Below are positions 1-64,000 of a stretch of DNA of 64,000 nt, piece by piece. How positions within the stretch are numbered: position 1 is the first letter of the stretch; each line of letters opens with the position of its first letter. The position numbers and the translations under genes are program-made. Origin of the DNA: a virus; IMG/VR virus record IMGVR_UViG_3300015371_000024, positions 4,614-68,613 of that record; one strand, written 5' to 3'. A model generated the notes under the pieces. That model did not search any database, was not told where the DNA came from, and saw only the letters and a program-made list of their open reading frames with translations.

Positions 1-133
1 CGTTCGCCGTGCCAGCGGCAGTGATGACGGTCAGGAACTGACCCCGCACATCCAGGGTGATCGAAGCACCCGAGTTGAGGGTCTGTACGGTGCCCGAGAA
101 CATTCGGGCAATGGCCGCAAAAGGGTTCAGCAT
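1..133 (-). CDS. Hypothetical protein, runs off window start (MLNPFAAIARMFSGTVQTLNSG...)
   Basis: ATG at 133 preceded by GAGG; frame open to position 1. Confidence 0.55.
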   Translation of the reverse strand, partial: MLNPFAAIARMFSGTVQTLNSGASITLDVRGQFLTVITAAGTAN

Positions 134-218
134 CGCTCGATCCTCGGGCTAAGGTCTGCGGTCGCCTCCAGGCGCCGCGGGCGAGCTCGGATGAGCGGGA
201 CGAACGAAGAGTGCGATA

Positions 219-470
219 TCATCCGGTGTCTGTCAACCGGAGCGGACGCCGCCGATCGACGTCGCCCGTCCTGCGCTCATGTTCCCGGAATGCCGCCTGA
301 CGCTGGATCTCACGAATGCCGAGGAACGGGTCCGCGTGATCCAACACGCGCAGGACGGCGTCGATCGCCGCGTTCCATCCAGTGTCGTACTTGTCGTCGG
401 GTCGCTCCGGATCCGGTAGCTCGATCCGGAGTCGCTGCACTTTCTCGAGGATGATCGGGAGGGCGGACAT
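219..470 (-). CDS. Hypothetical protein
   Basis: 83 aa ORF directly after the upstream stop, co-oriented with late operon. Confidence 0.65.
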   Translation of the reverse strand: MSALPIILEKVQRLRIELPDPERPDDKYDTGWNAAIDAVLRVLDHADPFLGIREIQRQAAFREHERRTGDVDRRRPLRLTDTG

Positions 471-476
471 GGGAGG

Positions 477-1121
477 TTATTTGATCAGTTTGGAGGCCGT
501 GAAGATGATGGCAAGCGTGGTTCCAGCACCGAGGACGACACCGCACTTGGCGCCGCACCGCGGCGGCTTCCGCAAGTCCTGCAGCTGACCGATCTCTTTC
601 GCCGCCGTGTCGAGCGCGGCGCGTGCGTCACCGTAGAGCGATCGCCAGCGGACCGCCTCGGCCAACGCCGAGTCCTTGCTCGCCTCGGTGGCGACCATCT
701 TCTCCGCCATGTGCTGCACGGAGACCTTGAGCGCGTCCGATGCCGCCGACATGGAATCCAGGACGACGCGTACCTCGGGTGGCGTGATCGCTCGGATCGA
801 GTCCGGCAGGTGCTCGAGCGCCGCCTCGGCGCGGTCAGCGCGCCCGATCGCGGTCGCAGCTTCGATGCGCGACTTCCGCGCTTCGGCCTTGAGCACGTCG
901 TTCTGTTTGAGCAGATCGTTCAGGACTGGCGTCTGCGCCTTGCTCGCGGAGTCGAGCGCTCGCGTGAGGATCTTCCGGACCGAGTCCGTGTGCGCGTACT
1001 GCGCCTGGTCACGACCGGCGTTGTAGCGCGAGTGGCCGTAGAGTCCGAACACGATCGCGATCACGGCGATGAGTGCGACCGCGGCGATCGCGTAGATGAC
1101 GGGACGAGGGAGGGCGAGCAT
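477..1121 (-). CDS. Spanin-like (Rz/i-spanin) membrane-anchored coiled-coil protein
   Basis: Start MLALPRP at 1121 overlaps upstream TGA; N-terminal TM helix, long Ala-rich coiled coil, hydrophobic C-terminus; downstream of endolysin. Confidence 0.55.
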   Translation of the reverse strand: MLALPRPVIYAIAAVALIAVIAIVFGLYGHSRYNAGRDQAQYAHTDSVRKILTRALDSASKAQTPVLNDLLKQNDVLKAEARKSRIEAATAIGRADRAEAALEHLPDSIRAITPPEVRVVLDSMSAASDALKVSVQHMAEKMVATEASKDSALAEAVRWRSLYGDARAALDTAAKEIGQLQDLRKPPRCGAKCGVVLGAGTTLAIIFTASKLIK

Positions 1122-1471
1122 CAGCGGACCGCCATGCGAACGACGTAGATGTAGGAGGCGAGCCCTGCGACCGCACCCAACGCCACCGCGGCGATATCCC
1201 GAGCGCCGAGGCCACGCGGCGGTCGCGTCCAGAGGAAGTGATAGAAGAGCCAGACGAGGAACGCGCCCAGGAGGATCCGGACCGGCGCGTTGTTGATCTT
1301 CGACCACGTCCACTCGGAGAGTGTGTCATCGAGTCCGGATCTCCGGATCGCGAGCCACTCGACCAAGCCAGCGGCCACGATCAACGTCGGCCAGATCTTA
1401 TGCCAGGTCTTCGGCGGAATGTTGAGCAGCGCGTTGCGCGCGTCCTGCAGGAATTGCGGAAGGATACTCAT
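1121..1471 (-). CDS. Small 3-TM membrane protein (holin candidate)
   Basis: Three hydrophobic segments; lysis cassette context. Confidence 0.55.
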   Translation of the reverse strand: MSILPQFLQDARNALLNIPPKTWHKIWPTLIVAAGLVEWLAIRRSGLDDTLSEWTWSKINNAPVRILLGAFLVWLFYHFLWTRPPRGLGARDIAAVALGAVAGLASYIYVVRMAVR

Positions 1472-1710
1472 AGCCCTCGCTCCATCCACCACGCGCGGCC
1501 TTCGTCTCCGGCGTGTGGGTCAGGTGGTGGTGCTGTGTGATTGAATACCTCGATCAGTCGTGGGTCGTACAGCCGTCCCATGAGCGTCGTGATCCCACGC
1601 AGACGGGCCTTGCTCAAGCCTTGCTCGGCGTCTCGAGCCTTGATCGTGAGCTTCGGGCCGGTCTTCCCCATTCGGACGACCCTGCCGTTGTAGCGCACGT
1701 ACCAGATCAT
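1468..1710 (-). CDS. Hypothetical protein
   Basis: 80 aa ORF abutting endolysin stop and overlapping next start. Confidence 0.55.
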   Translation of the reverse strand: MIWYVRYNGRVVRMGKTGPKLTIKARDAEQGLSKARLRGITTLMGRLYDPRLIEVFNHTAPPPDPHAGDEGRAWWMERGL

Positions 1711-2244
1711 TCACGCGGTCCGTGGGTGGAAGTAGCCGAGGATGTCCTTCCGCGTCACCGGACCGATATCGACCGCGATCCCGTTGTTGGACGCCGTGCC
1801 CGCGAACGACCGGTTCCCCTCGATCGTGACGAGCATGGGATCCATGCGTACCACGATCCCGATGTGGTGTGCGTCCATGTCATCCCGGACCGGCCCCTTC
1901 TTGCGAAGGCCGTAGAGTATCGCCGCGCCGATCACCGGCTCGCTCACGACATACGGGAGCCAGTAGTCGGTGCCCGCGTAGTTCATCGGGATGAGCGCGC
2001 CGCAGTCTGCGTACACCGCACCGGCCCAGATCGCACACCAGTAGGATCCAGGCGGCACGCCGGCGCGCTTCGCGTACTCATCGATCCGCTTCCCTCGGTT
2101 GGACCCGAGCGGTTGCTCCAGGATCCCGACGTCCTTGAGCGCGCGAATGACGATCGAATACTGCAGCTGCGTGCAGTTGACCTCGGGGTCGATCCACCCC
2201 GCGTCCGTCGGCCACGCGCCCGCCGGAAAGAGTTTGAGCGACAT
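1711..2244 (-). CDS. Endolysin, CHAP-family cysteine/histidine amidase
   Basis: Motifs GSNRG, YWCA, HIGIV, TIEGN typical of phage CHAP domains. Confidence 0.88.
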   Translation of the reverse strand: MSLKLFPAGAWPTDAGWIDPEVNCTQLQYSIVIRALKDVGILEQPLGSNRGKRIDEYAKRAGVPPGSYWCAIWAGAVYADCGALIPMNYAGTDYWLPYVVSEPVIGAAILYGLRKKGPVRDDMDAHHIGIVVRMDPMLVTIEGNRSFAGTASNNGIAVDIGPVTRKDILGYFHPRTA

Positions 2245-2777
2245 CAGTCGGAGAGCTTCTTGTCAGCCGTGTCCGGATGGCTCCGATCGACAATGAGCGG
2301 AGGCTCGACCACCGGCACGACGACCGCCGGGACCGCGAGCGCCGGTGCGTCAGCGGTCGTCCCGGATCCCTGCATTCGCGCCTGGTTCGCCGCACGGACC
2401 GAGGCCGGATTCACGATCGGTCGCTCCTGCGTCATGCTGTTCGTGGCGTCCGGAGAACCGCGGTCTTCCTCGATATTCCCGTCCCACGACGTGTTCCGCT
2501 TCGTGCGGTAGCCCGCATACGCGAACCCGTGCGCGCCCGCGAGGAACGCGAGCCAGGATCCGACGATGATCGATGGCTCGATCTGCGAGAAGGACTTGGC
2601 CGTTCGCATGGCCTCGACCGCAGCGTGCAGGTTGATCTCGGTCATGTGATAGAACCACAGGACCGTGAGCAGGTCGAGCAAGCACAGGAACAGCATCCGG
2701 AACTGGATGGTGGGCAGTCCCGAGAGGATCGGCCACTTCGGGTCCATGACCCACGTCTTCGGGTTGTACCAGACCAT
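2244..2777 (-). CDS. Membrane protein, holin candidate (start uncertain)
   Basis: Two TM segments with hydrophilic tail; stop overlaps endolysin start. Confidence 0.55.
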   Translation of the reverse strand: MVWYNPKTWVMDPKWPILSGLPTIQFRMLFLCLLDLLTVLWFYHMTEINLHAAVEAMRTAKSFSQIEPSIIVGSWLAFLAGAHGFAYAGYRTKRNTSWDGNIEEDRGSPDATNSMTQERPIVNPASVRAANQARMQGSGTTADAPALAVPAVVVPVVEPPLIVDRSHPDTADKKLSD

Positions 2778-2834
2778 GACTCGAGAGGAAGAAGAAGCGC
2801 CCCGTCGGTCCACCGGCGGGGCGCGTGGGGTCGG

Positions 2835-3125
2835 CTACTTCTTGCCCTTCTTCGGTGCGGCCACCGGCGTGCTCGGCGTCACGCCGATCTGCGCGAAGGC
2901 GTCCTGCGCCTGGTTGGCCGAATTCACGATGCCGTCCACCATCGTGGTGAGCTCGGAGAAGGTGTCGTCGTCCACGACCTTGTCCTGGAGCGCGACCGCC
3001 TGGTTCTGGAGGCGCGCGATCGCGTCACTCGCGGCCTGTACCGTCTCCTGCTGCTCGGTGCCGAGCGTCTGGTACTGCGAGCGGACTTCCGCCTCGCGCG
3101 GGGTGTCGGGTGTGGGTCCAGTCAT
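2835..3125 (-). CDS. Hypothetical helical protein
   Basis: 96 aa, AGGAG RBS, basic tail PKKGKK. Confidence 0.75.
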   Translation of the reverse strand: MTGPTPDTPREAEVRSQYQTLGTEQQETVQAASDAIARLQNQAVALQDKVVDDDTFSELTTMVDGIVNSANQAQDAFAQIGVTPSTPVAAPKKGKK

Positions 3126-3169
3126 GTGTGTTGTTCTCCTGCGTGAGAAAGTGAAAGCGCGTCACGAAC

Positions 3170-3385
3170 CTACGATGAACGTCCGACTTGTTCAAACCCT
3201 TCCTGCGCCGCGTCAGCGGCCTTCTTCGTCTCACTGACGAAGGTCGTCATCTCCTGCATGAAGCCGTCCCGGACTTGCGAGACCTCGAGCTTCCGGAACG
3301 AGGCGAAGAGCGCCTTCACCTTTCCGTTCGGCGACAGGTCATCGAACGTCAGTCCGAGCCCGTCGATCGATGTGAGATCATCCAT
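3170..3385 (-). CDS. Hypothetical protein
   Basis: 71 aa, AGGAG RBS upstream. Confidence 0.65.
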   Translation of the reverse strand: MDDLTSIDGLGLTFDDLSPNGKVKALFASFRKLEVSQVRDGFMQEMTTFVSETKKAADAAQEGFEQVGRSS

Positions 3386-3394
3386 GCGTCACTC

Positions 3395-5875
3395 CTACCG
3401 TGTCGGTGTCTTCGGTGGCTTGGTGTGCTTCGGCTCCTGGAGGCACGCATTGCGAGCGCAGAAGACCGAGTCGGCCCTTGTCGCTCGGAACGGTGGACGT
3501 CGCGCTGCTGCCGGTCTCCGAGCTCCGGCCACCGGCGCCGGGATGACCGCGGCCACGCCCGCCAGCTTCTGTGTGAGCGTGGGGATGTCAGCGCCGACGC
3601 CGGGGAAGCTCGGCGCCGAGTAGTCCGGCTGGAGCCCGATCTCCGCCTGGGTGAGCTTGTACGTGTTGCCAGGAGGATTCTTCGGTTGGTAGGTCGCGAG
3701 CACGCCCGAGACGACATTGCCCGAGTAGGTCCACTTCCCCGGACCGATGATGCAGTCGAGCGCCGCCATGTGCGTCGGCTGCGCGCAGTCCGCGGCCATC
3801 GTGTAATCGGTGTTCCCGGCGAAGATGTTCTTGTTCCAGTTGTTGTCGCCCCAATCGGTCTGCGCGCCACCGCTCAGGTAGAACGAGAACCCGCGGCCAG
3901 GCGTGTTGCTCACGAACGTGTTGTTCCGGATCCGGGTGTGCGTCGGACCGCTGTAGGTGGGGTTGAGCCACCCGGATCCCGTGATCCCGTTCGACGTGCC
4001 GACGTTCGTGAACAGGTTGTTGTACGCCAGCACGCGACTCACCGGATAGAGAATGCACGCCTGTGCCGTGCAGTCCCGCGCCTGGATGTTGAGGCCGAGG
4101 TTGGAGTTGTTCACGCGGTTGTTCGTGAACGTGATGTCCGTCGAGCCCTGCCGAACCGTGTCCGACGTGCCGCCAGTCGAAGACTTGAAGACGACCGCGA
4201 ACCCGATCTGGCTCGAGGCCCACGAATTTTCGAACACGTTGGCGTCGATCAAGAGCCGCTGTGCGTTCTTCAATTCGAAGATGTTCTTGATCGACCACCG
4301 TCCCTTCCACTCGGGACGCTTGTAGATGTGGTTCCGGCGGATCGTGATATCCGACGGTCGCATCTCGGAATTGGCCGGTCCGGCGCCACCGAACATGATG
4401 TTCTCGCCCGCGCCCGCGGCGAAGTTGTTCTCGATATGGTACGGCCCGGGACCGTTCCAACTCTCGATCGCCTGGGAGTCGAAGCCGCTCGCGTGGCAGT
4501 CATCGATCCAATTATCGACCACCGCGATCTCGGACCCGTTGATCGCGAAGCATCGAATGAGCTCGCCGTCCACGGTCCCATGCACCCAATTGCGCCGGAA
4601 GATGATCTTCGATGGCGCGGTCGCGGGTGACGTGTTGCCATCGCTCGCACTCGCGCCGATCAGTAGCAGGTGGTAGACGAGCGTCGTCGCCTTCGCCGTG
4701 TCGCGGGCGATGTTCAGGTGCATGACCTGCCAGCAGTCCGCGCCAGGCGCGGTCGCGAACGCGTACTGGTTGTTCGCCTGGACGACCTGCGCGAACCCGA
4801 GCGCCTGAAGGGTGTCCATGCGCGTGCCGGGAACGTCGAGCACGCCCTTCGTCCGGACCGTGATCCACTCCGTGCTCGACGCACAGGAGTGCGCCGGAAG
4901 CGTGAAGTTGCCCTGCCACCGCGCTCCCGGCTGTAGCTCGAGACAGTCGCCCGACTGCGCGCCATTGAGCGCGGTCTGGAGATTCGCGCCCGCGAGCACG
5001 TCCACCGATCGCGTGCACGGCTTGGGCTGGAAGTCCGCGGTCTTGAGCGGGAGCGCCGGAAGGCTGTCGTCCGTGCCAGGCGATGGCTGCGGCGGACCGT
5101 TGACCGAGATCAGCTTGCTCGCCGACGACGTGCGTAAGAGTGAGTCCGTGACCAGGAGGCTCGTCGTCCGATCACCAGCTGACGGATACGTGTAGTCGAA
5201 GACGTTCGCCGTGATCGTGCTGCAGCTGGTCCCCGGACCGCAGTCCCACGCATACGTGAGGCGCGTCCCGGTCGAGGCCGAGCCATCGAAGTGACACTTG
5301 AGGCTCCCGGCAGGATCGCACGCGACCGTGAACGTAGCGACCGGCGCCGGCGGCGTCGGCGTCGGCGGGACCGGCGGCGCGTAGGAGATCGACTTGGTCG
5401 CGGTCGAGGCTTTGCTGCCCGTGTCCGTGACTGTCAGACCCACCGTGTATGCGCCCGCCTTGCTGTAGGTGTGCTGCGCCGAGTTGCGCGCCGTCGAGGT
5501 AGCCCCGTCACCCCACGACCAGAAGAACGACAGGTTCGCCACGCCGCCATCGTCGGTCGAGGTAGATGTCGCCTTGGCGAGGCCGGTCGAGTCGTTGAGC
5601 GTGAGGTTGAATCCGGCGATCGGCGCCTTGTTCTCGGGCTGTGGCGGCGTCACCCCGTGCGGGACACGGAGCGCGGTCGCGATCGAGTCGATCTTGTTCC
5701 GGTCGCGGCCCGTGTTGCTTCGGTTGAGCCGCTGGCGGATCGCATTCAGCGAGTCGGCGCGAACAGAGTCCTGCTTCCCTGCCGTCACGGTCTGTCCAGG
5801 GAGCGGCGTCGGCCATGTGTGCCAGAAGAAGAACGCGATCGCGATCCACCAGACACGGTGCATGAGCCAGATCAT
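3395..5875 (-). CDS. Exported protein with two PKD domains and a right-handed parallel beta-helix (pectate-lyase-like) domain
   Basis: N-terminal hydrophobic signal; PKD motifs WSWGDG..HTY..AG.YTV.LTVTD and FDGSAS..Y.WD.G; Pro-rich linkers; Asn-ladder beta-helix repeats (IENNF, ITIRRNHI, LIDANVFEN). Confidence 0.85.
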   Translation of the reverse strand: MIWLMHRVWWIAIAFFFWHTWPTPLPGQTVTAGKQDSVRADSLNAIRQRLNRSNTGRDRNKIDSIATALRVPHGVTPPQPENKAPIAGFNLTLNDSTGLAKATSTSTDDGGVANLSFFWSWGDGATSTARNSAQHTYSKAGAYTVGLTVTDTGSKASTATKSISYAPPVPPTPTPPAPVATFTVACDPAGSLKCHFDGSASTGTRLTYAWDCGPGTSCSTITANVFDYTYPSAGDRTTSLLVTDSLLRTSSASKLISVNGPPQPSPGTDDSLPALPLKTADFQPKPCTRSVDVLAGANLQTALNGAQSGDCLELQPGARWQGNFTLPAHSCASSTEWITVRTKGVLDVPGTRMDTLQALGFAQVVQANNQYAFATAPGADCWQVMHLNIARDTAKATTLVYHLLLIGASASDGNTSPATAPSKIIFRRNWVHGTVDGELIRCFAINGSEIAVVDNWIDDCHASGFDSQAIESWNGPGPYHIENNFAAGAGENIMFGGAGPANSEMRPSDITIRRNHIYKRPEWKGRWSIKNIFELKNAQRLLIDANVFENSWASSQIGFAVVFKSSTGGTSDTVRQGSTDITFTNNRVNNSNLGLNIQARDCTAQACILYPVSRVLAYNNLFTNVGTSNGITGSGWLNPTYSGPTHTRIRNNTFVSNTPGRGFSFYLSGGAQTDWGDNNWNKNIFAGNTDYTMAADCAQPTHMAALDCIIGPGKWTYSGNVVSGVLATYQPKNPPGNTYKLTQAEIGLQPDYSAPSFPGVGADIPTLTQKLAGVAAVIPAPVAGARRPAAARRPPFRATRADSVFCARNACLQEPKHTKPPKTPTR

Positions 5876-6558
5876 GGGTGCTTACCTCGGGCGTTGTTGT
5901 TCTGCTGTTGCTGAAAGACGACGAAGGCTTTCTGGAACATCTCCGGGAGCTCCTTGAGGATCTCCTTCGTCTGGACATGGAGCGCGTTATTGAGCCGGAG
6001 CTCCATCTCCGGGATGGCGTGGACGATCTGCGCCTGGCGAGTCGCGAACTCGGTCATCCGGGTATTGATCTGCCGACGGTCTTCCTCGGAGCGCGCCATG
6101 CGCTCTGAGAGACCCACCTGCTGCGTCGAGAGGAACGCGAGATCCTCTCGGAAGGACGCCTCCAACTCCTGGGTCCGCGCCTTGTTCTCATCGACACGAC
6201 CGCCGAACCCATTGATCTTGTGATCAACGAGCGTCCGGAACTCTACGAGCGTGCGCTCGAGATCCCGCGTCGTGCGCTGGTCGGCGTCGATCCGCTGCTG
6301 TTCCGCGTTCTCCAGGAGGCCCTCGATCCGATTGACCTCGGTCGCGAGCTTGTTCTCGATGGTCTGCAATCGATCGAGCACCGGCTTGTTGTTCGCGCGC
6401 CAGAGCACCGTGACGAGTGCGACGGTACCGGAGACGAGTGCGACCCACCCGGAGATCGAGACCGGCCACACACCCTCGGGTCGCTCGGGCCGGAGTTGGA
6501 CCTGTGCGGAGAGGATTGCTACGCGGACGAGTGTCTGGACCCACCAGAATTCGATCAC
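5872..6558 (-). CDS. Membrane-anchored coiled-coil protein
   Basis: TM segment GWVALVSGTVALVTVLW followed by a long heptad-rich region. Confidence 0.7.
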   Translation of the reverse strand: MIEFWWVQTLVRVAILSAQVQLRPERPEGVWPVSISGWVALVSGTVALVTVLWRANNKPVLDRLQTIENKLATEVNRIEGLLENAEQQRIDADQRTTRDLERTLVEFRTLVDHKINGFGGRVDENKARTQELEASFREDLAFLSTQQVGLSERMARSEEDRRQINTRMTEFATRQAQIVHAIPEMELRLNNALHVQTKEILKELPEMFQKAFVVFQQQQNNNARGKHP

Positions 6559-6652
6559 CAGAGCGGCTCCAATGCTGGTGACTCGCCAGACACCCCGGTC
6601 CGACGGGCAATCGGAACCTACATCAGCACCAACAATTGAGCCAACGTCGGAT

Positions 6653-8008
6653 TTAGGTCAGGCTCCCCGAGTAGAACGCCTGGGCGACCCAGATCTTCTT
6701 CTCAGGCCACTGTGGCGAATCGGACGTGTAGTTGAACTTGTCCCAATTGTAGAACTTGAAGTTGGCGACGACGCCGCTGATGGGTGTCGGCACCACATCG
6801 GCGTCGTATGTCGCGAGCGGTGTTGCCGTGTTGATCTCTCCGGCACTCCCACCCGAGCACGCCGGATTGATGAACAATTCGGTCATGAGGTGCCATATCC
6901 CGCCGCCCGAATCACTGATGACACCGTGGATCGTGATTTCCACGAAATCCGCGGTGCCGACGATCAACGAGGCTGGACCGACGTCGTATTCCGTGACACC
7001 AACGCTGCTGTCCGCTTCGCAACGGAAGATGACGCGTCCATCCCTGAGCAGAACGTTGCAATCCCCGGTGATCCCGTTCCCGCCGTGAATGAGATCGGAC
7101 ACCGTGAACCCGAAGCCGTCATCCGCCATCCACCCCGATTCGATCATGATCCGCATCGTCGTCCACACGGACCTGAACGCCACGCGCGATCCCGAGCCGC
7201 CCGTGTCACCGATCGGGTTGGAGAAGTACGTCCAAGATCCCCACCCAATGACATCCCAGATCGTGGACACGTCAGAGACCGCGACCCACCGTCCGACCAC
7301 GACCGGATTGCCGCAGAACGTGAGATCGGGATCGAAGGAGACGCCCTCGACGCTGCCGTCATCGCCGTACCACGACCAATAGAAGTTGGTCGATTCCGCT
7401 TCAACGAACGCGATGTACGTGGCTTCGTCGGCGTAGCGCGCGACTGAGAAGTCGTCTCCGTTGTAGATCCCCTCGGGCATCGGGCATCCAATGCCATCGA
7501 GACAGAGCGGCGGCAGCGCATACCGGAATTGAGCGTGAACACCACCGAACACCGGATCAGCCGTCCCGTTCCCGCCTAACGCAACCGCATCCCACAGCAC
7601 GTCGTTCGTGGCATCGGGATCAATGTTCACCCACCCCGATGACTTCTGCGGGCCGGTCGAGTCGATCGGAATGTCAACGGTTGCACCCGACACCCCCGGA
7701 TCGATCGCCGATCCGCCAGCCGTCGTCCGGTACTTGAGGCGAGCCTTGGAACCAGCCGAACCTGCCGTCGTGACTTTCCCGATGACGCCGCGGACCTGCA
7801 CAGCGCCGCGAGCGTTGAACCAGACTTGGCGCGACGTGAACGCCGTCTCGCCAGACGGCAGGTTCGTGACGGTGTGATCGCTGTCATCGATCAGGAGATC
7901 GACATCCGGCACGGTGATCGTGCCGGTCACCACACCACCCGGAGTCGGGTTCTCCTCGGCGTTCGGGAAGTAGTCCGCCGGTGGACGGAATTCCTTGTTC
8001 CAACCCAT
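6653..8008 (-). CDS. Putative tail fibre / receptor-binding protein
   Basis: 451 aa, Gly/Asp/Trp-rich beta composition, follows tail tip protein. Confidence 0.6.
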   Translation of the reverse strand: MGWNKEFRPPADYFPNAEENPTPGGVVTGTITVPDVDLLIDDSDHTVTNLPSGETAFTSRQVWFNARGAVQVRGVIGKVTTAGSAGSKARLKYRTTAGGSAIDPGVSGATVDIPIDSTGPQKSSGWVNIDPDATNDVLWDAVALGGNGTADPVFGGVHAQFRYALPPLCLDGIGCPMPEGIYNGDDFSVARYADEATYIAFVEAESTNFYWSWYGDDGSVEGVSFDPDLTFCGNPVVVGRWVAVSDVSTIWDVIGWGSWTYFSNPIGDTGGSGSRVAFRSVWTTMRIMIESGWMADDGFGFTVSDLIHGGNGITGDCNVLLRDGRVIFRCEADSSVGVTEYDVGPASLIVGTADFVEITIHGVISDSGGGIWHLMTELFINPACSGGSAGEINTATPLATYDADVVPTPISGVVANFKFYNWDKFNYTSDSPQWPEKKIWVAQAFYSGSLT

Positions 8009-8019
8009 TAGGATCTCAT

Positions 8020-10308
8020 TTAGGCGGGACCGGTGACGAGTGGGAGCGGCGAGCGCCAGAAGACCGGCAGCGTGGCGTCGAGCTCAACGTTGCTCGCGTC
8101 ATACGCGACCAGACGATAGTACTGACCGGCCTTCACGATCGCGTCATAGTACGGGAAGTCCGCCGGATCGAGGATCGCCGACACCGACCACGGATCGTAG
8201 CGTCCCGAGTCCTTGGACTTCTGCACCTCGATGTGATCCGTGCCTCCAGGCACGCCGGTCTTGTCGATCTTGACCCGAGGACCGGGGAGCGTGAAGGACG
8301 TCTCGGCGGTCACCGTGAACGCCGTGCCCCACGGGTCGATCGTGACGAGCGTGCGCGGGCCGGACTGCGAGTTGGAGATCCGGAAGACGCTATAGCGATA
8401 GGTCTTCTGCGCGTGGAGATCCGGATCCGTCCACGACCCGGATGTCGGACCGTCGAGCGTGATCGAGTCGATGTTCACGCCATCCCGGAGGATGTAGATC
8501 GCGCCGGTGCTGACCGAGACCGCCCAATCGACCTGCACGGTCGTCGCGTCGATGCGCGTGACCGAAAGGTCCGTGAAGTCGCCGGGATCGCTCCCCGTGT
8601 CCACCGTCGTCCCGACCAGCCGGAGCTCGTCGCCGAAGGTACCGTCGAAGGTCTCAGGCTTGACGATCACCGTTCGAATGATCGCCTGACCGTTCCGGCC
8701 AGTGGGAATCGGCTGGAAGCAGCGCCAGAACTTGATGCCGTTGTACGGGTCGCCATCGACCGGCGTGGCGTCTCCCGGCCACACGTAGTTGCCCTCGGTC
8801 GAGAGCCGTCCCTCGGGTCGCTCGATCGTCCCGGCCTTGAAGGCATCGCTCCCGACCGGCGGCCACTCCGGCACCAGCGTCCCCGGTGCGTTCTCTCGCG
8901 CCCAGATATGGATCCGCCGGATGTTCTTGCCCGCGAAGAATGCGGGCCACACGCACCCGTTGGTCTCGCCGTCCCAGAGCTCCCCGCCGTACATCGTGGC
9001 CTCGACACCCATGCCGAGTGCCAGGAACAGCGAATCGACCTCCGGCGCCTTCGGGCCTTCGCCTTCCCGGATGATCCAGTTCTTCGTGAAGCCCGCGACC
9101 GTGCCGCGCGTTTCGAACGCCGTCCGCGTCTCTTTCGCCTTTCCCCACGTATGCGTGATCCGCTGCACGGCTTGCAGCTGGTTCGTGGTGTACTGGTCGC
9201 CGTTCGCGACGAGCTCGAAAAGATCGTAGACGTGGAAGGCCCACGCGAAGAGCGTCGTGAATCGCTTCTCGGCCTTCGGGAACGCGAGATCCGCGAGCGC
9301 CGTATCGAGGAAGGTCTTGGCCTCCGCCGGCGTATCGATCTGGCTTGTCGCGGCCTCCTTGAACTCGAAATACCGCTCCGTGTAGCGGGTGATCGAGTCC
9401 GGGACATCCGCCGCGACGTAGGAGACCACCTTCTTCTGCTGGTCCCTGAAGTAGCACCGGCCCTTGTTCCGGACGTCGTCGGTGTTGATGTCGAAGTCCG
9501 GATCCGCGTCGTAGTTGTCGGCTGAGAAGGTGAAGTCCGGCGTCGTGTTCCCCCGCGGCGGCAGGAACAGCCGGAGCTCCATGTCGTCCGAGGAATTCCA
9601 CATGTACCGGACGTTGGCGCCGATCGTGTTGATCGCGAGATCCCGGAGGCCCGTGAGAAGTCGCGGACGCTGGAAGTTGAACTTCTTGAGTTTGACCCCT
9701 GCGGTGACGATCGCCGCATCCACGACCAGCGTCACGGCGCCCGTGCCGAGGTTGTCATCGAGGATCTGCTGCATCACGGTCTCCATCGCGTCACCCGCGT
9801 CGGACCCGTAGACCCGCTCGTCCTCGACCTGCTTCGTGAGCAGCTTGTGCCCCAAGTCCGCGATCTGGAGCGTGATCGTCTTCTTCATGCTCACGGCGAC
9901 CACGTAGCCGTCGAACATCTTGTGCTGGCTCGAGTCCGTGCCGTCGAGCCGTGCCGTGGTGCCGTAGCACCGGATCCGCCGCATCCCGTCGATCAGCGGC
10001 GCATAGGCGCTAGAGTCGTCCACGTTCGCCGGACTCGACTCAACGAGCGGCGCGATCGAGATCGAGGCACCGCTGGCCGCAACCAACGACTTGGCGAGCT
10101 CAATGCTCCCGGTCCACGTCGGCGCGTCGGAGTCGTCGGTGATCGAGCCGCGGATGACGAAGTCGAGGTTGGAGAACCCCGTGCCCGACAGGTTCGTCAG
10201 TGCCTTCCACGTCCCGTCGATGTTCTGGATCTCGACCGTGTCGATCTTGATCGATCGAGACGCCAGTCCTAAGACCGTGAGCTCGGTACTGGTGGCACTA
10301 CGAGGCAC
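8020..10308 (-). CDS. Tail tip/hub (Tal-like) protein with C-terminal FN3-like domains
   Basis: Position after Dit; C-terminal VDW..S...IYILRDG and Y.Y.V patterns resemble FN3. Confidence 0.7.
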   Translation of the reverse strand: MPRSATSTELTVLGLASRSIKIDTVEIQNIDGTWKALTNLSGTGFSNLDFVIRGSITDDSDAPTWTGSIELAKSLVAASGASISIAPLVESSPANVDDSSAYAPLIDGMRRIRCYGTTARLDGTDSSQHKMFDGYVVAVSMKKTITLQIADLGHKLLTKQVEDERVYGSDAGDAMETVMQQILDDNLGTGAVTLVVDAAIVTAGVKLKKFNFQRPRLLTGLRDLAINTIGANVRYMWNSSDDMELRLFLPPRGNTTPDFTFSADNYDADPDFDINTDDVRNKGRCYFRDQQKKVVSYVAADVPDSITRYTERYFEFKEAATSQIDTPAEAKTFLDTALADLAFPKAEKRFTTLFAWAFHVYDLFELVANGDQYTTNQLQAVQRITHTWGKAKETRTAFETRGTVAGFTKNWIIREGEGPKAPEVDSLFLALGMGVEATMYGGELWDGETNGCVWPAFFAGKNIRRIHIWARENAPGTLVPEWPPVGSDAFKAGTIERPEGRLSTEGNYVWPGDATPVDGDPYNGIKFWRCFQPIPTGRNGQAIIRTVIVKPETFDGTFGDELRLVGTTVDTGSDPGDFTDLSVTRIDATTVQVDWAVSVSTGAIYILRDGVNIDSITLDGPTSGSWTDPDLHAQKTYRYSVFRISNSQSGPRTLVTIDPWGTAFTVTAETSFTLPGPRVKIDKTGVPGGTDHIEVQKSKDSGRYDPWSVSAILDPADFPYYDAIVKAGQYYRLVAYDASNVELDATLPVFWRSPLPLVTGPA

Positions 10309-10697
10309 TAATTGACCTTGGAGATCGTGAGCGGTGCCGTGTAGTAGAACTTGTCGCCGGTGGGCGCATAATCCGCGTCACCGACCAAGACCGCAACCCC
10401 GGTCACCGTCGGTGCACTGCCCGACGTCGCGGTGCGCGCGAAGTCGCCGGAGACCGAGATCGGCTTGGGATACTGCGCCGCGGTCCTGAGTGCCGCGAGA
10501 TCATCGAGCGTTGGCAGGTACGCCGTGAAGTTCCACTCATCGACGGGATCGTAGGTCTTCGTGATGAGACCCTTGCCCGAGTGCGCTCGAGACACGTCGA
10601 TCCCGTCCATGATCTTCCGCCACGCCGATCTCCCGGAGTTGGAGATCGCGAGCACCTCCAGGTTCGCGCCGCCGACGTCGATCGTCAGGAATGGCAT
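10308..10697 (-). CDS. Distal tail protein (Dit-like)
   Basis: 129 aa immediately after tape measure; AGGAG RBS. Confidence 0.6.
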   Translation of the reverse strand: MPFLTIDVGGANLEVLAISNSGRSAWRKIMDGIDVSRAHSGKGLITKTYDPVDEWNFTAYLPTLDDLAALRTAAQYPKPISVSGDFARTATSGSAPTVTGVAVLVGDADYAPTGDKFYYTAPLTISKVN

Positions 10698-10708
10698 CGT
10701 CGCTTCTC

Positions 10709-13700
10709 CTAGTTATCGATTCCCGGCAGCGCGGTCGATCCCGTGCGCTGGAACTTCCACGTCCGGAGCTCCTCGATGATCCGCTCCGCGAAGCTCTCGG
10801 AGTCCTCACCCGGAGCCTGTGTCACAATCATATCGCCGGTCCACGTATTCGACACCGAGCCACGCGGGCCGAGCGGTGGCGTCGGGTTGACATCGATCCC
10901 GATCGGTGGCTCCGGAATCGTCGGCGGAATGTCCGGCGGGAGCGTGTTCGGATTGAACGGATCCGCCGACAGGAACCGCACTTGGTTGGTCTTGAACCAG
11001 TCCGGGACGTTCGTGATCGCCGCGTTCGCGTCGTTCACCGTGTCCGTCAGTTGATCGAGGCCGGTCTCAAACCCTTCGATGATCCGAATGAGATCGTCCT
11101 TCCCGAACAGTGCACCGAACGCCTTCGCGTCGAGCGCGCCCGAGAGCAGCGCCTTGGTCATCGCCTGAACGGCCTTCTTGACCGCCGCCGGATCCCCGAG
11201 ATCCACGCCGGCGAAGAACTGCTTGAAGAGCTCGGGCGAGAGCTTCGCGAGGAGCGCCGCTTGGTCCTGGATGATCTGCGCCGGTGTCTGCTCGACGTCG
11301 AAGACGTTGTTGAACAGATCGATCTTCTTCTGCTGGTCATCGATCGTGTTCGCGAACTTGGTCGCCGCCTCCGCCGCGAGATCGATCGCCTGGGCGACCT
11401 GTTCGAATGCCGCGACGATGATCCGGCCACTGGAGTCGAGCAGCGTGATGCCGAACTGCTTGGCGATCTCGTTGATCTCGGCGAACGTCGTCCCGAACTG
11501 CGTGATGACCTTGTTGAACAGGTCGATGCCGATGGCACCGGACTTGGGAAGCGCCGCCGCGGAGAGTGTGCCGGACTGCTGGAGCGCGGCGCGGATCCGT
11601 GTCTGGTCGCCGAGCGCGCCGGTGAAGCCCCGCAGCTGCGAGGACAGGAGCGACAGCTGCTGGTTGTTCGCCTGAAGGATCTTGTCGTGCTCCGTCTGCT
11701 CGGCGCTCCGGCCCGTGAAGGCTTCCACGATCGAGCGCACGACGTTGAACGCGCTCGAGGCGATCCCGATGCCCGCCGAGATGAGCGCGAGCATCTCGGA
11801 GCCTGTCCGACCGACTTGCGAGACATCAACGCCCTTCCGGTCCGCTTCCTCCTTCCGTCGCTTATCGCTCTCCGCCTGAACGCGTTTGAATTCCTGCACG
11901 CTGGCGATCAGCACGCCGGTGGACTGGATCGCGTTCAGGATGTTCTTGTTCGTGATCCCGAACGCATCGGACAACTGACGAATGATCCCGACCAGGAGTC
12001 CGAGCCGGATCAGTCGCCGCGTCCCGCGATCGACCTTCTCGGCGAAGTCCTGTGCCTGACCGCCGGCACGCTTGTACGCCTGGCCGAACTGCTCCATGAT
12101 CTTGGCGATCGCCTCTTTGCTCACGCCCGCGGCCACCAGCGCATCGATGATCGCTTGCCGGAGCCGACCGAGATCCCCGAGCGCGCGGACCATGTTGCGG
12201 TGCCCTTCCTCGGCCTGGACCGGATCGCCGAAGAGTTGGGCGTTCTCCATCTGCGCCTGAGCCGCGTTGATCGCCGCCGCGATCTCCTGAATCTTCGGGA
12301 CCGCGTCCGGGAACATCTGCTCAAAGATGTTCGGCGTGATTTGGTTGATCTCCTTCTGAGTCGCGGCCAGCTTCTGGAGCGACTTCGTCACATCCTCACC
12401 ACGCAGCCGCTGACCGACGATCTTCTCGTTCAGCCGGAACTGGAGATCGTTGAGCTCTTTGAGCAGTCGCTTGCCTTCCTCCATTTTCTCGAGCGGGATG
12501 CCGGTCGAGAGGATCTGACCGCCACCCTGACCGGACTCCTGCAGCGCCTTAATGCGCGCGATGACGTTGTCGATCTTGGCGAACGTCTCGATCGGCACCA
12601 TCGTCTTGAACTGCTCGCGCAGGAGGCCGACGTCCGACAGGAGCGCACGGAGACGCGACTGCAATTCGGCGTCACCCTGCGTGCCGATCTTGGTCAGTGT
12701 CTGCTGCGCCTGTTTCTCTAACTCCGCGAGCGCCGTGAACGCCTCCTGCTGCGAGGCGAAGTCTTCGGTCTTTGACGCGAGTTGCAGCTGCTTCCGGATC
12801 TCCGAGAGCTTGGCCGAGAACTGGTCGAGCTTGTCTTTGCCCTCCGCGGTCTGGATGATCCCCTTCATCGCGCTCGCGAGCTTGTTCGCGCCCGCGATCT
12901 GGATATCGAGGTTCTTGATGATCTTCTGGTTGGCTGGATCGGAGCGCGCCAGGTTGAACTGCTTGAGCAGCACGTTGACGTTGGAGAGCGTCTCGCGGGC
13001 CTTCTCGAGCCCCTCGTTCATCAGATCGATATCGCCCACCTTCCGACCGACCGTGAACGCCTTCGCCGCCTCGGCGCCGGCGGCACGGAGCCGCGAGAGC
13101 TCAAAGACGTTCTGCCGGATCTGCTCGGTCAGGAGACCGGCCTTGGTGTCCGCCTCGATCGCCTTCATCGATGCCGCGAATTCCTTCGCGAACTTGGCCG
13201 CATCCTGCTCCTGCTTCGTGATCTTGACGAGCTCCTCATCGACGCGGGCGATCTCGTCCTGGTAGCGCTTGACCTCCTTCTGGAGCGCCACGAAGTCGTC
13301 GCGCTGCTTCTTGGTGCCGCCCTGCGGGCCGGAGGTGATCGCGGCCACGCCGAGTTGCGAGACCTGCACGGTCGTCTCGACATGCACGCCTTCGGCGAGT
13401 TTCTTCGCGAGTTGGAGTTGCGTCTCGTTGAGCGCCGAGGTGAGCGCGATCTTCGCCGCCTCGAGCCCCTTCTTCGACATCCCGACGATCGCGGCTTCGA
13501 ACGTCTGCGTCTCCTTGCTCGCCTTCTGCGTGGCGACCGTGTACGCGATGATTGCAGCCGTGACGAGCCCGATCGCGATCGCCACCGGACCGCCGATGGC
13601 CGCGATCGCACCGAGGCCGAGCGCGCCGGCGCCCGCAGCGCCGCCAGCCGCCGTCGCGAGACTCGCCGCCAGTGCCGCCGCGCGATAGATGACGAGCGCG

Positions 13701-16700
13701 CGGGTGATGTTGGAGATGAGGAGCAGGAGCGGACCGATCGTCGCCGCAGCGATCGCGAGGCCGACGACCCAATTCCGGGTGTGCTCCGAGAGTCCGACGA
13801 AGGACTCTGCGGCCTTCGTGATCATGACAAGGAAGCGCGTGAGGTAGGGCAAGAGCACGCCGCCGAGCGCGATCCCCGCCTCTTTGAGCCGGGACTGGAA
13901 GAAGAGCAGTTTGACGTTGAAGGTGTCCTGCGACTGCGCGAGCGTCCCCTCGATGAGCCGTGTGCGCTCCATGATGACGAGGTAACCCGCCTGGACCTTC
14001 TGGAGCGTGTTGAGTTGTGCACCGGTCCGGGCGATCCCCTCCCGGTAGGCACGGTCCGCGATCGTGTTGTCATCGATCTCGATCCAGAGCTTCTTCAATT
14101 CGCGCGACTGTCCGACGAGGCCGTTGATCACGGCATTGAACGCACGGTCCGAGGACACGCCCGAGAAGAGCGAGATGTTCTTCGTGACCTTGATGAGGTT
14201 CGTGCTCATCTCGGCCACCTTCTCGCTCGAGAGGCCGATCGGGATGATGAGCTCCCCGAGCCGAGACGCCATCTGCTGCAATTCGGACGACGTCGCCGGG
14301 ATCTCGTTCCGGAGCGCGTTCAGGTTCCGCTGCAGTTGCACCGAGGCGGGACCGAAGGAGATCTGGAGCCGCTTAGCCGACTGCTCGGCGTCACCCGCGA
14401 GCTTGGTCGCACCGACACCCGCCGCCGCGATCGGGAGCGTCACGAACTTGAGGAACGTCGAGCCAATGCTCTTCCCGATGGCCGCGACCCGGGTGAGTGA
14501 AGCGTTGGATCCACTCGACATCGCGGCGTCGAAGTTCTTGAAGAACGTCGTTCCCGCGGTCGTCCCGCCCTCGCCCGTCGTCTTGTCGAGCGTGGTCATG
14601 AGACGCTTGACTTCGCGCTCGGCACCCGCGAGCGCCTTCGCCATCTCCGCCTCGATCGCCGCCGGCGCGGCCACGCCCAAGTTCGTCGCCTTGGGCGTCA
14701 CCACCGACGTCTGTGGCGGGAGCACCGCACGACGGACACGGTCCGCCACGCCCCGCAGCTGACTGAAGAGCCCACCCACGAACGAGGTTCCGGCGTCAAC
14801 GCCGCGCCGCGCGAAGTCCACGACCGGCACCAGGACGTTGTCCCGGATCTTGGCCGATACGCCGCGCACAGCAGTCAGCACGCCACCAGCCAGCGATCGC
14901 CCGATCTGCGCGCCGCGGGCCAAGACGTCGGCCACGTTCCGCGGAACGAGCGCGTCCCGGACCTTGAGGCCCGCGCCCACGACCGAGGCGACCACGCCAC
15001 CAGCCAACGCCACACCGATCGCCGCGCCCGCCGTCGCGACATCTGCAGCCGCCGGCAGAATCGTCTGACTGACCACCCGTCCGGCGCCGACGACAGCCGA
15101 GGTGATCCCCTGCGCGATCCCGCGCCCGATCGCCGTGCCTCGAGCGACTGCGTCACCCACGACCGGCGTAATCGCGTCCCGCACGCGGATCGAGGTACCA
15201 CGGACCGCCGAGAAGACGCCGTCCGCGAGCGCGCGACCAGCGGCGATCCCGCTTCGGGTCATCTCGCCGATCGGAACGACGATCGCGTCCCGGAAGAGAC
15301 CCGCCTCTCTCCGGATGGCTGTGGCGATACCGCCAACGAGGCTTCGACCGATGAGCGTTCCGGTCTGCAGCACCCCTTGCACCGCTGGTACGACGGCATC
15401 CCGGACCCTGTTGCCAACCCCGCGGACAGTCGTAAGTAGTGAGGTTGCGAGAGCGTTCCCGGCCTCGATCCCACGACGCGCCATATCCGCCGCCGGGAGG
15501 AACACGGACTGCTTTAGTCGATCGGTCACGGCGCGCAGCGGCGCGATGATTCCGGCGCCAAGCTGACGTCCGGCCTCGATCCCTCGACGTGCCATCTCGG
15601 TGGCCGGAACCACTACCGACGCCAGGATCCGGTCGCTCACCCCACGGAGGGAGCTCACGACACCCGAGGCGAAGCTCCGCCCGATGTCCACGCCCGTCCG
15701 CGCCGCGTCGGCCACCCGGACGAAGATCGCGTCCCGAACGAAGCTCGAGACGCCACGGACCGCCGTCAGCACGCCGCGGGAGAACCCGAGCCCCATCTGC
15801 GCGCCGCGCGCGGTGGCGTCGGCCACTCGCGGGACGACTGAATCGCGGACGCGCTCGGCAGTGCCACGGGTCGCCGTCGTCACACCGCTGCTGAAGGACC
15901 GTCCCATCTGTACGCCACGCTGTGCAGCGTCGGCCACACGCGGGATCACGGAGTCTCTGACACGGTCCGCGACACCACGCACCGCTGTCACGGCGCCACT
16001 CGCGATCGCAGACCCGATCTGGGCGCCGCGGACGGTCGCCGCCGTCGCCTGTGGGATGATCGCGTTCCTGACTCGCTCGGCAACGCCCCTGACCGCTGAG
16101 ACAGCGCCGGATGCCAGTGAGCGACCGATCTCGATGCCCCGTTGCGCCGCCGTCGTGGCCGCAGGAATGACCGAACCACGGATCCGGTCACCGACCCCTC
16201 GGACCGCCGTGATCGCGCCCACAGCGAGCGAGCGGCCAATCTCTAGACCTCGTGCCGTGGCGTTGCTCACCGTCGGGATGACGGCATCGCGCCCCCGCTG
16301 CGAGACGCCGCGCACGGTCTGCAGCACGCCGGTGACGAGTGACCGCCCGATCTCTAGACCGCGGGCGACCGCGGATGCGACCGGCGGAATGACCGAGCTC
16401 GCGATCCGAGTAGCGACTCCGGCCACCGACGACAGCGCACCGGCGGCGATCGCGCGCCCGATCTCGGCACCCCTCGACGCCGCAGCGGCCACCGGCGGCA
16501 CGATCGCCGCGCGCACGCGATCCGAGACCCCACGGACTGCGGACATGAGGCTCGTCGTGAGCGATCGCCCGATCTCGAGCCCGCGCGCGGTCGCCGCGGC
16601 CACGCGCGGTACGACCGCTTCCCGGATCCGGTCCGCGACTCCGCGGATCGAAGACAGGACGCCGGAGACGAGGTTCCGGCCAATCTCGATCCCGCGAGCC

Positions 16701-18175
16701 GAGGCGTTCGTGATCACCGGCAGGATCGAGCTCCGGACGCGTTCCGCCACGCCGCGCATGGACTCGAGCACACCCGAGGCGACATCGCGCCCGTAGTTCT
16801 GGCCGCGGATGATGGCGTCATCGACCCGTGGCAGGAGCGCGTTCCGGACGCGCTCAGCGGTCCCGCGCACGGCGTTCAGGAAGCCACTCGCGAGGTTCCG
16901 GCCCGCATCAAGCCCGCGCCGCGCCGCGTCGGTAACGCTAGGGATCACCGAGTCGCGGACACGGTCGCGGACGCCGCGCGTGGCGGACACCAGTCCGCTG
17001 ACGAGCGCGCGGCCCGCCTCGATGCCGCGGACTGCGGCAGAAGCGGCAAGCGAAGCCGGAATGAAGAGCGCCGCGCCGGCGCCGCCAGCAATCACGCGAG
17101 CGACGGAGGCGAGCCCCGAGATGAACGCACGACCGACGTCAGCACCACGCCGTGCGGCATTGGCGACCGTCGGAATGATCCGGTCGAGCAAGCGAGTGGC
17201 GTTGCCAGCCGCGGCGACCTGTCGCGCGACAGCCTGAGTCGCGGCGCCGACCACGTCCGTCACGCCTTCGCCGACCCGTGCCCGCTCTTCCTGGATCCCC
17301 TGCTTGAACTGCCGGAACGCCTCGGTCACGCGGTTGCGAGCAGCGCGCGGGTCGAGTCCACCGGCCAGGTCGAGCTTCGTCCGGTTGATCTCCTGCTGGA
17401 GCTTGTTCCGGAGCGTGGCGATCCGGCCTACGGACTCCTGGAACGCCTTCTCCGCCTCGGTGCGCGAGAGACCGACGCCGAACCCACGGGGATCCACCTG
17501 CGATTCCATCGCCTGACGGAGTGCGGGTCGCATCTGCCCGCGGCGTTCCATCTCATCGATCTTCGCCAGGAGCTCAGCGTTCCGGTTGGCGAATGCCTCG
17601 GCACGCCGGAGCGACCGCTCAGCGACCGAGATGCTGCCACGGGCGATCTTGGTGTCGATGTCCTGGAGAGCGCGCGTGGTGCGCGTGTTGAGATCGTTGA
17701 GGAAGTTGTCCGCCAGCTTGACGTTCCGCGCGCCGCGGTCGAGCGCCTGGAACCCTTTGAGACCACCCTTCTCGATGCCCTGCAGTAATTCGTTCTCGAT
17801 CTCTGTGCGGAGCCCGCCGAACGCCTTGATCTGGGACTTGGCGCCCGCGATCGTCGCTTGCATGAGCTCCTGGCCGCGACGACCGAATTCCTCCTTGTCG
17901 ATCGCGCCGGACTTGACCAGATCCTTGAGGGCTTTCTGCTGCTGACGGAACCCGGAGACGATCTGGTCCGACATCTCGCGGGCACGGGCGATCTGCGCTT
18001 CGAACCCGCGGTCGGGTCCGAAGAACCCTTCGGCTGGCTTCAAGGCAGCCATCGCCCTGTTGGCTTTCTCGATCTCCCGCGCAAAGGCATTCACGCCGCG
18101 CGTGGAGTCGGCCAAGGTGGACTTGAGGGATCGGTTCTGTGCTTCGATCTCGACAACCAGTTTGGCGATCGTCAT
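10709..18175 (-). CDS. Tail tape measure protein
   Basis: 2488 aa Ala/Gly-rich helical protein after the TAC pair; N-terminus IAKLVVEI; core VTLPIAAAG; hydrophobic mid segments. Confidence 0.95.
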   Translation of the reverse strand: MTIAKLVVEIEAQNRSLKSTLADSTRGVNAFAREIEKANRAMAALKPAEGFFGPDRGFEAQIARAREMSDQIVSGFRQQQKALKDLVKSGAIDKEEFGRRGQELMQATIAGAKSQIKAFGGLRTEIENELLQGIEKGGLKGFQALDRGARNVKLADNFLNDLNTRTTRALQDIDTKIARGSISVAERSLRRAEAFANRNAELLAKIDEMERRGQMRPALRQAMESQVDPRGFGVGLSRTEAEKAFQESVGRIATLRNKLQQEINRTKLDLAGGLDPRAARNRVTEAFRQFKQGIQEERARVGEGVTDVVGAATQAVARQVAAAGNATRLLDRIIPTVANAARRGADVGRAFISGLASVARVIAGGAGAALFIPASLAASAAVRGIEAGRALVSGLVSATRGVRDRVRDSVIPSVTDAARRGLDAGRNLASGFLNAVRGTAERVRNALLPRVDDAIIRGQNYGRDVASGVLESMRGVAERVRSSILPVITNASARGIEIGRNLVSGVLSSIRGVADRIREAVVPRVAAATARGLEIGRSLTTSLMSAVRGVSDRVRAAIVPPVAAAASRGAEIGRAIAAGALSSVAGVATRIASSVIPPVASAVARGLEIGRSLVTGVLQTVRGVSQRGRDAVIPTVSNATARGLEIGRSLAVGAITAVRGVGDRIRGSVIPAATTAAQRGIEIGRSLASGAVSAVRGVAERVRNAIIPQATAATVRGAQIGSAIASGAVTAVRGVADRVRDSVIPRVADAAQRGVQMGRSFSSGVTTATRGTAERVRDSVVPRVADATARGAQMGLGFSRGVLTAVRGVSSFVRDAIFVRVADAARTGVDIGRSFASGVVSSLRGVSDRILASVVVPATEMARRGIEAGRQLGAGIIAPLRAVTDRLKQSVFLPAADMARRGIEAGNALATSLLTTVRGVGNRVRDAVVPAVQGVLQTGTLIGRSLVGGIATAIRREAGLFRDAIVVPIGEMTRSGIAAGRALADGVFSAVRGTSIRVRDAITPVVGDAVARGTAIGRGIAQGITSAVVGAGRVVSQTILPAAADVATAGAAIGVALAGGVVASVVGAGLKVRDALVPRNVADVLARGAQIGRSLAGGVLTAVRGVSAKIRDNVLVPVVDFARRGVDAGTSFVGGLFSQLRGVADRVRRAVLPPQTSVVTPKATNLGVAAPAAIEAEMAKALAGAEREVKRLMTTLDKTTGEGGTTAGTTFFKNFDAAMSSGSNASLTRVAAIGKSIGSTFLKFVTLPIAAAGVGATKLAGDAEQSAKRLQISFGPASVQLQRNLNALRNEIPATSSELQQMASRLGELIIPIGLSSEKVAEMSTNLIKVTKNISLFSGVSSDRAFNAVINGLVGQSRELKKLWIEIDDNTIADRAYREGIARTGAQLNTLQKVQAGYLVIMERTRLIEGTLAQSQDTFNVKLLFFQSRLKEAGIALGGVLLPYLTRFLVMITKAAESFVGLSEHTRNWVVGLAIAAATIGPLLLLISNITRALVIYRAAALAASLATAAGGAAGAGALGLGAIAAIGGPVAIAIGLVTAAIIAYTVATQKASKETQTFEAAIVGMSKKGLEAAKIALTSALNETQLQLAKKLAEGVHVETTVQVSQLGVAAITSGPQGGTKKQRDDFVALQKEVKRYQDEIARVDEELVKITKQEQDAAKFAKEFAASMKAIEADTKAGLLTEQIRQNVFELSRLRAAGAEAAKAFTVGRKVGDIDLMNEGLEKARETLSNVNVLLKQFNLARSDPANQKIIKNLDIQIAGANKLASAMKGIIQTAEGKDKLDQFSAKLSEIRKQLQLASKTEDFASQQEAFTALAELEKQAQQTLTKIGTQGDAELQSRLRALLSDVGLLREQFKTMVPIETFAKIDNVIARIKALQESGQGGGQILSTGIPLEKMEEGKRLLKELNDLQFRLNEKIVGQRLRGEDVTKSLQKLAATQKEINQITPNIFEQMFPDAVPKIQEIAAAINAAQAQMENAQLFGDPVQAEEGHRNMVRALGDLGRLRQAIIDALVAAGVSKEAIAKIMEQFGQAYKRAGGQAQDFAEKVDRGTRRLIRLGLLVGIIRQLSDAFGITNKNILNAIQSTGVLIASVQEFKRVQAESDKRRKEEADRKGVDVSQVGRTGSEMLALISAGIGIASSAFNVVRSIVEAFTGRSAEQTEHDKILQANNQQLSLLSSQLRGFTGALGDQTRIRAALQQSGTLSAAALPKSGAIGIDLFNKVITQFGTTFAEINEIAKQFGITLLDSSGRIIVAAFEQVAQAIDLAAEAATKFANTIDDQQKKIDLFNNVFDVEQTPAQIIQDQAALLAKLSPELFKQFFAGVDLGDPAAVKKAVQAMTKALLSGALDAKAFGALFGKDDLIRIIEGFETGLDQLTDTVNDANAAITNVPDWFKTNQVRFLSADPFNPNTLPPDIPPTIPEPPIGIDVNPTPPLGPRGSVSNTWTGDMIVTQAPGEDSESFAERIIEELRTWKFQRTGSTALPGIDN
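14730..17155 (-). repeat. About 22 tandem ~37-aa (111-bp) repeats inside tape measure gene (boundaries approximate)
   Basis: Consensus RGxEIGRSLxSGVLxAVRGVADRVRDxVIPxVxxAAx read directly in translation. Confidence 0.9.
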
Positions 18176-18210
18176 CGACTACCTCGAGTCCACCTTGTCA
18201 AAAAGCGGTG

Positions 18211-18594
18211 CTACTTGTGCTTGCCGAACCCCTTCTGGACGACCGGTTCGCGGGGCGCTGAGTCTTCCGCGCGTTGTAAGCCTTCCCCGGGCTTCCGCTT
18301 CATGGCGTCCTTGTACGACAACTCCTTGGCTGCAATGAGGACGTTCACTTCCTCGTCTTCAGGATCCTCACACCGTATGCCGTCGTCTCGCCGCAGTTTC
18401 TGTACGACACCGATGTAGAGATCCTGGTTCTTCTCATACTGCCAATTCTGCTCAACGGCCTCCCACCAGAGGTAGTTGCCCATGCGATCCAGCTGCTGCA
18501 TGGAATACTCGTCAACGACCTCCGGTGGCTGATGGACCCAATCCTTCGCTATCGAACAAATGAGCCGCTCGAGACCGTTGAACCAGAGTTTCCC
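18211..18594 (-). CDS. Tail assembly chaperone, -1 frameshift extension (gpT-like)
   Basis: -1 frame open from slippery site: GKLWFNGLERLICSIAKDWVHQPPEVVDEYSMQQLDR... Confidence 0.85.
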   Translation of the reverse strand, partial: GKLWFNGLERLICSIAKDWVHQPPEVVDEYSMQQLDRMGNYLWWEAVEQNWQYEKNQDLYIGVVQKLRRDDGIRCEDPEDEEVNVLIAAKELSYKDAMKRKPGEGLQRAEDSAPREPVVQKGFGKHK

Positions 18595-19094
18595 TCCGAT
18601 TCCTCTTCATCCTTCGGCTTCTGGTAGAGGTTCCGGATCTCTTCGACCAAGAACTCGGTGACCGAGGCCGGGAAGTTGAGCACGGTCGCCAGATCGTTCT
18701 TCGGGTGCCACATCTGCGCCCCGTCCTTCGTGATCGAGGCCGCGATGATGAGCTTCGCGTCCTGCTCGGACGTATCGACCCGCTGGTCCGCCGCCTTGCC
18801 CTTGATGAGCGACGACTGGATCCGCGAATGCTCGCCGCCGCGGAGCTCCTTGATGATCCACTTGGCGCCCGCCCATTCGGTGTAGGCCGGGAAGGTCAAG
18901 GTCTTCGTCCGCGACGGAATCTTGGTCGCCTTGATCGCGTGGTCGCGACCCATGAACCCGTCGGCGTCCGTCTCGATCTTCGCTTGGCCGTTCGTGGCCG
19001 GTGGCAGCACCGCGCTCCCGACGTTGCCGGCGGCAGTCGAGAACGGTGTGATCGGTGTGACCTTCTCGTCGTTCTTGTTCGATTCGTCTGGCAT
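18549..19094 (-). CDS. Tail assembly chaperone (gpG-like)
   Basis: Between tail tube and tape measure; ends ...EGNSGSTVSSGSFVR with slippery site. Confidence 0.85.
   Translation of the reverse strand: MPDESNKNDEKVTPITPFSTAAGNVGSAVLPPATNGQAKIETDADGFMGRDHAIKATKIPSRTKTLTFPAYTEWAGAKWIIKELRGGEHSRIQSSLIKGKAADQRVDTSEQDAKLIIAASITKDGAQMWHPKNDLATVLNFPASVTEFLVEEIRNLYQKPKDEEESEGNSGSTVSSGSFVR
18588..18594 (-). promoter_or_regulatory. -1 programmed ribosomal frameshift heptamer G GGA AAC
   Basis: XXXYYYZ in correct phase near the end of the gpG-like ORF. Confidence 0.88.
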
Positions 19095-19189
19095 CGTTCG
19101 ATTCCCCGCTAGGGTGAGAAGTGGTGAGGTGAACACTGGCCGGTTCCGGCCCTAGCCCGTGGCCGACCAGTGCTCCCCGAGCCCATTCC

Positions 19190-19624
19190 TTACGGAATGT
19201 CCTCTCGCTCGGTGAGGGCGTTGAAGTCGTAGCTGATTTCCTGCAGCCCTTCAGGCGCTGCAGACTCTCGGATGGAACCAACCCGTCCGATCAGCTGCCA
19301 ACCGTTGGTGCCATCGCGCAGCACCTGGATGGCGATCACATCGTCCGCGGCTTCCGCCGTGTCGAGGATCCCCTGACCCGTGTCGCCCACGGACTTGAAG
19401 CCCGAGATCGTCAGGGTCTGTTCCCGTACTCCCGGAATCGAATACTGCACGCTGCGACCGAACACGGCGACGTTCGTCGTCGGTCGGTTGGCGTTGTAAT
19501 CGACCCGGTTCATGTCGGACACCGGTGAGAACGTACCAGGCGTGTAGACCCCGCCCACCGGTCCCGTGGTGGTCGCAGCTTTGATGATGAGCTCCGACCC
19601 CATGATCACTGTGCCGAGTGCCAT
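19190..19624 (-). CDS. Major tail tube protein
   Basis: 144 aa upstream of TAC; beta-rich; AGGAG RBS. Confidence 0.8.
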   Translation of the reverse strand: MALGTVIMGSELIIKAATTTGPVGGVYTPGTFSPVSDMNRVDYNANRPTTNVAVFGRSVQYSIPGVREQTLTISGFKSVGDTGQGILDTAEAADDVIAIQVLRDGTNGWQLIGRVGSIRESAAPEGLQEISYDFNALTEREDIP

Positions 19625-19742
19625 TAGAGGCTCTCCTGAACCGTCGTCTGCTGACTCGGCAACCCTGTGCGGTCAGCATTTTCGCGCATCGCGGTTCTGG
19701 CATAACTGCTATGGCTCGGTCACCCCGGACCGGTCGAGATGA

Positions 19743-19784
19743 GAATAGCGCAGACTGTTGCATCGATGCAACACCCTGCGCTAT
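19743..19784 (-). promoter_or_regulatory. Promoter-like TTGCAT-N18-TATTCT inside an inverted repeat, upstream of tail tube
   Basis: ATAGCGCAG..TGTTGCATCGATGCAACA..CTGCGCTAT. Confidence 0.5.
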
Positions 19785-19811
19785 CCCAATGACCGTGATT
19801 TTTACTTCGTG

Positions 19812-20153
19812 CTACTTCTTGCCGCGCTTCGTCGCCGCCGGAGTCGCGCCCTCGCCATCCGTCGCGCCAGCCTTCGCCGCTGCGCGCTCTGCCTCGAGCC
19901 GCTCCCTTTTCTCGGCCTTGCGGCGCTCGATGTAGTCGTCCGCCTCGGCGTTGGCCGGATCGCCGGCGTCCGCACGACGACCGGACACCTTCTGCGTGTG
20001 GATGGGATTCCCACCCGCGCCGGTCGTGCCGTTCGTGCCACCCGCGCCAGCCGGTACGGCAGCGCCGCCCGCTCCGACAGGGGTTGCCGCGCCGCCAGCA
20101 CCCGCTGGTGTGGCCGGACCGGACGTTCCGCCTGAACCTGCTGACGTACCCAT
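19812..20153 (-). CDS. Low-complexity Gly/Ala/Thr-rich hypothetical protein
   Basis: AGGAGG RBS; PAGAGG repeats then charged helix. Confidence 0.7.
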   Translation of the reverse strand: MGTSAGSGGTSGPATPAGAGGAATPVGAGGAAVPAGAGGTNGTTGAGGNPIHTQKVSGRRADAGDPANAEADDYIERRKAEKRERLEAERAAAKAGATDGEGATPAATKRGKK

Positions 20154-20162
20154 GTGGCCTCC

Positions 20163-20531
20163 TTAGCCCTGTGGTTTGGTGACGAACCCTTGCTCGTCAA
20201 CCGGTGGTGGACTGGAGGAAAATGTGGGCCTCTGGCGCTGAAAGTCCACCTCCTCCGGCGTCGGGCCTTGACCGAACGCCGCCATCCGTGCCCGCTGCAT
20301 GAGCGCCATCGCCCCGAGCACGGTCCGCAACTGCGCGCCGAGCGACACGCACGCCTGGCCGAAGAGCGCCTCGGCGTCTACGAGATCCTGTGCCGGTTGG
20401 AACTGGCTCGGTCGTGGCGCCGGTGTGCTGTACGTGTTCGCTTGATTCCGCCCGAACGCCAGCGGCTGACCGTGCTTCTTCGCCTCCGCGAGCGCGGCGA
20501 GCTCGCGGTCGATCTCCGGGTTGCTTGGCAT
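20163..20531 (-). CDS. Hypothetical protein (MPSNPEIDRELAAL...)
   Basis: Start overlaps upstream TAA (TAATG). Confidence 0.65.
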   Translation of the reverse strand: MPSNPEIDRELAALAEAKKHGQPLAFGRNQANTYSTPAPRPSQFQPAQDLVDAEALFGQACVSLGAQLRTVLGAMALMQRARMAAFGQGPTPEEVDFQRQRPTFSSSPPPVDEQGFVTKPQG

Positions 20532-20818
20532 TAGCCGTTCGGGAACCCGCATGTCGCGCCAGCCGGGTCGTAGCGGTGATACGGATTGGTGCCATCGGCC
20601 ATCGCGAGGCATCCGCCCGCCAACGTGATCTCGCGGAACGTCCCCAAGCGCTCGATCGCCGGTTGCCGATACCTAGACTGCGGGTCGTACCTCCCGAGAC
20701 GATCGAGTCCGGGTTTCTGATACCTTGATTGCGGGTCGTAAAAGAAACCCGGATCGCAATCCTCCGTGCCGATGACTCCGGTTTCGACTACGCGCGCGGC
20801 GACTCTGGTCTTACGCAT
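20531..20818 (-). CDS. Small protein with tandem YDPQSRY repeat
   Basis: GGAGG RBS; two 17-aa repeats plus a third RYDP. Confidence 0.65.
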   Translation of the reverse strand: MRKTRVAARVVETGVIGTEDCDPGFFYDPQSRYQKPGLDRLGRYDPQSRYRQPAIERLGTFREITLAGGCLAMADGTNPYHRYDPAGATCGFPNG

Positions 20819-20842
20819 GGCTGACCTCCGAAACTAGGGGTT

Positions 20843-21301
20843 TTACGACGGGATGGTGCTGGTAGTGACGTCGATCGAGAGAATGGCTTGCTGACCGACG
20901 GCAGTCTGGAACACGCCGATCGTATTGACGATGCACGTTCTAGTCTCGAAACCCTCGAGCGTGTGCTTCTTGCCCGAGATGAGACGCTTCACCTTGTCTA
21001 CGAGATCGAGCACGAACGACTTCGTGAAGGGGTGGGCGTCGAATATATGCAACGACAGCGTGGACGCACTCCCCGCCTTCCCGAACTCGCCTGAGAAGTC
21101 ACCGTTCGGCGCGTCCGTGACGTTCGCCCAACAGCAGTACGGGAGCGGCCTCGTCGTCGCCGAGTCCACCGTCGGCGGCACCAGCTGGTCGAAGATCTTG
21201 TCGCCCGCGAGTGCGTTCGCGAGCGCCGGCGTCCCGAGGATGAGCGTCGTGAACGCCTTCTGCAGCGGATTGATCGGCAGTCCCTGTTCCGGTCCTGGCA
21301 T
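20843..21301 (-). CDS. Tail terminator / tail completion protein (DUF3168-like)
   Basis: KIFD..P....LPY pattern; position after neck protein. Confidence 0.7.
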   Translation of the reverse strand: MPGPEQGLPINPLQKAFTTLILGTPALANALAGDKIFDQLVPPTVDSATTRPLPYCCWANVTDAPNGDFSGEFGKAGSASTLSLHIFDAHPFTKSFVLDLVDKVKRLISGKKHTLEGFETRTCIVNTIGVFQTAVGQQAILSIDVTTSTIPS

Positions 21302-21303
21302 TC

Positions 21304-21783
21304 CTACCTCGCAGAATGTCGTCTGGTGGCGCCGCGGACCATGTTCGCGACCGCGGTCTGGTACTCGGGCCGGATGTGCTCGTAGGCTGGCTGCAGTGAC
21401 GGGACCGGCGGGTGGAAGACGCCTTTCATGTCTGTCCAGCCGGTCAACTGCCAGAACTTGAAGTAGAAGTTCTCGCCGATCGCCTCGGTGTCCGCCTCGT
21501 CCCACCCGATCTCGAAACCCAAGCCAGACGGCGTGAACCGCACATGAATGTGGTCCCGCATGTACCCAGGGTGCCACGGGGGATCCACTTCCTTCCCGAC
21601 ATAGGTCGTCTGATACGTCTCTTCCTCGATCTTGTCGGCGTAGATCCGCGCGAGCTCCCGGAGGCCCTCATCGATCTCCGCCGAGTAGACGAAGAAGTTC
21701 CGGATGAGCGCGTCCGTATTCCGGACGGTGACCTTGATCTCACCCGGAGTGACCGTGAAGCCAGAGCGCGCTCGGACCGGCAT
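21304..21783 (-). CDS. Neck protein (HK97 gp10-like)
   Basis: GYMRDHI, Y.KF...G...M...P.LQPAYE pattern. Confidence 0.7.
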   Translation of the reverse strand: MPVRARSGFTVTPGEIKVTVRNTDALIRNFFVYSAEIDEGLRELARIYADKIEEETYQTTYVGKEVDPPWHPGYMRDHIHVRFTPSGLGFEIGWDEADTEAIGENFYFKFWQLTGWTDMKGVFHPPVPSLQPAYEHIRPEYQTAVANMVRGATRRHSAR

Positions 21784-22340
21784 CAGACTATGGGAGGCCC
21801 GAAGAACGGACCGGGGGATCTCGGTCCGGGTTGCGGTAGCCGATCGACGTTCCCGAGGCCCGATCCTCCAGACGGCTGTTCGGCGGACGCCGCCATTCGA
21901 CCGGCCATCGCGAGGCGCGGCGTGCCGCTCGAGGCCACACCGCTCCTGGCGAAGATCGTCGTCTGCACCGAGAACGTCTTAGGCACCGCGACGTAGATGA
22001 TCCCATACGTCTCCACGAAATCGACCGTATCGATAGTGCCGCGCACCACGACGCGGTACTTGGCCCGAATGAGACCGCCGTAGCGCCACGGAACGATCAC
22101 GAACGCATTGGACGCCGGCGCGACCTGCTGCGCGGCCAAGCTCTCGGATCCGTTCATGGCGACCGTCGAGCACGGAAGATCCGAGAGTCCCGAGACCACC
22201 GCCCAATCCTCGATCTTCCCGCCCGTGCCCGCGGGATCCGGGATGAGCGTCATCGCTTCAAAGTCGCAGCGGAAGAGCATGTTCTCTTCCCGCATCTGCC
22301 GGAGCGACTGCAGCCGCTCGACGGTGACAATGGGAGGCAT
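21783..22340 (-). CDS. Head closure / head-tail adaptor protein
   Basis: Start MPPIVTVERL overlaps upstream stop; D..GG....W pattern; neck gene position. Confidence 0.65.
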   Translation of the reverse strand: MPPIVTVERLQSLRQMREENMLFRCDFEAMTLIPDPAGTGGKIEDWAVVSGLSDLPCSTVAMNGSESLAAQQVAPASNAFVIVPWRYGGLIRAKYRVVVRGTIDTVDFVETYGIIYVAVPKTFSVQTTIFARSGVASSGTPRLAMAGRMAASAEQPSGGSGLGNVDRLPQPGPRSPGPFFGPPIV

Positions 22341-22774
22341 CAGAAGGTGAACTTGGAGGGGACGGACGCCGAGACACCCATCCCGCCGCCGACGCCGGTC
22401 GTGTCCGGCACGAAGGTATTCCAGACCAGCTTCCAGTCCGCCGCCGCATCGCAGAACGGCTTGGCGATGGAGCTCGGCGCCTGTTGCGTGACCTCGTTCA
22501 CGATCGTGGTCGTCCCGATCCGGCGGCTGTATTCCTTGCAGAGCGAGCCATACGCTTGCCAGTACACGTAAGCCGTCTGCGCCGCGTCGGTCACGGCCAC
22601 ACCGGCGTTCCCGAGCAAGGTCGCCGAGGCCGCGATCCACGCATCGAGCTTCTCGGTCAGCGCCTCGACCTGCGTCTGGCCGGACCCGGGAAGCGGGAGC
22701 CAGTCGAACCACCGAGGCTCTAGCTCGCCGGTCCCGTCGGGCGGAGCCAGGAATGTTGCGGCTGTGACTGCCAT
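22340..22774 (-). CDS. Head-tail connector protein
   Basis: 144 aa, GAGG RBS, first neck gene position. Confidence 0.55.
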   Translation of the reverse strand: MAVTAATFLAPPDGTGELEPRWFDWLPLPGSGQTQVEALTEKLDAWIAASATLLGNAGVAVTDAAQTAYVYWQAYGSLCKEYSRRIGTTTIVNEVTQQAPSSIAKPFCDAAADWKLVWNTFVPDTTGVGGGMGVSASVPSKFTF

Positions 22775-22794
22775 AAATCCTCGGAAAAAGAGGA

Positions 22795-22835
22795 AGTGCC
22801 AGCGGACGCCCTATGATAGGCAATCCGCTGGCACT
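22795..22835 (-). terminator. Intrinsic terminator-like hairpin after capsid operon
   Basis: 12-bp stem AGTGCCAGCGGA/TCCGCTGGCACT followed on minus strand by TCCTCTTTTT. Confidence 0.65.
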
Positions 22836-22861
22836 GTGCCAACGCTAGAGACCGGAGGGGA

Positions 22862-23329
22862 TTACTCCCCCGCGAGCTCCTCCTTCTTCTCCTGGAGCGT
22901 CTCCTGGTCCGTCCCCTTGGCCTCGGCAGCTTCCGCCTTGTCTTCCTCGGTCACTGCTTCGTTCACGGGATCCGACGCCGGGATCGCGACTCCAGACTCC
23001 TTGGACTTCTTCCCCGTCTGCGTGAGGCCGAAGGTCTCCGCGATCGCTCGCGGAACCGAGATCGGCTCGTTCGACGGGCCGTACCGCTTCCCGTCCACTA
23101 CTCGCGTGAACGGCATGGACTCGACTTCGACCATGTTGCTCGCGTGGTTGCGGTCCGAGTGCGGACGGTCAGGATCCGCGGGAGACGATCCCGCCTGGTC
23201 CCGACGAAGGACTCCCCCCTTCCGCACGGCATCGATCTCTTCCTGCGTCTGGGGCTTGTTCGTGACCGTTCCGGTCTCGTCCTGCTTTGCGGCGCCTTTC
23301 TTCCCCGCCGCCTTCTTTGCCTGTGCCAT
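22862..23329 (-). CDS. Hypothetical charged protein after capsid gene
   Basis: AGGAG RBS; Lys-rich N-terminus, acidic C-terminus. Confidence 0.8.
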   Translation of the reverse strand: MAQAKKAAGKKGAAKQDETGTVTNKPQTQEEIDAVRKGGVLRRDQAGSSPADPDRPHSDRNHASNMVEVESMPFTRVVDGKRYGPSNEPISVPRAIAETFGLTQTGKKSKESGVAIPASDPVNEAVTEEDKAEAAEAKGTDQETLQEKKEELAGE

Positions 23330-23363
23330 TGTCTGGCTCCTGCGTGAAGTTGGTGAGTGAAGG

Positions 23364-24494
23364 TTAGGACATCGCGGTCTGCATGACGACCAGATTCTCC
23401 GGACCCTCGAGCACCGGGATCGCGTTCATGGCTGACTCGCCCATGAGCGCATACGGTCGGTTCTCGGGGGTGTAGATCCGCTCCCACCGGCCAGTCGTGC
23501 CACCTTCGACCGTCGGAGCGATGTGCGTGTAGCCAAGCTCGATGCCGGACGAGTTGCGAACCTCGTCACCCGAGGCATCGACCCGGAACGACGTCGGCGA
23601 GGTGCCGCCGCCGATGACGATGATGTAGCCATCGTCCAGGAACGGAACCGCGATCGTCTTCCCGAGGTTGCCCGTCGAGAGATCGAACACGTTCCCCGTC
23701 GCGTCATACGCCACGATCGACGCCTGAGCGCGGATATCGCTCGAGGCGATGTCCATCTCGGGATTCGACAGGCGGATGAAGGACGCCGAGCCACGCTCGT
23801 CCTGCGCGGTCAGACGAATGTCGTTCGCCGCGTTGGACGTGATGAGCGTGATGGTCGCCGGCGAGGCGAAGACGACCCGGATCCGACCGCTCAGGATCGA
23901 GCGGGCTTCATACCAGTCGTCCCAGAAGAGCGAGGCCGAACCACCGTAGCCGGAGGTACCGGTGCGCTGCGGGAACAGGTTCCCCGACGGCACGCCGTAG
24001 GAGACCTGCAGCCGCTTGCTGTTGAACGTCCAGTCGATCGCGCCACGCGAGAGCACGCGACCGCGGAGGTACTCGAGCGTGTCGAGCAGCGGCTGGCGGA
24101 GGAACTTGGCGAAGTTGAGGATCGTGTTGGCGATCGCTCGGGTGTCATCGCCACCGCCCGCGCGCACGCGGAGCGACTGCTGCTGGAGGTGACGGAGCAT
24201 CTGCTCCGGGAGGTTGAAGTAACCTCCGATCTTGGCCGTCTCCTGGATCCAGGTACGGTTCATCGCGGCCCCGACCGGGGGCAGCGGCGAGTCCATACCG
24301 ACCAAGCCAGCCATCGTGGACATGATCGTGATCGCGGCGTTCGATGCCATGTAGTCATCGACGGTCCGCTCGGGCAGAACTCGTTCGAACAGATAGTTCG
24401 AATCCGGTCGCTCCGCATTCGCGATATCGACCTCGAAATTCGGCCCGCTTGTGCGGCGCAGATAGTCGAGCGCCGCCGTGAAATTGAGATTCAT
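23364..24494 (-). CDS. Major capsid protein (lambda gpE-like)
   Basis: 376 aa after decoration protein; E.LR..VL..G.I, V.YGVP..N, C-terminal A.PV...P. Confidence 0.88.
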   Translation of the reverse strand: MNLNFTAALDYLRRTSGPNFEVDIANAERPDSNYLFERVLPERTVDDYMASNAAITIMSTMAGLVGMDSPLPPVGAAMNRTWIQETAKIGGYFNLPEQMLRHLQQQSLRVRAGGGDDTRAIANTILNFAKFLRQPLLDTLEYLRGRVLSRGAIDWTFNSKRLQVSYGVPSGNLFPQRTGTSGYGGSASLFWDDWYEARSILSGRIRVVFASPATITLITSNAANDIRLTAQDERGSASFIRLSNPEMDIASSDIRAQASIVAYDATGNVFDLSTGNLGKTIAVPFLDDGYIIVIGGGTSPTSFRVDASGDEVRNSSGIELGYTHIAPTVEGGTTGRWERIYTPENRPYALMGESAMNAIPVLEGPENLVVMQTAMS

Positions 24495-24569
24495 ACTCAG
24501 GCGCTCCGTTAGGAAGGGAAGGGAAGGTCCAAAATCCGAGAATCAGAGAGGATCGAAGACTTCCGCGTC

Positions 24570-24995
24570 CTAGCGGGTGTCCTGGTACGTGTAGAACTTG
24601 AACCGGCACCCTGCAGCTGCGAGCTCGGTCTTGAGCGCGGACGCGAGCGCCCGCGGCGGACCGCCGGTCGAATCCGGCAGCAGGTTTTCGTACAGGTTCC
24701 CCCCGTCGATACAGCCGTAGCCCGTCGCCGCAGCCGACATGTCGTTCTCCTTCGCGTCGGTCTCCAGAATGAGCGTGGCGGGGTTGGTCGTGAGCACACG
24801 GGGCGAGATCTTCCCGCTTCCCAGGAGCTCACCGACGACGGTACCAGCTTTGAGGAGCTTGTATCCGTCGGCCTCCTTATAGCTCGCATTCACGTTCGCC
24901 CAATCGATCTGTCGCCCGCCGTTCGATCGTGTGATCGAGTGCGGATCGACAAAATACGCGGGCGTACCGAATGTGCCTTCCGTGATCGTTGACAT
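24570..24995 (-). CDS. Head decoration protein
   Basis: KLLKAGTVVG motif; between scaffold and capsid. Confidence 0.75.
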   Translation of the reverse strand: MSTITEGTFGTPAYFVDPHSITRSNGGRQIDWANVNASYKEADGYKLLKAGTVVGELLGSGKISPRVLTTNPATLILETDAKENDMSAAATGYGCIDGGNLYENLLPDSTGGPPRALASALKTELAAAGCRFKFYTYQDTR

Positions 24996-25028
24996 TCGTA
25001 AGCCTCGATTGTGAAGGCCGGTTAGGGA

Positions 25029-25904
25029 TTACTGGCGATTGTCGGTGACTCGAGCGGCACTGGCGCCACCGCGGCCACGACTGAACGAGAGCGCGTCGTA
25101 GGAATTCTTCGACCGCTCCTTGTCCTTCTCCAGCATCTCCTTCACCGGATCACTGCCCGACGTCGTCCCATCCCGGGGCGCGGGCGAGGAATCGATGACC
25201 GTCGTCGTCCCAGACGTCGATCCGTTCTGCTTGGTGCCCGCGGGCTTCAAGGCACCCCACATGTAGTTCTGGTTCGCAGTGACGTAGCCGTCGAACTGCG
25301 ACCATGCCGCTTTGTCGTCGCCTTTGGCGCGAACCCACGGCAGCTTTTTCGTCACCTTCTTGCCCCGCTCGGCACCGGTGCCATCGACTTCGGTATCCCG
25401 AAGCTCGGCCACCATGTTGCCGTTCCGAAGGACCGTGTCGATCGCCTCTCGAGTGTATCCCGTGGCCTCCGCGATGCGCGAAGAGAGAAGGTCAGCGGAA
25501 TTCTTGAGATTCGTCGTGCGCTCGGTCGCAAGGTCGTTCTCCAGCTGGCCGATCAGACTGACCAGCTTCTTCGGGTCGAGCTTTCGCCCGTCCAGGAGTT
25601 GGCGGAGCGCATCCGCCTCTTCTCCGACGAAGGTGAGGTGCCCTTCCGGGAATTCCTCACGGAGCTCCTCATACGCCCGCTGCCACCGGTTCTTCACTCG
25701 TCGGATGCGGCGGATGTCGCGCAGGTAGGTGAGTCCGAGTTGCTGTGCGTTGTTTCCAACCCGCCCGAGAGCGGCGTTGACGTGCGTAATGAGCTCGGAA
25801 TCGTCCATCTCTGGCGATTCATCCTCGTCGTCATCGTCGTCCACGACCGATTGACGACTGGCGGTCCGGCTCCCTGTCCGGCGTCCGCTATTCCGCTGTG
25901 CCAT
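25029..25904 (-). CDS. Capsid scaffolding protein
   Basis: Charged helical 291 aa between portal and decoration genes. Confidence 0.65.
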   Translation of the reverse strand: MAQRNSGRRTGSRTASRQSVVDDDDDEDESPEMDDSELITHVNAALGRVGNNAQQLGLTYLRDIRRIRRVKNRWQRAYEELREEFPEGHLTFVGEEADALRQLLDGRKLDPKKLVSLIGQLENDLATERTTNLKNSADLLSSRIAEATGYTREAIDTVLRNGNMVAELRDTEVDGTGAERGKKVTKKLPWVRAKGDDKAAWSQFDGYVTANQNYMWGALKPAGTKQNGSTSGTTTVIDSSPAPRDGTTSGSDPVKEMLEKDKERSKNSYDALSFSRGRGGASAARVTDNRQ

Positions 25905-26016
25905 GAGTCAAAACCTGTGGAAACAGTGTGGAAAAGTGGGAAGAAGTGTGGCGTAGATGCAACACTATGCCATGATGACTCTTCGCGCCAGACGGGCAGA
26001 TGCGAAAACGGATGTG

Positions 26017-26049
26017 AAAAACCCTCCCAGAGGCCAGCCTGGGAGGGTT
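26017..26049 (-). terminator. Intrinsic terminator after portal gene
   Basis: Stem ACCCTCCCAG/CTGGGAGGGT followed by T-run on minus strand. Confidence 0.75.
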
Positions 26050-26100
26050 CTCTCGCCTTGTTAGGGCGCCGTTCACTACTCGCACACCTAATCTATACGA

Positions 26101-28005
26101 TCACGCCGGTCCGCCGCCAGTCACGCCGCCTGGGCGCCGTTTCTTTCGGTCACGGGGCTTCGTCTGCTGCTTCCGTGCCAGCTTGTCCTGCTGCTGACCC
26201 GGGTTGCGCTCCGTGGTCCCGCTCGGACGTCCGGGACGCTGTCCGGTCCCGAGTTGCGCGCCGCTCGCGCGGGCCTCGGCCAACTTCGCTGCTGTCTCGA
26301 GCGCCTTCTTCTTGTCGGCGTTCGCTTGCCACCGTTTGGCCTTATCGACCGGGATCCCGACTTCCTGCGCGACGTCCTCGATCGCCAAGCCCGCCTCGAC
26401 GCCGAGCTTGACGGCGTTCATCTGCCGAATCACGACATCGATCGCCGCCCCCGGCTGGCTCGCGATCCGGTCGTTCTCGGCATCGACGTCCTCGACCTGG
26501 AACGCGGTCTCCTGCACGCTCTCTCGCGCGAGGACCGCCTTCTCAAAGGCCGCGATCATGGCCGTTTTCTCGTCCGCGCTCACCGGACCGATGTTCACGA
26601 ACGCGGACACGACGGGGCGGAGTACCTCGGTGTAGCGTCCGACTTCACCGCGGAGCGCCTCGGCGAACGCGAGACCGGCGGAGATGATCCACGACGTGGC
26701 GTCGATGACCGGGATCGCGGAGTCGAGCAGCGCGAGCCCCGCCTCCTGCCGCGCGAGCTCCGGCGGCATCCCCGAGTCCTCGATCATGTGCGGCTGATGC
26801 CCCTCAAAGTGCATCGATGTCCGCCAGTGCTTGGCAGAATCGATCACGCCGCTCGGGGTGATCGGCTCCTGAATGTGGACGCCTGGCGTAGCCTGTTTGA
26901 CCGTGCCGTCCTCGTCCTCGATCACCTGACCCGAGATGTAGTTCGTGATGCCGGCGCCGTAGACGGGTTCCTGGCTCGGGTCCGGCGTGAAGGTGAGGGC
27001 GCCCGTATTGGGATCCTTGGCCCACGTCCCCTGCAGCTGTGCGTTGGTGATGATCCGCTGCAGGAAGCCCGCGGTCTCGTTCGTCCGCGGGATCACGGAC
27101 TCGGCGAAGTTCATCGCCTTCTGCATCTGCAGGAACTGCGTCGTGACGAGCGGATCGCGTCGGCCTTGGAACATGAGCAACCGGCCACCCATCTCGTAGC
27201 TCACTCCCGTCGAGCCTCCCTCGTTCCCCACCGTCCGGACGAAGGTCTTCTGTCCCTGCTGGTCGAGGAAGGTGAGCCACGCGCGGTCCGGTTTCGACAT
27301 GAGGCGGATCCCGACCTGGCGTTGCGTGTCCGGGTCCGTGACCACCGCGCATTCATCGACCTTGGGCTTCTCGAGATAGATCCGCTGGAGCGCCTCACTG
27401 ACGGAATCGCCGACGTTGAGTTGCCGGATGGTGGTCGAACCGGCGAGCTCGGTGGCGAGTCCAGGCGGGACGAAGAAGCGTAAGCAGCTGCGGCCCGTCG
27501 GCATGAGCAGATCCTGCAGGTAGAGCTTGAGTTGCTGGTGCGTGTTGCGCGCGGCCAGCCAGTCCCGGATGAACGCCGTCGCCTCGGCGATCAGCTTCTT
27601 CGTGGCCTCGGGCATCTCGTCTTCGCCCGTGGTGCCGTCGATCGGCATGAGCGTCCACTTCGGGAAGCGACCGAGGACGCCATTGATGTGCCGGTTGACG
27701 ATCTCGCGGATGACGTTCCGACTGACGAAGGTGCGCGAGATGAGCGCCCACATCGTCTGGTATCCCGCGTCGTCCGGCGACAGCATCGGACCGGCCCATC
27801 CCCACCCGCCTTGCCAGTGGTCGCCGTCGTACATCAACTGCGCGTTGTAGTACCACCAGGGAATCGTTTGGGCGACGTAGCTCCGAGCGGTCGTGAAGTT
27901 CATCCCGCGGATCGGGACCGGCGTCGGGAGCGGTGGGGCGTAGACCGAGCGGAAGGACGATCCGATCAACTGTGTCTGGATGATCCGGAGCGTTGCTTCG
28001 TTCAT
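26101..28005 (-). CDS. Portal protein
   Basis: 634 aa directly after terminase; YDGDH, N.IREIV..H..G.LG, DVDAE.DRI patterns of SPP1-like portals. Confidence 0.85.
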   Translation of the reverse strand: MNEATLRIIQTQLIGSSFRSVYAPPLPTPVPIRGMNFTTARSYVAQTIPWWYYNAQLMYDGDHWQGGWGWAGPMLSPDDAGYQTMWALISRTFVSRNVIREIVNRHINGVLGRFPKWTLMPIDGTTGEDEMPEATKKLIAEATAFIRDWLAARNTHQQLKLYLQDLLMPTGRSCLRFFVPPGLATELAGSTTIRQLNVGDSVSEALQRIYLEKPKVDECAVVTDPDTQRQVGIRLMSKPDRAWLTFLDQQGQKTFVRTVGNEGGSTGVSYEMGGRLLMFQGRRDPLVTTQFLQMQKAMNFAESVIPRTNETAGFLQRIITNAQLQGTWAKDPNTGALTFTPDPSQEPVYGAGITNYISGQVIEDEDGTVKQATPGVHIQEPITPSGVIDSAKHWRTSMHFEGHQPHMIEDSGMPPELARQEAGLALLDSAIPVIDATSWIISAGLAFAEALRGEVGRYTEVLRPVVSAFVNIGPVSADEKTAMIAAFEKAVLARESVQETAFQVEDVDAENDRIASQPGAAIDVVIRQMNAVKLGVEAGLAIEDVAQEVGIPVDKAKRWQANADKKKALETAAKLAEARASGAQLGTGQRPGRPSGTTERNPGQQQDKLARKQQTKPRDRKKRRPGGVTGGGPA

Positions 28006-28038
28006 GGGTGCGTATCCAAAGAGGGTACGCGCCGCGGG

Positions 28039-29586
28039 CTACCTGCCCAACCGGCGCCGTGACATGACGCGAGGTACGAACTTGGTCTCGTCGCGCATCG
28101 GGAAGTCGAAGAAGGATAAGACGACCGCCACGCCCACGTCAGGACTCCGGCCAATGCGGTCTCTGATGTCATCGCTCGATTCGACCTTGATCGTCTTGTT
28201 CGTGATCGTGTAGCGCGGTGCGGTGAGATCTTTGACGAGACTCGGGTGCTTGGCGCGGATCGCGATCTCTTTCTTCTCGAGCTTTTCCTTGAATTCCCAC
28301 CACGCCTGACTCCAGAGATCAGCGAACTTATAGAAACTGCGCTGTTTGAGCAAAATCCCGCCCGCCTGACGGAAGCCGACGATCCGGCGCACGGGCCGAG
28401 CTCCGGCCACGAACTCGTTCACCGTCACGTCATTGGACCGCATGGTGTCGGCCACGCCGGCGCCCAAGCCCACGACATCGACCGTGACGTCCGAGCCCGA
28501 TATCTCGCGCTCCACGACGCGCTCGAGGAGGTGCGTGGCGGAGATGTCGAGCCCCTGCTGGTAGAATTCCTCGATATCGACCAGGCAATTCCCATCGACC
28601 CCCGCGTGCACCGTCGCGTCTTTCCCGTACCGTGCGACGTCCATGCCTTCTCGCCGGCGCCCCGGGATCGCGGGGATGTTCCGCGCCTGTGCGATGAGAT
28701 CGGAGGTGATCAGCTGGTTCGGCGCGCGAATCACGCCCCACTTCCCCTTCACGAACCGCATGTACTGGTCGTAGTCCTTGATGCGGAGCTCTTCCAGGGA
28801 CTGCTTGTATTCCTCGGAGATGTAGGGGTTGTCTTCCAGCGTCGTCGGCAGGTAGTACCAAGGTGGCTCCAGCGTGCCCGCCTCGTAGGGCTCGTAGATC
28901 TCTTCCCGGACCCAATTGTCGGCAGGGTTGAAGGTCAGGAAGATGAACGGTAGCGGTTGCTTGGGACCGTACTCGCGGATGGCCTCGACGCGTGACATGC
29001 CGTCGCGCTCGGCCTTGGCGATCGCGATCTGCTGTTCCTCGTCCGGCGGGATCACCCACGCGCCCGCGCGCTGGATGCACTTGTTCTTGGTCCGGACCGA
29101 GAGCTCGTTGGCTTCCTCCAGGATGAACCCGTTGACCTCGAGCCCATTGAACCGCTCCAATTCCGAGTCTTCCTCGATCGATTCCGGGAAGATGATCAGC
29201 TTGGATCCGTTGACCGCCGTGTACTCCCAGGCGGTCATGTTGAGCGGACCGAGGAAGTCGCCGACGTAGTCCCGCATCTTGTTGATCGAGGGGACCGTAT
29301 TGCGGCGGAGCGTCGGGAGATCCATGCGGACGATCGCCCACCGCGAGCGTGGGAAGACGCGCATGAGGATCAAGACCGTGGCGAGCACCGTGAAGGTCTT
29401 CCCGCCGCGAATCGCGCCGCCGGTCGCCATGAAGCGGTACTTCCCGCTCCGGACGGCTTTGAGCCATTCGTGCTGCTTCTCGGTAAAGACAAAGGAGACG
29501 CCCGGGGGAGTCTCCTTTTGCTGGATGGCGACTACCCCTTCGGGTAGCGCCTCATCTTCGTCGTCGTGGTGCCGCTTGTGACTCAT
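28039..29586 (-). CDS. terL: Terminase large subunit
   Basis: Walker A GGAIRGGKT, Walker B GFILEE, LTFNP, nuclease GMDVA..G.D.T, VDVVGLGAGV, RSPD. Confidence 0.95.
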   Translation of the reverse strand: MSHKRHHDDEDEALPEGVVAIQQKETPPGVSFVFTEKQHEWLKAVRSGKYRFMATGGAIRGGKTFTVLATVLILMRVFPRSRWAIVRMDLPTLRRNTVPSINKMRDYVGDFLGPLNMTAWEYTAVNGSKLIIFPESIEEDSELERFNGLEVNGFILEEANELSVRTKNKCIQRAGAWVIPPDEEQQIAIAKAERDGMSRVEAIREYGPKQPLPFIFLTFNPADNWVREEIYEPYEAGTLEPPWYYLPTTLEDNPYISEEYKQSLEELRIKDYDQYMRFVKGKWGVIRAPNQLITSDLIAQARNIPAIPGRRREGMDVARYGKDATVHAGVDGNCLVDIEEFYQQGLDISATHLLERVVEREISGSDVTVDVVGLGAGVADTMRSNDVTVNEFVAGARPVRRIVGFRQAGGILLKQRSFYKFADLWSQAWWEFKEKLEKKEIAIRAKHPSLVKDLTAPRYTITNKTIKVESSDDIRDRIGRSPDVGVAVVLSFFDFPMRDETKFVPRVMSRRRLGR

Positions 29587-29590
29587 AACC

Positions 29591-29980
29591 TCATGGACTG
29601 ACAGTCTCGGACAGGTTCGCTCGAGGCGGGCGCGCGAGCACCGTAATGCCCCGGGCTTCGTTGAACAGGATCCGAACGTAGCCCTTCCGCTGCAGGTTCT
29701 GCAAATGTTCGTGCACCGTGGCGCCCGATCGGTAGCCGAGTCCGTGCGCGATTTCCTCGTAATTCGGCGCGTACCCGTGGAGATCGAGATAGTCGGCGAC
29801 GTAATCGAGCAGTTTCGCTTGATGCAGCGTGAGCGGCTCCAATGCACGCTTCCGGCGGAACATCGCGGCCAATCTGCGATAGATCGCCTCGCGATCTCGG
29901 TTCGGATCGCCGTCGGCGACCTCAGTGAGCGTGGCTGCGATGAATTCGCACTCCGAATCGGATAGCAGGATGGACGGCAT
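29591..29980 (-). CDS. LexA-like winged-helix DNA-binding protein lacking the S24 peptidase domain
   Basis: LT..Q..LLDY......GYAP.YEEIA..LG..S.ATVHEHL..L.RKGY matches the LexA N-terminal domain; ORF stops at 129 aa. Confidence 0.85.
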   Translation of the reverse strand: MPSILLSDSECEFIAATLTEVADGDPNRDREAIYRRLAAMFRRKRALEPLTLHQAKLLDYVADYLDLHGYAPNYEEIAHGLGYRSGATVHEHLQNLQRKGYVRILFNEARGITVLARPPRANLSETVSP

Positions 29981-29982
29981 GG

Positions 29983-30735
29983 CTATTTTTTCCCCGGGAA
30001 GTCGAAAAACTCGTCTCCGGCCTGGAAATACCGAACGTTGGTGATGTGCACGTCGCCACCGGCGTTGATGGACGGTGCTGGTGCCGGATTCTCGCCCGCT
30101 TCCACCTTTTTCGTGACTTCGCGCCACCGTGCCGGCGCCCGATTGATCGAAAAGAACTTCCGGAGCGTGGCCGAGTCGAGTTTCCCTTCGTGGATGATCT
30201 TGAACAGGTCATCCTCGGCCAGCTGCGATCGCGTGGCGTCGATGATGATCTGGAGCGTGTCCCAGGTGCGCGCGAAGGCCCGATCGGTGAGGCGCCAGAG
30301 GTGCGGCTGCGCGGTCCGGATCTCGAGCGCCGTACAGACGTCCTCCAGGTACGCCGGTTGGTGCATCATCCGGTCGAGGAATTCGGCCTTGAGGTTCGCG
30401 ATCTTGTCGAGTTTCTCGTCCGAATGCTGGAAGCACTTGATGGCCGAGATCCCGTAGGTCGCGTTCAGGACGCCGAACCCGGACGGGCGCTGGCAGGGCC
30501 GGTTGTTGCTCGCGTCCCACCCGCCGTACTTGCCGCAGGTGTCGAGCGCGGCCATGTCCTCGTCGGACTTGTTGCCGAAGGGACCGCCGAGGGAGTGCGG
30601 ATGCTTGGCGTCGGCCTCCGAGACGGGTCCGGAGACCGGGACGAGACTCTTGGCTTCGCTCGGGCCAAGAGTCTCTTCCACGATCGCTTGGAGCCGCTCG
30701 CGTCCGCTGGTTTCCGCTTCGCTCTCGTCGCTCAT
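29983..30735 (-). CDS. Putative terminase small subunit
   Basis: Upstream of terL; HTH-like segment then W...D..FA..W..., ..ED.L, P..WRE patterns. Confidence 0.6.
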   Translation of the reverse strand: MSDESEAETSGRERLQAIVEETLGPSEAKSLVPVSGPVSEADAKHPHSLGGPFGNKSDEDMAALDTCGKYGGWDASNNRPCQRPSGFGVLNATYGISAIKCFQHSDEKLDKIANLKAEFLDRMMHQPAYLEDVCTALEIRTAQPHLWRLTDRAFARTWDTLQIIIDATRSQLAEDDLFKIIHEGKLDSATLRKFFSINRAPARWREVTKKVEAGENPAPAPSINAGGDVHITNVRYFQAGDEFFDFPGKK

Positions 30736-30740
30736 CGATG

Positions 30741-31493
30741 CTACCTGACCTCTGCGAACGATACGACGTCGCCGCCGGTCTGGAAGCAGACGTAGTTGAA
30801 GATGTCTTCCGGCATTCGGCAGATGCCGCCTTTCGCCCACGACGCGCCCCACGAATTCTGGATCTCCCACAGTCCGGTCTTCTTGTTGAACCAGAGCACG
30901 CAAAGCGCGTGACCGCCGAGGATCTGTCCTGTGACCTCCTCGATGACGCCGGTCTTGGGATTCGGTCGGTCGAACGAGCTCCACCAGTCGATCCCGATCT
31001 GGAGTGGCGCGGATCCCTGCCGGGAGATGTAGTCCTTCGCCACGTCAGCGTTCCGTGCCCAAAAGTACGCGCTCGAGAGATCGACACGGACGGCGTACTC
31101 CTGGGTGGCGCGGACCGACGTCCCGAGATCTTCCCCGTGGTTGTTGTCGGAGAATTCGTCGTGGTTGCACGACCACCGGTACATGTCGGGATCGCCGTCC
31201 ACCGGGATCGAGACGCGCGCGATCGCCGCAGCTGCGTCCTTGGCACCTTTCGGGTATGCCCCGAGGCACGCCGCCATCGAGAACATGGTGCAGCGGTTGG
31301 TGTTCCCCTGGTCGAGGATCGGCCCGTGCCGCGGTGCTCGGACTCGCCGCTTGAGCTCTGCGCCGCGCATGGCGCGGAGGCGGTCCTCGAGCGGGAAGTC
31401 CATGTCCGCGGGATCCGGGGCGCGGAGTCGCCCGAAGCGGCGTTCCGTCGGCAGGTCGATCCGATCGGCGACCGTGTAGACGTTAGTCAGCAT
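30741..31493 (-). CDS. Papain-like (C1) cysteine protease
   Basis: DQG....C (oxyanion Gln, catalytic Cys), GGHA (His), QNSWG..W...G (Asn). Confidence 0.9.
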   Translation of the reverse strand: MLTNVYTVADRIDLPTERRFGRLRAPDPADMDFPLEDRLRAMRGAELKRRVRAPRHGPILDQGNTNRCTMFSMAACLGAYPKGAKDAAAAIARVSIPVDGDPDMYRWSCNHDEFSDNNHGEDLGTSVRATQEYAVRVDLSSAYFWARNADVAKDYISRQGSAPLQIGIDWWSSFDRPNPKTGVIEEVTGQILGGHALCVLWFNKKTGLWEIQNSWGASWAKGGICRMPEDIFNYVCFQTGGDVVSFAEVR

Positions 31494-31818
31494 GGACGAC
31501 TCCTTTCGAGTACAGGGGAACCCGCTTGTTCTGCGGGAGCTCTTTGTCGCCGCGGGTGACGAAGGGGCCGATGACTTCGGACTCGCGGTCCTCGGCGTCG
31601 AGCTTCCGGGAGACCTCGAGCGCCATCGCGTGCGCGCTCCACCATTCCGTCTTGCAGTGTTCGCACGTCACGCCGGCGTGGAGATGGGCTTTCTGGCCTT
31701 CGTCGCGACGGAAGGTGCGGCGGAGCATGTTCTGGCGCCGGGAGATGCGGATCGTGGTCGATCCGCAGTTCCGGCACCGGAGCGGGACGCGGGGAGGCTG
31801 TCTGGTGGCGGTGGTCAT
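31483..31818 (-). CDS. Zinc-ribbon protein
   Basis: CRNC ... CEHC. Confidence 0.7.
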   Translation of the reverse strand: MTTATRQPPRVPLRCRNCGSTTIRISRRQNMLRRTFRRDEGQKAHLHAGVTCEHCKTEWWSAHAMALEVSRKLDAEDRESEVIGPFVTRGDKELPQNKRVPLYSKGVVHAD

Positions 31819-32435
31819 TCCTCTGGTCCGTAATCGGGGGATCCTGGCTCGGCGCTCTGGTCGTCGCCGCGCTCGCGGTGCATGGCGTCGAGGCCGTTCA
31901 TGATGTTGGACGCGAATTTATTGTCCGCCTCCGCCTCGGCCTTCTTCGCCGCCTCCGCCGCAGCGGCGCGTGCCTCGTATCGTTCCTGGTGCACCTTCAC
32001 GACCTCGGCGAAGTAGTTCGCGATCTCGTTGGCTCGGGTGAAGCGGCGCCGGTTCTCTTCCTCGATCGCGTCCTCGTCATACGTGATGTCGATCGCCTTG
32101 AAGTGCTTGGTCTCGATCGGGAGGGCGCCGTGCTCGTCGGCGGACTTGGCCGTGAGACCCGTCAGCCGGACGATCGTGCCCGTGACGCCGTCTACGACGA
32201 TGACGCCGCTCGGGGTGACGAATTCCTTCGCCTCGCCGGTGAAGCACTGGACGTGGACGAACCGCGCGAGCGGGTGCGTGGCCTGAAGGACGCCGGGGCG
32301 CTCGTCCGGGATCGGGAGCAGATCTTCAGGGATCTCGAGCGGCTTACCGAACCGTTCGGAGATGGAACCATCGGGCTCGATCGAGTGGCGTTCCGAGTAC
32401 GAGATGCCGGAGCTTGGGGCGGGATGACCGATCAT
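31815..32435 (-). CDS. Hypothetical protein
   Basis: 206 aa, ATGA overlaps with neighbours. Confidence 0.75.
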   Translation of the reverse strand: MIGHPAPSSGISYSERHSIEPDGSISERFGKPLEIPEDLLPIPDERPGVLQATHPLARFVHVQCFTGEAKEFVTPSGVIVVDGVTGTIVRLTGLTAKSADEHGALPIETKHFKAIDITYDEDAIEEENRRRFTRANEIANYFAEVVKVHQERYEARAAAAEAAKKAEAEADNKFASNIMNGLDAMHRERGDDQSAEPGSPDYGPEE

Positions 32436-33115
32436 GGGAGGTGCTCCGCTAGGGGAAGCGTGGTGTTGTGGATGAACGTGTAATTCGGATGGCCGTACTG
32501 GTGGAAGTCCATGTGGCCCTTCAGGTAGTCGAGAATCGTCTCGAGCGCCGTCTCGGCCAGCTGCGTCTCACTCTCGTTCCGGATGGTGACGATCGCGTTC
32601 CCGCACGCGGCGAGCAATGGAAACCGCGCCTTCTGCGCGTCATTCGGGTAGCTCTTGGCTTTTAGCTCGAGATAGAGCGATCCGTAGACGCGACCGGCGA
32701 TGTACTTCGGGACCGGGACATGGTTGTCCGGTGAACCGGCCTTCATGCCTTCGGCCTTGAGGCGGGCGCCGGTGATCTGTGCCTTCCGCTGCAGCGCCTC
32801 GTCGCCGTAGTTGGCGTTGAACACCGGGATCGCGTAGACGGCGCCGAGGAATGTGGATAAGTCGGGGAAGCGTGTGATGGCGGTCGGGATCAAGTCCTGG
32901 TAGAGCTTCTTCTGCGCGCGGTGCTCGACGTTCGCCATCTCGCGGCGCGATTTCGGGCCTTTGCCGGAGACGATGTTCTGCATCTCGGCGCGCTGCTTGG
33001 CGAGATGCGCCTCCAACTGCTCGGCGGAGAGCGGCGACATGAGCGGACCCGATCGAGTGGCCTGTGCGATTTCTCGACGGGACATGGTGATGGTGTGAAC
33101 GGACTTACGAGGCAC
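32432..33115 (-). CDS. VRR-NUC-like PD-(D/E)xK nuclease / resolvase
   Basis: EH..Q, LKAEG.KAG.PD, LYLELK, Q...F..L...G. Confidence 0.8.
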   Translation of the reverse strand: MPRKSVHTITMSRREIAQATRSGPLMSPLSAEQLEAHLAKQRAEMQNIVSGKGPKSRREMANVEHRAQKKLYQDLIPTAITRFPDLSTFLGAVYAIPVFNANYGDEALQRKAQITGARLKAEGMKAGSPDNHVPVPKYIAGRVYGSLYLELKAKSYPNDAQKARFPLLAACGNAIVTIRNESETQLAETALETILDYLKGHMDFHQYGHPNYTFIHNTTLPLAEHLP

Positions 33116-33501
33116 TAGACCTCCGGCATGTTGCCGTGCTGTGCACCGAGGCGCAGGAGTGCCTCGAGCGTCCTGGCAGCGGCGTCGAACTTCGTGGGTT
33201 GGCGGTATTCGAATGCTTCAGCGAGCTTGGTCAGGAGATGTGTTCTCTGGCTCGAGTCGGCCTGACGGATATAGCTGGCACCCAAGCGGATGATGCTATC
33301 AGAGTCCGGGTAATAGGCGAGGCCGGACTGGTGGTAGGGCTTCTCCGTCGGGCCGAGGTAGTTGGCGGGCGGCGTGCCCTGCTCGGCCAACCGCAGGAGG
33401 AGCTCCAAGGTCGATTGGTCGATCGATTCCTGCTCGACCTCGATCCGTCGCTCGGTGACGCGGTCGCCCTCTTCTGACCGGAATGTGATGTCGATCCGCA
33501 C
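33115..33501 (-). CDS. Hypothetical protein (GTG start)
   Basis: TAGTG overlap with upstream gene. Confidence 0.6.
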   Translation of the reverse strand: MRIDITFRSEEGDRVTERRIEVEQESIDQSTLELLLRLAEQGTPPANYLGPTEKPYHQSGLAYYPDSDSIIRLGASYIRQADSSQRTHLLTKLAEAFEYRQPTKFDAAARTLEALLRLGAQHGNMPEV

Positions 33502-33698
33502 TAGTCGTCCTCTGCCTGTGGCATGGTGGTGCGCGTTTTCATCCAGTAGGTCGGTCCGATCGGTGTCGGGCGCTGGAATTCCACGAATTCGCGTTCCCGA
33601 GGCCTGTTCCGCCACGCGCGCCGGGACGTGGCCCATTTGATCTTCCACTTGTACCGGACGTCGGCGCGGCGCGCGAGCTTCCGGAGATCTCGGATCAT
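33501..33698 (-). CDS. Small basic hypothetical protein
   Basis: MIRDLRKLARR... 65 aa. Confidence 0.5.
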   Translation of the reverse strand: MIRDLRKLARRADVRYKWKIKWATSRRAWRNRPREREFVEFQRPTPIGPTYWMKTRTTMPQAEDD

Positions 33699-33911
33699 GG
33701 CCCGCGCACCCGCGGCGTTCGCGTCGATCAGCCCCCGCAGCCCGACGTGCTCGCTCACGACGTGGTCACCAGGAGCGCGATCGCGGTGATGAGCCCCAAG
33801 ACGTAGCCACAGACGACCAACCACGCCCCTTTCGAGAGACGCAACCGGTGTGGCCGGTGGATGTCAGCGCGCCGGCGGAGCTCGGCGGTCACGTTGCGGC
33901 TGGTGACCGGT

Positions 33912-34313
33912 TCAACGAGATAGGGATTTGACATCGCTTCTGAACCTCGGTGGCGGGTGATTGGTGGTGCGCGGCGGCTCTGGTGCCGTCAGCACGGAGA
34001 AAGCGGCTTCGTGCGCGTTGTAGTACGCGCTCGAGAGGACGATCGAGAGGCCGCGGCTCGGGATGTAGAGCTCAATGGCGAGCCCGGACTCCAGCAGCTG
34101 CAGCATGGTCAGGCGGTGGACGTGGGCATTGAGCGGTTCGTGGGCGCCGGGGCTTCGGAGCAGGTACCAGGCGCCTTTCTTCTGCCGACCGAAGGCGCGC
34201 TGCTCTTCGGCCACCCATCCGGCATTGAGCTTCCCGAGCACGCGCTCGGCTCGACGCGAGATGTGGTGACCTGACGCCTTGTGGTCCTCCGGAATCCAGT
34301 TGATACCGCTCAT
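33912..34313 (-). CDS. Hypothetical protein
   Basis: MSGINWIP... ATGA overlap with upstream gene. Confidence 0.6.
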   Translation of the reverse strand: MSGINWIPEDHKASGHHISRRAERVLGKLNAGWVAEEQRAFGRQKKGAWYLLRSPGAHEPLNAHVHRLTMLQLLESGLAIELYIPSRGLSIVLSSAYYNAHEAAFSVLTAPEPPRTTNHPPPRFRSDVKSLSR

Positions 34314-34906
34314 ATGTCCAAGACGACGTCCAGGGGGAGTGACGGCACCCAACTGCCGCCGGTGTTCAAGTACGGTTTGGCACGCAGGTGGTCGGCCACC
34401 GCGGCTCGGCGGATCTGTTCCTTGTCGCGCCCGAAGAACGCTCGCTTACAGATCCCGCACTCGTTCGGGATGCCGGTGACGTCGAACGCGCCCGCAGCGT
34501 TCCCGGCTCGCCGCTCGGAGACGACCACGTCCACCGGCAGCGAGCACTCGTAGACCGGTTGCACCTTCCGGTCGTGCGCCGCTAGCCCCAGGAGCGCGAG
34601 ATCATACGTCTTCCGGTGCTGCTCTTGGATCGCCTGTGGCGTGAAGTGGTGGACCACGACGCGGTGCGTGGTGACATAGGCGCCCGCTCGCTGCCAGTCC
34701 TGCTCCTCCGGATCCTCCGGCCCGTCCGACATGCCACCATACCCCGCGCTCCAGGATGCCCACAGTCGGTGAATCTCGTCCAGGATCCGGTCCGCTTCCC
34801 CCGGCTTGCCGGTCGGACCCCCCCAGATCCCGCCACCCTGCCAGGTGTCGTCGTCCGGACCCCCGCCGTACCAGATCCCGCCGTCGCCCCGCCAGATATC
34901 GCTCAT
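34310..34906 (-). CDS. First gene of leftward arm; Trp/Gly-rich N-terminus, C-terminal CxxC..H zinc-finger-like motif
   Basis: IWRGDGGIWYGGG..TWQGGGIWGG; CGICKRAF...ADHL. Confidence 0.6.
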   Translation of the reverse strand: MSDIWRGDGGIWYGGGPDDDTWQGGGIWGGPTGKPGEADRILDEIHRLWASWSAGYGGMSDGPEDPEEQDWQRAGAYVTTHRVVVHHFTPQAIQEQHRKTYDLALLGLAAHDRKVQPVYECSLPVDVVVSERRAGNAAGAFDVTGIPNECGICKRAFFGRDKEQIRRAAVADHLRAKPYLNTGGSWVPSLPLDVVLDI

Positions 34907-35564
34907 ACGATGCAGACTACACCGACGTTGCAGCCACGTCAAGCCACGATGCAGACGCCCCGCAACGATCCCGGCTCCAGATGACTTCCACCCCCTTTCC
35001 CACCCTGTCACCCATTACAAACGCCCTTTAGCCGGTTATTCCCCACAATTCCCCCTCTCGAGCCGGGAATATCCGCATCTAACCCCGCCTCAGTAACGGT
35101 TACAGACACCAGTCACCCCCTCCCGAGCCATTCTTGATCCATTTCTTTACAGCACCAGGGTCTTACCATCCCCTCCCCCTGCTGTCGCGCGAGCGCAGCA
35201 CTGTTGCATTCGCGCAACACTCGACTGTGGCGCGAGTTACACAAGCGAGTACTTACATGTCGCGTGAGCTCGACACTTGTGTCGCGAGCTCGCCACAGCT
35301 GTGGGACTCGAGCAACAGGTCATCCGAGTGCACATGGTCTCGCGCTCCCCGCATCCGAGCACAGAGCCGAGTGTAGCATGAGCGCAACAGAGCTGTGTAC
35401 GTTAGGCCACATGGCTAAGGTGTTGGTATTATTGGCGATAGGCGAAAAGTGTCAGGAAAGGCCGGGGAGTATGGTGCGATAAAGTGCGTCTCGCGATACT
35501 TGTCACCCGTGAATGGCGCGCAATGACGCGCGAGTAGTCGGACCTTAGCTAGATAGGTGGGACA
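34907..35564. other. Divergent non-coding control region (candidate genome end/packaging and promoter region)
   Basis: No credible ORF; C-rich tract, long inverted repeat, GTAA..TTAC-type boxes, first early promoter block. Confidence 0.7.
35450..35500 (+). promoter_or_regulatory. Early promoter block copy 1 (divergent copy)
   Basis: TGTCAGGAA-N13-TGGTGCGATAAA-N11-GATACT, same spacing as copies 2-4. Confidence 0.6.
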
Positions 35565-35759
35565 ATGGCTCGTACGGTAACGGTGACGTTGGACCTAGGG
35601 AATGAAGCGATGGCGACGTCTAGTGACGTTGCTCAGATGCTGACCTATGTCGCGGGCATGGTCACGGAAGGAAGGCTGGACGTGACGGCAGATGACTCGC
35701 TGCGGTTACGGGACCGCAACGGGAATGCGGTCGGGTTTGCGCGAGTCGGAGGGCGCTAA
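35565..35759 (+). CDS. Early hypothetical protein
   Basis: 64 aa, AGGTGG RBS. Confidence 0.7.
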   Translation: MARTVTVTLDLGNEAMATSSDVAQMLTYVAGMVTEGRLDVTADDSLRLRDRNGNAVGFARVGGR

Positions 35760-35761
35760 CG

Positions 35762-35989
35762 ATGATCCGCTATCGTGTAGTCGTGACATGGTCCGACGGA
35801 TGTCAGGATGTTGAGGTTGGCACAGCATCGGACCTGCAGGTTGCTAGGCGTGACGTTGCGCTGGCAATGGCGGAAGTGCACGCCATAGCTCGGGTGTCGG
35901 GCGGTACGATCCGGACCGTCAAGACCTTCTACTACGAAAACTTCGTGTCAGGTACGACTTGCCTTGAAACTGCTAACTCGGGGAATTGA
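35762..35989 (+). CDS. Early hypothetical protein
   Basis: 75 aa, GGAGG RBS. Confidence 0.65.
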   Translation: MIRYRVVVTWSDGCQDVEVGTASDLQVARRDVALAMAEVHAIARVSGGTIRTVKTFYYENFVSGTTCLETANSGN

Positions 35990-35992
35990 TCC

Positions 35993-36508
35993 ATGATTAC
36001 GCAAGCAATGCGGGACCAATGGATGGCGACAGTATGTGCACCCGTAGTCGCACCCGTGGCGACGGATCCGAGTCCGGACTCTGCAGAGTGGACGGCTCTA
36101 GAGTCCGAGTGCGAACGTCGGACAAATGGACTCTACTACGCCAAGGGCAATCAAGGTGCGCCATCGTACCGCAAGCGTGCACACCCGCAAAGCTACGGCT
36201 CTGACTTGCCGCTATGGTCCGAGTCCGAGTCCGACGGTTGGACGGTCAAGCTTTCGAAGGCCGAAAAGTCCGAGTTAGCCAAGCGTCAAATCTGTCTCAT
36301 CATGCCGCGCGATGAGTCCGACGCCATCACGCGGTCCGTCAATTCGTGCGGCGAATACGCAATCATCACCGCACATGAAAAGCCTAACCTTTCGGTCACG
36401 AAAGAAACCAAGCGTCGGCTCGCGAGTCTCATCGCCAAAGTCGGCAAGCGTCGGGAATCGGTCCGGACTCGAGCGTCCGAGTTGTCCCTACTGCTGACGG
36501 AAGTCTAA
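35993..36508 (+). CDS. Early hypothetical protein
   Basis: 171 aa ORF in operon. Confidence 0.65.
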   Translation: MITQAMRDQWMATVCAPVVAPVATDPSPDSAEWTALESECERRTNGLYYAKGNQGAPSYRKRAHPQSYGSDLPLWSESESDGWTVKLSKAEKSELAKRQICLIMPRDESDAITRSVNSCGEYAIITAHEKPNLSVTKETKRRLASLIAKVGKRRESVRTRASELSLLLTEV

Positions 36509-36522
36509 GACACTCGCACAAT

Positions 36523-36548
36523 GGCCGGACTCGGATCCGAGTCCGGCC
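36523..36548. repeat. Perfect 26-bp palindrome GGCCGGACTCGGATCCGAGTCCGGCC
   Basis: Read directly; intergenic. Confidence 0.95.
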
Positions 36549-36574
36549 TAACCTACTCGCCAAAGGTGCACGCC

Positions 36575-37048
36575 ATGAAAAAGATTGATGCGAAGGTCCG
36601 ACGGTCACGGTACGGGTATCGGTTGGTCCGGGAATCGGACTCGGGTTGCGTATCGTGGGAATCGAAGCGCCCGACGCGTTGTCCGTCGGATGTCCGTGAC
36701 ATCATGGCGCCGTTAGCGGCAATCGAGCCGACGGAAGTATTCTGGGTACTGTGCCTTGACGCACAGCACAGAGTCGCGAGCGATGGCGTGCAAGTCATCA
36801 CGCGTGGGATACTCAACTCGTCACTAGTGCACCCGCGTGAAGTCTTTCGCGAAGCTATCCTGCGGAATGCCGCCGCGATTGTGCTGTGCCACAATCATCC
36901 GTCAGGGGATCCGACGCCATCAGCCGATGATAGAGTGGTCACGGAACAATTAGCAGCGGCGGGCCGATTGCTGGACATTCCCGTCCATGACCATGTGATC
37001 ATTGCGGGCCATCGCTATACGTCCTTCGCAGAGTCCGGACTACTCTAG
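36575..37048 (+). CDS. RadC-like JAB domain protein
   Basis: E.F.VL.LD, VHPREVF..AI...A..I...HNHPSGDP.PS.DD, DHVII. Confidence 0.95.
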   Translation: MKKIDAKVRRSRYGYRLVRESDSGCVSWESKRPTRCPSDVRDIMAPLAAIEPTEVFWVLCLDAQHRVASDGVQVITRGILNSSLVHPREVFREAILRNAAAIVLCHNHPSGDPTPSADDRVVTEQLAAAGRLLDIPVHDHVIIAGHRYTSFAESGLL

Positions 37049-37088
37049 TCCGGACTACCTAACTAACCTCTCGCCAAAGGTGCACGCC

Positions 37089-37412
37089 ATGTCGCAACTC
37101 ACGCACGCAAGCCTGAATGTCTTTCTCCGCTCGGAAGGTTGGCACGTTGTCGGTACCGGTGGCGGCAATGAAGCCTGGGAAAAGTCCGTCGGATCCGACG
37201 GCCACTATCTATGGCTCACAGATGACGATGGACTCTCGCTTCCCGATACGGTCAATTCTCGCGCATTGCTCGGACTCTATAACCGCGATGGCGAGTGCCT
37301 TGGAGATGTCCGAGACTTCGATACGGTCACGGGTGCGTGCATTGCCGCCGATGAGATTGTCCGGCAATTCGCGCGCATAGGTCCGAGCTCGGATCCTGGC
37401 TCGAGATTCTAA
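37089..37412 (+). CDS. Early hypothetical protein, paralog A
   Basis: GWHVVGTGGGNEAWEKSVGSDG shared with 38434..38727. Confidence 0.85.
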   Translation: MSQLTHASLNVFLRSEGWHVVGTGGGNEAWEKSVGSDGHYLWLTDDDGLSLPDTVNSRALLGLYNRDGECLGDVRDFDTVTGACIAADEIVRQFARIGPSSDPGSRF

Positions 37413-37415
37413 TCT

Positions 37416-37486
37416 TGTCAGGAAGTGTCACTAGCTATTGCGCGATAAAGTCACCGAACGTAAATAGAGTCACGCAACGTAGTTAA
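37416..37486 (+). promoter_or_regulatory. Early promoter block copy 2
   Basis: TGTCAGGAA-N13-TTGCGCGATAAA-N11-TAAATAG-N4-ACGCAACGTAGTTAA. Confidence 0.8.
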
Positions 37487-37508
37487 CCTCTCGCCAAGGT
37501 GTCACGCC

Positions 37509-38357
37509 ATGAAACGCCAGGTTTCCGAGTTAGATACGGCCATTACTCGCACGATAGCCAACGCGATGGGATTGTCCATCGTTGAAGTCCGGGACGATGG
37601 CACTAGCATCGCCGTTCCGTCCACTCGGAAGCGTCGGAAGCGTCACGCACAGCGATTCCCGAAAGTCGCCTGTCGCAAGCGCATTGCGGGCCGCCAGGAT
37701 ATCACGCTAAGCCAACCGGCCAAAATGCCATGCTACGGTTGGTCGCTAACAGCTGGCGCGGCATGTCCGGCAAGCAAGCTGACGGTCAAAATGTACGGTG
37801 ACGCTGCCGTTTGCTCGCACTGCTATGCCGACGGCGTCGGTAACTATGGGTTCCCGAACGTCCGAAAGGCACTCGCAACGCGTATGGCGTTCGTTCGTGA
37901 GTCCCTCACGAAAGACAACGGGGACACGTTCGTGGCGACGATGGTCGATATGATCATTCGCGCCGTCAAGGTCACCGGACCCTATTTCCGGATCCATGAT
38001 AGCGGTGACTTTTTCCACCCGCTCTATGTCGATTGCTGGCGCCGTATCGCACTCGCACTTCCCACCGTCCAATTTTGGGCACCGACGCGCGAGTATCTAC
38101 GGCCCATGATGCTGCCATAGCTCCGAGCACTAGCAGCATTGCCCAACGTCAGCATTCGTCCGAGTGGCGCACAGATCGATGGACTCGCGCCCGTTGTGGA
38201 AGGTCTTGCCGCCGGATCCGCGGTCCAACGCAAAGGCTTGCCAGTCATGACGGACAACGTATGTCCGGCCACGGAAGGGGCGCCATCGTGCGAGTCGCAC
38301 GGGTGCCGCAAATGTTGGGATGCTAAGTCCGAGTCCGTGACCTATCGGTTGCACTAA
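37509..38357 (+). pseudogene. GP88-like (radical-SAM-like) protein interrupted by one in-frame TAG at 38118-38120
   Basis: KMP...WSL.AG..CP, C..CYA..G.Y, FRIHDSGDF, W.PTRE, then same-frame continuation PNV.IR.S and CPA....C..C..CW. Confidence 0.8.
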
Positions 38358-38365
38358 CTCTCTCG

Positions 38366-38393
38366 GGTCCGGACTCGGATCCGAGTCCGGACC
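38366..38393. repeat. Perfect 28-bp palindrome GGTCCGGACTCGGATCCGAGTCCGGACC
   Basis: Read directly; intergenic. Confidence 0.95.
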
Positions 38394-38433
38394 ACCTATC
38401 ACAGTTTCCTAACCTCTAGCCAAGGTGATGACC

Positions 38434-38727
38434 ATGCCACGGCACATTGACGCAACGCTGAATGATTTTCTCCGGACCGACGGATGGCACGTTGTCGGGA
38501 CTGGCGGAGGTAATGAAGCGTGGGAAAAGTCCGTCGGGTCCGACGGTTGGTATGCTTGGATAACGGATGACGATGGCCTATCGCTTCCCGACGCGATGGA
38601 TGCCCGTGTCTTGCTCGGACTCTATAACCGTGATGGCGAGTCCGTCCGAGACGTCGATTCGTTCGCCAGTGTCACGGACGCGTGCATCGCCATTCGTGAG
38701 GTATGGCCGGACTCGGATCCGGCCTAA
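38434..38727 (+). CDS. Early hypothetical protein, paralog B
   Basis: Close paralog of 37089..37412 (TDDDGLSLPD, LLGLYNRDGE). Confidence 0.85.
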   Translation: MPRHIDATLNDFLRTDGWHVVGTGGGNEAWEKSVGSDGWYAWITDDDGLSLPDAMDARVLLGLYNRDGESVRDVDSFASVTDACIAIREVWPDSDPA

Positions 38728-38790
38728 CTCGGATCCGCTCGCACTCGCACCCGTTCGCACTTCCTAACCTACTCGCCAAAGGTGATGACC

Positions 38791-39270
38791 ATGACACGCT
38801 TTATCGCTAACGCACAACGGGACATTTACACCTGGCACAATGATGTCCGAACGTTCGCGCCGTTCTCAGGTCTCGGAGATGCCACCTTCGACGCGGTCGT
38901 ATCGCGCGCACTTTCGGCGGAAATTGTCCGGTCCGAGCTCGCGTCCGAGACAGACTTTCCGATCCCGCCAGCGCCAGGCGCACGCGTGCGGTTGCGCTCG
39001 GACGTCGAACGTGGCAACGGTTGGATCATTCCGAAAGGATCCGCCGGGACGGTGGTCATCTCGGAAGCGGATGAGACGTCGCAATTGATCAGTGTCAGGA
39101 TGGACGAACACTTCCCCGCACTCGATTCGTGGGATAACGAATTGTACTGGATTGGAGAGGATCATTTCGAAGGTGGCGAGAACGTCGGACTGTATGCTGC
39201 CGTGCCTTTTTGGAACGACTGTGCGCTCATGGTCTCGGACGTCAACGCATTCGAACATCGGAGCGCCTAA
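38791..39270 (+). CDS. Early hypothetical protein (SH3-like middle region)
   Basis: Preceded by start-associated repeat; PGARVRL...IPKG..GTVV...VRMD. Confidence 0.75.
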   Translation: MTRFIANAQRDIYTWHNDVRTFAPFSGLGDATFDAVVSRALSAEIVRSELASETDFPIPPAPGARVRLRSDVERGNGWIIPKGSAGTVVISEADETSQLISVRMDEHFPALDSWDNELYWIGEDHFEGGENVGLYAAVPFWNDCALMVSDVNAFEHRSA

Positions 39271-39271
39271 C

Positions 39272-39512
39272 ATGGCACGTCCAACCGCAACCGGTCAGCG
39301 CGTCCGCCTGACCGGCCAGCATCTCCGGAATACCGGCCAGCTGACCGGCCACGATTCGCGCGCAACGTGGCGCGTAGTCGCGCTCGAGAATTGGACGGGC
39401 GCCGTGATGGGTCGTAGTGGACGAACCATCGCCAACGGATCCGACACGCAATCGGCGCATCAATGCGGCGAACCTGTACGTTGTCGGGACTCTTGACCAT
39501 AGGAACGCCTAA
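39272..39512 (+). pseudogene. Small early gene, probably frameshifted near 39400
   Basis: GQRVRLTG..LRNTGQ N-terminus; alternative frame WVVVDEP...RRINAANLYVVG ends at TAA just before next ATG. Confidence 0.45.
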
Positions 39513-39514
39513 CC

Positions 39515-39754
39515 ATGCCCGCGAACATGCCGAAAGCCACAGAGTCACGCCGTCGCTTCGAAATGTGGGCGCTCGGCCTCGTCCGATCGATGGGCGCAAC
39601 GGGTGCGGTCGCATACGCTCGCACGATGGCGGAGTTGGATCCTGAGCCGCAATTGTGGAATCGCGCCGCCACCTACATCGCCTGTCTGTACCTCGGAAAA
39701 GTGTCGAGCTCACGCAACAGATGTCAGGAAACATCGCGCGCACTTGCGCGATAA
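39515..39754 (+). CDS. Early hypothetical protein
   Basis: 79 aa, AGGA RBS. Confidence 0.6.
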   Translation: MPANMPKATESRRRFEMWALGLVRSMGATGAVAYARTMAELDPEPQLWNRAATYIACLYLGKVSSSRNRCQETSRALAR

Positions 39755-39791
39755 ATCACCGGTCGATAAATAGCAGTACGCAACGCAGTTA
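39722..39791 (+). promoter_or_regulatory. Early promoter block copy 3
   Basis: TGTCAGGAA-N13-TTGCGCGATAAA-N11-TAAATAG-N4-ACGCAACGCAGTTA. Confidence 0.8.
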
Positions 39792-39825
39792 GCAGTTAAC
39801 AAACCTCTCGCCAAGGTTACCAGCC

Positions 39826-40131
39826 ATGACTAGCCAGACCCGCCTAATAGCCGCTCGCATCGCCGTTCGCGCCGCCGCGCGTGGGTTTGTTGCCGGCAAC
39901 GTCAACGCGTCCGAGCTCCGGACCGCGACCGCTCGCGCACTGCGCGCTGCCGAGACGATCGTACTGGATCGTCAGGCGCTCCGGGACGCGCGGCGCATGG
40001 TCGATAAGTCTCGCATTGATCGGATCCTGAACGGGCGCGGCGACCTGTGGAACGGATCGGACCGCGCGTTCCAATTCGACATGTTGAACATGGCCGCGCG
40101 CCTCCGCCGTGCCGTCACTTTCTGCGGGTAA
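39826..40131 (+). CDS. Early hypothetical Arg/Ala-rich protein
   Basis: Preceded by start-associated repeat. Confidence 0.75.
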   Translation: MTSQTRLIAARIAVRAAARGFVAGNVNASELRTATARALRAAETIVLDRQALRDARRMVDKSRIDRILNGRGDLWNGSDRAFQFDMLNMAARLRRAVTFCG

Positions 40132-40137
40132 GCCGCC

Positions 40138-40233
40138 ATGTCTCGCGAGCGTCTCATTCTGTGGATGCTGCGGGTGCTGACACTCGCGATCTCGCTTCCG
40201 CTGATTTACCTGAACGAATTGCACCGTCACTAA
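40138..40233 (+). CDS. 31-aa single-TM peptide MSRERLILWMLRVLTLAISLPLIYLNELHRH
   Basis: Fills the gap between genes; hydrophobic core. Confidence 0.5.
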   Translation: MSRERLILWMLRVLTLAISLPLIYLNELHRH

Positions 40234-40246
40234 GAGGATCCAAGCC

Positions 40247-40441
40247 ATGACACACGCATTGCTCGCGGGCGCCACTCGCCAGACCATCGGTTCCCTGCTC
40301 GTCATCACCGCACCGTCCGGCCTTGTCGCAATGGACACGAAAGGCCGCGAGCCCGAGCTCACAACGCCCTCGGGGAAGGCGCTCGAGGCAATGGATCTGT
40401 ACCCGTCGCGGTCTCGAATCGATGGGGCGGATATGTCCTGA
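40247..40441 (+). CDS. Early hypothetical protein (possibly frameshifted, continuing to 40628)
   Basis: GAGGA RBS; startless protein-like frame continues downstream. Confidence 0.5.
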   Translation: MTHALLAGATRQTIGSLLVITAPSGLVAMDTKGREPELTTPSGKALEAMDLYPSRSRIDGADMS

Positions 40442-40596
40442 CGCCGGAAGGGATCGCGAACAAGACCGCGCGACCTGACACCAGCTGGAGCTATCACTGG
40501 TGTTGGGACGCGATGGTCGTTCGCTGCGCCGAGAATCCGAGCGAGTTTACGCGCGAAGATGAGACACTCGAGACCTGTGGCGCCGAGGCCACAACT

Positions 40597-40667
40597 TGTC
40601 AGGAAACGCCCCTGACGCTTGTGCGGTAAAGTCCTGAGTGTTAAGTAGTATCACGCAACGCAGTTAA
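40597..40667 (+). promoter_or_regulatory. Early promoter block copy 4
   Basis: TGTCAGGAA-N13-TTGTGCGGTAAA-N11-TAAGTAG-N4-ACGCAACGCAGTTAA. Confidence 0.8.
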
Positions 40668-40693
40668 GTAAACCTCTCGCCAAGGTGCCAGCC

Positions 40694-41032
40694 ATGAAAC
40701 GCCCTCGTCTCGCAATCGACCAACCGGTGATCGTCCGCCCGTTCGGGAATCTCTCGGACCGCCGCGGCGTGGTCGTGGGATACAAGCCTGGTCGTCGCGC
40801 GGCGGCGAGTGGCCGGATGATTCTCCTGTATGTCGTGAAGCTGGAGAATGGCACCGTCGGCCAGTACCGCCGTCCCGAGCTCAAGGCCGTGACACCCGAG
40901 ACGCCCGAGCCGACGCCGTCGCACTACTGCGCGAACCCGTTCTGCACGTACAAGCGTCCCGTGCACCGTGCCGGCGAATTCTGCACGCCCGCGTGCGCTC
41001 GCGAGCGCTACGGCGAAGACTTCCGCGACTGA
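40694..41032 (+). CDS. SH3/KOW-like plus Cys-rich zinc-binding protein
   Basis: V.V.......RGVVVG...YVVKL; CANPFC...FCTPAC. Confidence 0.7.
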   Translation: MKRPRLAIDQPVIVRPFGNLSDRRGVVVGYKPGRRAAASGRMILLYVVKLENGTVGQYRRPELKAVTPETPEPTPSHYCANPFCTYKRPVHRAGEFCTPACARERYGEDFRD

Positions 41033-41044
41033 GGATCCCGAATC

Positions 41045-41296
41045 ATGGCAACTTTCCCCGTGTTCGCGTCTCACGCCGAGGCTCGGTGCTGCGTGTGTGA
41101 CGGACCGCTCACGCAGCACCATGACGCAGGGTATGCCCCGGGCCGCGGGCAATTCCGCGGACTCTGCGACCGTGGAGCAATGGAGCATCACTCCTGGACG
41201 TATTACGACCTTGACAGGGGCTACGCGAGCAATCGCGCGCGGACCGATTCGGAAGGCGCCTATCGCGCGTGCCGATACTTCTCGGAGAGAGACTAA
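41045..41296 (+). CDS. Small Cys-rich protein
   Basis: CCVC...LC; GAGGA RBS. Confidence 0.65.
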   Translation: MATFPVFASHAEARCCVCDGPLTQHHDAGYAPGRGQFRGLCDRGAMEHHSWTYYDLDRGYASNRARTDSEGAYRACRYFSERD

Positions 41297-41299
41297 CCG

Positions 41300-41524
41300 A
41301 TGCCGTTCACGCCAATCGTTCACAAGGCCGAAGGGCTCGCCCGCAACTGCACGGCGTGGGATCTGTTCACCGTCACCGGTGGACTGCAGTGCGGTAACTG
41401 TCTCGCGCACAACGTCCCGACGATTACGACGTGCCGCGAGCGGGCGAGCGATGGACCGTGTCCGCTGCCGCCCGATGGCGACGATGGTCTGTGCTGGATC
41501 CATCGTCTGCAAGCCAACCGCTAA
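41300..41524 (+). CDS. Small Cys-rich protein
   Basis: CGNC, C..GPC...LCWIH. Confidence 0.6.
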   Translation: MPFTPIVHKAEGLARNCTAWDLFTVTGGLQCGNCLAHNVPTITTCRERASDGPCPLPPDGDDGLCWIHRLQANR

Positions 41525-41540
41525 CCGGAGTTACACAGCC

Positions 41541-41897
41541 ATGCCACGCATTGAGACCGAAGACGGGCGCACCGTCGAGGCGCCTGTCATTCACCTGAAC
41601 GGATCGCATCCGGACAGGCTCGAGGAAGACTTCACCGAGATCCGCCACGCGCTGATCGCAGCATTCGACAAGCTCGCAACCTCCGGCCCGAATCAACGCG
41701 ACTACTACGTGCTGGCACCGGAGGCCGAGGCGCGGCGGGCGTGGGAGGCCGCGGTCGCCGAGCACCGCGCGCGGCTGGACACGCTCAACAAGCTGATCGC
41801 GGACTTTGAAGCGCTGCAGCGTCACGCCTCGGACGCAGCCGAGCGCCGCCGCCAGTCCATCATACCGTCACGCGCCATGCTGGAGATCGTGAAATGA
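41541..41897 (+). CDS. Hypothetical protein
   Basis: GGAG RBS; P.IHLNG ... PN.RDYY pattern. Confidence 0.75.
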   Translation: MPRIETEDGRTVEAPVIHLNGSHPDRLEEDFTEIRHALIAAFDKLATSGPNQRDYYVLAPEAEARRAWEAAVAEHRARLDTLNKLIADFEALQRHASDAAERRRQSIIPSRAMLEIVK

Positions 41898-42091
41898 GAT
41901 GCCACAGCCATGACCACGCCATCAGCCAGGCGCGAGCGAACGCGAAGACGTTCGGGGAAGCGTACATCGTCTTCACGGACACCAATGGTGTGTGGAATTG
42001 CGAGCGCGATAGGCCGCAGTCACCGACACCGCACGAACGCTATGCACCTGACGGAACGATGACACGCTACTCGCCGAAGGTGACACCGTGA
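41894..42091 (+). CDS. Hypothetical protein
   Basis: 65 aa, overlaps neighbours. Confidence 0.6.
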   Translation: MRCHSHDHAISQARANAKTFGEAYIVFTDTNGVWNCERDRPQSPTPHERYAPDGTMTRYSPKVTP

Positions 42092-42717
42092 CCGCTCCGC
42101 TCAGTAATCTCCCGCCTCGGCGCACGGGGCCGCGCGCACCGTACCGAATGGATCCGCAGCGGCAACGAGTCTACGACGCCGAGCGCGCGGCGTTCCTGCC
42201 AATGCCAGGCGCTCGAGACGGCCACCGATTCGTGGTCGAGCTCCCCGAGCTCGCGGATCTACAGCGGTTCTTGGACTTCGTCCGGACGTCTCGCTGGTTC
42301 CGTCGCACGTTCGGGAATCAGTATTACGACATGCGGGCGCAGGACGGGCGCGGGCAGATCCATTCCGCAGCCAATGCGGGCCACCGGACGGTCTCGGTGA
42401 AGCGTGCGTACCGGTGTCGGTGGATCGTGTTGCACGAGGTCGCGCATGTGCTGACGCCGGCGGGATGCCAGAAGCACGGACCCGAGTACGTGAAGATCTA
42501 CCTGCAGCTGGTGCGGCACTACTTGGGGCGCGCGGCATGGCGCGCACTCTACGACCAGTGCAAACTGCATCGCGTGAAGATGCAGACGCGGAAACGGGCG
42601 CGGCGACCGCTTACACCCGAGCAGCGCGCGGTATTGATCGATCGGCTACGTGAGGCTCGAGAACGGAAGCAGGAGCGCGACCAACACATCGCCTACTTGG
42701 AGGGACAAGCGCCATGA
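42088..42717 (+). CDS. HEXXH zinc metalloprotease-like protein (SprT/TIGR04338-like)
   Basis: D.QR.RVY.AE; VLHEVAH; HGPEY. Confidence 0.85.
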   Translation: MTAPLSNLPPRRTGPRAPYRMDPQRQRVYDAERAAFLPMPGARDGHRFVVELPELADLQRFLDFVRTSRWFRRTFGNQYYDMRAQDGRGQIHSAANAGHRTVSVKRAYRCRWIVLHEVAHVLTPAGCQKHGPEYVKIYLQLVRHYLGRAAWRALYDQCKLHRVKMQTRKRARRPLTPEQRAVLIDRLREARERKQERDQHIAYLEGQAP

Positions 42718-43262
42718 CGGACGAGAAGGATCCAGAGACGACGGTCACGATTCCGACGAAGAGCGAGAGCGTGACGAAGAGCACGATTCGCATTGACGGG
42801 AAAGAGTACGTGCTCCCGCCGCATGTGCTCCGCCTCGACGTGGGCGCCATGATCGATATTCCATCCTGTGGTCTATCGGTCCGCGCGGTCAAGCCGCTCA
42901 CGGTCGAGCAGCGCGCCGGCGAAGCGCTCGCATTCTTGGCTCGGACGCTTCGCATGGAGACCGAGGCCGGGATCGACGCCACGACCGAAGACGAGATCAA
43001 ACGGTTCGGCGGGGGGAAGGCGGGCGCTCGGGAATGTTACGCGAACCTCTTGGCGCTCCGGGACTGGATGACGCTCTTTTACGGTGACGTCGCCGAGCAC
43101 TTCCTGTGCGGCAAGCACCAAGATATCGCGCGCGTGCAGTCGGAGCTCGGCTACCAGTACATGGTCGATAACAACGCCGACGAGCGCGAATCGCTGGCTC
43201 AGGCGTTCTTGAGCGTGTTCGGCCAGTCGGGCTCACCCGCGACCGCGAACCTTGAGTCCTAG
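42714..43262 (+). CDS. Hypothetical protein
   Basis: 182 aa, ATGA overlap, GGAGG RBS. Confidence 0.75.
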   Translation: MTDEKDPETTVTIPTKSESVTKSTIRIDGKEYVLPPHVLRLDVGAMIDIPSCGLSVRAVKPLTVEQRAGEALAFLARTLRMETEAGIDATTEDEIKRFGGGKAGARECYANLLALRDWMTLFYGDVAEHFLCGKHQDIARVQSELGYQYMVDNNADERESLAQAFLSVFGQSGSPATANLES

Positions 43263-43265
43263 AGA

Positions 43266-43307
43266 TGCAGCAACCCCGTAGGGGTGTCGGTCCCTACGGG
43301 GTCTGCA
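43266..43307. terminator. Strong hairpin, possibly bidirectional terminator
   Basis: TGCAG..ACCCCGTAGGG/CCCTACGGGGT.CTGCA; no clear U-tract on either side. Confidence 0.6.
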
Positions 43308-43516
43308 GTCTGGTGCTTTGGCGTCTTACGTCACTGCTGCAGCAGCAACTGCGCGTTCGGATGAGTGGTAGAAGCCTGGTCAGGATATCCTGACCGCCTC
43401 CGGCGACCTTGATTGTCGAGAGCCGAGCCTATGCTCGGGATCGACCGATGACGGAGTAGGCCGCATCTCCGCCGACTTGCGCGATGGAAAAAGTCTCGGA
43501 ATTGAATGTACCAGGC
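43266..43516 (-). ncRNA. Candidate structured ncRNA on the strand opposite the early genes
   Basis: Leftward TTGACA-N18-CATACT promoter, five to six consecutive hairpins, terminal strong hairpin, no credible ORF. Confidence 0.45.
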
Positions 43517-43522
43517 GGGCGC

Positions 43523-43552
43523 AGTATGGTCTGAGCACTTTGGTCTTGTCAA
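43523..43552 (-). promoter_or_regulatory. Sigma70-type promoter TTGACA-N18-CATACT facing left
   Basis: Perfect -35 at 43547-43552, -10 at 43523-43528. Confidence 0.65.
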
Positions 43553-43576
43553 CACGCACCATTACAGGGAGCCACC

Positions 43577-43885
43577 GTGAAAAAGACGAAGACGACAGTA
43601 CGCGAAGACGAGTGGACACGGCGCATCCGCGAATGCAGCGAAGCGCAGCCGCCTCTCATGGAGCCAAACATGAAAGCACCAGTGTACCGCGAGTATGTGC
43701 ACCACGTCCGGACCGAGCGCGGCGTGTCCACGTATCAGATCAAGACCGGCGGCAGTAAGCACGCCGAGGTCTTAGCGACGGTCGTGGTCGAGAGCCACCG
43801 TCCCTACTGCGTGACGTGCAGTTCGCGCGACTGCAAGCACGCGAACAAGATCCTGGATCGCATCACCGGAGTGAACCGTGTCTGA
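43577..43885 (+). CDS. SWIM-like zinc finger protein
   Basis: YCVTC....CKH. Confidence 0.65.
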   Translation: MKKTKTTVREDEWTRRIRECSEAQPPLMEPNMKAPVYREYVHHVRTERGVSTYQIKTGGSKHAEVLATVVVESHRPYCVTCSSRDCKHANKILDRITGVNRV

Positions 43886-44306
43886 TAACTCTCCGCGCAT
43901 GGTCACGCGCGACTCCGCCAAGCCAGCATCATTTCCGGAAGGCTCAAGGTTCGCCCCGAGCTATCGCGTCGGATCCAAGACGGGCGCCGATCGCTGCCTC
44001 ATCCACGACAACGACTTCGTCACGGACACGGATCCGGACGATGCCGCCAAGCTGGCATTCGATGAGCTCAAGCGGACCGAGATGTACGGACTCTTTTGGG
44101 ATGGGAAGGTGGTCATCATCCCGAGGACGGGTGTCCGCTGCGTGCACGGCGCCGTCGGCCCGATCGCGGTCCTGTTCATCTCGGGTCCAGGCTTCGACCG
44201 CGTGCAGGAGTCCGAGCGCGAGGTGTACGCCGCGATCGAGTCCGTGATCAATGAGTCGCGAACGCTTCCGCCGCGGCTGACCGAGAACGACGTGGACGAA
44301 GCATAA
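43878..44306 (+). CDS. Hypothetical protein
   Basis: 142 aa, GGAG RBS. Confidence 0.7.
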   Translation: MSDNSPRMVTRDSAKPASFPEGSRFAPSYRVGSKTGADRCLIHDNDFVTDTDPDDAAKLAFDELKRTEMYGLFWDGKVVIIPRTGVRCVHGAVGPIAVLFISGPGFDRVQESEREVYAAIESVINESRTLPPRLTENDVDEA

Positions 44307-44315
44307 AGTCGCTAC

Positions 44316-44344
44316 TTGATCGCGCAACTGTCACGCAGTACATT
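44316..44344 (+). promoter_or_regulatory. Sigma70-type promoter TTGATC-N17-TACATT
   Basis: Intergenic, upstream of HTH regulator. Confidence 0.55.
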
Positions 44345-44374
44345 CTGCATCGTCACCTTTTAGCCACTCAGCCA

Positions 44375-44776
44375 ATGACACGCACGAAGTCGAACATGGG
44401 GAGAAAGAAAGGCACGCGGGCCGCGGCGCCGCGCGCCAAGCGCACGCTGACCGATGTCCAGCGATTGCGCGAGCACATCCTGCTGGAGCTCGGACTCGAG
44501 AAGGGCGAGATCGCCGAGGCGCTCGGGACCACGCGTCAGACCGTGTGCAACATCTTCCTCGATGAGCACCGGTCCGAGTTGGAAGACGCGGTCATTGAGT
44601 ACCTGCGCGACAAGTACGATGCGGCGCCGATCGTCGTCCGTGATCGTATCCTGGTCCTGGTCGAGAGCTACATGCCGCGCGATTGGGACTTGCGACTCAC
44701 AACCACAATCAGCGCCGAGACGCTCGGGTGGTCGAAGCGGTCGAGTCCCGAGCACCAGCCACAGCCACAGATGTGA
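44375..44776 (+). CDS. Cro/C1-type HTH transcriptional regulator
   Basis: LGL...EIAEALGTTRQTVCNI. Confidence 0.8.
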   Translation: MTRTKSNMGRKKGTRAAAPRAKRTLTDVQRLREHILLELGLEKGEIAEALGTTRQTVCNIFLDEHRSELEDAVIEYLRDKYDAAPIVVRDRILVLVESYMPRDWDLRLTTTISAETLGWSKRSSPEHQPQPQM

Positions 44777-44921
44777 GAGCGGCGCGTACAGGGGGAGCCA
44801 CCCGCCTGTCGCGCCGTCTCGGAAAGTCACCGTCTACTGAAGTGTCAGCCATGACACGAAGAATGGGGCGGACGCCTCCGCAGCCATTCCGATAGCCAAA
44901 CCTACTGAGGGAGCCACGCCA

Positions 44922-45245
44922 ATGTCAACACGTATGCCGCAGTTGCCGCCGAACGCCGACATGGGGAAAGCCGTCAAGATCAAGCAGCTGCTGAAAGACC
45001 GCGAGCAGTTGATCGAGGAAGAGAACACGCACACTTGGCTCGACGCACCCAAGGCCATGACGGCACTCCCGGACGGGACCGTGGTCGTGATCATGGAGTC
45101 GGGCCGGTCGTGGCGGTCGAACGGCGATCGCTGGCATCGCCACACCTGGGCGCCGCTCCCGGACTCGCCCGCGGACGAGACGTTCCAGCAGAGACAGGCG
45201 CTCACGCGCGATCTCAAGGCCCTCGGACACCAGGAGGAAGACTAA
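44922..45245 (+). CDS. Hypothetical protein
   Basis: GGGAG RBS, 107 aa. Confidence 0.75.
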   Translation: MSTRMPQLPPNADMGKAVKIKQLLKDREQLIEEENTHTWLDAPKAMTALPDGTVVVIMESGRSWRSNGDRWHRHTWAPLPDSPADETFQQRQALTRDLKALGHQEED

Positions 45246-45289
45246 GGACGGATCCGAACGAGGAAGTCTCCCACAACCAGAGAGGACAG

Positions 45290-46210
45290 ATGCGGTTCAA
45301 GCTACTCGCAGGACTGGCGGCGCTCGCTGTGATGGCGTGCTCGAGTGATCCGGTGGCGCCGACGGTCACGCCGGTCGAACAGCCACAGCCGAGCCAAGGG
45401 ATGGTGGTCGTCGCTTCGCAGAAGATCAATCAGATCCAGCGACCGAACATGGAGATCTACACCGACGTGATGGTCCCGAACACGTCGGTCGTGCCAGACA
45501 ACACGTCGCCGGCGACGGCGTGCGACATCATGCGGAAGTCCGTGCTCGCGAACACGGTCTCGGACCAGAAGCAGAAGATGGTGTACGACGACTACAACGT
45601 GCTGCAGACCAATCCGGTCCGCTATTACAACGGGTTGGTCGTGACCGGTCGCCTCCGGATCGAGTTTCGGGGCTATGTCGGCTACTACAGCGGCCAGCCG
45701 ATCCAATGCGTGCGGGTGGAGAAGGTCTCCTTCGAACGCGCGCGGTACTATCCGATCAAGCCATTCCAGCCAGCGGATCCGCCGACGCGGACGTGGATCG
45801 GGCCACAGGCCAACAATTGGGGATTCTGTCTCGGAGTCGCCTGTAATGGCGCTGGTGCCAACTTGCACGTCCAGGTCGAAGCGCGGTGGAATCGCTACTG
45901 CGAGATGGACATCTCCGTGTCCAACTGCTCGCAGACGATCTACCTCGGGAATCTTGTCTGGGAGCTACCGGCGGGCGGCTACATGGACACCGGCCAGTGG
46001 GACGTGGAGGTGCGCGCGAACGGGTACTGGACGGCGTGGAATTACGGGGGCAATCCGCTCAACGGGATCGGTCCCGACGCACAGATGTTCGGATACTGGC
46101 AATGGGGTCCGAGTCGGTATTACCTCATCGGTGCGTGGGGGATCAGCACGCACGCGGACTTCAAGGCGTATGACGACGGTATCGCGAGTTGGAGATGTTG
46201 CGGTCTCTAG
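45290..46210 (+). CDS. Lipoprotein (possible superinfection exclusion / surface protein)
   Basis: Signal peptide II MRFKLLAGLAALAVMA-C; aromatic beta-rich Cys-containing body. Confidence 0.8.
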   Translation: MRFKLLAGLAALAVMACSSDPVAPTVTPVEQPQPSQGMVVVASQKINQIQRPNMEIYTDVMVPNTSVVPDNTSPATACDIMRKSVLANTVSDQKQKMVYDDYNVLQTNPVRYYNGLVVTGRLRIEFRGYVGYYSGQPIQCVRVEKVSFERARYYPIKPFQPADPPTRTWIGPQANNWGFCLGVACNGAGANLHVQVEARWNRYCEMDISVSNCSQTIYLGNLVWELPAGGYMDTGQWDVEVRANGYWTAWNYGGNPLNGIGPDAQMFGYWQWGPSRYYLIGAWGISTHADFKAYDDGIASWRCCGL

Positions 46211-46222
46211 AGGATCCGATCA

Positions 46223-46579
46223 ATGACGCATCCGCCGATTGATTTCGACCAGCTGGAGATCGATCCCGATCGGCTCACGCGGTCGCTCGTTCTCCAGGTC
46301 ACGCCGATGGAACACGTAGACCTGGAGACGGGCGAGCTCATCGCCATGAAGGGGTGTTACTACGTGACGCCCGTGAGCGACGAGGCACGGAAGCACGGGA
46401 TCGAGAACTACGCGGTCGATCTCTACTCGCCGGACGTGCCGCGATGTACGTGCGGGGATCACACCTTCCGGCAGGTGATTTGTAAGCACATGCTCGCGTG
46501 TCTCCTGTACGAGAGCCAGTCCAAGGTCGTGGCGGCGCTCGCCGCCGAGATCCGGTCGCTTGCTCCCAAGCCCGACTAG
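46223..46579 (+). CDS. SWIM zinc finger protein
   Basis: Y.VDL....CTC.D......CKH. Confidence 0.85.
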   Translation: MTHPPIDFDQLEIDPDRLTRSLVLQVTPMEHVDLETGELIAMKGCYYVTPVSDEARKHGIENYAVDLYSPDVPRCTCGDHTFRQVICKHMLACLLYESQSKVVAALAAEIRSLAPKPD

Positions 46580-46649
46580 CGACTGTCACCATTACACGCT
46601 ATTCTGTCCGTCCCAACCGAACGTACCTTCACTCGCCACGGAGGAAGCC

Positions 46650-47114
46650 ATGACCACAGCAGCACCAGCAGCAGAACCCACCACGACCGGGCCCGTCGCG
46701 CTCGCGACGTTCGTTCCGCCTGAGCGTCCGATACGACGCCCGTTCCTTCTCCCGACGACGGATCTCATCTTCGCGCGTTGCGCGCTCGAGAACACGCAGA
46801 ACGATTACGAGAAGGCCAAGGCCAACGCTACGCTGCTGGAGACGCGGAAGGTTGCGCTGGCCGAGGATCGGGAGGCACTCAAGGCCGAGCTCCTGTGCGA
46901 GATCGCGAAGACGTCCTATGCGTCACAGGCGGCACAGAAGCGCGCCGAGGATTACGCGCTCGCGAACGACACCGCGCTCAAGATCATCGAGCGCCATGAG
47001 GCCGCGATCCGCCTGGTGATGCCCGAGTACAACGAAGACGTCTCGGTCTTCCGGCACCGGATGCTCTCGCTGCGCGCGAACCTCCGGACGTGGGGCGGGG
47101 AGGAAGAAGACTGA
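46650..47114 (+). CDS. Coiled-coil hypothetical protein
   Basis: GGAGG RBS; helical. Confidence 0.7.
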   Translation: MTTAAPAAEPTTTGPVALATFVPPERPIRRPFLLPTTDLIFARCALENTQNDYEKAKANATLLETRKVALAEDREALKAELLCEIAKTSYASQAAQKRAEDYALANDTALKIIERHEAAIRLVMPEYNEDVSVFRHRMLSLRANLRTWGGEEED

Positions 47115-47788
47115 TGCCGCTCCCGACGCGCGAAGAATGGGACATGGTCAACTTCGTGGCGAAGACGGTCGTCGCCGCGCACCTGTTCCCCAACCTCCTT
47201 CCGGATCCCGTTCCGGAGGGAGGGTTCCCCGGTGAGGGGATCCACGCTCGCGCCGTGCTCGCGATCGTCGCCTCGCAGGAATTGGGACTCTCGGTCATCG
47301 ATGCCATGAACCGTGTCCGGTTCACGAAGGACGGCACGATCGAATTCGTGCCCGCGGTCACGGCGTCGTTCACCGAAGCGCTCGCGGCCACGATCGCGTC
47401 CGAGCAGAAGGACGCACAGAAGCAGAAGGACGCGCAGAAGGTGGTGAGGGAGGCCGCGGATCCGAACCGCACGGCACTCGCCAATCGGTTCGGCGGTCTC
47501 ATCATCCCCAAGGGGTTCGTTCCCGAGGGCAAGGTGCTTCTCGATTGCTCGGTTGGGGAGCTTGCCTACTTCGTCAATGAGTCGCGGAAGAAGGGCGCAC
47601 ACAGCAAGCACCGGGAAGCGGCTTGGGAGCTATTGTCTATCCGACTCCCGAACGCCTCGGCGCTCGATCTCGGGAAGCTGGCGCGGTGGATCGTCGCCAA
47701 TCCCGACGTCCGCGAGAATTTCCAGGACGTCTTAGTGATCGCAGAGAAGCGACTCCAGGATCTCGGAGAGCAACATGCTGAACGATAA
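47114..47788 (+). CDS. Hypothetical protein with weak RecT/Bet-like N-terminal pattern
   Basis: A...I....ELGL....A...V...G. Confidence 0.45.
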   Translation: MPLPTREEWDMVNFVAKTVVAAHLFPNLLPDPVPEGGFPGEGIHARAVLAIVASQELGLSVIDAMNRVRFTKDGTIEFVPAVTASFTEALAATIASEQKDAQKQKDAQKVVREAADPNRTALANRFGGLIIPKGFVPEGKVLLDCSVGELAYFVNESRKKGAHSKHREAAWELLSIRLPNASALDLGKLARWIVANPDVRENFQDVLVIAEKRLQDLGEQHAER

Positions 47789-47957
47789 GGACGTGGTCGC
47801 GCTCATCGCCGGACAGGTCTACAACGCGCAGGTGATCCTGAACGACAATCCGCTCGGCGAGCCGACGGTCGAGTGGTGCGTCGAGAAGGCGTATGAGATC
47901 CACACCGCAGCCGCTGCGCGCGTGGTGCGGGGGGAGACGCCGGAGGCAGAGAAGTGA
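47775..47957 (+). CDS. Hypothetical protein
   Basis: 60 aa, GGAG RBS. Confidence 0.6.
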   Translation: MLNDKDVVALIAGQVYNAQVILNDNPLGEPTVEWCVEKAYEIHTAAAARVVRGETPEAEK

Positions 47958-48226
47958 GCGCGTGGAGAGATGTCAGCGCGTGGAGAAAGGTATCGTTCGC
48001 CGAGATGGTGACGCGGGTTGCCACTAACCGCGCTCCGGACACGGCGCCCGAGACCGTTGATTACCGACGTGTCGAGGGAGCCGACGATCCGATGTTCATC
48101 GTTGAGGTCGTCCGCTTCCCGCACATGGGTGGTGGCGAGATCTATGCGGCGTTCGGATACGAGTACGATCCAGCGTACACGCCAGGAGTCGAGGCGGTCT
48201 TCTACGTCCGGGAGGATCCATTTTGA
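47954..48226 (+). CDS. Hypothetical protein
   Basis: GTGA overlap; duplicated N-terminal SAWR. Confidence 0.6.
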   Translation: MSAWRDVSAWRKVSFAEMVTRVATNRAPDTAPETVDYRRVEGADDPMFIVEVVRFPHMGGGEIYAAFGYEYDPAYTPGVEAVFYVREDPF

Positions 48227-49005
48227 CGAGAGACCGCGGACCGCAGCCTTTCATTCCCCGGACGAACCACGTCGTCACCGTGACGCTCACGCCCGAGATC
48301 CTTGACCGGACTCGGGCGTTTGCCGAGCGGATCGAGCTTGCCAACCGCAAGCGGAAACGCAAGAACGTGCAGGGGCTCACGGCCAAGGGGAAGGAATCGC
48401 TCGCGCTCCGGGTCCGCGGACTCTCGGGTGAGGCGGCGCTCGCGAGCTACCTCGGGATCCCGCCGGTCCGGTTCGCGGACGAATGGCGATGGCGACCAGA
48501 CGTCCTGTGCTTCGACTGCATCACGACGGACAAGGCGCACGGATCGCTCATCATCACGCCGCGCGATCGCCTCGACATGATGAAGGTCTTGGTGATCGAT
48601 CGCTCGCCGGTGTTCCACCTGTGCGGGTGGTATCGAGCCGGAGATGCCAGGCTCGAGGCCGAGCGGTCGCACAGCGAATGGTGGCGGACCGAGCGCGAGA
48701 AGGGTGGGGCGTGGTACGTGCCGCAAGCCTTCCTGCGTCCGCTCTCGGACGATGAAGCGCAGCACGCGCTCGCGCCCTATTCACGGCAGTGGACCGGGAC
48801 CGAGTACAAGGATCTCACGCACGTCCGACAGGTAGAGCCGACCGAGGCATCGCCGTTCTGGCATGACTTCCTCGCCTCACGACCGAAGACACTGACGCCC
48901 GTGGACGCCGAGACGGGCGAGGTGATCACCGACTGGCGCGAAGTGCTCCGCCGCGCCGGCGCCGCACCACCGGAGCACTCACCACCGACCGAGGACGACG
49001 CATGA
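48223..49005 (+). CDS. Hypothetical protein, possible restriction-endonuclease-like fold
   Basis: G..GE.A.A.YLG, PDV...D, GWY, W.VPQ..LRP. Confidence 0.6.
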   Translation: MTRDRGPQPFIPRTNHVVTVTLTPEILDRTRAFAERIELANRKRKRKNVQGLTAKGKESLALRVRGLSGEAALASYLGIPPVRFADEWRWRPDVLCFDCITTDKAHGSLIITPRDRLDMMKVLVIDRSPVFHLCGWYRAGDARLEAERSHSEWWRTEREKGGAWYVPQAFLRPLSDDEAQHALAPYSRQWTGTEYKDLTHVRQVEPTEASPFWHDFLASRPKTLTPVDAETGEVITDWREVLRRAGAAPPEHSPPTEDDA

Positions 49006-50186
49006 CTAAGAACGGGAAGCGTTCAGGGAAACGCGCACCGACACCAGCGAAGTCAGGTGACACGCTGGACAACCTCCCGACCTTCAACCTCTCGCGCGAT
49101 CTCTACGAGAGCGAACGGAAGGAGATCTATACCGGGATCTTGCTCCGACTGACGGAGCTCAAGTCGGTTCGGAAGAAGGTCACCGACGCGCTCGGGATCC
49201 CCGCCGAGCAGGAGAAGGACGTCTCGCGGGTGATCGCGCTCTACGAGGGCGACACGGGGATCCTGGCTCTCTTCCAGAATTCCGGCGAGGAAGAGGAATA
49301 CACCGCAGCCGAAGTGAAGAAGGGTGGGAAGGATCATCGGCAGCGCGACATCCCGTTCAGCGCCGTGCCGTCGGAGTCCACGCCCGAGACGCGCGCCTCG
49401 ACCGAGCCGGTTGGCGTGAACGCGATCGATAGCTTGGTCTCGGCGATCGCGCCGCACGCGCCGTCGGACATGGATTGGGATGCCTTCCGTCGCCATGTGG
49501 TCGAGATGTCGAGCGACGAGCGGACGCAGGTCCACGAATACGCCGAGCGCCGCCATCAATTCGACAACTTCCCACGGGCCGCAGTCGATAGCCTCCCGTT
49601 CGTTCCGGCCTTCCTGCACTCGCTGTTCGTGGATCTCTCGCCCGCCTATGCTCAGGCCTTGGGCGGTCGTGAGGATGTGCTCTACAAGACGGACATGGAG
49701 CGCGCGATGGCGCGAGCAGCGGCCAAGAAGAAGGCCGACTCGGACGCTGCGCCGGACGTCGAGACGCTGACGGGGAAGCAGCTGGCCGCGCTCGAGGCGA
49801 TCGCCGCCGGCCACGCGGGCACGGTCGCGGCCTCGATGTACCGGAAGGTCACCGGCATGGGCTTGGTCGTCGTGAACATGAACCAGGAAGTCGTGCTCAC
49901 GGGCCGCGGGAAACAGGCGCTGGCGACGGGTGTAGTGCCAGCGCTCCCGAAGACGGCGGTCGTCCCGCCGCCGGTCGTGACTGCGGAGCCACCGCCCGAA
50001 GGCCAGACGCCGCCACAGGGTGACGCGCAGGAGGCCGCAATCGCGGTCGAGGGTAACGCGGGCACTGTCGCGCCGGTCGATCTCTCTACGCCAGCATTGG
50101 ACGCGTGGGAGAAGGATCACGTCCGGACCGAGGGCGAGGAACCCGTCGCGTCTCTGACGGCGATCGCACAGCAGGAAAGCAAGTAG
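49002..50186 (+). CDS. Hypothetical protein with C-terminal winged-helix-like segment
   Basis: LT.KQLAAL..IA ... GLV......LT.RG..AL. Confidence 0.7.
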   Translation: MTKNGKRSGKRAPTPAKSGDTLDNLPTFNLSRDLYESERKEIYTGILLRLTELKSVRKKVTDALGIPAEQEKDVSRVIALYEGDTGILALFQNSGEEEEYTAAEVKKGGKDHRQRDIPFSAVPSESTPETRASTEPVGVNAIDSLVSAIAPHAPSDMDWDAFRRHVVEMSSDERTQVHEYAERRHQFDNFPRAAVDSLPFVPAFLHSLFVDLSPAYAQALGGREDVLYKTDMERAMARAAAKKKADSDAAPDVETLTGKQLAALEAIAAGHAGTVAASMYRKVTGMGLVVVNMNQEVVLTGRGKQALATGVVPALPKTAVVPPPVVTAEPPPEGQTPPQGDAQEAAIAVEGNAGTVAPVDLSTPALDAWEKDHVRTEGEEPVASLTAIAQQESK

Positions 50187-50264
50187 CTACGCTCTGGAAG
50201 ACGGCGGGGGGCGATGGGCGCTCCCCGCTTCTTGTCTCGCTTGCCCCACAAGGATACCACGCAC

Positions 50265-51824
50265 ATGGCCTCCCATGTTCGCGCACTCACCACCTGGAGG
50301 AAGGACGCCGCGCTGCTGCGTCTCGCTGATCTCCTGAACGTCGCACCCGTCCACGCTTACGGCATGATCACCGCGCTCACGGCGCATCTCATGGAGCAAC
50401 GGAAGTGCGGGGATCTCCGCTCCGTCCCGAGCTCGGAGATCGAGCACGCCGCCGGATGGGTGGGAATGCCGGGACACTTCGCCTCGACCGTCGTCAATTC
50501 CTACGTCGATGGCCGCGGGCAGATCCTGCACTGGATGGAGACGGCGTTCCCGATCCTGAAAGACCGCGAAGCGAATACCGCCCGGGTCAACGCGTACCGG
50601 AAGAAGATGCGCGAGCAGCAGAACCAGGCTGCAGACGACTTCGTGTCCGGGACTGGCGGCAACGGTGCAGCATCGTTATCCTCTGCATCGTCTACTGCGA
50701 ATCAATCAGCCGCCTCGCCAGCACCACGCCGAAACGCCGAAGGACCGGACGCCACTCGCGTTCGACAATCCTCGCCTAAGTCGGCACCCGAGACACCAGC
50801 GTCACCCCGTACAAGCTCGCCCCGGACTGTAATGGGTGACACGTCACCCGAGCATCCGGCAAACGGTTCCCGCATCGAGACTTCCGAGTCGCGTGTGGAA
50901 AACTCGTTGAGCGATGTGGAAAGTGTAATGGGTGACTCTGTAATGGGTGACTCGCGTAATGGTTACACGCATTGCGCCTCGCGCGCGGTAGTTCAAGATC
51001 TAGAACCTAAGACAGAAGCTGTTCTAGGATCGAGATCTCTAACTGCAAGTGCTGTTAACCACAGATCATCTCTCACTGCAGAGATCTCTGAAGCGGAGAG
51101 CAATCAGTTAGCTAGTAAAGCAACTGCATTAACAGCGCTCTTAATTGGCATCCCGAAAGAGATGGTTGCAGAGATAGATGGGAAGGACATGCTGATCGAG
51201 TCGTATGGCGATGACGCGCGTGACGCGTGGGTGAGTGTCGGTCGATTCCTGGAGCGGTTCTATGGCGACAGCCAGACCGACGCGCTCGACATCGCGAACA
51301 AGCTGATCCTGACCATGACGCCGAAAGGTGTGGCCGCTCGACCGGGCGTCCGGATCTCCGACGCGCGTCCCAGGTCCGTCCTGCTCGCGATCGAGGAAAC
51401 GCTCCGGAAGCCGCCGACAGTACCCAAGGCTGCGTACACGTTCGTGCTCCGGAAGCTCGAGAACAGCAAGGCCAACCTCGAGCTAGGTGGCGACGGGATG
51501 ACCGAGACCGAGCGCGCAAGCGTGCGACACGCCCGGGAAGACGCCAAGATCGCTCCGGCCATCAAACAGGCGATCGACGGCATGACGGGACCGTGGCGCC
51601 GGCGACCGACGACGGGACGGGCCGACGAGCAGCGCACGGCGCTCCGGTGGCTCCACGGGTCCACAGCTGTCCGTCAGGAATTGGCGGAGGCGTGCGAGAA
51701 GAATTTCGCGTCGTGGAACCAGCGTCTTCCGGGTCTCGACACGGTCAAGGAAAACTGGATCCGAGCCGAAGCCGTGAAGCGGTGGAAAGCCGCCGGATGT
51801 CCGCTCCCCATGCCTCCGAGGTAG
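50265..51824 (+). CDS. Putative replication initiator protein (lambda O-like architecture)
   Basis: N-terminal LA.LL.V....A.G..., IE.AAGW.G..G.F, ..RV..YR; disordered linker carrying DNA repeats. Confidence 0.65.
   Translation: MASHVRALTTWRKDAALLRLADLLNVAPVHAYGMITALTAHLMEQRKCGDLRSVPSSEIEHAAGWVGMPGHFASTVVNSYVDGRGQILHWMETAFPILKDREANTARVNAYRKKMREQQNQAADDFVSGTGGNGAASLSSASSTANQSAASPAPRRNAEGPDATRVRQSSPKSAPETPASPRTSSPRTVMGDTSPEHPANGSRIETSESRVENSLSDVESVMGDSVMGDSRNGYTHCASRAVVQDLEPKTEAVLGSRSLTASAVNHRSSLTAEISEAESNQLASKATALTALLIGIPKEMVAEIDGKDMLIESYGDDARDAWVSVGRFLERFYGDSQTDALDIANKLILTMTPKGVAARPGVRISDARPRSVLLAIEETLRKPPTVPKAAYTFVLRKLENSKANLELGGDGMTETERASVRHAREDAKIAPAIKQAIDGMTGPWRRRPTTGRADEQRTALRWLHGSTAVRQELAEACEKNFASWNQRLPGLDTVKENWIRAEAVKRWKAAGCPLPMPPR
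50828..50967. repeat. Iteron-like repeats TGTAATGGGTGAC x3 plus GTAATGGTTACA (putative origin)
   Basis: Copies at 50828, 50924, 50939, 50956, followed by a visibly AT-richer stretch ~50990-51180. Confidence 0.75.
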
Positions 51825-51894
51825 CCGTGAAATACTTCCTGCTCGGACTCATCAGCGCGTACATCGGCGCAATCCTCGGACGCAAGAGGTAGCC

Positions 51895-52302
51895 ATGAGC
51901 GACGAGAAGATCGACCCGACCGCATTCGGGCGGAGCACCAACTACGCGATCCCTGGCGTCAAAGACCAGTCGTTCACGGTCGTCGGATTCCACGACGGGT
52001 CGCGCATGATCGACGGTCCGATCTACACCGACCGTTCCGAGCCGTTTGAGTTGAAGACTCTCCGTCCGGCGCATCTCCGACGATCGCCCGCGTGGTGGCT
52101 CACGGGTTGGTGGCCGCTCCCGTGGCGGACGAAGCTCTGCGATCGCTTCGGGCATCCGGAGTCGTGCGTCGGGAGCGAGGTACGAACGACCGTCCGCACC
52201 ACCTCGAGCCATGACGCTGGCGAGGAATGGACGCTGGATTTCCAAGCCGTCAGCCCGAGTGTAGCGCGGCGCTGGTGTGAGCGGTGTGGGAGGGACGTGT
52301 GA
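51895..52302 (+). CDS. Hypothetical protein with C..FGH ... CERC motif
   Basis: GAGG RBS; zinc-binding pattern. Confidence 0.65.
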   Translation: MSDEKIDPTAFGRSTNYAIPGVKDQSFTVVGFHDGSRMIDGPIYTDRSEPFELKTLRPAHLRRSPAWWLTGWWPLPWRTKLCDRFGHPESCVGSEVRTTVRTTSSHDAGEEWTLDFQAVSPSVARRWCERCGRDV

Positions 52303-52613
52303 AGCACCGCATCGTGGACGAGAACGGGAACGGCGTGGAGCTCGATGACCGGGATCCGCGGCACCTGCTGTGGGCGATCGCCGCCGAGAAGCGGATGCGG
52401 GCGAATCGCGCGTCCGGCGATCTGCTCCGAGGCATTCAGGACTTCCTCGATCTCGCCCGACAGATCACGCGCGCCGACTTGGATCTGGTGCGTTCGCGGA
52501 TCAAGACGATGGAGCCCGTCGAGGTGCACCCAGGGTGGCGACAGGAAGCCGCTCGGTGGCGCGCACTGGCCGCGAAACTGGAGGTCATGGCACATGACGA
52601 CGTGCACGGCTGA
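52299..52613 (+). CDS. Hypothetical protein
   Basis: GTGA overlap. Confidence 0.6.
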   Translation: MKHRIVDENGNGVELDDRDPRHLLWAIAAEKRMRANRASGDLLRGIQDFLDLARQITRADLDLVRSRIKTMEPVEVHPGWRQEAARWRALAAKLEVMAHDDVHG

Positions 52614-52821
52614 CGTCACGCCGCCCGAAGGCGAGCGCGAGACATGGCTCCATCCGGACGCGCGGGAGCTCGACTGCGGCGAAGGCCACAGGAATTGGCG
52701 GCAATGCCCCAACTGCGGGTACCTGTGGCGTGTTGCACCCACACCTGAAAACCGTGTGTCCTCAGAGGTGCAAGCCAGCAGGACCGACGAACGCGAGAAG
52801 TCTCACACCCCTATAGCCTGA
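52594..52821 (+). CDS. Small zinc-ribbon protein
   Basis: W.HPDA ... CPNCG; GGAGG RBS. Confidence 0.6.
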   Translation: MTTCTADVTPPEGERETWLHPDARELDCGEGHRNWRQCPNCGYLWRVAPTPENRVSSEVQASRTDEREKSHTPIA

Positions 52822-52840
52822 AACGGGAGAATCGATTCTT

Positions 52841-53146
52841 ATGGCTGAGACCGTGACGTGCCAGTACCCGAAGGGATCCGTCAACGAGTGGCCGAACGAC
52901 TTCCGCCACATCCCGCCGTGCGGCGCTCCGGCGATCGAGCGCGCTCGGACGTCGGACTTGCCCGAAGGGACGGAGATGCCGATCTGCGAGCGGCACGCGA
53001 AGCGCCTCAAGACGCTGACCGAGCGCACGGGCCGATCGTACATCAGTGTTCCTATTCAGGAAACAAGTGTAGTATCGGACCATGATCCGTCTACTGATAG
53101 CGGTCCGCCGCCTAGCGACCGCGCTCCTGAATCATCTCTCGGGTGA
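52841..53146 (+). CDS. Small Cys/His zinc-binding protein
   Basis: C...CG.PA...ICERHA. Confidence 0.6.
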   Translation: MAETVTCQYPKGSVNEWPNDFRHIPPCGAPAIERARTSDLPEGTEMPICERHAKRLKTLTERTGRSYISVPIQETSVVSDHDPSTDSGPPPSDRAPESSLG

Positions 53147-53267
53147 AGCTGAACGCCGACAGCTGCTCCTCGAGATCGAGCGATTCGAACATCGGAGCAA
53201 CGACCTGCTCGCCCGACTCCGCGCCCGTGCCGAACGATCCGCCGACGACCACGACAAGGAGGCATGA
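53082..53267 (+). CDS. Hypothetical coiled-coil peptide
   Basis: 61 aa; stop overlaps next start. Confidence 0.5.
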   Translation: MIRLLIAVRRLATALLNHLSGEAERRQLLLEIERFEHRSNDLLARLRARAERSADDHDKEA

Positions 53268-53410
53268 TGACCCGCTACGAGAAGCTCGCGATCCTGTTCA
53301 TCGCCGCCGGACTGGCGATCATGTCCGCACCGATCGGCCACGGTGCCGCGTTGGTCGCCACGCTGTGCTTCGTCCTGGCCGTGATCTTCATCGGGTGGAG
53401 TGGTCTCTGA
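53264..53410 (+). CDS. 48-aa two-TM membrane peptide
   Basis: AGGAGG RBS; MMTRYEKLAILFIAAGLAIMSAPIGHGAALVATLCFVLAVIFIGWSGL. Confidence 0.65.
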   Translation: MMTRYEKLAILFIAAGLAIMSAPIGHGAALVATLCFVLAVIFIGWSGL

Positions 53411-53746
53411 ATGCCGGTGCGTCAGATGACCATAGTTGATGGTCGTGCGGTGTTCGTGGACGAAGTCATCGATCGTGAGCACTTCGGCCCCGGATCCACG
53501 ACCATCATCGGCACGCCGCGCCCCGGGTGGTATCGCCGCGGCGATGGCAAGATGGCGTACATGCCGGAGACGCTTCCGGCCAGCGGTCAGCCGCTCGCCG
53601 GGATCCACTGCGAAGTGTCGCGGGACGGACCCGACGGACTCTATTTCGTTTACGTGCCCGAGCCGCAGGACCAACCTGGCGTCCCGCAAGGCAACGACTG
53701 GATGACGGCACACGACCGCGAAGTCTTCCTGTCGTGGCACAAGTGA
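53411..53746 (+). CDS. Hypothetical protein
   Basis: 111 aa abutting previous stop. Confidence 0.65.
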   Translation: MPVRQMTIVDGRAVFVDEVIDREHFGPGSTTIIGTPRPGWYRRGDGKMAYMPETLPASGQPLAGIHCEVSRDGPDGLYFVYVPEPQDQPGVPQGNDWMTAHDREVFLSWHK

Positions 53747-54015
53747 TCGATCTCCAGCCGGACCACGACTGCTGCAACCACAAGCGACGGGCGCTCTACT
53801 GCGAGGGCGACGACGTCTTCGTCCACGTCTGCAACATCTGCGGCAAGGTACGCTACGAGCCTGACGGCGTGCGTCCTATGGCGTGGTACCTCGACAAGAC
53901 CCGGGCGACCGGCGTCCGCTATGCGTGGGAGCCGATCGCCTTCCCGGACGCGCCGGAGGTGTGGAAGTATCCGGACTTGGGCGTGTGGGGATGCCTGGAG
54001 CTTCTGGAGCAGTGA
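53743..54015 (+). CDS. Cys-rich hypothetical protein
   Basis: GTGA overlap; C.H ... CNICG. Confidence 0.6.
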   Translation: MIDLQPDHDCCNHKRRALYCEGDDVFVHVCNICGKVRYEPDGVRPMAWYLDKTRATGVRYAWEPIAFPDAPEVWKYPDLGVWGCLELLEQ

Positions 54016-55364
54016 CCGTCACGCTCGAGGATCTCGCGGCACTCCGCTGCGCCGAAGCGTGCGCCGGTGCCGGTGGCATGGTCTCGGGTATCGAGTCCCA
54101 AGGCTTCGACACGGTCTGGCTGTCGGAGATCAACGGCTACTGCAAGCGACTCCTGCGGCACCACTTCCCGGACGCCAAGGTCTACGGCGATCTCAATGAG
54201 CTAGTCGGACGTGGCCGGTCGCTCGTCCGGCGGCATGGTCGCCCGCTGCTCTACGCCGGCGGCACGCCGTGTCAGGATCTCTCGGTCGCCGGTCAGCGTC
54301 GGGGCCTCAAAGGCGAGCGGTCTGGACTCTTCCACGCCTTCATGCGACTCTGGGAGGAGCTCGGGTCGCCACTCTGTCTCTGGGAGAACGTGCCTGGTGC
54401 GCTATCGTCTCACGGTGGGAAAGACTTTGCGCGCGTCCTTGGAGCTTTCATCGGGCAACGATTCGCTGTTCCCCGAGTCGGACGCCGCGGTGATCGCCTC
54501 CGGTGGCCTAGTGCTGGAGTGCTACGAGGACCATCCGGAGTCGCCGCATGGCGCGTATTGGACGCACAGTATTTCGGGATTCCGCAGCGCCGCCGCCGTC
54601 TATTTGTCCTCGGTTCTCGAGCCAACGCATTCGATCCCAGAGCGATACTACTTGACCCCGAAGGCGTGTCAGGGGATCCTCCGCCGCGCGAGACGTCGTG
54701 GGAAGTCCTTACCGCCCGTCTTGGAGACGGCCCTGAGACTGCGCGCCTTCGGAACGCTCGCGCCACAGGAGCCGGAAGTGCTCCCGATCGCGCCGCCCAA
54801 GGTCGTCCAGCCGAGCGAACCACGGTGGGAAACGATCGACATGTTTTCGTAAAGGGACCGCGAACTCACTCGGCGGACGACTTCGAAACGTGGAAGGAAG
54901 CTACGGTCGCCAACACGCTCGCGCCATCGGACATGAAGGTCTCGACCGTGCGCGCGACCACGATCGTCTTCGGTCCTGAGAACCACGTCGCCGACCCGAT
55001 CTCCGCCAACGAAGGCCGGACGTGGACGCACGAAGGCAACATGTTCCGGACGCACAACGTCGTGATCGAAGACGACGCGAGCCTGGGGATCCCGCGGCGC
55101 CTCATGCCGATCGAATGCGAGCGGTTGCAAGGTTGGCGTGACGGATGGACAAACGTCCCGAAGACGACTATTCTCCAGCCAGACGATGCAGGACTGTTCG
55201 GCCAAGCGATGACCGAGATCGAGTACGAGTACCCGTCGGACGCCAAGCGGTACCGCGCGATCGGGAACGGGGTCGCCGAGCCGGTCGCCGCCTGGATCGC
55301 CTGGCGGATCCGTCTCGCCGCCGCGGAAGCCTACGTAAAACTGCAGTCATCCATTCACCAGTAG
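54012..55364 (+). CDS. C5-cytosine DNA methyltransferase
   Basis: Motif I variant CAGAGG, GTPCQDLS (IV), WENVPG (VI), Q.RRR.F (VIII), RRL.P.ECERLQG (IX), R.IGNGV (X). Confidence 0.95.
   Translation: MTVTLEDLAALRCAEACAGAGGMVSGIESQGFDTVWLSEINGYCKRLLRHHFPDAKVYGDLNELVGRGRSLVRRHGRPLLYAGGTPCQDLSVAGQRRGLKGERSGLFHAFMRLWEELGSPLCLWENVPGALSSHGGKDFARVLGAFIGQRFAVPRVGRRGDRLRWPSAGVLRGPSGVAAWRVLDAQYFGIPQRRRRLFVLGSRANAFDPRAILLDPEGVSGDPPPRETSWEVLTARLGDGPETARLRNARATGAGSAPDRAAQGRPAERTTVGNDRHVFVKGPRTHSADDFETWKEATVANTLAPSDMKVSTVRATTIVFGPENHVADPISANEGRTWTHEGNMFRTHNVVIEDDASLGIPRRLMPIECERLQGWRDGWTNVPKTTILQPDDAGLFGQAMTEIEYEYPSDAKRYRAIGNGVAEPVAAWIAWRIRLAAAEAYVKLQSSIHQ
54211..54852 (+). CDS. Nested alternative-frame polypeptide within the MTase (beta-subunit-like; start uncertain)
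   Basis: +1 frame reads LSSVLE...IPERYYLTPKACQGILRRARRRGK.LP..LE.AL. Confidence 0.65.
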   Translation: MAGRSSGGMVARCSTPAARRVRISRSPVSVGASKASGLDSSTPSCDSGRSSGRHSVSGRTCLVRYRLTVGKTLRASLELSSGNDSLFPESDAAVIASGGLVLECYEDHPESPHGAYWTHSISGFRSAAAVYLSSVLEPTHSIPERYYLTPKACQGILRRARRRGKSLPPVLETALRLRAFGTLAPQEPEVLPIAPPKVVQPSEPRWETIDMFS

Positions 55365-55395
55365 CGTTCTCTATTTCCTAGATCCCCATTCAGCC

Positions 55396-56061
55396 ATGCC
55401 CGCCACCACACGCCCGCGTCTCCGCGTGACATCCATCAGCCAATGGAACAAGGAAGACTCCGCCGGACGACGCGAGAATGCCAAGTTCAAAATCGATCTC
55501 GATACCGCGCTCAAGGAGCTTGAGTACGAGCTCGGTCGCATCTCGGTCACCGACGCCCAAGTCGGGATCGCGGTAGACTCCCGCGCCTTCCGGCGCGACG
55601 GCTGGCCGCACACCAAGGCCCAAGGCCATCCCGGCGTCGTCCTCACCTTCTCGCGCCCCAACCGCGGTGTCATGCGGATCGCGACCGATCGCTACTACGA
55701 GTGGGTGGACAACCTCATTGCGATAGCCCGCACGCTCGAGGGGCTCCGCATGATGGACCGCTACGGCACGACGGGGAACGGGAAACAGTACGAAGGCTTC
55801 CGTGCGCTCCCCGCCTCGACGTCGGCGACGATGGACGTGGCCGAGGCCGCGGTCATCATCCGCGATGCCGCGCAACTCAAGTACCCGCCCGAGCGACTGT
55901 TGGAAGTGCGGGAGCTCGCGGAGATCGGCGTGCGCGCCGCGATCTTCAAGTCGCACCCGGACCAGAACATCAACAAGCCGAAGGACGAGGTGGAGGCGCG
56001 GTTCCATCTGGTCGAGCGCGCTCGTCAGGCACTCTCGGCCCATCACGGCGGAGGACTCTGA
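55396..56061 (+). CDS. J-domain (DnaJ-like) phage protein
   Basis: C-terminal HPD with F..V..A; N-terminal PGV...F..., D.Y....DN..AIA.TLE.LR..DRYG. Confidence 0.85.
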   Translation: MPATTRPRLRVTSISQWNKEDSAGRRENAKFKIDLDTALKELEYELGRISVTDAQVGIAVDSRAFRRDGWPHTKAQGHPGVVLTFSRPNRGVMRIATDRYYEWVDNLIAIARTLEGLRMMDRYGTTGNGKQYEGFRALPASTSATMDVAEAAVIIRDAAQLKYPPERLLEVRELAEIGVRAAIFKSHPDQNINKPKDEVEARFHLVERARQALSAHHGGGL

Positions 56062-56417
56062 TGTCACTCAAGCCAGGCGAAGTCGTGAACGGCGAGATCA
56101 CCGAGGTCATCCTCCGGAAGGGATACATCCGCTTCGTCATCCAGCCCGAAGGCTACGAAGAGGTGCCCGCCGAGCTTGTCGAAGACACCATGATTGGCGA
56201 CAACAGCCGACGCACGATCACGCGCGTCTACGCCGCGAAACCCAAGACGGAAGTGAACGTGGACTTCGCCATGCGTTCCGCGACCTATGTCTTCGCCACA
56301 CTTCGCGCCAACAAGCTGCCGATCGAGGATCTCTGCGGCTTGAGGACACGACTGGAAGGTGGCGACCAGGAGTTTCAGGTTGGCCGGTTGTTCATCAACG
56401 GCTACCGGATCGTCTGA
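56061..56417 (+). CDS. Hypothetical protein (OB-fold-like)
   Basis: TGATG overlap; beta-rich. Confidence 0.65.
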   Translation: MSLKPGEVVNGEITEVILRKGYIRFVIQPEGYEEVPAELVEDTMIGDNSRRTITRVYAAKPKTEVNVDFAMRSATYVFATLRANKLPIEDLCGLRTRLEGGDQEFQVGRLFINGYRIV

Positions 56418-56704
56418 TGTCAGCCGACACGCCGCTCACACAAGCGCAGTGCTATGAGGTATCGGGATACGAGCGCATCGGGTCATGCGACTGCTGCGAG
56501 TTCGATGGACTCCGTGTCACGGCAACTCGGATAGATGCCTACGGTAGTCCAATGACGACGCCGCAAGACATCCTGTGGTACTGTGATCTCCGCCGCGGGA
56601 CGCTCGCGAGCAACTTCCATCGTCAGGGCCGACCAGAAGGTCACGTCCTGGCCGGGATGGCGTTCATGGTCAACACGCTCCTCAAAGCCATGAGGGACAA
56701 GTGA
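56417..56704 (+). CDS. Cys-rich hypothetical protein
   Basis: TGATG overlap; CDCC. Confidence 0.6.
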   Translation: MSADTPLTQAQCYEVSGYERIGSCDCCEFDGLRVTATRIDAYGSPMTTPQDILWYCDLRRGTLASNFHRQGRPEGHVLAGMAFMVNTLLKAMRDK

Positions 56705-56755
56705 CCACACTTCACCCATCACACCCGAGGGATCCGAATCGTCTGAGGACTCCAG

Positions 56756-57352
56756 ATGTCTGATCGACTGTGCGCGTGCGGCTGCGGCCTGCCGCTGTAT
56801 GACGGAAAGACACAACTCCATCCGTCTGAGGTACAGCGTAGAGAGTCGCGCCAATTCCGGTGGGGACATAAAACCAATCACTACAACGAACGACCGCAGC
56901 AGTATACCAGAGCATTCGCGGGGAGAGATCCCGAGACGTTCGTATGGACGGAGGCCAGCGGTCGCCGCCGCCGCAGAGTGCGAAAGTCCCGTGTGCTTGG
57001 CGAAGCGGCCCTCGGTCGCGCCTTTCGAGCGGGAGAGTGCGTGTTCCACGCCGACCTCCGCACCGACAACGACACGCCAGGGACATTGGTCGTCTGTGAC
57101 TTCGCACTCCGACAGGTGCTCCTGTGGCGTGCCAAAGCCTACCAGGCTACCGGGAACGCCAACGCGCGAAAATGCGTGTACTGCAAGCGATGGGACACTC
57201 AGCCGAGCCTTACGATCCTCCGGCTGTCAGGCGGATCCATTCAGGCATACCACCAAGAATGCAAGCGTGCCTACCAGAGCTCCCGTCACAGAGGCGACAA
57301 TCGCGCGTACAACCGGAAGCGCGTCGATAACATGTACCACGAAGGTCGGTAA
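56756..57352 (+). CDS. Degenerate HNH-like / zinc-binding protein
   Basis: LCACGCG..; LGR.....E.V.H......ND....L.V; CVYC...H..C. Confidence 0.6.
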   Translation: MSDRLCACGCGLPLYDGKTQLHPSEVQRRESRQFRWGHKTNHYNERPQQYTRAFAGRDPETFVWTEASGRRRRRVRKSRVLGEAALGRAFRAGECVFHADLRTDNDTPGTLVVCDFALRQVLLWRAKAYQATGNANARKCVYCKRWDTQPSLTILRLSGGSIQAYHQECKRAYQSSRHRGDNRAYNRKRVDNMYHEGR

Positions 57353-57750
57353 TGCCGAGCAGGAACCCTAACCGTCGCGCGCCGGCGAGGCGGGATCCGA
57401 ACGAGATCCATCCCGACAAGATCGAGCCGAAGCAGGGGATGGAATTCGTGCTGGAGCGGTACCGGAAAGACGGGCGAGACGTGGTCGAACGGAAGAAGAT
57501 TTCGCGTGTCATCCGGCAGGGGAATCCAGACCACGGACAGGATCTCGTCTGGACGATCGAGTATCAGATCGAGGCGATCGACTCCGCCGACCAGAAGGTC
57601 GTGCTCAAGATCATGTGGTGGATCATGTACGATAGGCACCGGCAGGAGTGGGCCGACGCCCGCCTGGTGCAGGACGAAGCGGCCAAACGAGGAACACCGA
57701 TCTATGCCACACCAGGAAAAATCCCGCCTCTCGGACGACTCGCCGACTGA
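57352..57750 (+). CDS. Hypothetical protein
   Basis: TAATG overlap. Confidence 0.7.
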   Translation: MPSRNPNRRAPARRDPNEIHPDKIEPKQGMEFVLERYRKDGRDVVERKKISRVIRQGNPDHGQDLVWTIEYQIEAIDSADQKVVLKIMWWIMYDRHRQEWADARLVQDEAAKRGTPIYATPGKIPPLGRLAD

Positions 57751-58192
57751 GGCCGTGACCGAGCCGCACCCGCTCCGCGACGGGCAGATCGCGCTCGCGC
57801 ACGGGCGCACGGTCCGCGTGTTCAAGGATGGCCTCATCGTCATCCTCTCGCCCGCGCTCCGGATCGAGACGAGTTTCCGCGTCACGCGCACAGAGCGCGG
57901 CCAGATCGCCTCGCTCCTCAAGTCGCCGCGCGAGTCCGGCGCTCCGGCGTTCAAGGATTCGTATTCGCAGGACGACGCGCTCTCGTCGCAGGACTACCTC
58001 CGCCAGTACGCGGACATCGTCTCGATCGCGGACGAAGAGAACCTCGTCACCGGCGAAGAGTCCGAGGGCGACGAGGACGACACCGCTCGGACCATGCTCC
58101 GGATCGCGAGCTATATCGACTGGCTCGAGGCCGAGGTCGCACGCCTCGGCACAGGGAAGATAGAAGGCTTCGAAGGGGAGAACCAAACATGA
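57704..58192 (+). CDS. Hypothetical protein
   Basis: GAGGA RBS; acidic C-half. Confidence 0.6.
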   Translation: MPHQEKSRLSDDSPTEAVTEPHPLRDGQIALAHGRTVRVFKDGLIVILSPALRIETSFRVTRTERGQIASLLKSPRESGAPAFKDSYSQDDALSSQDYLRQYADIVSIADEENLVTGEESEGDEDDTARTMLRIASYIDWLEAEVARLGTGKIEGFEGENQT

Positions 58193-58596
58193 TCTACTTC
58201 CTGTGGTGGCTCGGGATCAACATCGCGTGCTTTGGGATCGCGCTCTGGTGGGGGCAGGACGGCGGGAAGAATCCGGTCCCGTGGCATGAGCTCGAGACGT
58301 TTCAAGCACACCCGATCATGGGCGCGATCGTGGTGACGGTCATGCTCGCCGCCGGCGGTGGCGTGCTGCTGCTCGGGTACATGGTCTACCTGTCGATCGA
58401 GATCTTGGCGCTCGACATCGGGACGCTCTGGATCCGCGCCGGGACCGCATGGCGCAACTTCCTCTTCTGGCTCTCGCAGAAGTGCATCGATCTCGGGCAT
58501 TGGCTTGTGATCAAGTCCCTGGCGCCGGCGCGGCGCGCGGAAGGCCGCGCCGTGCTGGAGCAGTACCGCGACGAGGTACGGCCCAATGGCGACTAG
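58189..58596 (+). CDS. Membrane protein
   Basis: Two to three TM segments; GGGAG RBS. Confidence 0.7.
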   Translation: MIYFLWWLGINIACFGIALWWGQDGGKNPVPWHELETFQAHPIMGAIVVTVMLAAGGGVLLLGYMVYLSIEILALDIGTLWIRAGTAWRNFLFWLSQKCIDLGHWLVIKSLAPARRAEGRAVLEQYRDEVRPNGD

Positions 58597-59635
58597 GTTC
58601 ATGGATCTCGTCCTGGCCGCGACGGCGAAGAGCGGCACCGGAGAGGTCGTGATCGATCGCGACTACGAGATCACCGAGCCGGTCCGACTCTTCGACCAAG
58701 TCGGCTACTGCATCCGCGGCACCGAAGGCCGACGCCCGATCCTGCACTGGACCGGCAGCGCCGAGGAATCGGCGCTCTTCGACTTCGCCAACTGCCGCGA
58801 CACGATGATCCGGAACGTGATCATCCACGTCCACGGAAGTCTCCGGCAGATCTGCCACTACTGGCGGAAGGTGAAAGGCCGGACGACGCCGACCAACAAC
58901 GGTCACCGCTCGGTCGCCACGCTGGTGCAGCCAAGCGGGAGTCTCTCGCTCTTCTCGAGCCACGACCGATTCAACGAGCGGTGGGAGGCCGCAGGACTCC
59001 CGAAGGAAGAGAACAATGAGTTCGGATATTTCGAGGACATCGATGTGGACGGCGCTCTGGCAGGGATCCAGTTCGACGGGCAGCAGTCCCACGGACATGT
59101 CCTTCGCCGATGCCGACTCAACGTGCACTCCACTGCCGTCATGTCCACCGGCTGGTTCTCCGCCACGGACGTCTCCGGTTCCGGGTGCGCCTGTGCGTTC
59201 TGGCTCCAGGCGGTCTCGGCACCCGTGCATATCGTCCGGCCCAACTTCGAAGCCACGCAGCGACTGCTGGTCGCGCAAGGATCGGAGGGCTTCACCGGAG
59301 ATAGCCAAGCGATCACGATCGAGGGAGGCTCGACGCGGTGCGACCAACTCAACCTCGACGGTCGCCTCATCATCCTCCAGAATGCGGGTCCGCTCCGGAT
59401 CGTCGGTCATCAGTTTGGTAGCGGCCAGCAACCGATCCCGACGATCGAGAGTGCACACCCCGGTGCGGTCACGCTCCTGAATTGCGACTTCGGGTGCCAC
59501 GGGTCATTCTGGAAGCCGATCGTCAAGCGACCGGACGGGAGTCGGGATCTGAGCGCCTCGGTCATCGGGTGCGTCTCGCACAGCGACACCGGCGAAGTCG
59601 CACCGTATGTCAACGTCTCACGCACGGGGGAGTGA
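58586..59635 (+). CDS. Right-handed beta-helix (pectin-lyase-like) protein without signal peptide
   Basis: G.V.I...Y.I..P, I.G....P.L.W.G, IRNV.I, F.DI.V, I...NFE coil patterns. Confidence 0.6.
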   Translation: MATRFMDLVLAATAKSGTGEVVIDRDYEITEPVRLFDQVGYCIRGTEGRRPILHWTGSAEESALFDFANCRDTMIRNVIIHVHGSLRQICHYWRKVKGRTTPTNNGHRSVATLVQPSGSLSLFSSHDRFNERWEAAGLPKEENNEFGYFEDIDVDGALAGIQFDGQQSHGHVLRRCRLNVHSTAVMSTGWFSATDVSGSGCACAFWLQAVSAPVHIVRPNFEATQRLLVAQGSEGFTGDSQAITIEGGSTRCDQLNLDGRLIILQNAGPLRIVGHQFGSGQQPIPTIESAHPGAVTLLNCDFGCHGSFWKPIVKRPDGSRDLSASVIGCVSHSDTGEVAPYVNVSRTGE

Positions 59636-59886
59636 TGGACGGTTGGCGACTCTGCAAGAACGCCGTGTGCGCCGAAACGATGGGGGAGCTCCCGCCATCG
59701 GAGTTCTCACTCGCGCCGCACCGCGGTGTCTGCAACGCCTGTATCCGCGAGACCGGCGTCCAGAAGATCCACACCCGCTGCAGCGGCTGCGGGAAGATCA
59801 TCAAGGCCAAGGTCAAGAACGACGGCTACCCGCGGTGTGTCGCGTGCTCCTACAACGGTGCCCGTCGGTCCTACGTGCCAGCATGA
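59635..59886 (+). CDS. Multi-CxxC zinc finger protein
   Basis: Four Cys pairs. Confidence 0.7.
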   Translation: MDGWRLCKNAVCAETMGELPPSEFSLAPHRGVCNACIRETGVQKIHTRCSGCGKIIKAKVKNDGYPRCVACSYNGARRSYVPA

Positions 59887-60638
59887 TCTTCTTCGTCGGC
59901 CTCCACATGCCGAACCACGCCCATGCTTTCGAGCATTGCATGGTTTCGGTCAACCGACTCATCGACCGACGCTCGAGCTTTCCGGCCAGGAAGTGGCTCA
60001 TGGACTCCGGGGCGTTCACGACCGTCACCAAGCACGGCTACTATCCGACGCCGGTCGAGGGATACGCGACCGAGATCGTCCGGTGGTCTGATGTAGGCAC
60101 CCTGCTCGCCGCCGCCTCGCAGGACTACATGTGCGAGGAATTCGTGCTCCGGAAGACCGGCCTCTCGGTCGCCGAGCACCAGCGCCTCACGATCGACCGC
60201 TACTGCGCGCTCCGGCGCCTCGTCCCCTACCGGATCCCGATCCTGCCGGTGCTCCAAGGCTATCGCCCGCAGGAATACGCCGACCACGTCCGGCAGTACG
60301 GTGAGCTCCTGGCGCCTGGGCAATGGGTTGGTGTCGGATCTGTCTGCAAGCGGAACGCGAAGCCCGAGTCGGTCGTGGCAGTGCTCCGAGCCATTCAAGC
60401 CGTGCGACCGGATCTCCGGCTGCATGGGTTCGGCCTCAAGGTCACCGCACTCCAGAACCCGGACGTCACGAACCGACTCTACTCTGCCGACAGCATGGCG
60501 TGGAGTTGGGCCGCGCGATGGGAAGGACGGGACGCGAACGACATCAACGAAGCGATCCAGTACGCGCAGAAGGTCAACGACAAGGTGCTCGTCGCGAAAC
60601 GCGAGCCGCAGTATTCCCTAGCCGAGTGGGAACAATGA
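59883..60638 (+). CDS. dpdA: DpdA-like DNA 7-deazaguanine transglycosylase (TGT family)
   Basis: DSGAF, QD.MCE, PVLQG, VGVGSVCKR, LHGFG.K, SADS.AW. Confidence 0.8.
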   Translation: MIFFVGLHMPNHAHAFEHCMVSVNRLIDRRSSFPARKWLMDSGAFTTVTKHGYYPTPVEGYATEIVRWSDVGTLLAAASQDYMCEEFVLRKTGLSVAEHQRLTIDRYCALRRLVPYRIPILPVLQGYRPQEYADHVRQYGELLAPGQWVGVGSVCKRNAKPESVVAVLRAIQAVRPDLRLHGFGLKVTALQNPDVTNRLYSADSMAWSWAARWEGRDANDINEAIQYAQKVNDKVLVAKREPQYSLAEWEQ

Positions 60639-61036
60639 CCAAGCCCCTCTACACGCTCGAGATCCTGAACCCGCACTCCCGGAACGGGAAGCCGCAGTGG
60701 TGCAAGTTGCACTTCGCGATGCTCGAGAACCTCATGCGGATCGGGACGCACAACGGGATCGCGGCCTCGCTGCTCATGTCGTCGGCGTTCCTCGACAAGA
60801 TCAAGTCCGACGGCGTGCTCACCTACGATCCGGGACGCAACACCGAGTACGTGATGGACATGCTCCGGGACTCCTACTCGCCGTTCTGCTGCTGGCTCGG
60901 CGCCGAGAAAGTGCAGGAGATCTTGGCGGCGAGCTCCAACGCCTCGCTCGAGGAAACGGGGATCCTCCGGCAATTCGAAAAGGAAGTCGCCATCCGGAAC
61001 AAGAAGGTCCAGCGCCAGCTGCGGAGACTCAAATGA
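60635..61036 (+). CDS. Hypothetical protein
   Basis: ATGA overlap; WC..H ... P.CCWLG. Confidence 0.65.
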   Translation: MTKPLYTLEILNPHSRNGKPQWCKLHFAMLENLMRIGTHNGIAASLLMSSAFLDKIKSDGVLTYDPGRNTEYVMDMLRDSYSPFCCWLGAEKVQEILAASSNASLEETGILRQFEKEVAIRNKKVQRQLRRLK

Positions 61037-61209
61037 CACGCTGTGTCTGTGGTCGCTATAAGAACGTCGAATTCAAGTGGAGCGACGGATCCTCGACGTG
61101 GATGGACGAGGCGGCGTTCGCGATCCACCTGCGGATGTGGGGCGAGCCCAAGGTGCCGTACATCATTCACCCGATCCCTTCACCGAAACCACGGGAGACC
61201 AATGCCTAA
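61033..61209 (+). CDS. Hypothetical peptide
   Basis: GGAG RBS, ATGA overlap. Confidence 0.55.
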   Translation: MTRCVCGRYKNVEFKWSDGSSTWMDEAAFAIHLRMWGEPKVPYIIHPIPSPKPRETNA

Positions 61210-61534
61210 TGGAATGAAACCAACACCGAGATCCGGGATCGTCCGACACTCCGACCGCGTCGTGGCGCTCGAGGCGGCGCTGGAGCGGATCCCGAAGACC
61301 GAACGCATCGCCGTCATGCTGGAGCACGACCAGACGGGCGTCGGTACGCGCACAACCATGCACCGCACCGCGCTCTGCGTCGTGCTGCAGAAGGGATCCC
61401 GGACCTACGGGATCTTCGAAACCACGGGCCGCGCCAAGCAGGAAGGCTTCTCCCTCGTCACCCGCCATCCGACGGACCCGCGCCTCTTCGTGTTCGTAGA
61501 CACCCGAGTAGACCCCAAGCCGGCGGAGGCGTGA
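61202..61534 (+). CDS. Hypothetical protein
   Basis: GGGAG RBS. Confidence 0.6.
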   Translation: MPNGMKPTPRSGIVRHSDRVVALEAALERIPKTERIAVMLEHDQTGVGTRTTMHRTALCVVLQKGSRTYGIFETTGRAKQEGFSLVTRHPTDPRLFVFVDTRVDPKPAEA

Positions 61535-62337
61535 TGCCAGTCAAGACCAATGTGGAGAAGATCCACGACACGCTGACCGAGCTCGGTCTCGGGGAGCCAG
61601 AGAAGAAGAACATCGCCGGGATCCTGAGTCGGATCCGGAACCTCAAGCTCTACGTCGATAGCGTCCGCGGGAAGTACGCACGGCTGCGGCGGAAGTACCG
61701 CGCGCTCTCCAAGATCGTGAACGGTCCGGCGACTCCGGACAAGCGACTCACCTACGCCATGCTCCAGGCTCGGCTCAAGGAGTACGACGACCGCGAGAAG
61801 CAGATCACCCATGAGCTCCGGAAGCATTTCGAGACCAACCCGAACCTCGCTAACCGGCGCGCGTCGGAGTTGCCGCAGACCATCCTCTACCTCGTCCACC
61901 GATCGAACGAGTACCAGGCGGAAGACTCCACGGCAGTGAAGCGCGAGCGCGAGCGGACGAAAGACGAGCGCATTCGGTTGACAGAGCGAGCCGATAAGGC
62001 GGTCGCCAAGGAGCGCGAGACGCAGCGATTGCTCGACTACTACATCTCGACCTTCGGCCTCAAGACGCCGCCGGCGGACTGGTCGTGGTCCGAGACGATC
62101 ATGGACCGGGGACAGGAAGCGCAGCGGCTGGTCGATGCCGCGGTCAAGGATCTCGCGCAACCGGTGCGCGTCCCGATCTCCGAAGGCCAGGCTGTCACCG
62201 TCGCTACGGGGAACTTCCCCGACAACCGCGACACCAAGACGTTCCCATTCGCTCGAGGCAACCCGTTCTACCTCGGCGACTACGACACGGATGAATTGCT
62301 GGACGAGATCCGGAGGCGGACCACCAATGTCAGGTAA
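61531..62337 (+). CDS. Coiled-coil hypothetical protein
   Basis: 268 aa; C-terminal L.DY.TDELL.EIRRR. Confidence 0.75.
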   Translation: MMPVKTNVEKIHDTLTELGLGEPEKKNIAGILSRIRNLKLYVDSVRGKYARLRRKYRALSKIVNGPATPDKRLTYAMLQARLKEYDDREKQITHELRKHFETNPNLANRRASELPQTILYLVHRSNEYQAEDSTAVKRERERTKDERIRLTERADKAVAKERETQRLLDYYISTFGLKTPPADWSWSETIMDRGQEAQRLVDAAVKDLAQPVRVPISEGQAVTVATGNFPDNRDTKTFPFARGNPFYLGDYDTDELLDEIRRRTTNVR

Positions 62338-62716
62338 ACCCGACACCGAGCAGAAGTCGCTCTTCAAAGAGCCAAAGGCCGCGCGACCGAAGAAGGATCC
62401 GATGCTCTATATCGTCAAGGCCAACACCCGGGTCGCGCGGTGCCGCGGCGAGAATTGCCGGAAGCCGGTCTTCTTCGTCTATCTCCTGAACACGGGCCGC
62501 ACGGTGATCGTGGACTGCGAGCCCGTGTACGCCCCGAACCACAAGACCAAGGCGAACCAGGACCATGAGATGAAGCCGCGGTGCTTCCCACCGGTCCACC
62601 CGAACGCCCCGGGCGAGCACTACCCGAACGGCATGGACGGACAAGGCATCGACCACCACTTCACCTGCGCCGACGTCAGACAGTTTGGCCGGAAGACGGA
62701 GCGGAAAAATGATTAG
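62327..62716 (+). CDS. Zinc-binding hypothetical protein
   Basis: CRG..C..P.FF....TGR...VD ... HF.C.D..QF. Confidence 0.7.
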   Translation: MSGKPDTEQKSLFKEPKAARPKKDPMLYIVKANTRVARCRGENCRKPVFFVYLLNTGRTVIVDCEPVYAPNHKTKANQDHEMKPRCFPPVHPNAPGEHYPNGMDGQGIDHHFTCADVRQFGRKTERKND

Positions 62717-63242
62717 CCTACAAGTCGAAGCCCTGGCGTCGAGCGCCTCGATCTGGCCGCAGACGATCGCCGGTTGGACAGTGCTCGTCTCGACGTTCGT
62801 ATCGGTCGTCGTCCTGGTCTGCCGAATGATCGCGATGCTCGGCGAGCATGAGCGCGAGATCCGTGACCTGACCCGCATTACCAACCAGCAAAAGCAGGGG
62901 ATCGAGTACCTGTGTGACGCGGTTCAGGCGCAGACCAAGAGCGACAAGAACCAGGATCTCGCGATCAAGATGATCGCCGAGTACGTCGGCGGTCGCTACG
63001 AATCAGATAAAGTCGCCCTGCATACCTTCGGTCGCCGCGGACCGACGTACACGGAGGTGGGCTACCCGCACTTTGCGCCGTACCCGCCGGACGAGGCGCC
63101 ACCTCCCGCCATCGAAGTACCGGACGAGCGCTCGGCGGAGCGCAGCGAAGAAGACGACGCAGCCGACAGTGTCATGCAACATCAGCGGGAGCTCGCGGAG
63201 TGGGACGCGGATCTACTGGAAACCTTGCTCAAGCGAACGTAA
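62709..63242 (+). CDS. Membrane-anchored hypothetical protein
   Basis: One TM segment then coiled coil. Confidence 0.65.
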   Translation: MISLQVEALASSASIWPQTIAGWTVLVSTFVSVVVLVCRMIAMLGEHEREIRDLTRITNQQKQGIEYLCDAVQAQTKSDKNQDLAIKMIAEYVGGRYESDKVALHTFGRRGPTYTEVGYPHFAPYPPDEAPPPAIEVPDERSAERSEEDDAADSVMQHQRELAEWDADLLETLLKRT

Positions 63243-63560
63243 CATTTCATGCGTGGCAACCGAGGGTCCGTGGTACGTCCGCGATGGGATCTGTGTCCAC
63301 CGGTTGACCGGTGCCTTCGTCATGCCCACCGACAACTACGCGGACGACGATGCTATCCGCCTCGAGCGTGCCAAACGACTCTGTGAGGCCCTCAACCGAC
63401 TCGACGCAATCGCCAGGAAGGCACTGCCCAAGGACGAAGGACCACCGCCATAGACCGTTCGTGATCACAGAAGAGAGCCTCGACCGGTCAGGAAAGGTCG
63501 AGGCTCTCTTCGTTGTGTCGGTGTGCGATAAGTGCGGCGCGCAGCTGGTACCGTGGACGG

Positions 63561-64000
63561 CTATCCAGCCGACTTCGCGAACGCCATCCGCTCGAGAGTG
63601 ACGCGCTCCAAGGGATCCACGATCCAGAGCTTCCGGTTGTTGGAGTCCGTCACCCACACCTTGCTCGTAACCGGATTCCATCCGGCGTACAGGAGTCCTT
63701 CACCCGTCACCGTGATCGACGCCACGTTGGCGCCCGCCTGCGAGATGAACCGGAGCGCCGCGCCGCCGACATCAACGACCATTGTCTCGCCGGTCGTCGG
63801 ACAATAGGTGCCGCTCATGGCGTTGCCGCCGAAGCCTAACGATGCTTGTGCATCGCTGTTGAGCGGGTCGAGCGTCTTGAAGTTTACGTTCGTGCCCGAG
63901 TTGAGCAGAATCATCTTCTGCATTCCGTCCGACCAGAAGAGTCGGTCGTAGGCCCCGCCCGTGCCAGCGGATGCCTCGATCGTGAGCCCGATCGGATCGA
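63561..64000 (-). CDS. C-terminal part of a YncE-like beta-propeller protein entering from beyond the window
   Basis: Frame open to window end (DPIGLTIEASAGTGGAYDRLFWSDGMQK...); W.P...KVWVTDS....L.IVDP blade pattern. Confidence 0.65.
   Translation of the reverse strand, partial: DPIGLTIEASAGTGGAYDRLFWSDGMQKMILLNSGTNVNFKTLDPLNSDAQASLGFGGNAMSGTYCPTTGETMVVDVGGAALRFISQAGANVASITVTGEGLLYAGWNPVTSKVWVTDSNNRKLWIVDPLERVTLERMAFAKSAG

Follow-up and report, generated by a model that had tools for sequence, protein, structure and literature searches.

The window, the whole 64,000-nucleotide stretch analysed here, carries the sequence AACCT(A)CT[C/A]GCCAA(A)GGT seven times, and in this phage the ribosome-binding site (RBS) of the genes concerned is part of that sequence of about 18 bases. 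All copies and the elements around them are read on the + strand. Copy 1 (36550..36568, AACCTACTCGCCAAAGGTG) precedes the ATG at 36575 of a RadC-like JAB gene (36575-37048; RadC Pfam, E 5.6e-42), and copy 2 (37065..37082, AACCTCTCGCCAAAGGTG) precedes the ATG at 37089 of a 107-aa gene, a paralogue of the gene at 38434-38727 (repeat family D1, 74% identity over 270 nt, beginning within the motif). Copy 3 (37485..37501, AACCTCTCGCCAAGGTG) stands before a GP88-family gene (ATG 37509; PF17338, E 9.6e-24), copy 4 (38411..38427, AACCTCTAGCCAAGGTG), with the sole change in the central box, before the second paralogue (ATG 38434), and copy 5 (38766..38784, again AACCTACTCGCCAAAGGTG) before a 159-aa gene (ATG 38791). 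Copies 6 (39802..39818, AACCTCTCGCCAAGGTT) and 7 (40671..40687, again AACCTCTCGCCAAGGTG) lead into a 101-aa gene (ATG 39826) and a 112-aa gene (ATG 40694), respectively. An eighth, degenerate copy (42064..42082, ACGCTACTCGCCGAAGGTG; repeat family D9) sits within the 3' end of the gene 41894-42091 and is followed by the GTG at 42088, which overlaps the stop of that gene (GTGA). Except for the one paralogue pair, the genes behind the copies are mutually unrelated.

Start register, distribution and Shine-Dalgarno class

Measured from the GGTG that ends the motif (GGTT in copy 6), the start codon follows after 6, 6, 7, 6, 6, 7, 6 and 5 nt in copies 1-8. The eight sites that the first-pass annotation had placed 5-7 nt upstream of start codons are thus all present at those positions, including the partial copy before 42088, in which the CTACTCGCCNAAGGTG part is kept and ACCT is missing. 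Seven of the eight genes start with ATG and one with GTG; the use of ATG by all seven genes with a full copy does not differ clearly from its use in other genes (73 of 98).

The search pattern AACCTN{0,1}CTNGCCN{1,3}AGGT matched at 36550, 37065, 37485, 38411, 38766, 39802 and 40671, exclusively on the + strand, while 100 dinucleotide-preserving shuffles yielded a mean of 0.00 matches and a maximum of 0. A fuzzy scan of both strands of the whole 68,613-bp genome, allowing up to four edits, returned 18 matches, namely the eight copies and ten others; since each of these ten needs four edits, we conclude that the motif is missing from the leftward (structural) arm and from the 4.6 kb beyond the window, in keeping with the first-pass annotation, which had not noticed it in the late arm. 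All eight copies fall between 36.5 and 42.1 kb, that is, within 5.5 kb of the non-structural arm. Association with starts, strand specificity, confinement to this arm and the presence of a Shine-Dalgarno (SD)-like element inside the motif are therefore all supported. The description of the segment CTCGCCA as almost invariant stands for the motif itself, six of the seven full copies being unchanged and copy 4 having CTAGCCA, but not for the 7-mer taken alone, which is unremarkable (26 matches versus 15.7 expected, 26 being reached in one of 100 shuffles).

Two hybrid copies were found to the right of the main array. One (44899..44917, AACCTACTGAGGGAGCCAC) is composed of AACCTACT plus GAGGGAGCCAC and lies 4 nt before the ATG at 44922; the other (46625..46644, ACCTTCACTCGCCACGGAGG) has a canonical GGAGG SD and lies 5 nt before the ATG at 46650. 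Within the array, copies 1 and 5 have 22 nt in common (CCT and the 19-nt motif) and are followed by different spacers.

The motif genes form a separate SD class of AAGGTG type: between -20 and -4, AGGTG or AAGGT occurs in eight of eight and GGAG, GAGG or AGGA in none, whereas among 98 other genes, roughly called (outside 35.4-43.3 kb, by an in-house caller), 48 have one of these canonical cores and three have the AGGTG type. AAGGTG would be the working SD if, as we assume, it pairs with host 16S rRNA. The motif leaders are also poor in G, with 10% at -30 to -13 versus 25% in 38 other genes preceded by a gap. Several late leaders resemble this G-poor box, for example that of the major-head gene (start 24494).

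Elements upstream of the motif

From 36509 to 40693, each of the seven + strand gaps of at least 40 nt contains the motif, which precedes the first cistron after the gap. It is absent from genes that follow short gaps or overlaps, with degenerate copy 8 as the sole exception; unit-internal genes, which lack it, start no more than 18 nt from the upstream stop or overlap it. The full copies are flanked by a stable palindromic hairpin in four cases and by a promoter-like repeat of about 70 nt in three.

Hairpin H1 (36523..36548; 11 bp, -24.3 kcal/mol), which is not followed by a T-run, ends 1 nt before copy 1; its stability was equalled in none of 200 shuffles, and it also occurs in repeat families I5, D7 and D10. 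H2 (37032..37056; 11 bp, -18.4 kcal/mol; 0 of 200 shuffles as stable) straddles the stop of the RadC gene, with 8 nt between its end and copy 2, and H3 (38366..38393; 12 bp, -25.7 kcal/mol; 0 of 200 shuffles) lies 17 nt before copy 4. H4 (38705..38724; 7 bp in a fold of -17.9 kcal/mol), 41 nt before copy 5, is less well supported, 17 of 200 shuffles being equally stable.

The first promoter-like repeat (35450..35519, family D5; TGTCAGGAA ... TGGTGC-17 nt-GATACT) forms the head of the rightward arm, and the first gene behind it (ATG 35565) has AGGTGGG without the motif. The three others belong to family D2: one (37416..37485; TTGCGC-17 nt-TAAATA, then CACGCAACGTAGTTA) abuts copy 3, and those at 39722..39791 and 40597..40666 lie immediately upstream of copies 6 and 7. 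These repeats, which a consensus promoter scan did not list, are probably sigma-70-like promoters. Because the flanks fall into unrelated classes and the genes downstream are unrelated as well, the conserved island is the leader itself.

A probable translation-initiation leader and its alternatives

In our view, the motif is a translation-initiation cassette akin to the start-associated sequences of other phages, a standardised leader that acts on the mRNA, and we assign this reading a probability of roughly 0.6. The leader would comprise, in order, (Y)TAA, the G-poor box CCT(A)CTCGCCA, an AAGGTG-type SD and a 5-7-nt spacer ending in RCC before the ATG, and would serve the first cistron of each expression unit in a region that is presumably early. 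The array resembles a set of cassettes of small genes, most of them orphans, and the first gene of each unit would come after a stable palindromic hairpin or a sigma-70-like promoter repeat. The upstream box may bind a factor, or may be a tract with little structure that acts as a standby site or enhancer. Selection, together with recombination or gene conversion among copies, may maintain their near-identity; the 22 nt shared by copies 1 and 5 and the hybrids at 44899 and 46625 point to exchange among copies. An SD combined with a generic unstructured tract leaves the near-invariance of the 12 nt upstream of the SD unexplained.

The first-pass annotation had instead proposed an ACCT-loop-AGGT hairpin that hides the RBS. 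As an RNA operator, ACCU:AGGU pairing would present CUCGCCA in a 7-9-nt loop and sequester the SD, and a phage or host RNA-binding protein or endonuclease would switch the early leader cistrons together. The near-invariance of a box outside the SD points to recognition of a specific sequence, class-specific control would be possible with a distinct SD class, and the ACCT/AGGT complementarity is present in seven of seven full copies. However, as a 4-nt SD complement lies 3-12 nt upstream in five of 58 other genes, compared with 5.5 in the control, such complementarity is roughly a 9% event for one motif family. The 4-bp stem contributes just -2.0 to -2.9 kcal/mol and is the minimum-energy fold in three of seven copies; z-scores for the motif fold range from -1.47 to +0.65, with 18 to 148 of 200 shuffles folding equally well or better, and in an 80-nt context at 37 C the pair probability is 0.00-0.67, reaching at least 0.5 in one of seven. 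Moreover, the loop measures 7, 8 or 9 nt, copy 8 retains loop and SD while lacking the 5' arm, and the seven copies, whose stems are identical, offer no covariation to count. Two further leaders are in line with an operator: ACCT-9 nt-AGGTGG, with another loop, stands before the first gene of the rightward arm, a case that is not significant, and in the hybrid at 46625 a different arm, CCUUC, pairs with a different SD, GGAGG (-7.8 kcal/mol, z -1.61). No RNA-binding family was found among 56 proteins scanned with Pfam and/or PHROGs. Since the stem is weak and shuffles fold as well, the idea that it hides the RBS is unsupported; by itself, intramolecular pairing would be at most a weak modulator, and we judge the RNA operator as a whole, which a bound factor might stabilise, to be unlikely.

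We give little credence to a third possibility, that the motif is mainly a relic of array assembly, a portable junction of hairpin or promoter plus RBS that was copied with each acquired gene, underwent homologous exchange and functions as an ordinary RBS only. The small orphan genes, with a GC content of 0.578 at 36-38 kb versus about 0.63-0.65 elsewhere, the low codon-usage scores of the motif region, the repeated junction modules, the mosaic combination of motif, spacer and flank, and the paralogue pair within the array are all compatible with such a history, and exchange at junctions has been proposed for the PeSL motifs of T4-like phages (PMC4122927). Yet between the paralogues nucleotide identity has fallen to 74%, whereas one substitution and one indel in 18 nt are all that separates their motif copies; conservation ends abruptly at the motif edges; and in contigs from four other samples no joint falls at a motif copy, the two that were listed, with sides of 21 and 24 letters, being located elsewhere.

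Least probable, and very improbable, is an asymmetric, stoperator-like DNA site at which a phage repressor or activator blocks or allows transcription into the early units: the sites are short, asymmetric, intergenic and of one orientation, copy 6 forms a 5-bp inverted repeat (AACCT-7 nt-AGGTT), the neighbouring perfect palindromes could bind protein too, Pope et al. preferred DNA binding for the inverted repeats of the extended sequences discussed below (PMC3203893), and the protein encoded at 44375-44776 has a weak HTH match below the Pfam cut-off, but a fixed start-codon register and an SD-like element are needless for a transcription roadblock, the half-site-like arms are variably spaced (7-9 nt), the sites all lie on the sense strand within a single stretch of 5.5 kb, and neither a repressor nor an integrase was recognised among the subset of gene products scanned.

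Start-associated sequences in other phages

The shared RBS leader of this uncultivated soil phage resembles, in position and logic, the start-associated sequences of some mycobacteriophages. Those of Cluster K (SAS, consensus as printed GGGATAGGAGCCC) and their extended form (ESAS) were described by Pope et al. 2011 (PMC3203893), in an account that leaves their function unexplained. The positional analogy drawn in the first-pass annotation holds for the features given there: both are short asymmetric repeats in one orientation, limited to the non-structural half of the genome and attached to genes of unrelated families, both occupy the RBS position (3-7 bp from the start codon for SAS, 5-7 nt here), both are preceded by inverted repeats in about half of the copies, and both are conserved further than 16S pairing explains, which Pope et al. 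took as an argument for a specific factor. The phage studied here is, however, unrelated to Cluster K, and so is the sequence of its motif, which has an AAGGTG-type core rather than AGGAG, is longer (17-19 nt, with single-base indels inside it), occurs in 7 + 1 rather than 11-19 copies, and lies within 5.5 kb in front of cistrons that come first behind a hairpin or promoter-like repeat. In addition, the inverted repeats that precede our motif are perfect palindromes and would fold in RNA, whereas the departures within ESAS, as described, lend no support to RNA pairing.

Among Microbacterium phages, Jacobs-Sera et al. 2020 (PMC7302621) describe an SAS-like motif in Cluster EF and intergenic repeats in Clusters EC, EG and EI, likewise leaving function unexplained. 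According to that description, these motifs are specific to their clusters; in the right arm they coincide with the RBS position of a gene or lie shortly before it, and they are tied to inverted repeats 14-22 bp from the start or to upstream sequence that is weakly conserved. Their sequences differ from that of our motif, to which the EF motif is unrelated. Membership in these clusters is not indicated: for a single right-arm protein (55426-56061) the best matches among isolate phages fall there, at 35-39% identity.

Experimentally defined translational operators of phage mRNAs include the coat-protein operators of RNA phages, the sites of T4 RegA, gp43 and gp32, and the early SDs cleaved by RegB. 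Like these, the motif is a cis element over the SD or start of presumably early or regulatory genes, with class-wide control being possible; unlike them, it shows no stable or covarying structure, and no cognate protein was recognised among the 56 proteins scanned.

The stoperators of Cluster A mycobacteriophages, as mentioned in PMC3203893, are similarly short, asymmetric, numerous per genome and oriented with transcription, but they control transcription and keep no fixed distance from start codons, and no repressor was identified here among the proteins scanned. The PeSL (promoter-early stem-loop) cassettes of T4-like phages are described by Comeau, Arbiol and Krisch 2014 (PMC4122927) as repeated composite junctions of promoter and stem-loop that separate small, variable ORFs in a plastic early region, and as candidate points of homologous exchange, as the junctions here may be. 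In our array, by contrast, it is the RBS leader that is conserved, with promoter-like repeats and hairpins as alternative partners, and contigs from four other samples reveal no exchange event.

In the distantly related G001, whose portal is 36% identical, starts are associated with another motif, CTAAYAGRGGG, which has eight copies in 16 kb versus 0.01 expected and a hairpin of variable sequence before each.

Number, position and setting of the motif

Searching for the pattern AACCT(N0-1)CTNGCC(N1-3)AGGT, we found seven matches, beginning at 36550, 37065, 37485, 38411, 38766, 39802 and 40671 and all on the + strand, while none of 100 shuffled sequences contained a match (0 expected vs 7 observed). 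An eighth, partial copy at 42064-42082 retains CTACTCGCCGAAGGTG, with ACGC replacing AACC, and two hybrid copies (44899-44917, before the ATG at 44922, and 46625-46644, before the ATG at 46650) exist in addition to the seven full copies and the degenerate one. When both strands of the entire genome were scanned with a fuzzy pattern, no motif copy beyond the known eight was recovered. The first-pass annotation had listed eight start-linked sites and had seen none in the late arm; both observations hold, the eighth site being a partial copy, and the genome-wide scan it proposed places the copies at starts and none elsewhere.

All eight copies are co-directional with the genes, with none on the - strand, and in each of them GGTG lies 5-7 nt ahead of the start codon (ATG for the seven full copies, GTG for copy 8), that is, at the position of a ribosome binding site. 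They span 36.5-42.1 kb (5.5 kb), with the hybrids extending to 46.6 kb, and occur in the rightward arm only. The motif-associated starts are credible. A RadC domain lies downstream of one and a GP88 domain downstream of another, and from the motif onward the paralogous genes 37089-37412 and 38434-38727 resemble each other (74% nucleotide identity over 270 nt), their protein similarity starting at the motif-associated ATGs. These paralogues gave no Pfam or PHROG match, and both come with a motif copy and a hairpin of their own. This pair apart, the genes preceded by the motif are mutually unrelated within the genome. Rfam returned no match over 34500-47500 at E values up to 1.

The window covers bases 4614-68613 of a single 68,613-bp contig, which we read as the genome of a tailed phage whose two arms diverge. 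The leftward arm, on the - strand below about 35,000, carries the structural genes, including those for the large terminase (TerL; 28039-29586; PF04466, E 3.6e-08), a portal-like protein (26101-28005), the major head protein (phrog_29) and a 2488-aa tape-measure protein identified by tape-measure family matches. The rightward arm begins near 35,450 with small, mostly orphan genes, and farther along encodes a replication-initiation-like protein and a queuine tRNA-ribosyltransferase homologue (59883-60638; phrog_1279, E 3.3e-60). Phage genes of the latter type suggest 7-deazaguanine modification of phage DNA.

Judged from these sequence comparisons, the phage is very divergent. Neither near nor distant nucleotide searches of the phage collection with 36000-43000, nor tblastn of the portal against the isolate-phage collection, gave a match; a TerL search of the phage collection returned 36 records, all below 60% identity and none covering 80%, and portal relatives at 69-73% identity were database proteins only. 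The sequence is present in rhizosphere and soil metagenome runs, no RNA run being listed among them. For one right-arm protein, 81 of 82 isolate-phage matches were to Gordonia, Microbacterium or Mycobacterium phages, and one early gene is a GP88-family member by its Pfam match; together these hint, weakly, at an actinobacterial gene pool. A search for the portal did not find it in five named genomes or in 401 sampled Actinomycetota genomes, a result that says nothing either way on the host. For the protein encoded at 35993-36508, the ESM Atlas entry (model pLDDT 0.41) had no usable match.

The motif genes also form a distinct class by ribosome binding site. Counting Shine-Dalgarno (SD) elements between -20 and -4 in rough gene calls and hand-curated early genes, we found AGGTG or AAGGT at all eight motif genes and GGAG, GAGG or AGGA at none, whereas the canonical core is present at 48 of 98 other genes and the AGGTG type at 3 of 98. 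CC at -2 and -1 is likewise universal among motif genes (8/8 vs 17/98 others), and the G content at -30 to -13 is 10%, as against 25% in 38 other gap-preceded genes. An RCC-ATG context is common among early-region starts (35565-43262) with or without the motif. The AAGGTG element is SD-like and has a further 12 near-invariant nucleotides upstream, the limits of 16S pairing being assumed. Similar leaders precede a few late genes, including the major head gene, and in the leader of the start at 23329 the tract CCTTCACTCACCA almost matches the hybrid copy at 46625.

Promoter-like repeats and palindromes upstream of the motif

To place the motif, all gaps between + strand genes were listed. Between 36509 and 40693 there are seven gaps of at least 40 nt, and the motif occupies the 3' end of every one; genes that overlap the upstream gene or start no more than 18 nt from its stop have no motif, with the exception of copy 8, which sits at a GTGA overlap, inside the coding sequence of the upstream gene. 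Among the seven gaps, some contain a promoter-like repeat (copies 3, 6 and 7) and the others a palindrome (copies 1, 2, 4 and 5). Because the motif is found in all seven gaps, of both kinds, we take it to be the leader that every first cistron has behind a punctuation mark in the early region.

A repeat of roughly 100 nt has copy 3, 6 or 7 at its 3' end, and its upstream 70 nt comprise TGTCAGGAA, TTGCGC or TTGTGC, exactly 17 nt, TAAATA or TAAGTA, and then CACGCAACGYAGTTA, a layout that we infer to be a promoter. A fourth promoter-like repeat, at the head of the rightward arm (35450), reads TGGTGC-17 nt-GATACT. A stricter promoter consensus scan did not list the repeat sites. In the four repeats of about 70 nt (35450-40666), a common upstream TGTCAGGAA box precedes a conserved GCGATAAAGT by about 22 nt; this distance is too great for a -35/-10 pair, so the box may be a regulator site. 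About 150 nt without a called gene (40442-40596) separate the gene at 40247-40441 from the third promoter-like repeat.

The palindromes before copies 1, 2, 4 and 5 are GC-rich, are built on CCGGACTCGGATCCGAGTCCGG and end 1, 8, 17 or 41 nt upstream of these four of the seven motif copies. Three of them fold at -24.3, -18.4 and -25.7 kcal/mol, each with none of 200 shuffles as stable, and the fourth at -17.9 kcal/mol, with 17 of 200 shuffles as stable. A T-run was absent after all four palindromes. Candidate roles for these putative hairpins are those of a terminator, an attenuator, a processing site, an RNA stabiliser or a DNA-binding palindrome. The words GTCCGGAC and TCCGAGTCCG, together with GGATCC-centred palindromes, are concentrated in 36050-38740, with examples in coding sequence at 36056-36090 and 36218-36235, and are possible protein-binding sites or traces of cassette building. 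GC content falls to 0.578 at 36-38 kb.

Readings of the motif

The motif is a start-associated leader, statistically secure and best placed with the start-associated sequences (SAS) described in Cluster K mycobacteriophages. That it serves as the SD element and acts in cis on the mRNA is our main reading, to which we would assign a probability of roughly 0.6.

The copies are, by their sequence, mosaic. Conservation ends at the motif edges, and outside the two junction classes the flanks are unrelated. While the paralogous pair has drifted to 74% identity, a single substitution and a single indel separate its two motif copies. Copies 1 and 5 have 22 nt in common (CCT and the 19-nt motif) and differ in their spacers (CACGCC vs ATGACC); spacer classes do not track upstream classes, and the two hybrids join motif halves to other SDs. 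MAFFT alignment of the copies misplaced one-base indels. The likeness of the copies fits a combination of selection on the leader and exchange between copies; what is selected may be efficiency as such, insulation from the surrounding sequence or recognition by some factor.

It had also been proposed that a hairpin formed by ACCU and AGGU within the motif hides the ribosome binding site, and as an autonomous structure this hairpin is not supported. The stem comprises 4 bp closing a loop of 7-9 nt, at -2.0 to -2.9 kcal/mol. In folds of about 31 nt per copy it was the minimum in only three of seven, with z values of -1.47 to +0.65 and 18-148 of 200 shuffles at least as stable. Within an 80-nt context, its pair probability ranged from 0.00 to 0.67 at 37 C, reaching 0.5 in one of the seven copies, and in two of the seven at 20 C. 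The GGU of the SD is predicted to be mostly paired in every motif copy, the only leaders for which this was computed, with partners that differ. The stem is invariant across the seven copies, so that covariation is not countable, and copy 8 keeps loop and SD without the 5' arm. These results do not amount to a stable, SD-sequestering hairpin backed by covariation.

An RNA operator in which this stem sequesters the SD of the leader cistrons is possible, though rather unlikely and unsupported. Two sites speak for it: the hybrid at 46625 places another arm (CCUUC) opposite another SD (GGAGG), and ahead of the first rightward gene stands ACCT-9 nt-AGGTGG, in which the loop is unrelated. Against it stand the weakness of the stem, its failure to outperform shuffles and its missing arm in copy 8, as well as the occurrence of a perfect 4-nt SD complement 3-12 nt upstream in 5 of 58 other genes, vs 5.5 in a gene-swapped control; such complements are therefore not rare. 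The same comparison eliminates general anti-SD mimicry upstream of SDs.

A factor-stabilised operator at the motif is possible. Tentatively, the box and AAGGTG might be recognised in the RNA by a dedicated trans-acting factor that serves all early leader cistrons and for which the weak ACCU:AGGU stem would be a scaffold that the factor stabilises. This factor could be a phage early protein, for example from one of the three motif-less, first-transcribed genes at 35565-36508 (35565-35759, 35762-35989 and 35993-36508), or a host protein, and would repress, activate or cleave the leader cistrons of all early units together, as a post-transcriptional regulon.

That the motif is a relic of cassette junctions we consider improbable. 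In contigs from four other samples no joint was found at a motif copy; these contigs were identical where covered, and so showed no variation. Similar to the promoter-early stem-loop (PeSL) cassettes of T4-like phages, as set out in the relevant part of PMC4122927, promoter-like repeats and hairpins flank small orphan ORFs here; unlike in PeSL cassettes, no exchange event was observed among the contigs of the four other samples.

Still less probable is a DNA operator. Like stoperators, the sites are asymmetric and co-oriented; unlike stoperators, they keep a fixed register to starts and all lie within 5.5 kb. No repressor was recognised among the proteins scanned. A promoter for a phage-encoded RNA polymerase can be dismissed, as the 2488-aa protein matches tape-measure families and sigma-70-like repeats lie about 30 nt upstream of three copies.

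A side observation concerns the GP88-family gene (37509 onward), which has an in-frame TAG at 38118-38120, the frame remaining open to 38357. Contigs from two other samples (X5 and X6) have C for A at 38119, giving TCG (Ser); the TAG is therefore a strain polymorphism or an assembly error, and recoding is ruled out.

Start-associated motifs in other phages

In the parts of the Cluster K report concerned with SAS (Pope et al. 2011; PMC3203893), these are 13-bp asymmetric sequences present in 11-19 copies in one orientation, 3-7 bp ahead of starts in the right, non-structural half and in the position of the ribosome binding site, with conserved bases that exceed possible 16S rRNA pairing. About half have, directly upstream, an extended element (ESAS) of imperfect inverted repeats of about 17 bp with a variable spacer (PMC3203893). 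For Cluster EF, the corresponding part of PMC7302621 (Jacobs-Sera et al. 2020) describes a comparable motif, and for Clusters EC, EG and EI it describes other repeats close to starts. Compared with SAS as presented there, our motif is also a short asymmetric repeat (seven full copies, fewer than the 11-19 of Cluster K) that is start-proximal, in one orientation and restricted to the non-structural arm; the positional analogy to Cluster K drawn in the first-pass annotation is thus sustained by repetition, start proximity, orientation and arm. However, the motif and the K/EF consensus, as given in those parts, share no more than a G-rich SD core. Since the position agrees and the sequence is unrelated, we consider the motif an analogue rather than a homologue. 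As to ESAS, an upstream palindrome accompanies four of our seven copies, and these palindromes are perfect and RNA-foldable (-18 to -26 kcal/mol), unlike the ESAS of that account.

The function of SAS was left undetermined in the same part of the Cluster K report (PMC3203893), and a solution may exist in other papers. If the trans-acting factor proposed here were real, SAS in general would be operators of such regulons, which would answer a question open since 2011. Earlier descriptions of SAS come from a small number of cultivated actinobacteriophage clusters. That a very divergent, uncultivated rhizosphere siphovirus has an unrelated sequence placed by the same logic suggests that standardised early-gene leaders recur among phages and are not peculiar to one cluster. 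The present example is unusually clean, marking exactly the first cistron after a promoter-like repeat or hairpin and having its own SD class, an arrangement that should allow standard ribosome-binding-site, RNA operator and DNA operator readings to be told apart. Being compact and portable, the leader could also be of use for expressing genes in high-GC hosts.

The motif itself was not found in 107 loci (1.14 Mb) of distant portal relatives, in which 21 fuzzy matches, none convincing, compare with 7 in reversed controls, nor in five whole relative records. Portal alignment scans yielded 34 metagenome loci at no more than 45% identity and 60 IMG/VR loci at no more than 37%, except for 59% over a 27-residue fragment. 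In IMG/VR, TerL and GP88-like proteins had no close relatives, the 22-nt palindrome had no match, and an exact 17-mer had one chance match, inside a gene of an unrelated contig. A species-genome collection gave at least 120 single matches scattered over many phyla; among the matches listed, 3 of 120 had an ATG 4-7 nt downstream, and these look coding.

One relative has a start motif of its own. The complete genome G001 (63,447 bp with direct terminal repeats; the L209/L222 contig of IMG/VR), whose portal is 36% identical, carries CTAAYAGRGGG in eight exact copies in 16 kb vs 0.01 expected, and in ten copies when up to one substitution is allowed. These lie at G001 coordinates 5901-15779 and 47727, on both strands, each 4-12 nt ahead of an ATG (once TTG). 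By eye, most have a short hairpin upstream, its sequence varying from copy to copy, and a promoter-like sequence farther upstream. That this motif differs from ours agrees with start-associated leaders being a recurrent solution. Crude scans of partial sequences of three other relatives showed no comparable start motif.

Our phage also contains another small motif family, RGGGAGCCAC, of which three copies are exactly GGGAGCCAC, at 43565-43575, 44791-44801 and 44907-44917, two of them just ahead of starts (GTG 43577 and ATG 44922); it resembles the G001 motif and the SD-plus-CC shape of published SAS.
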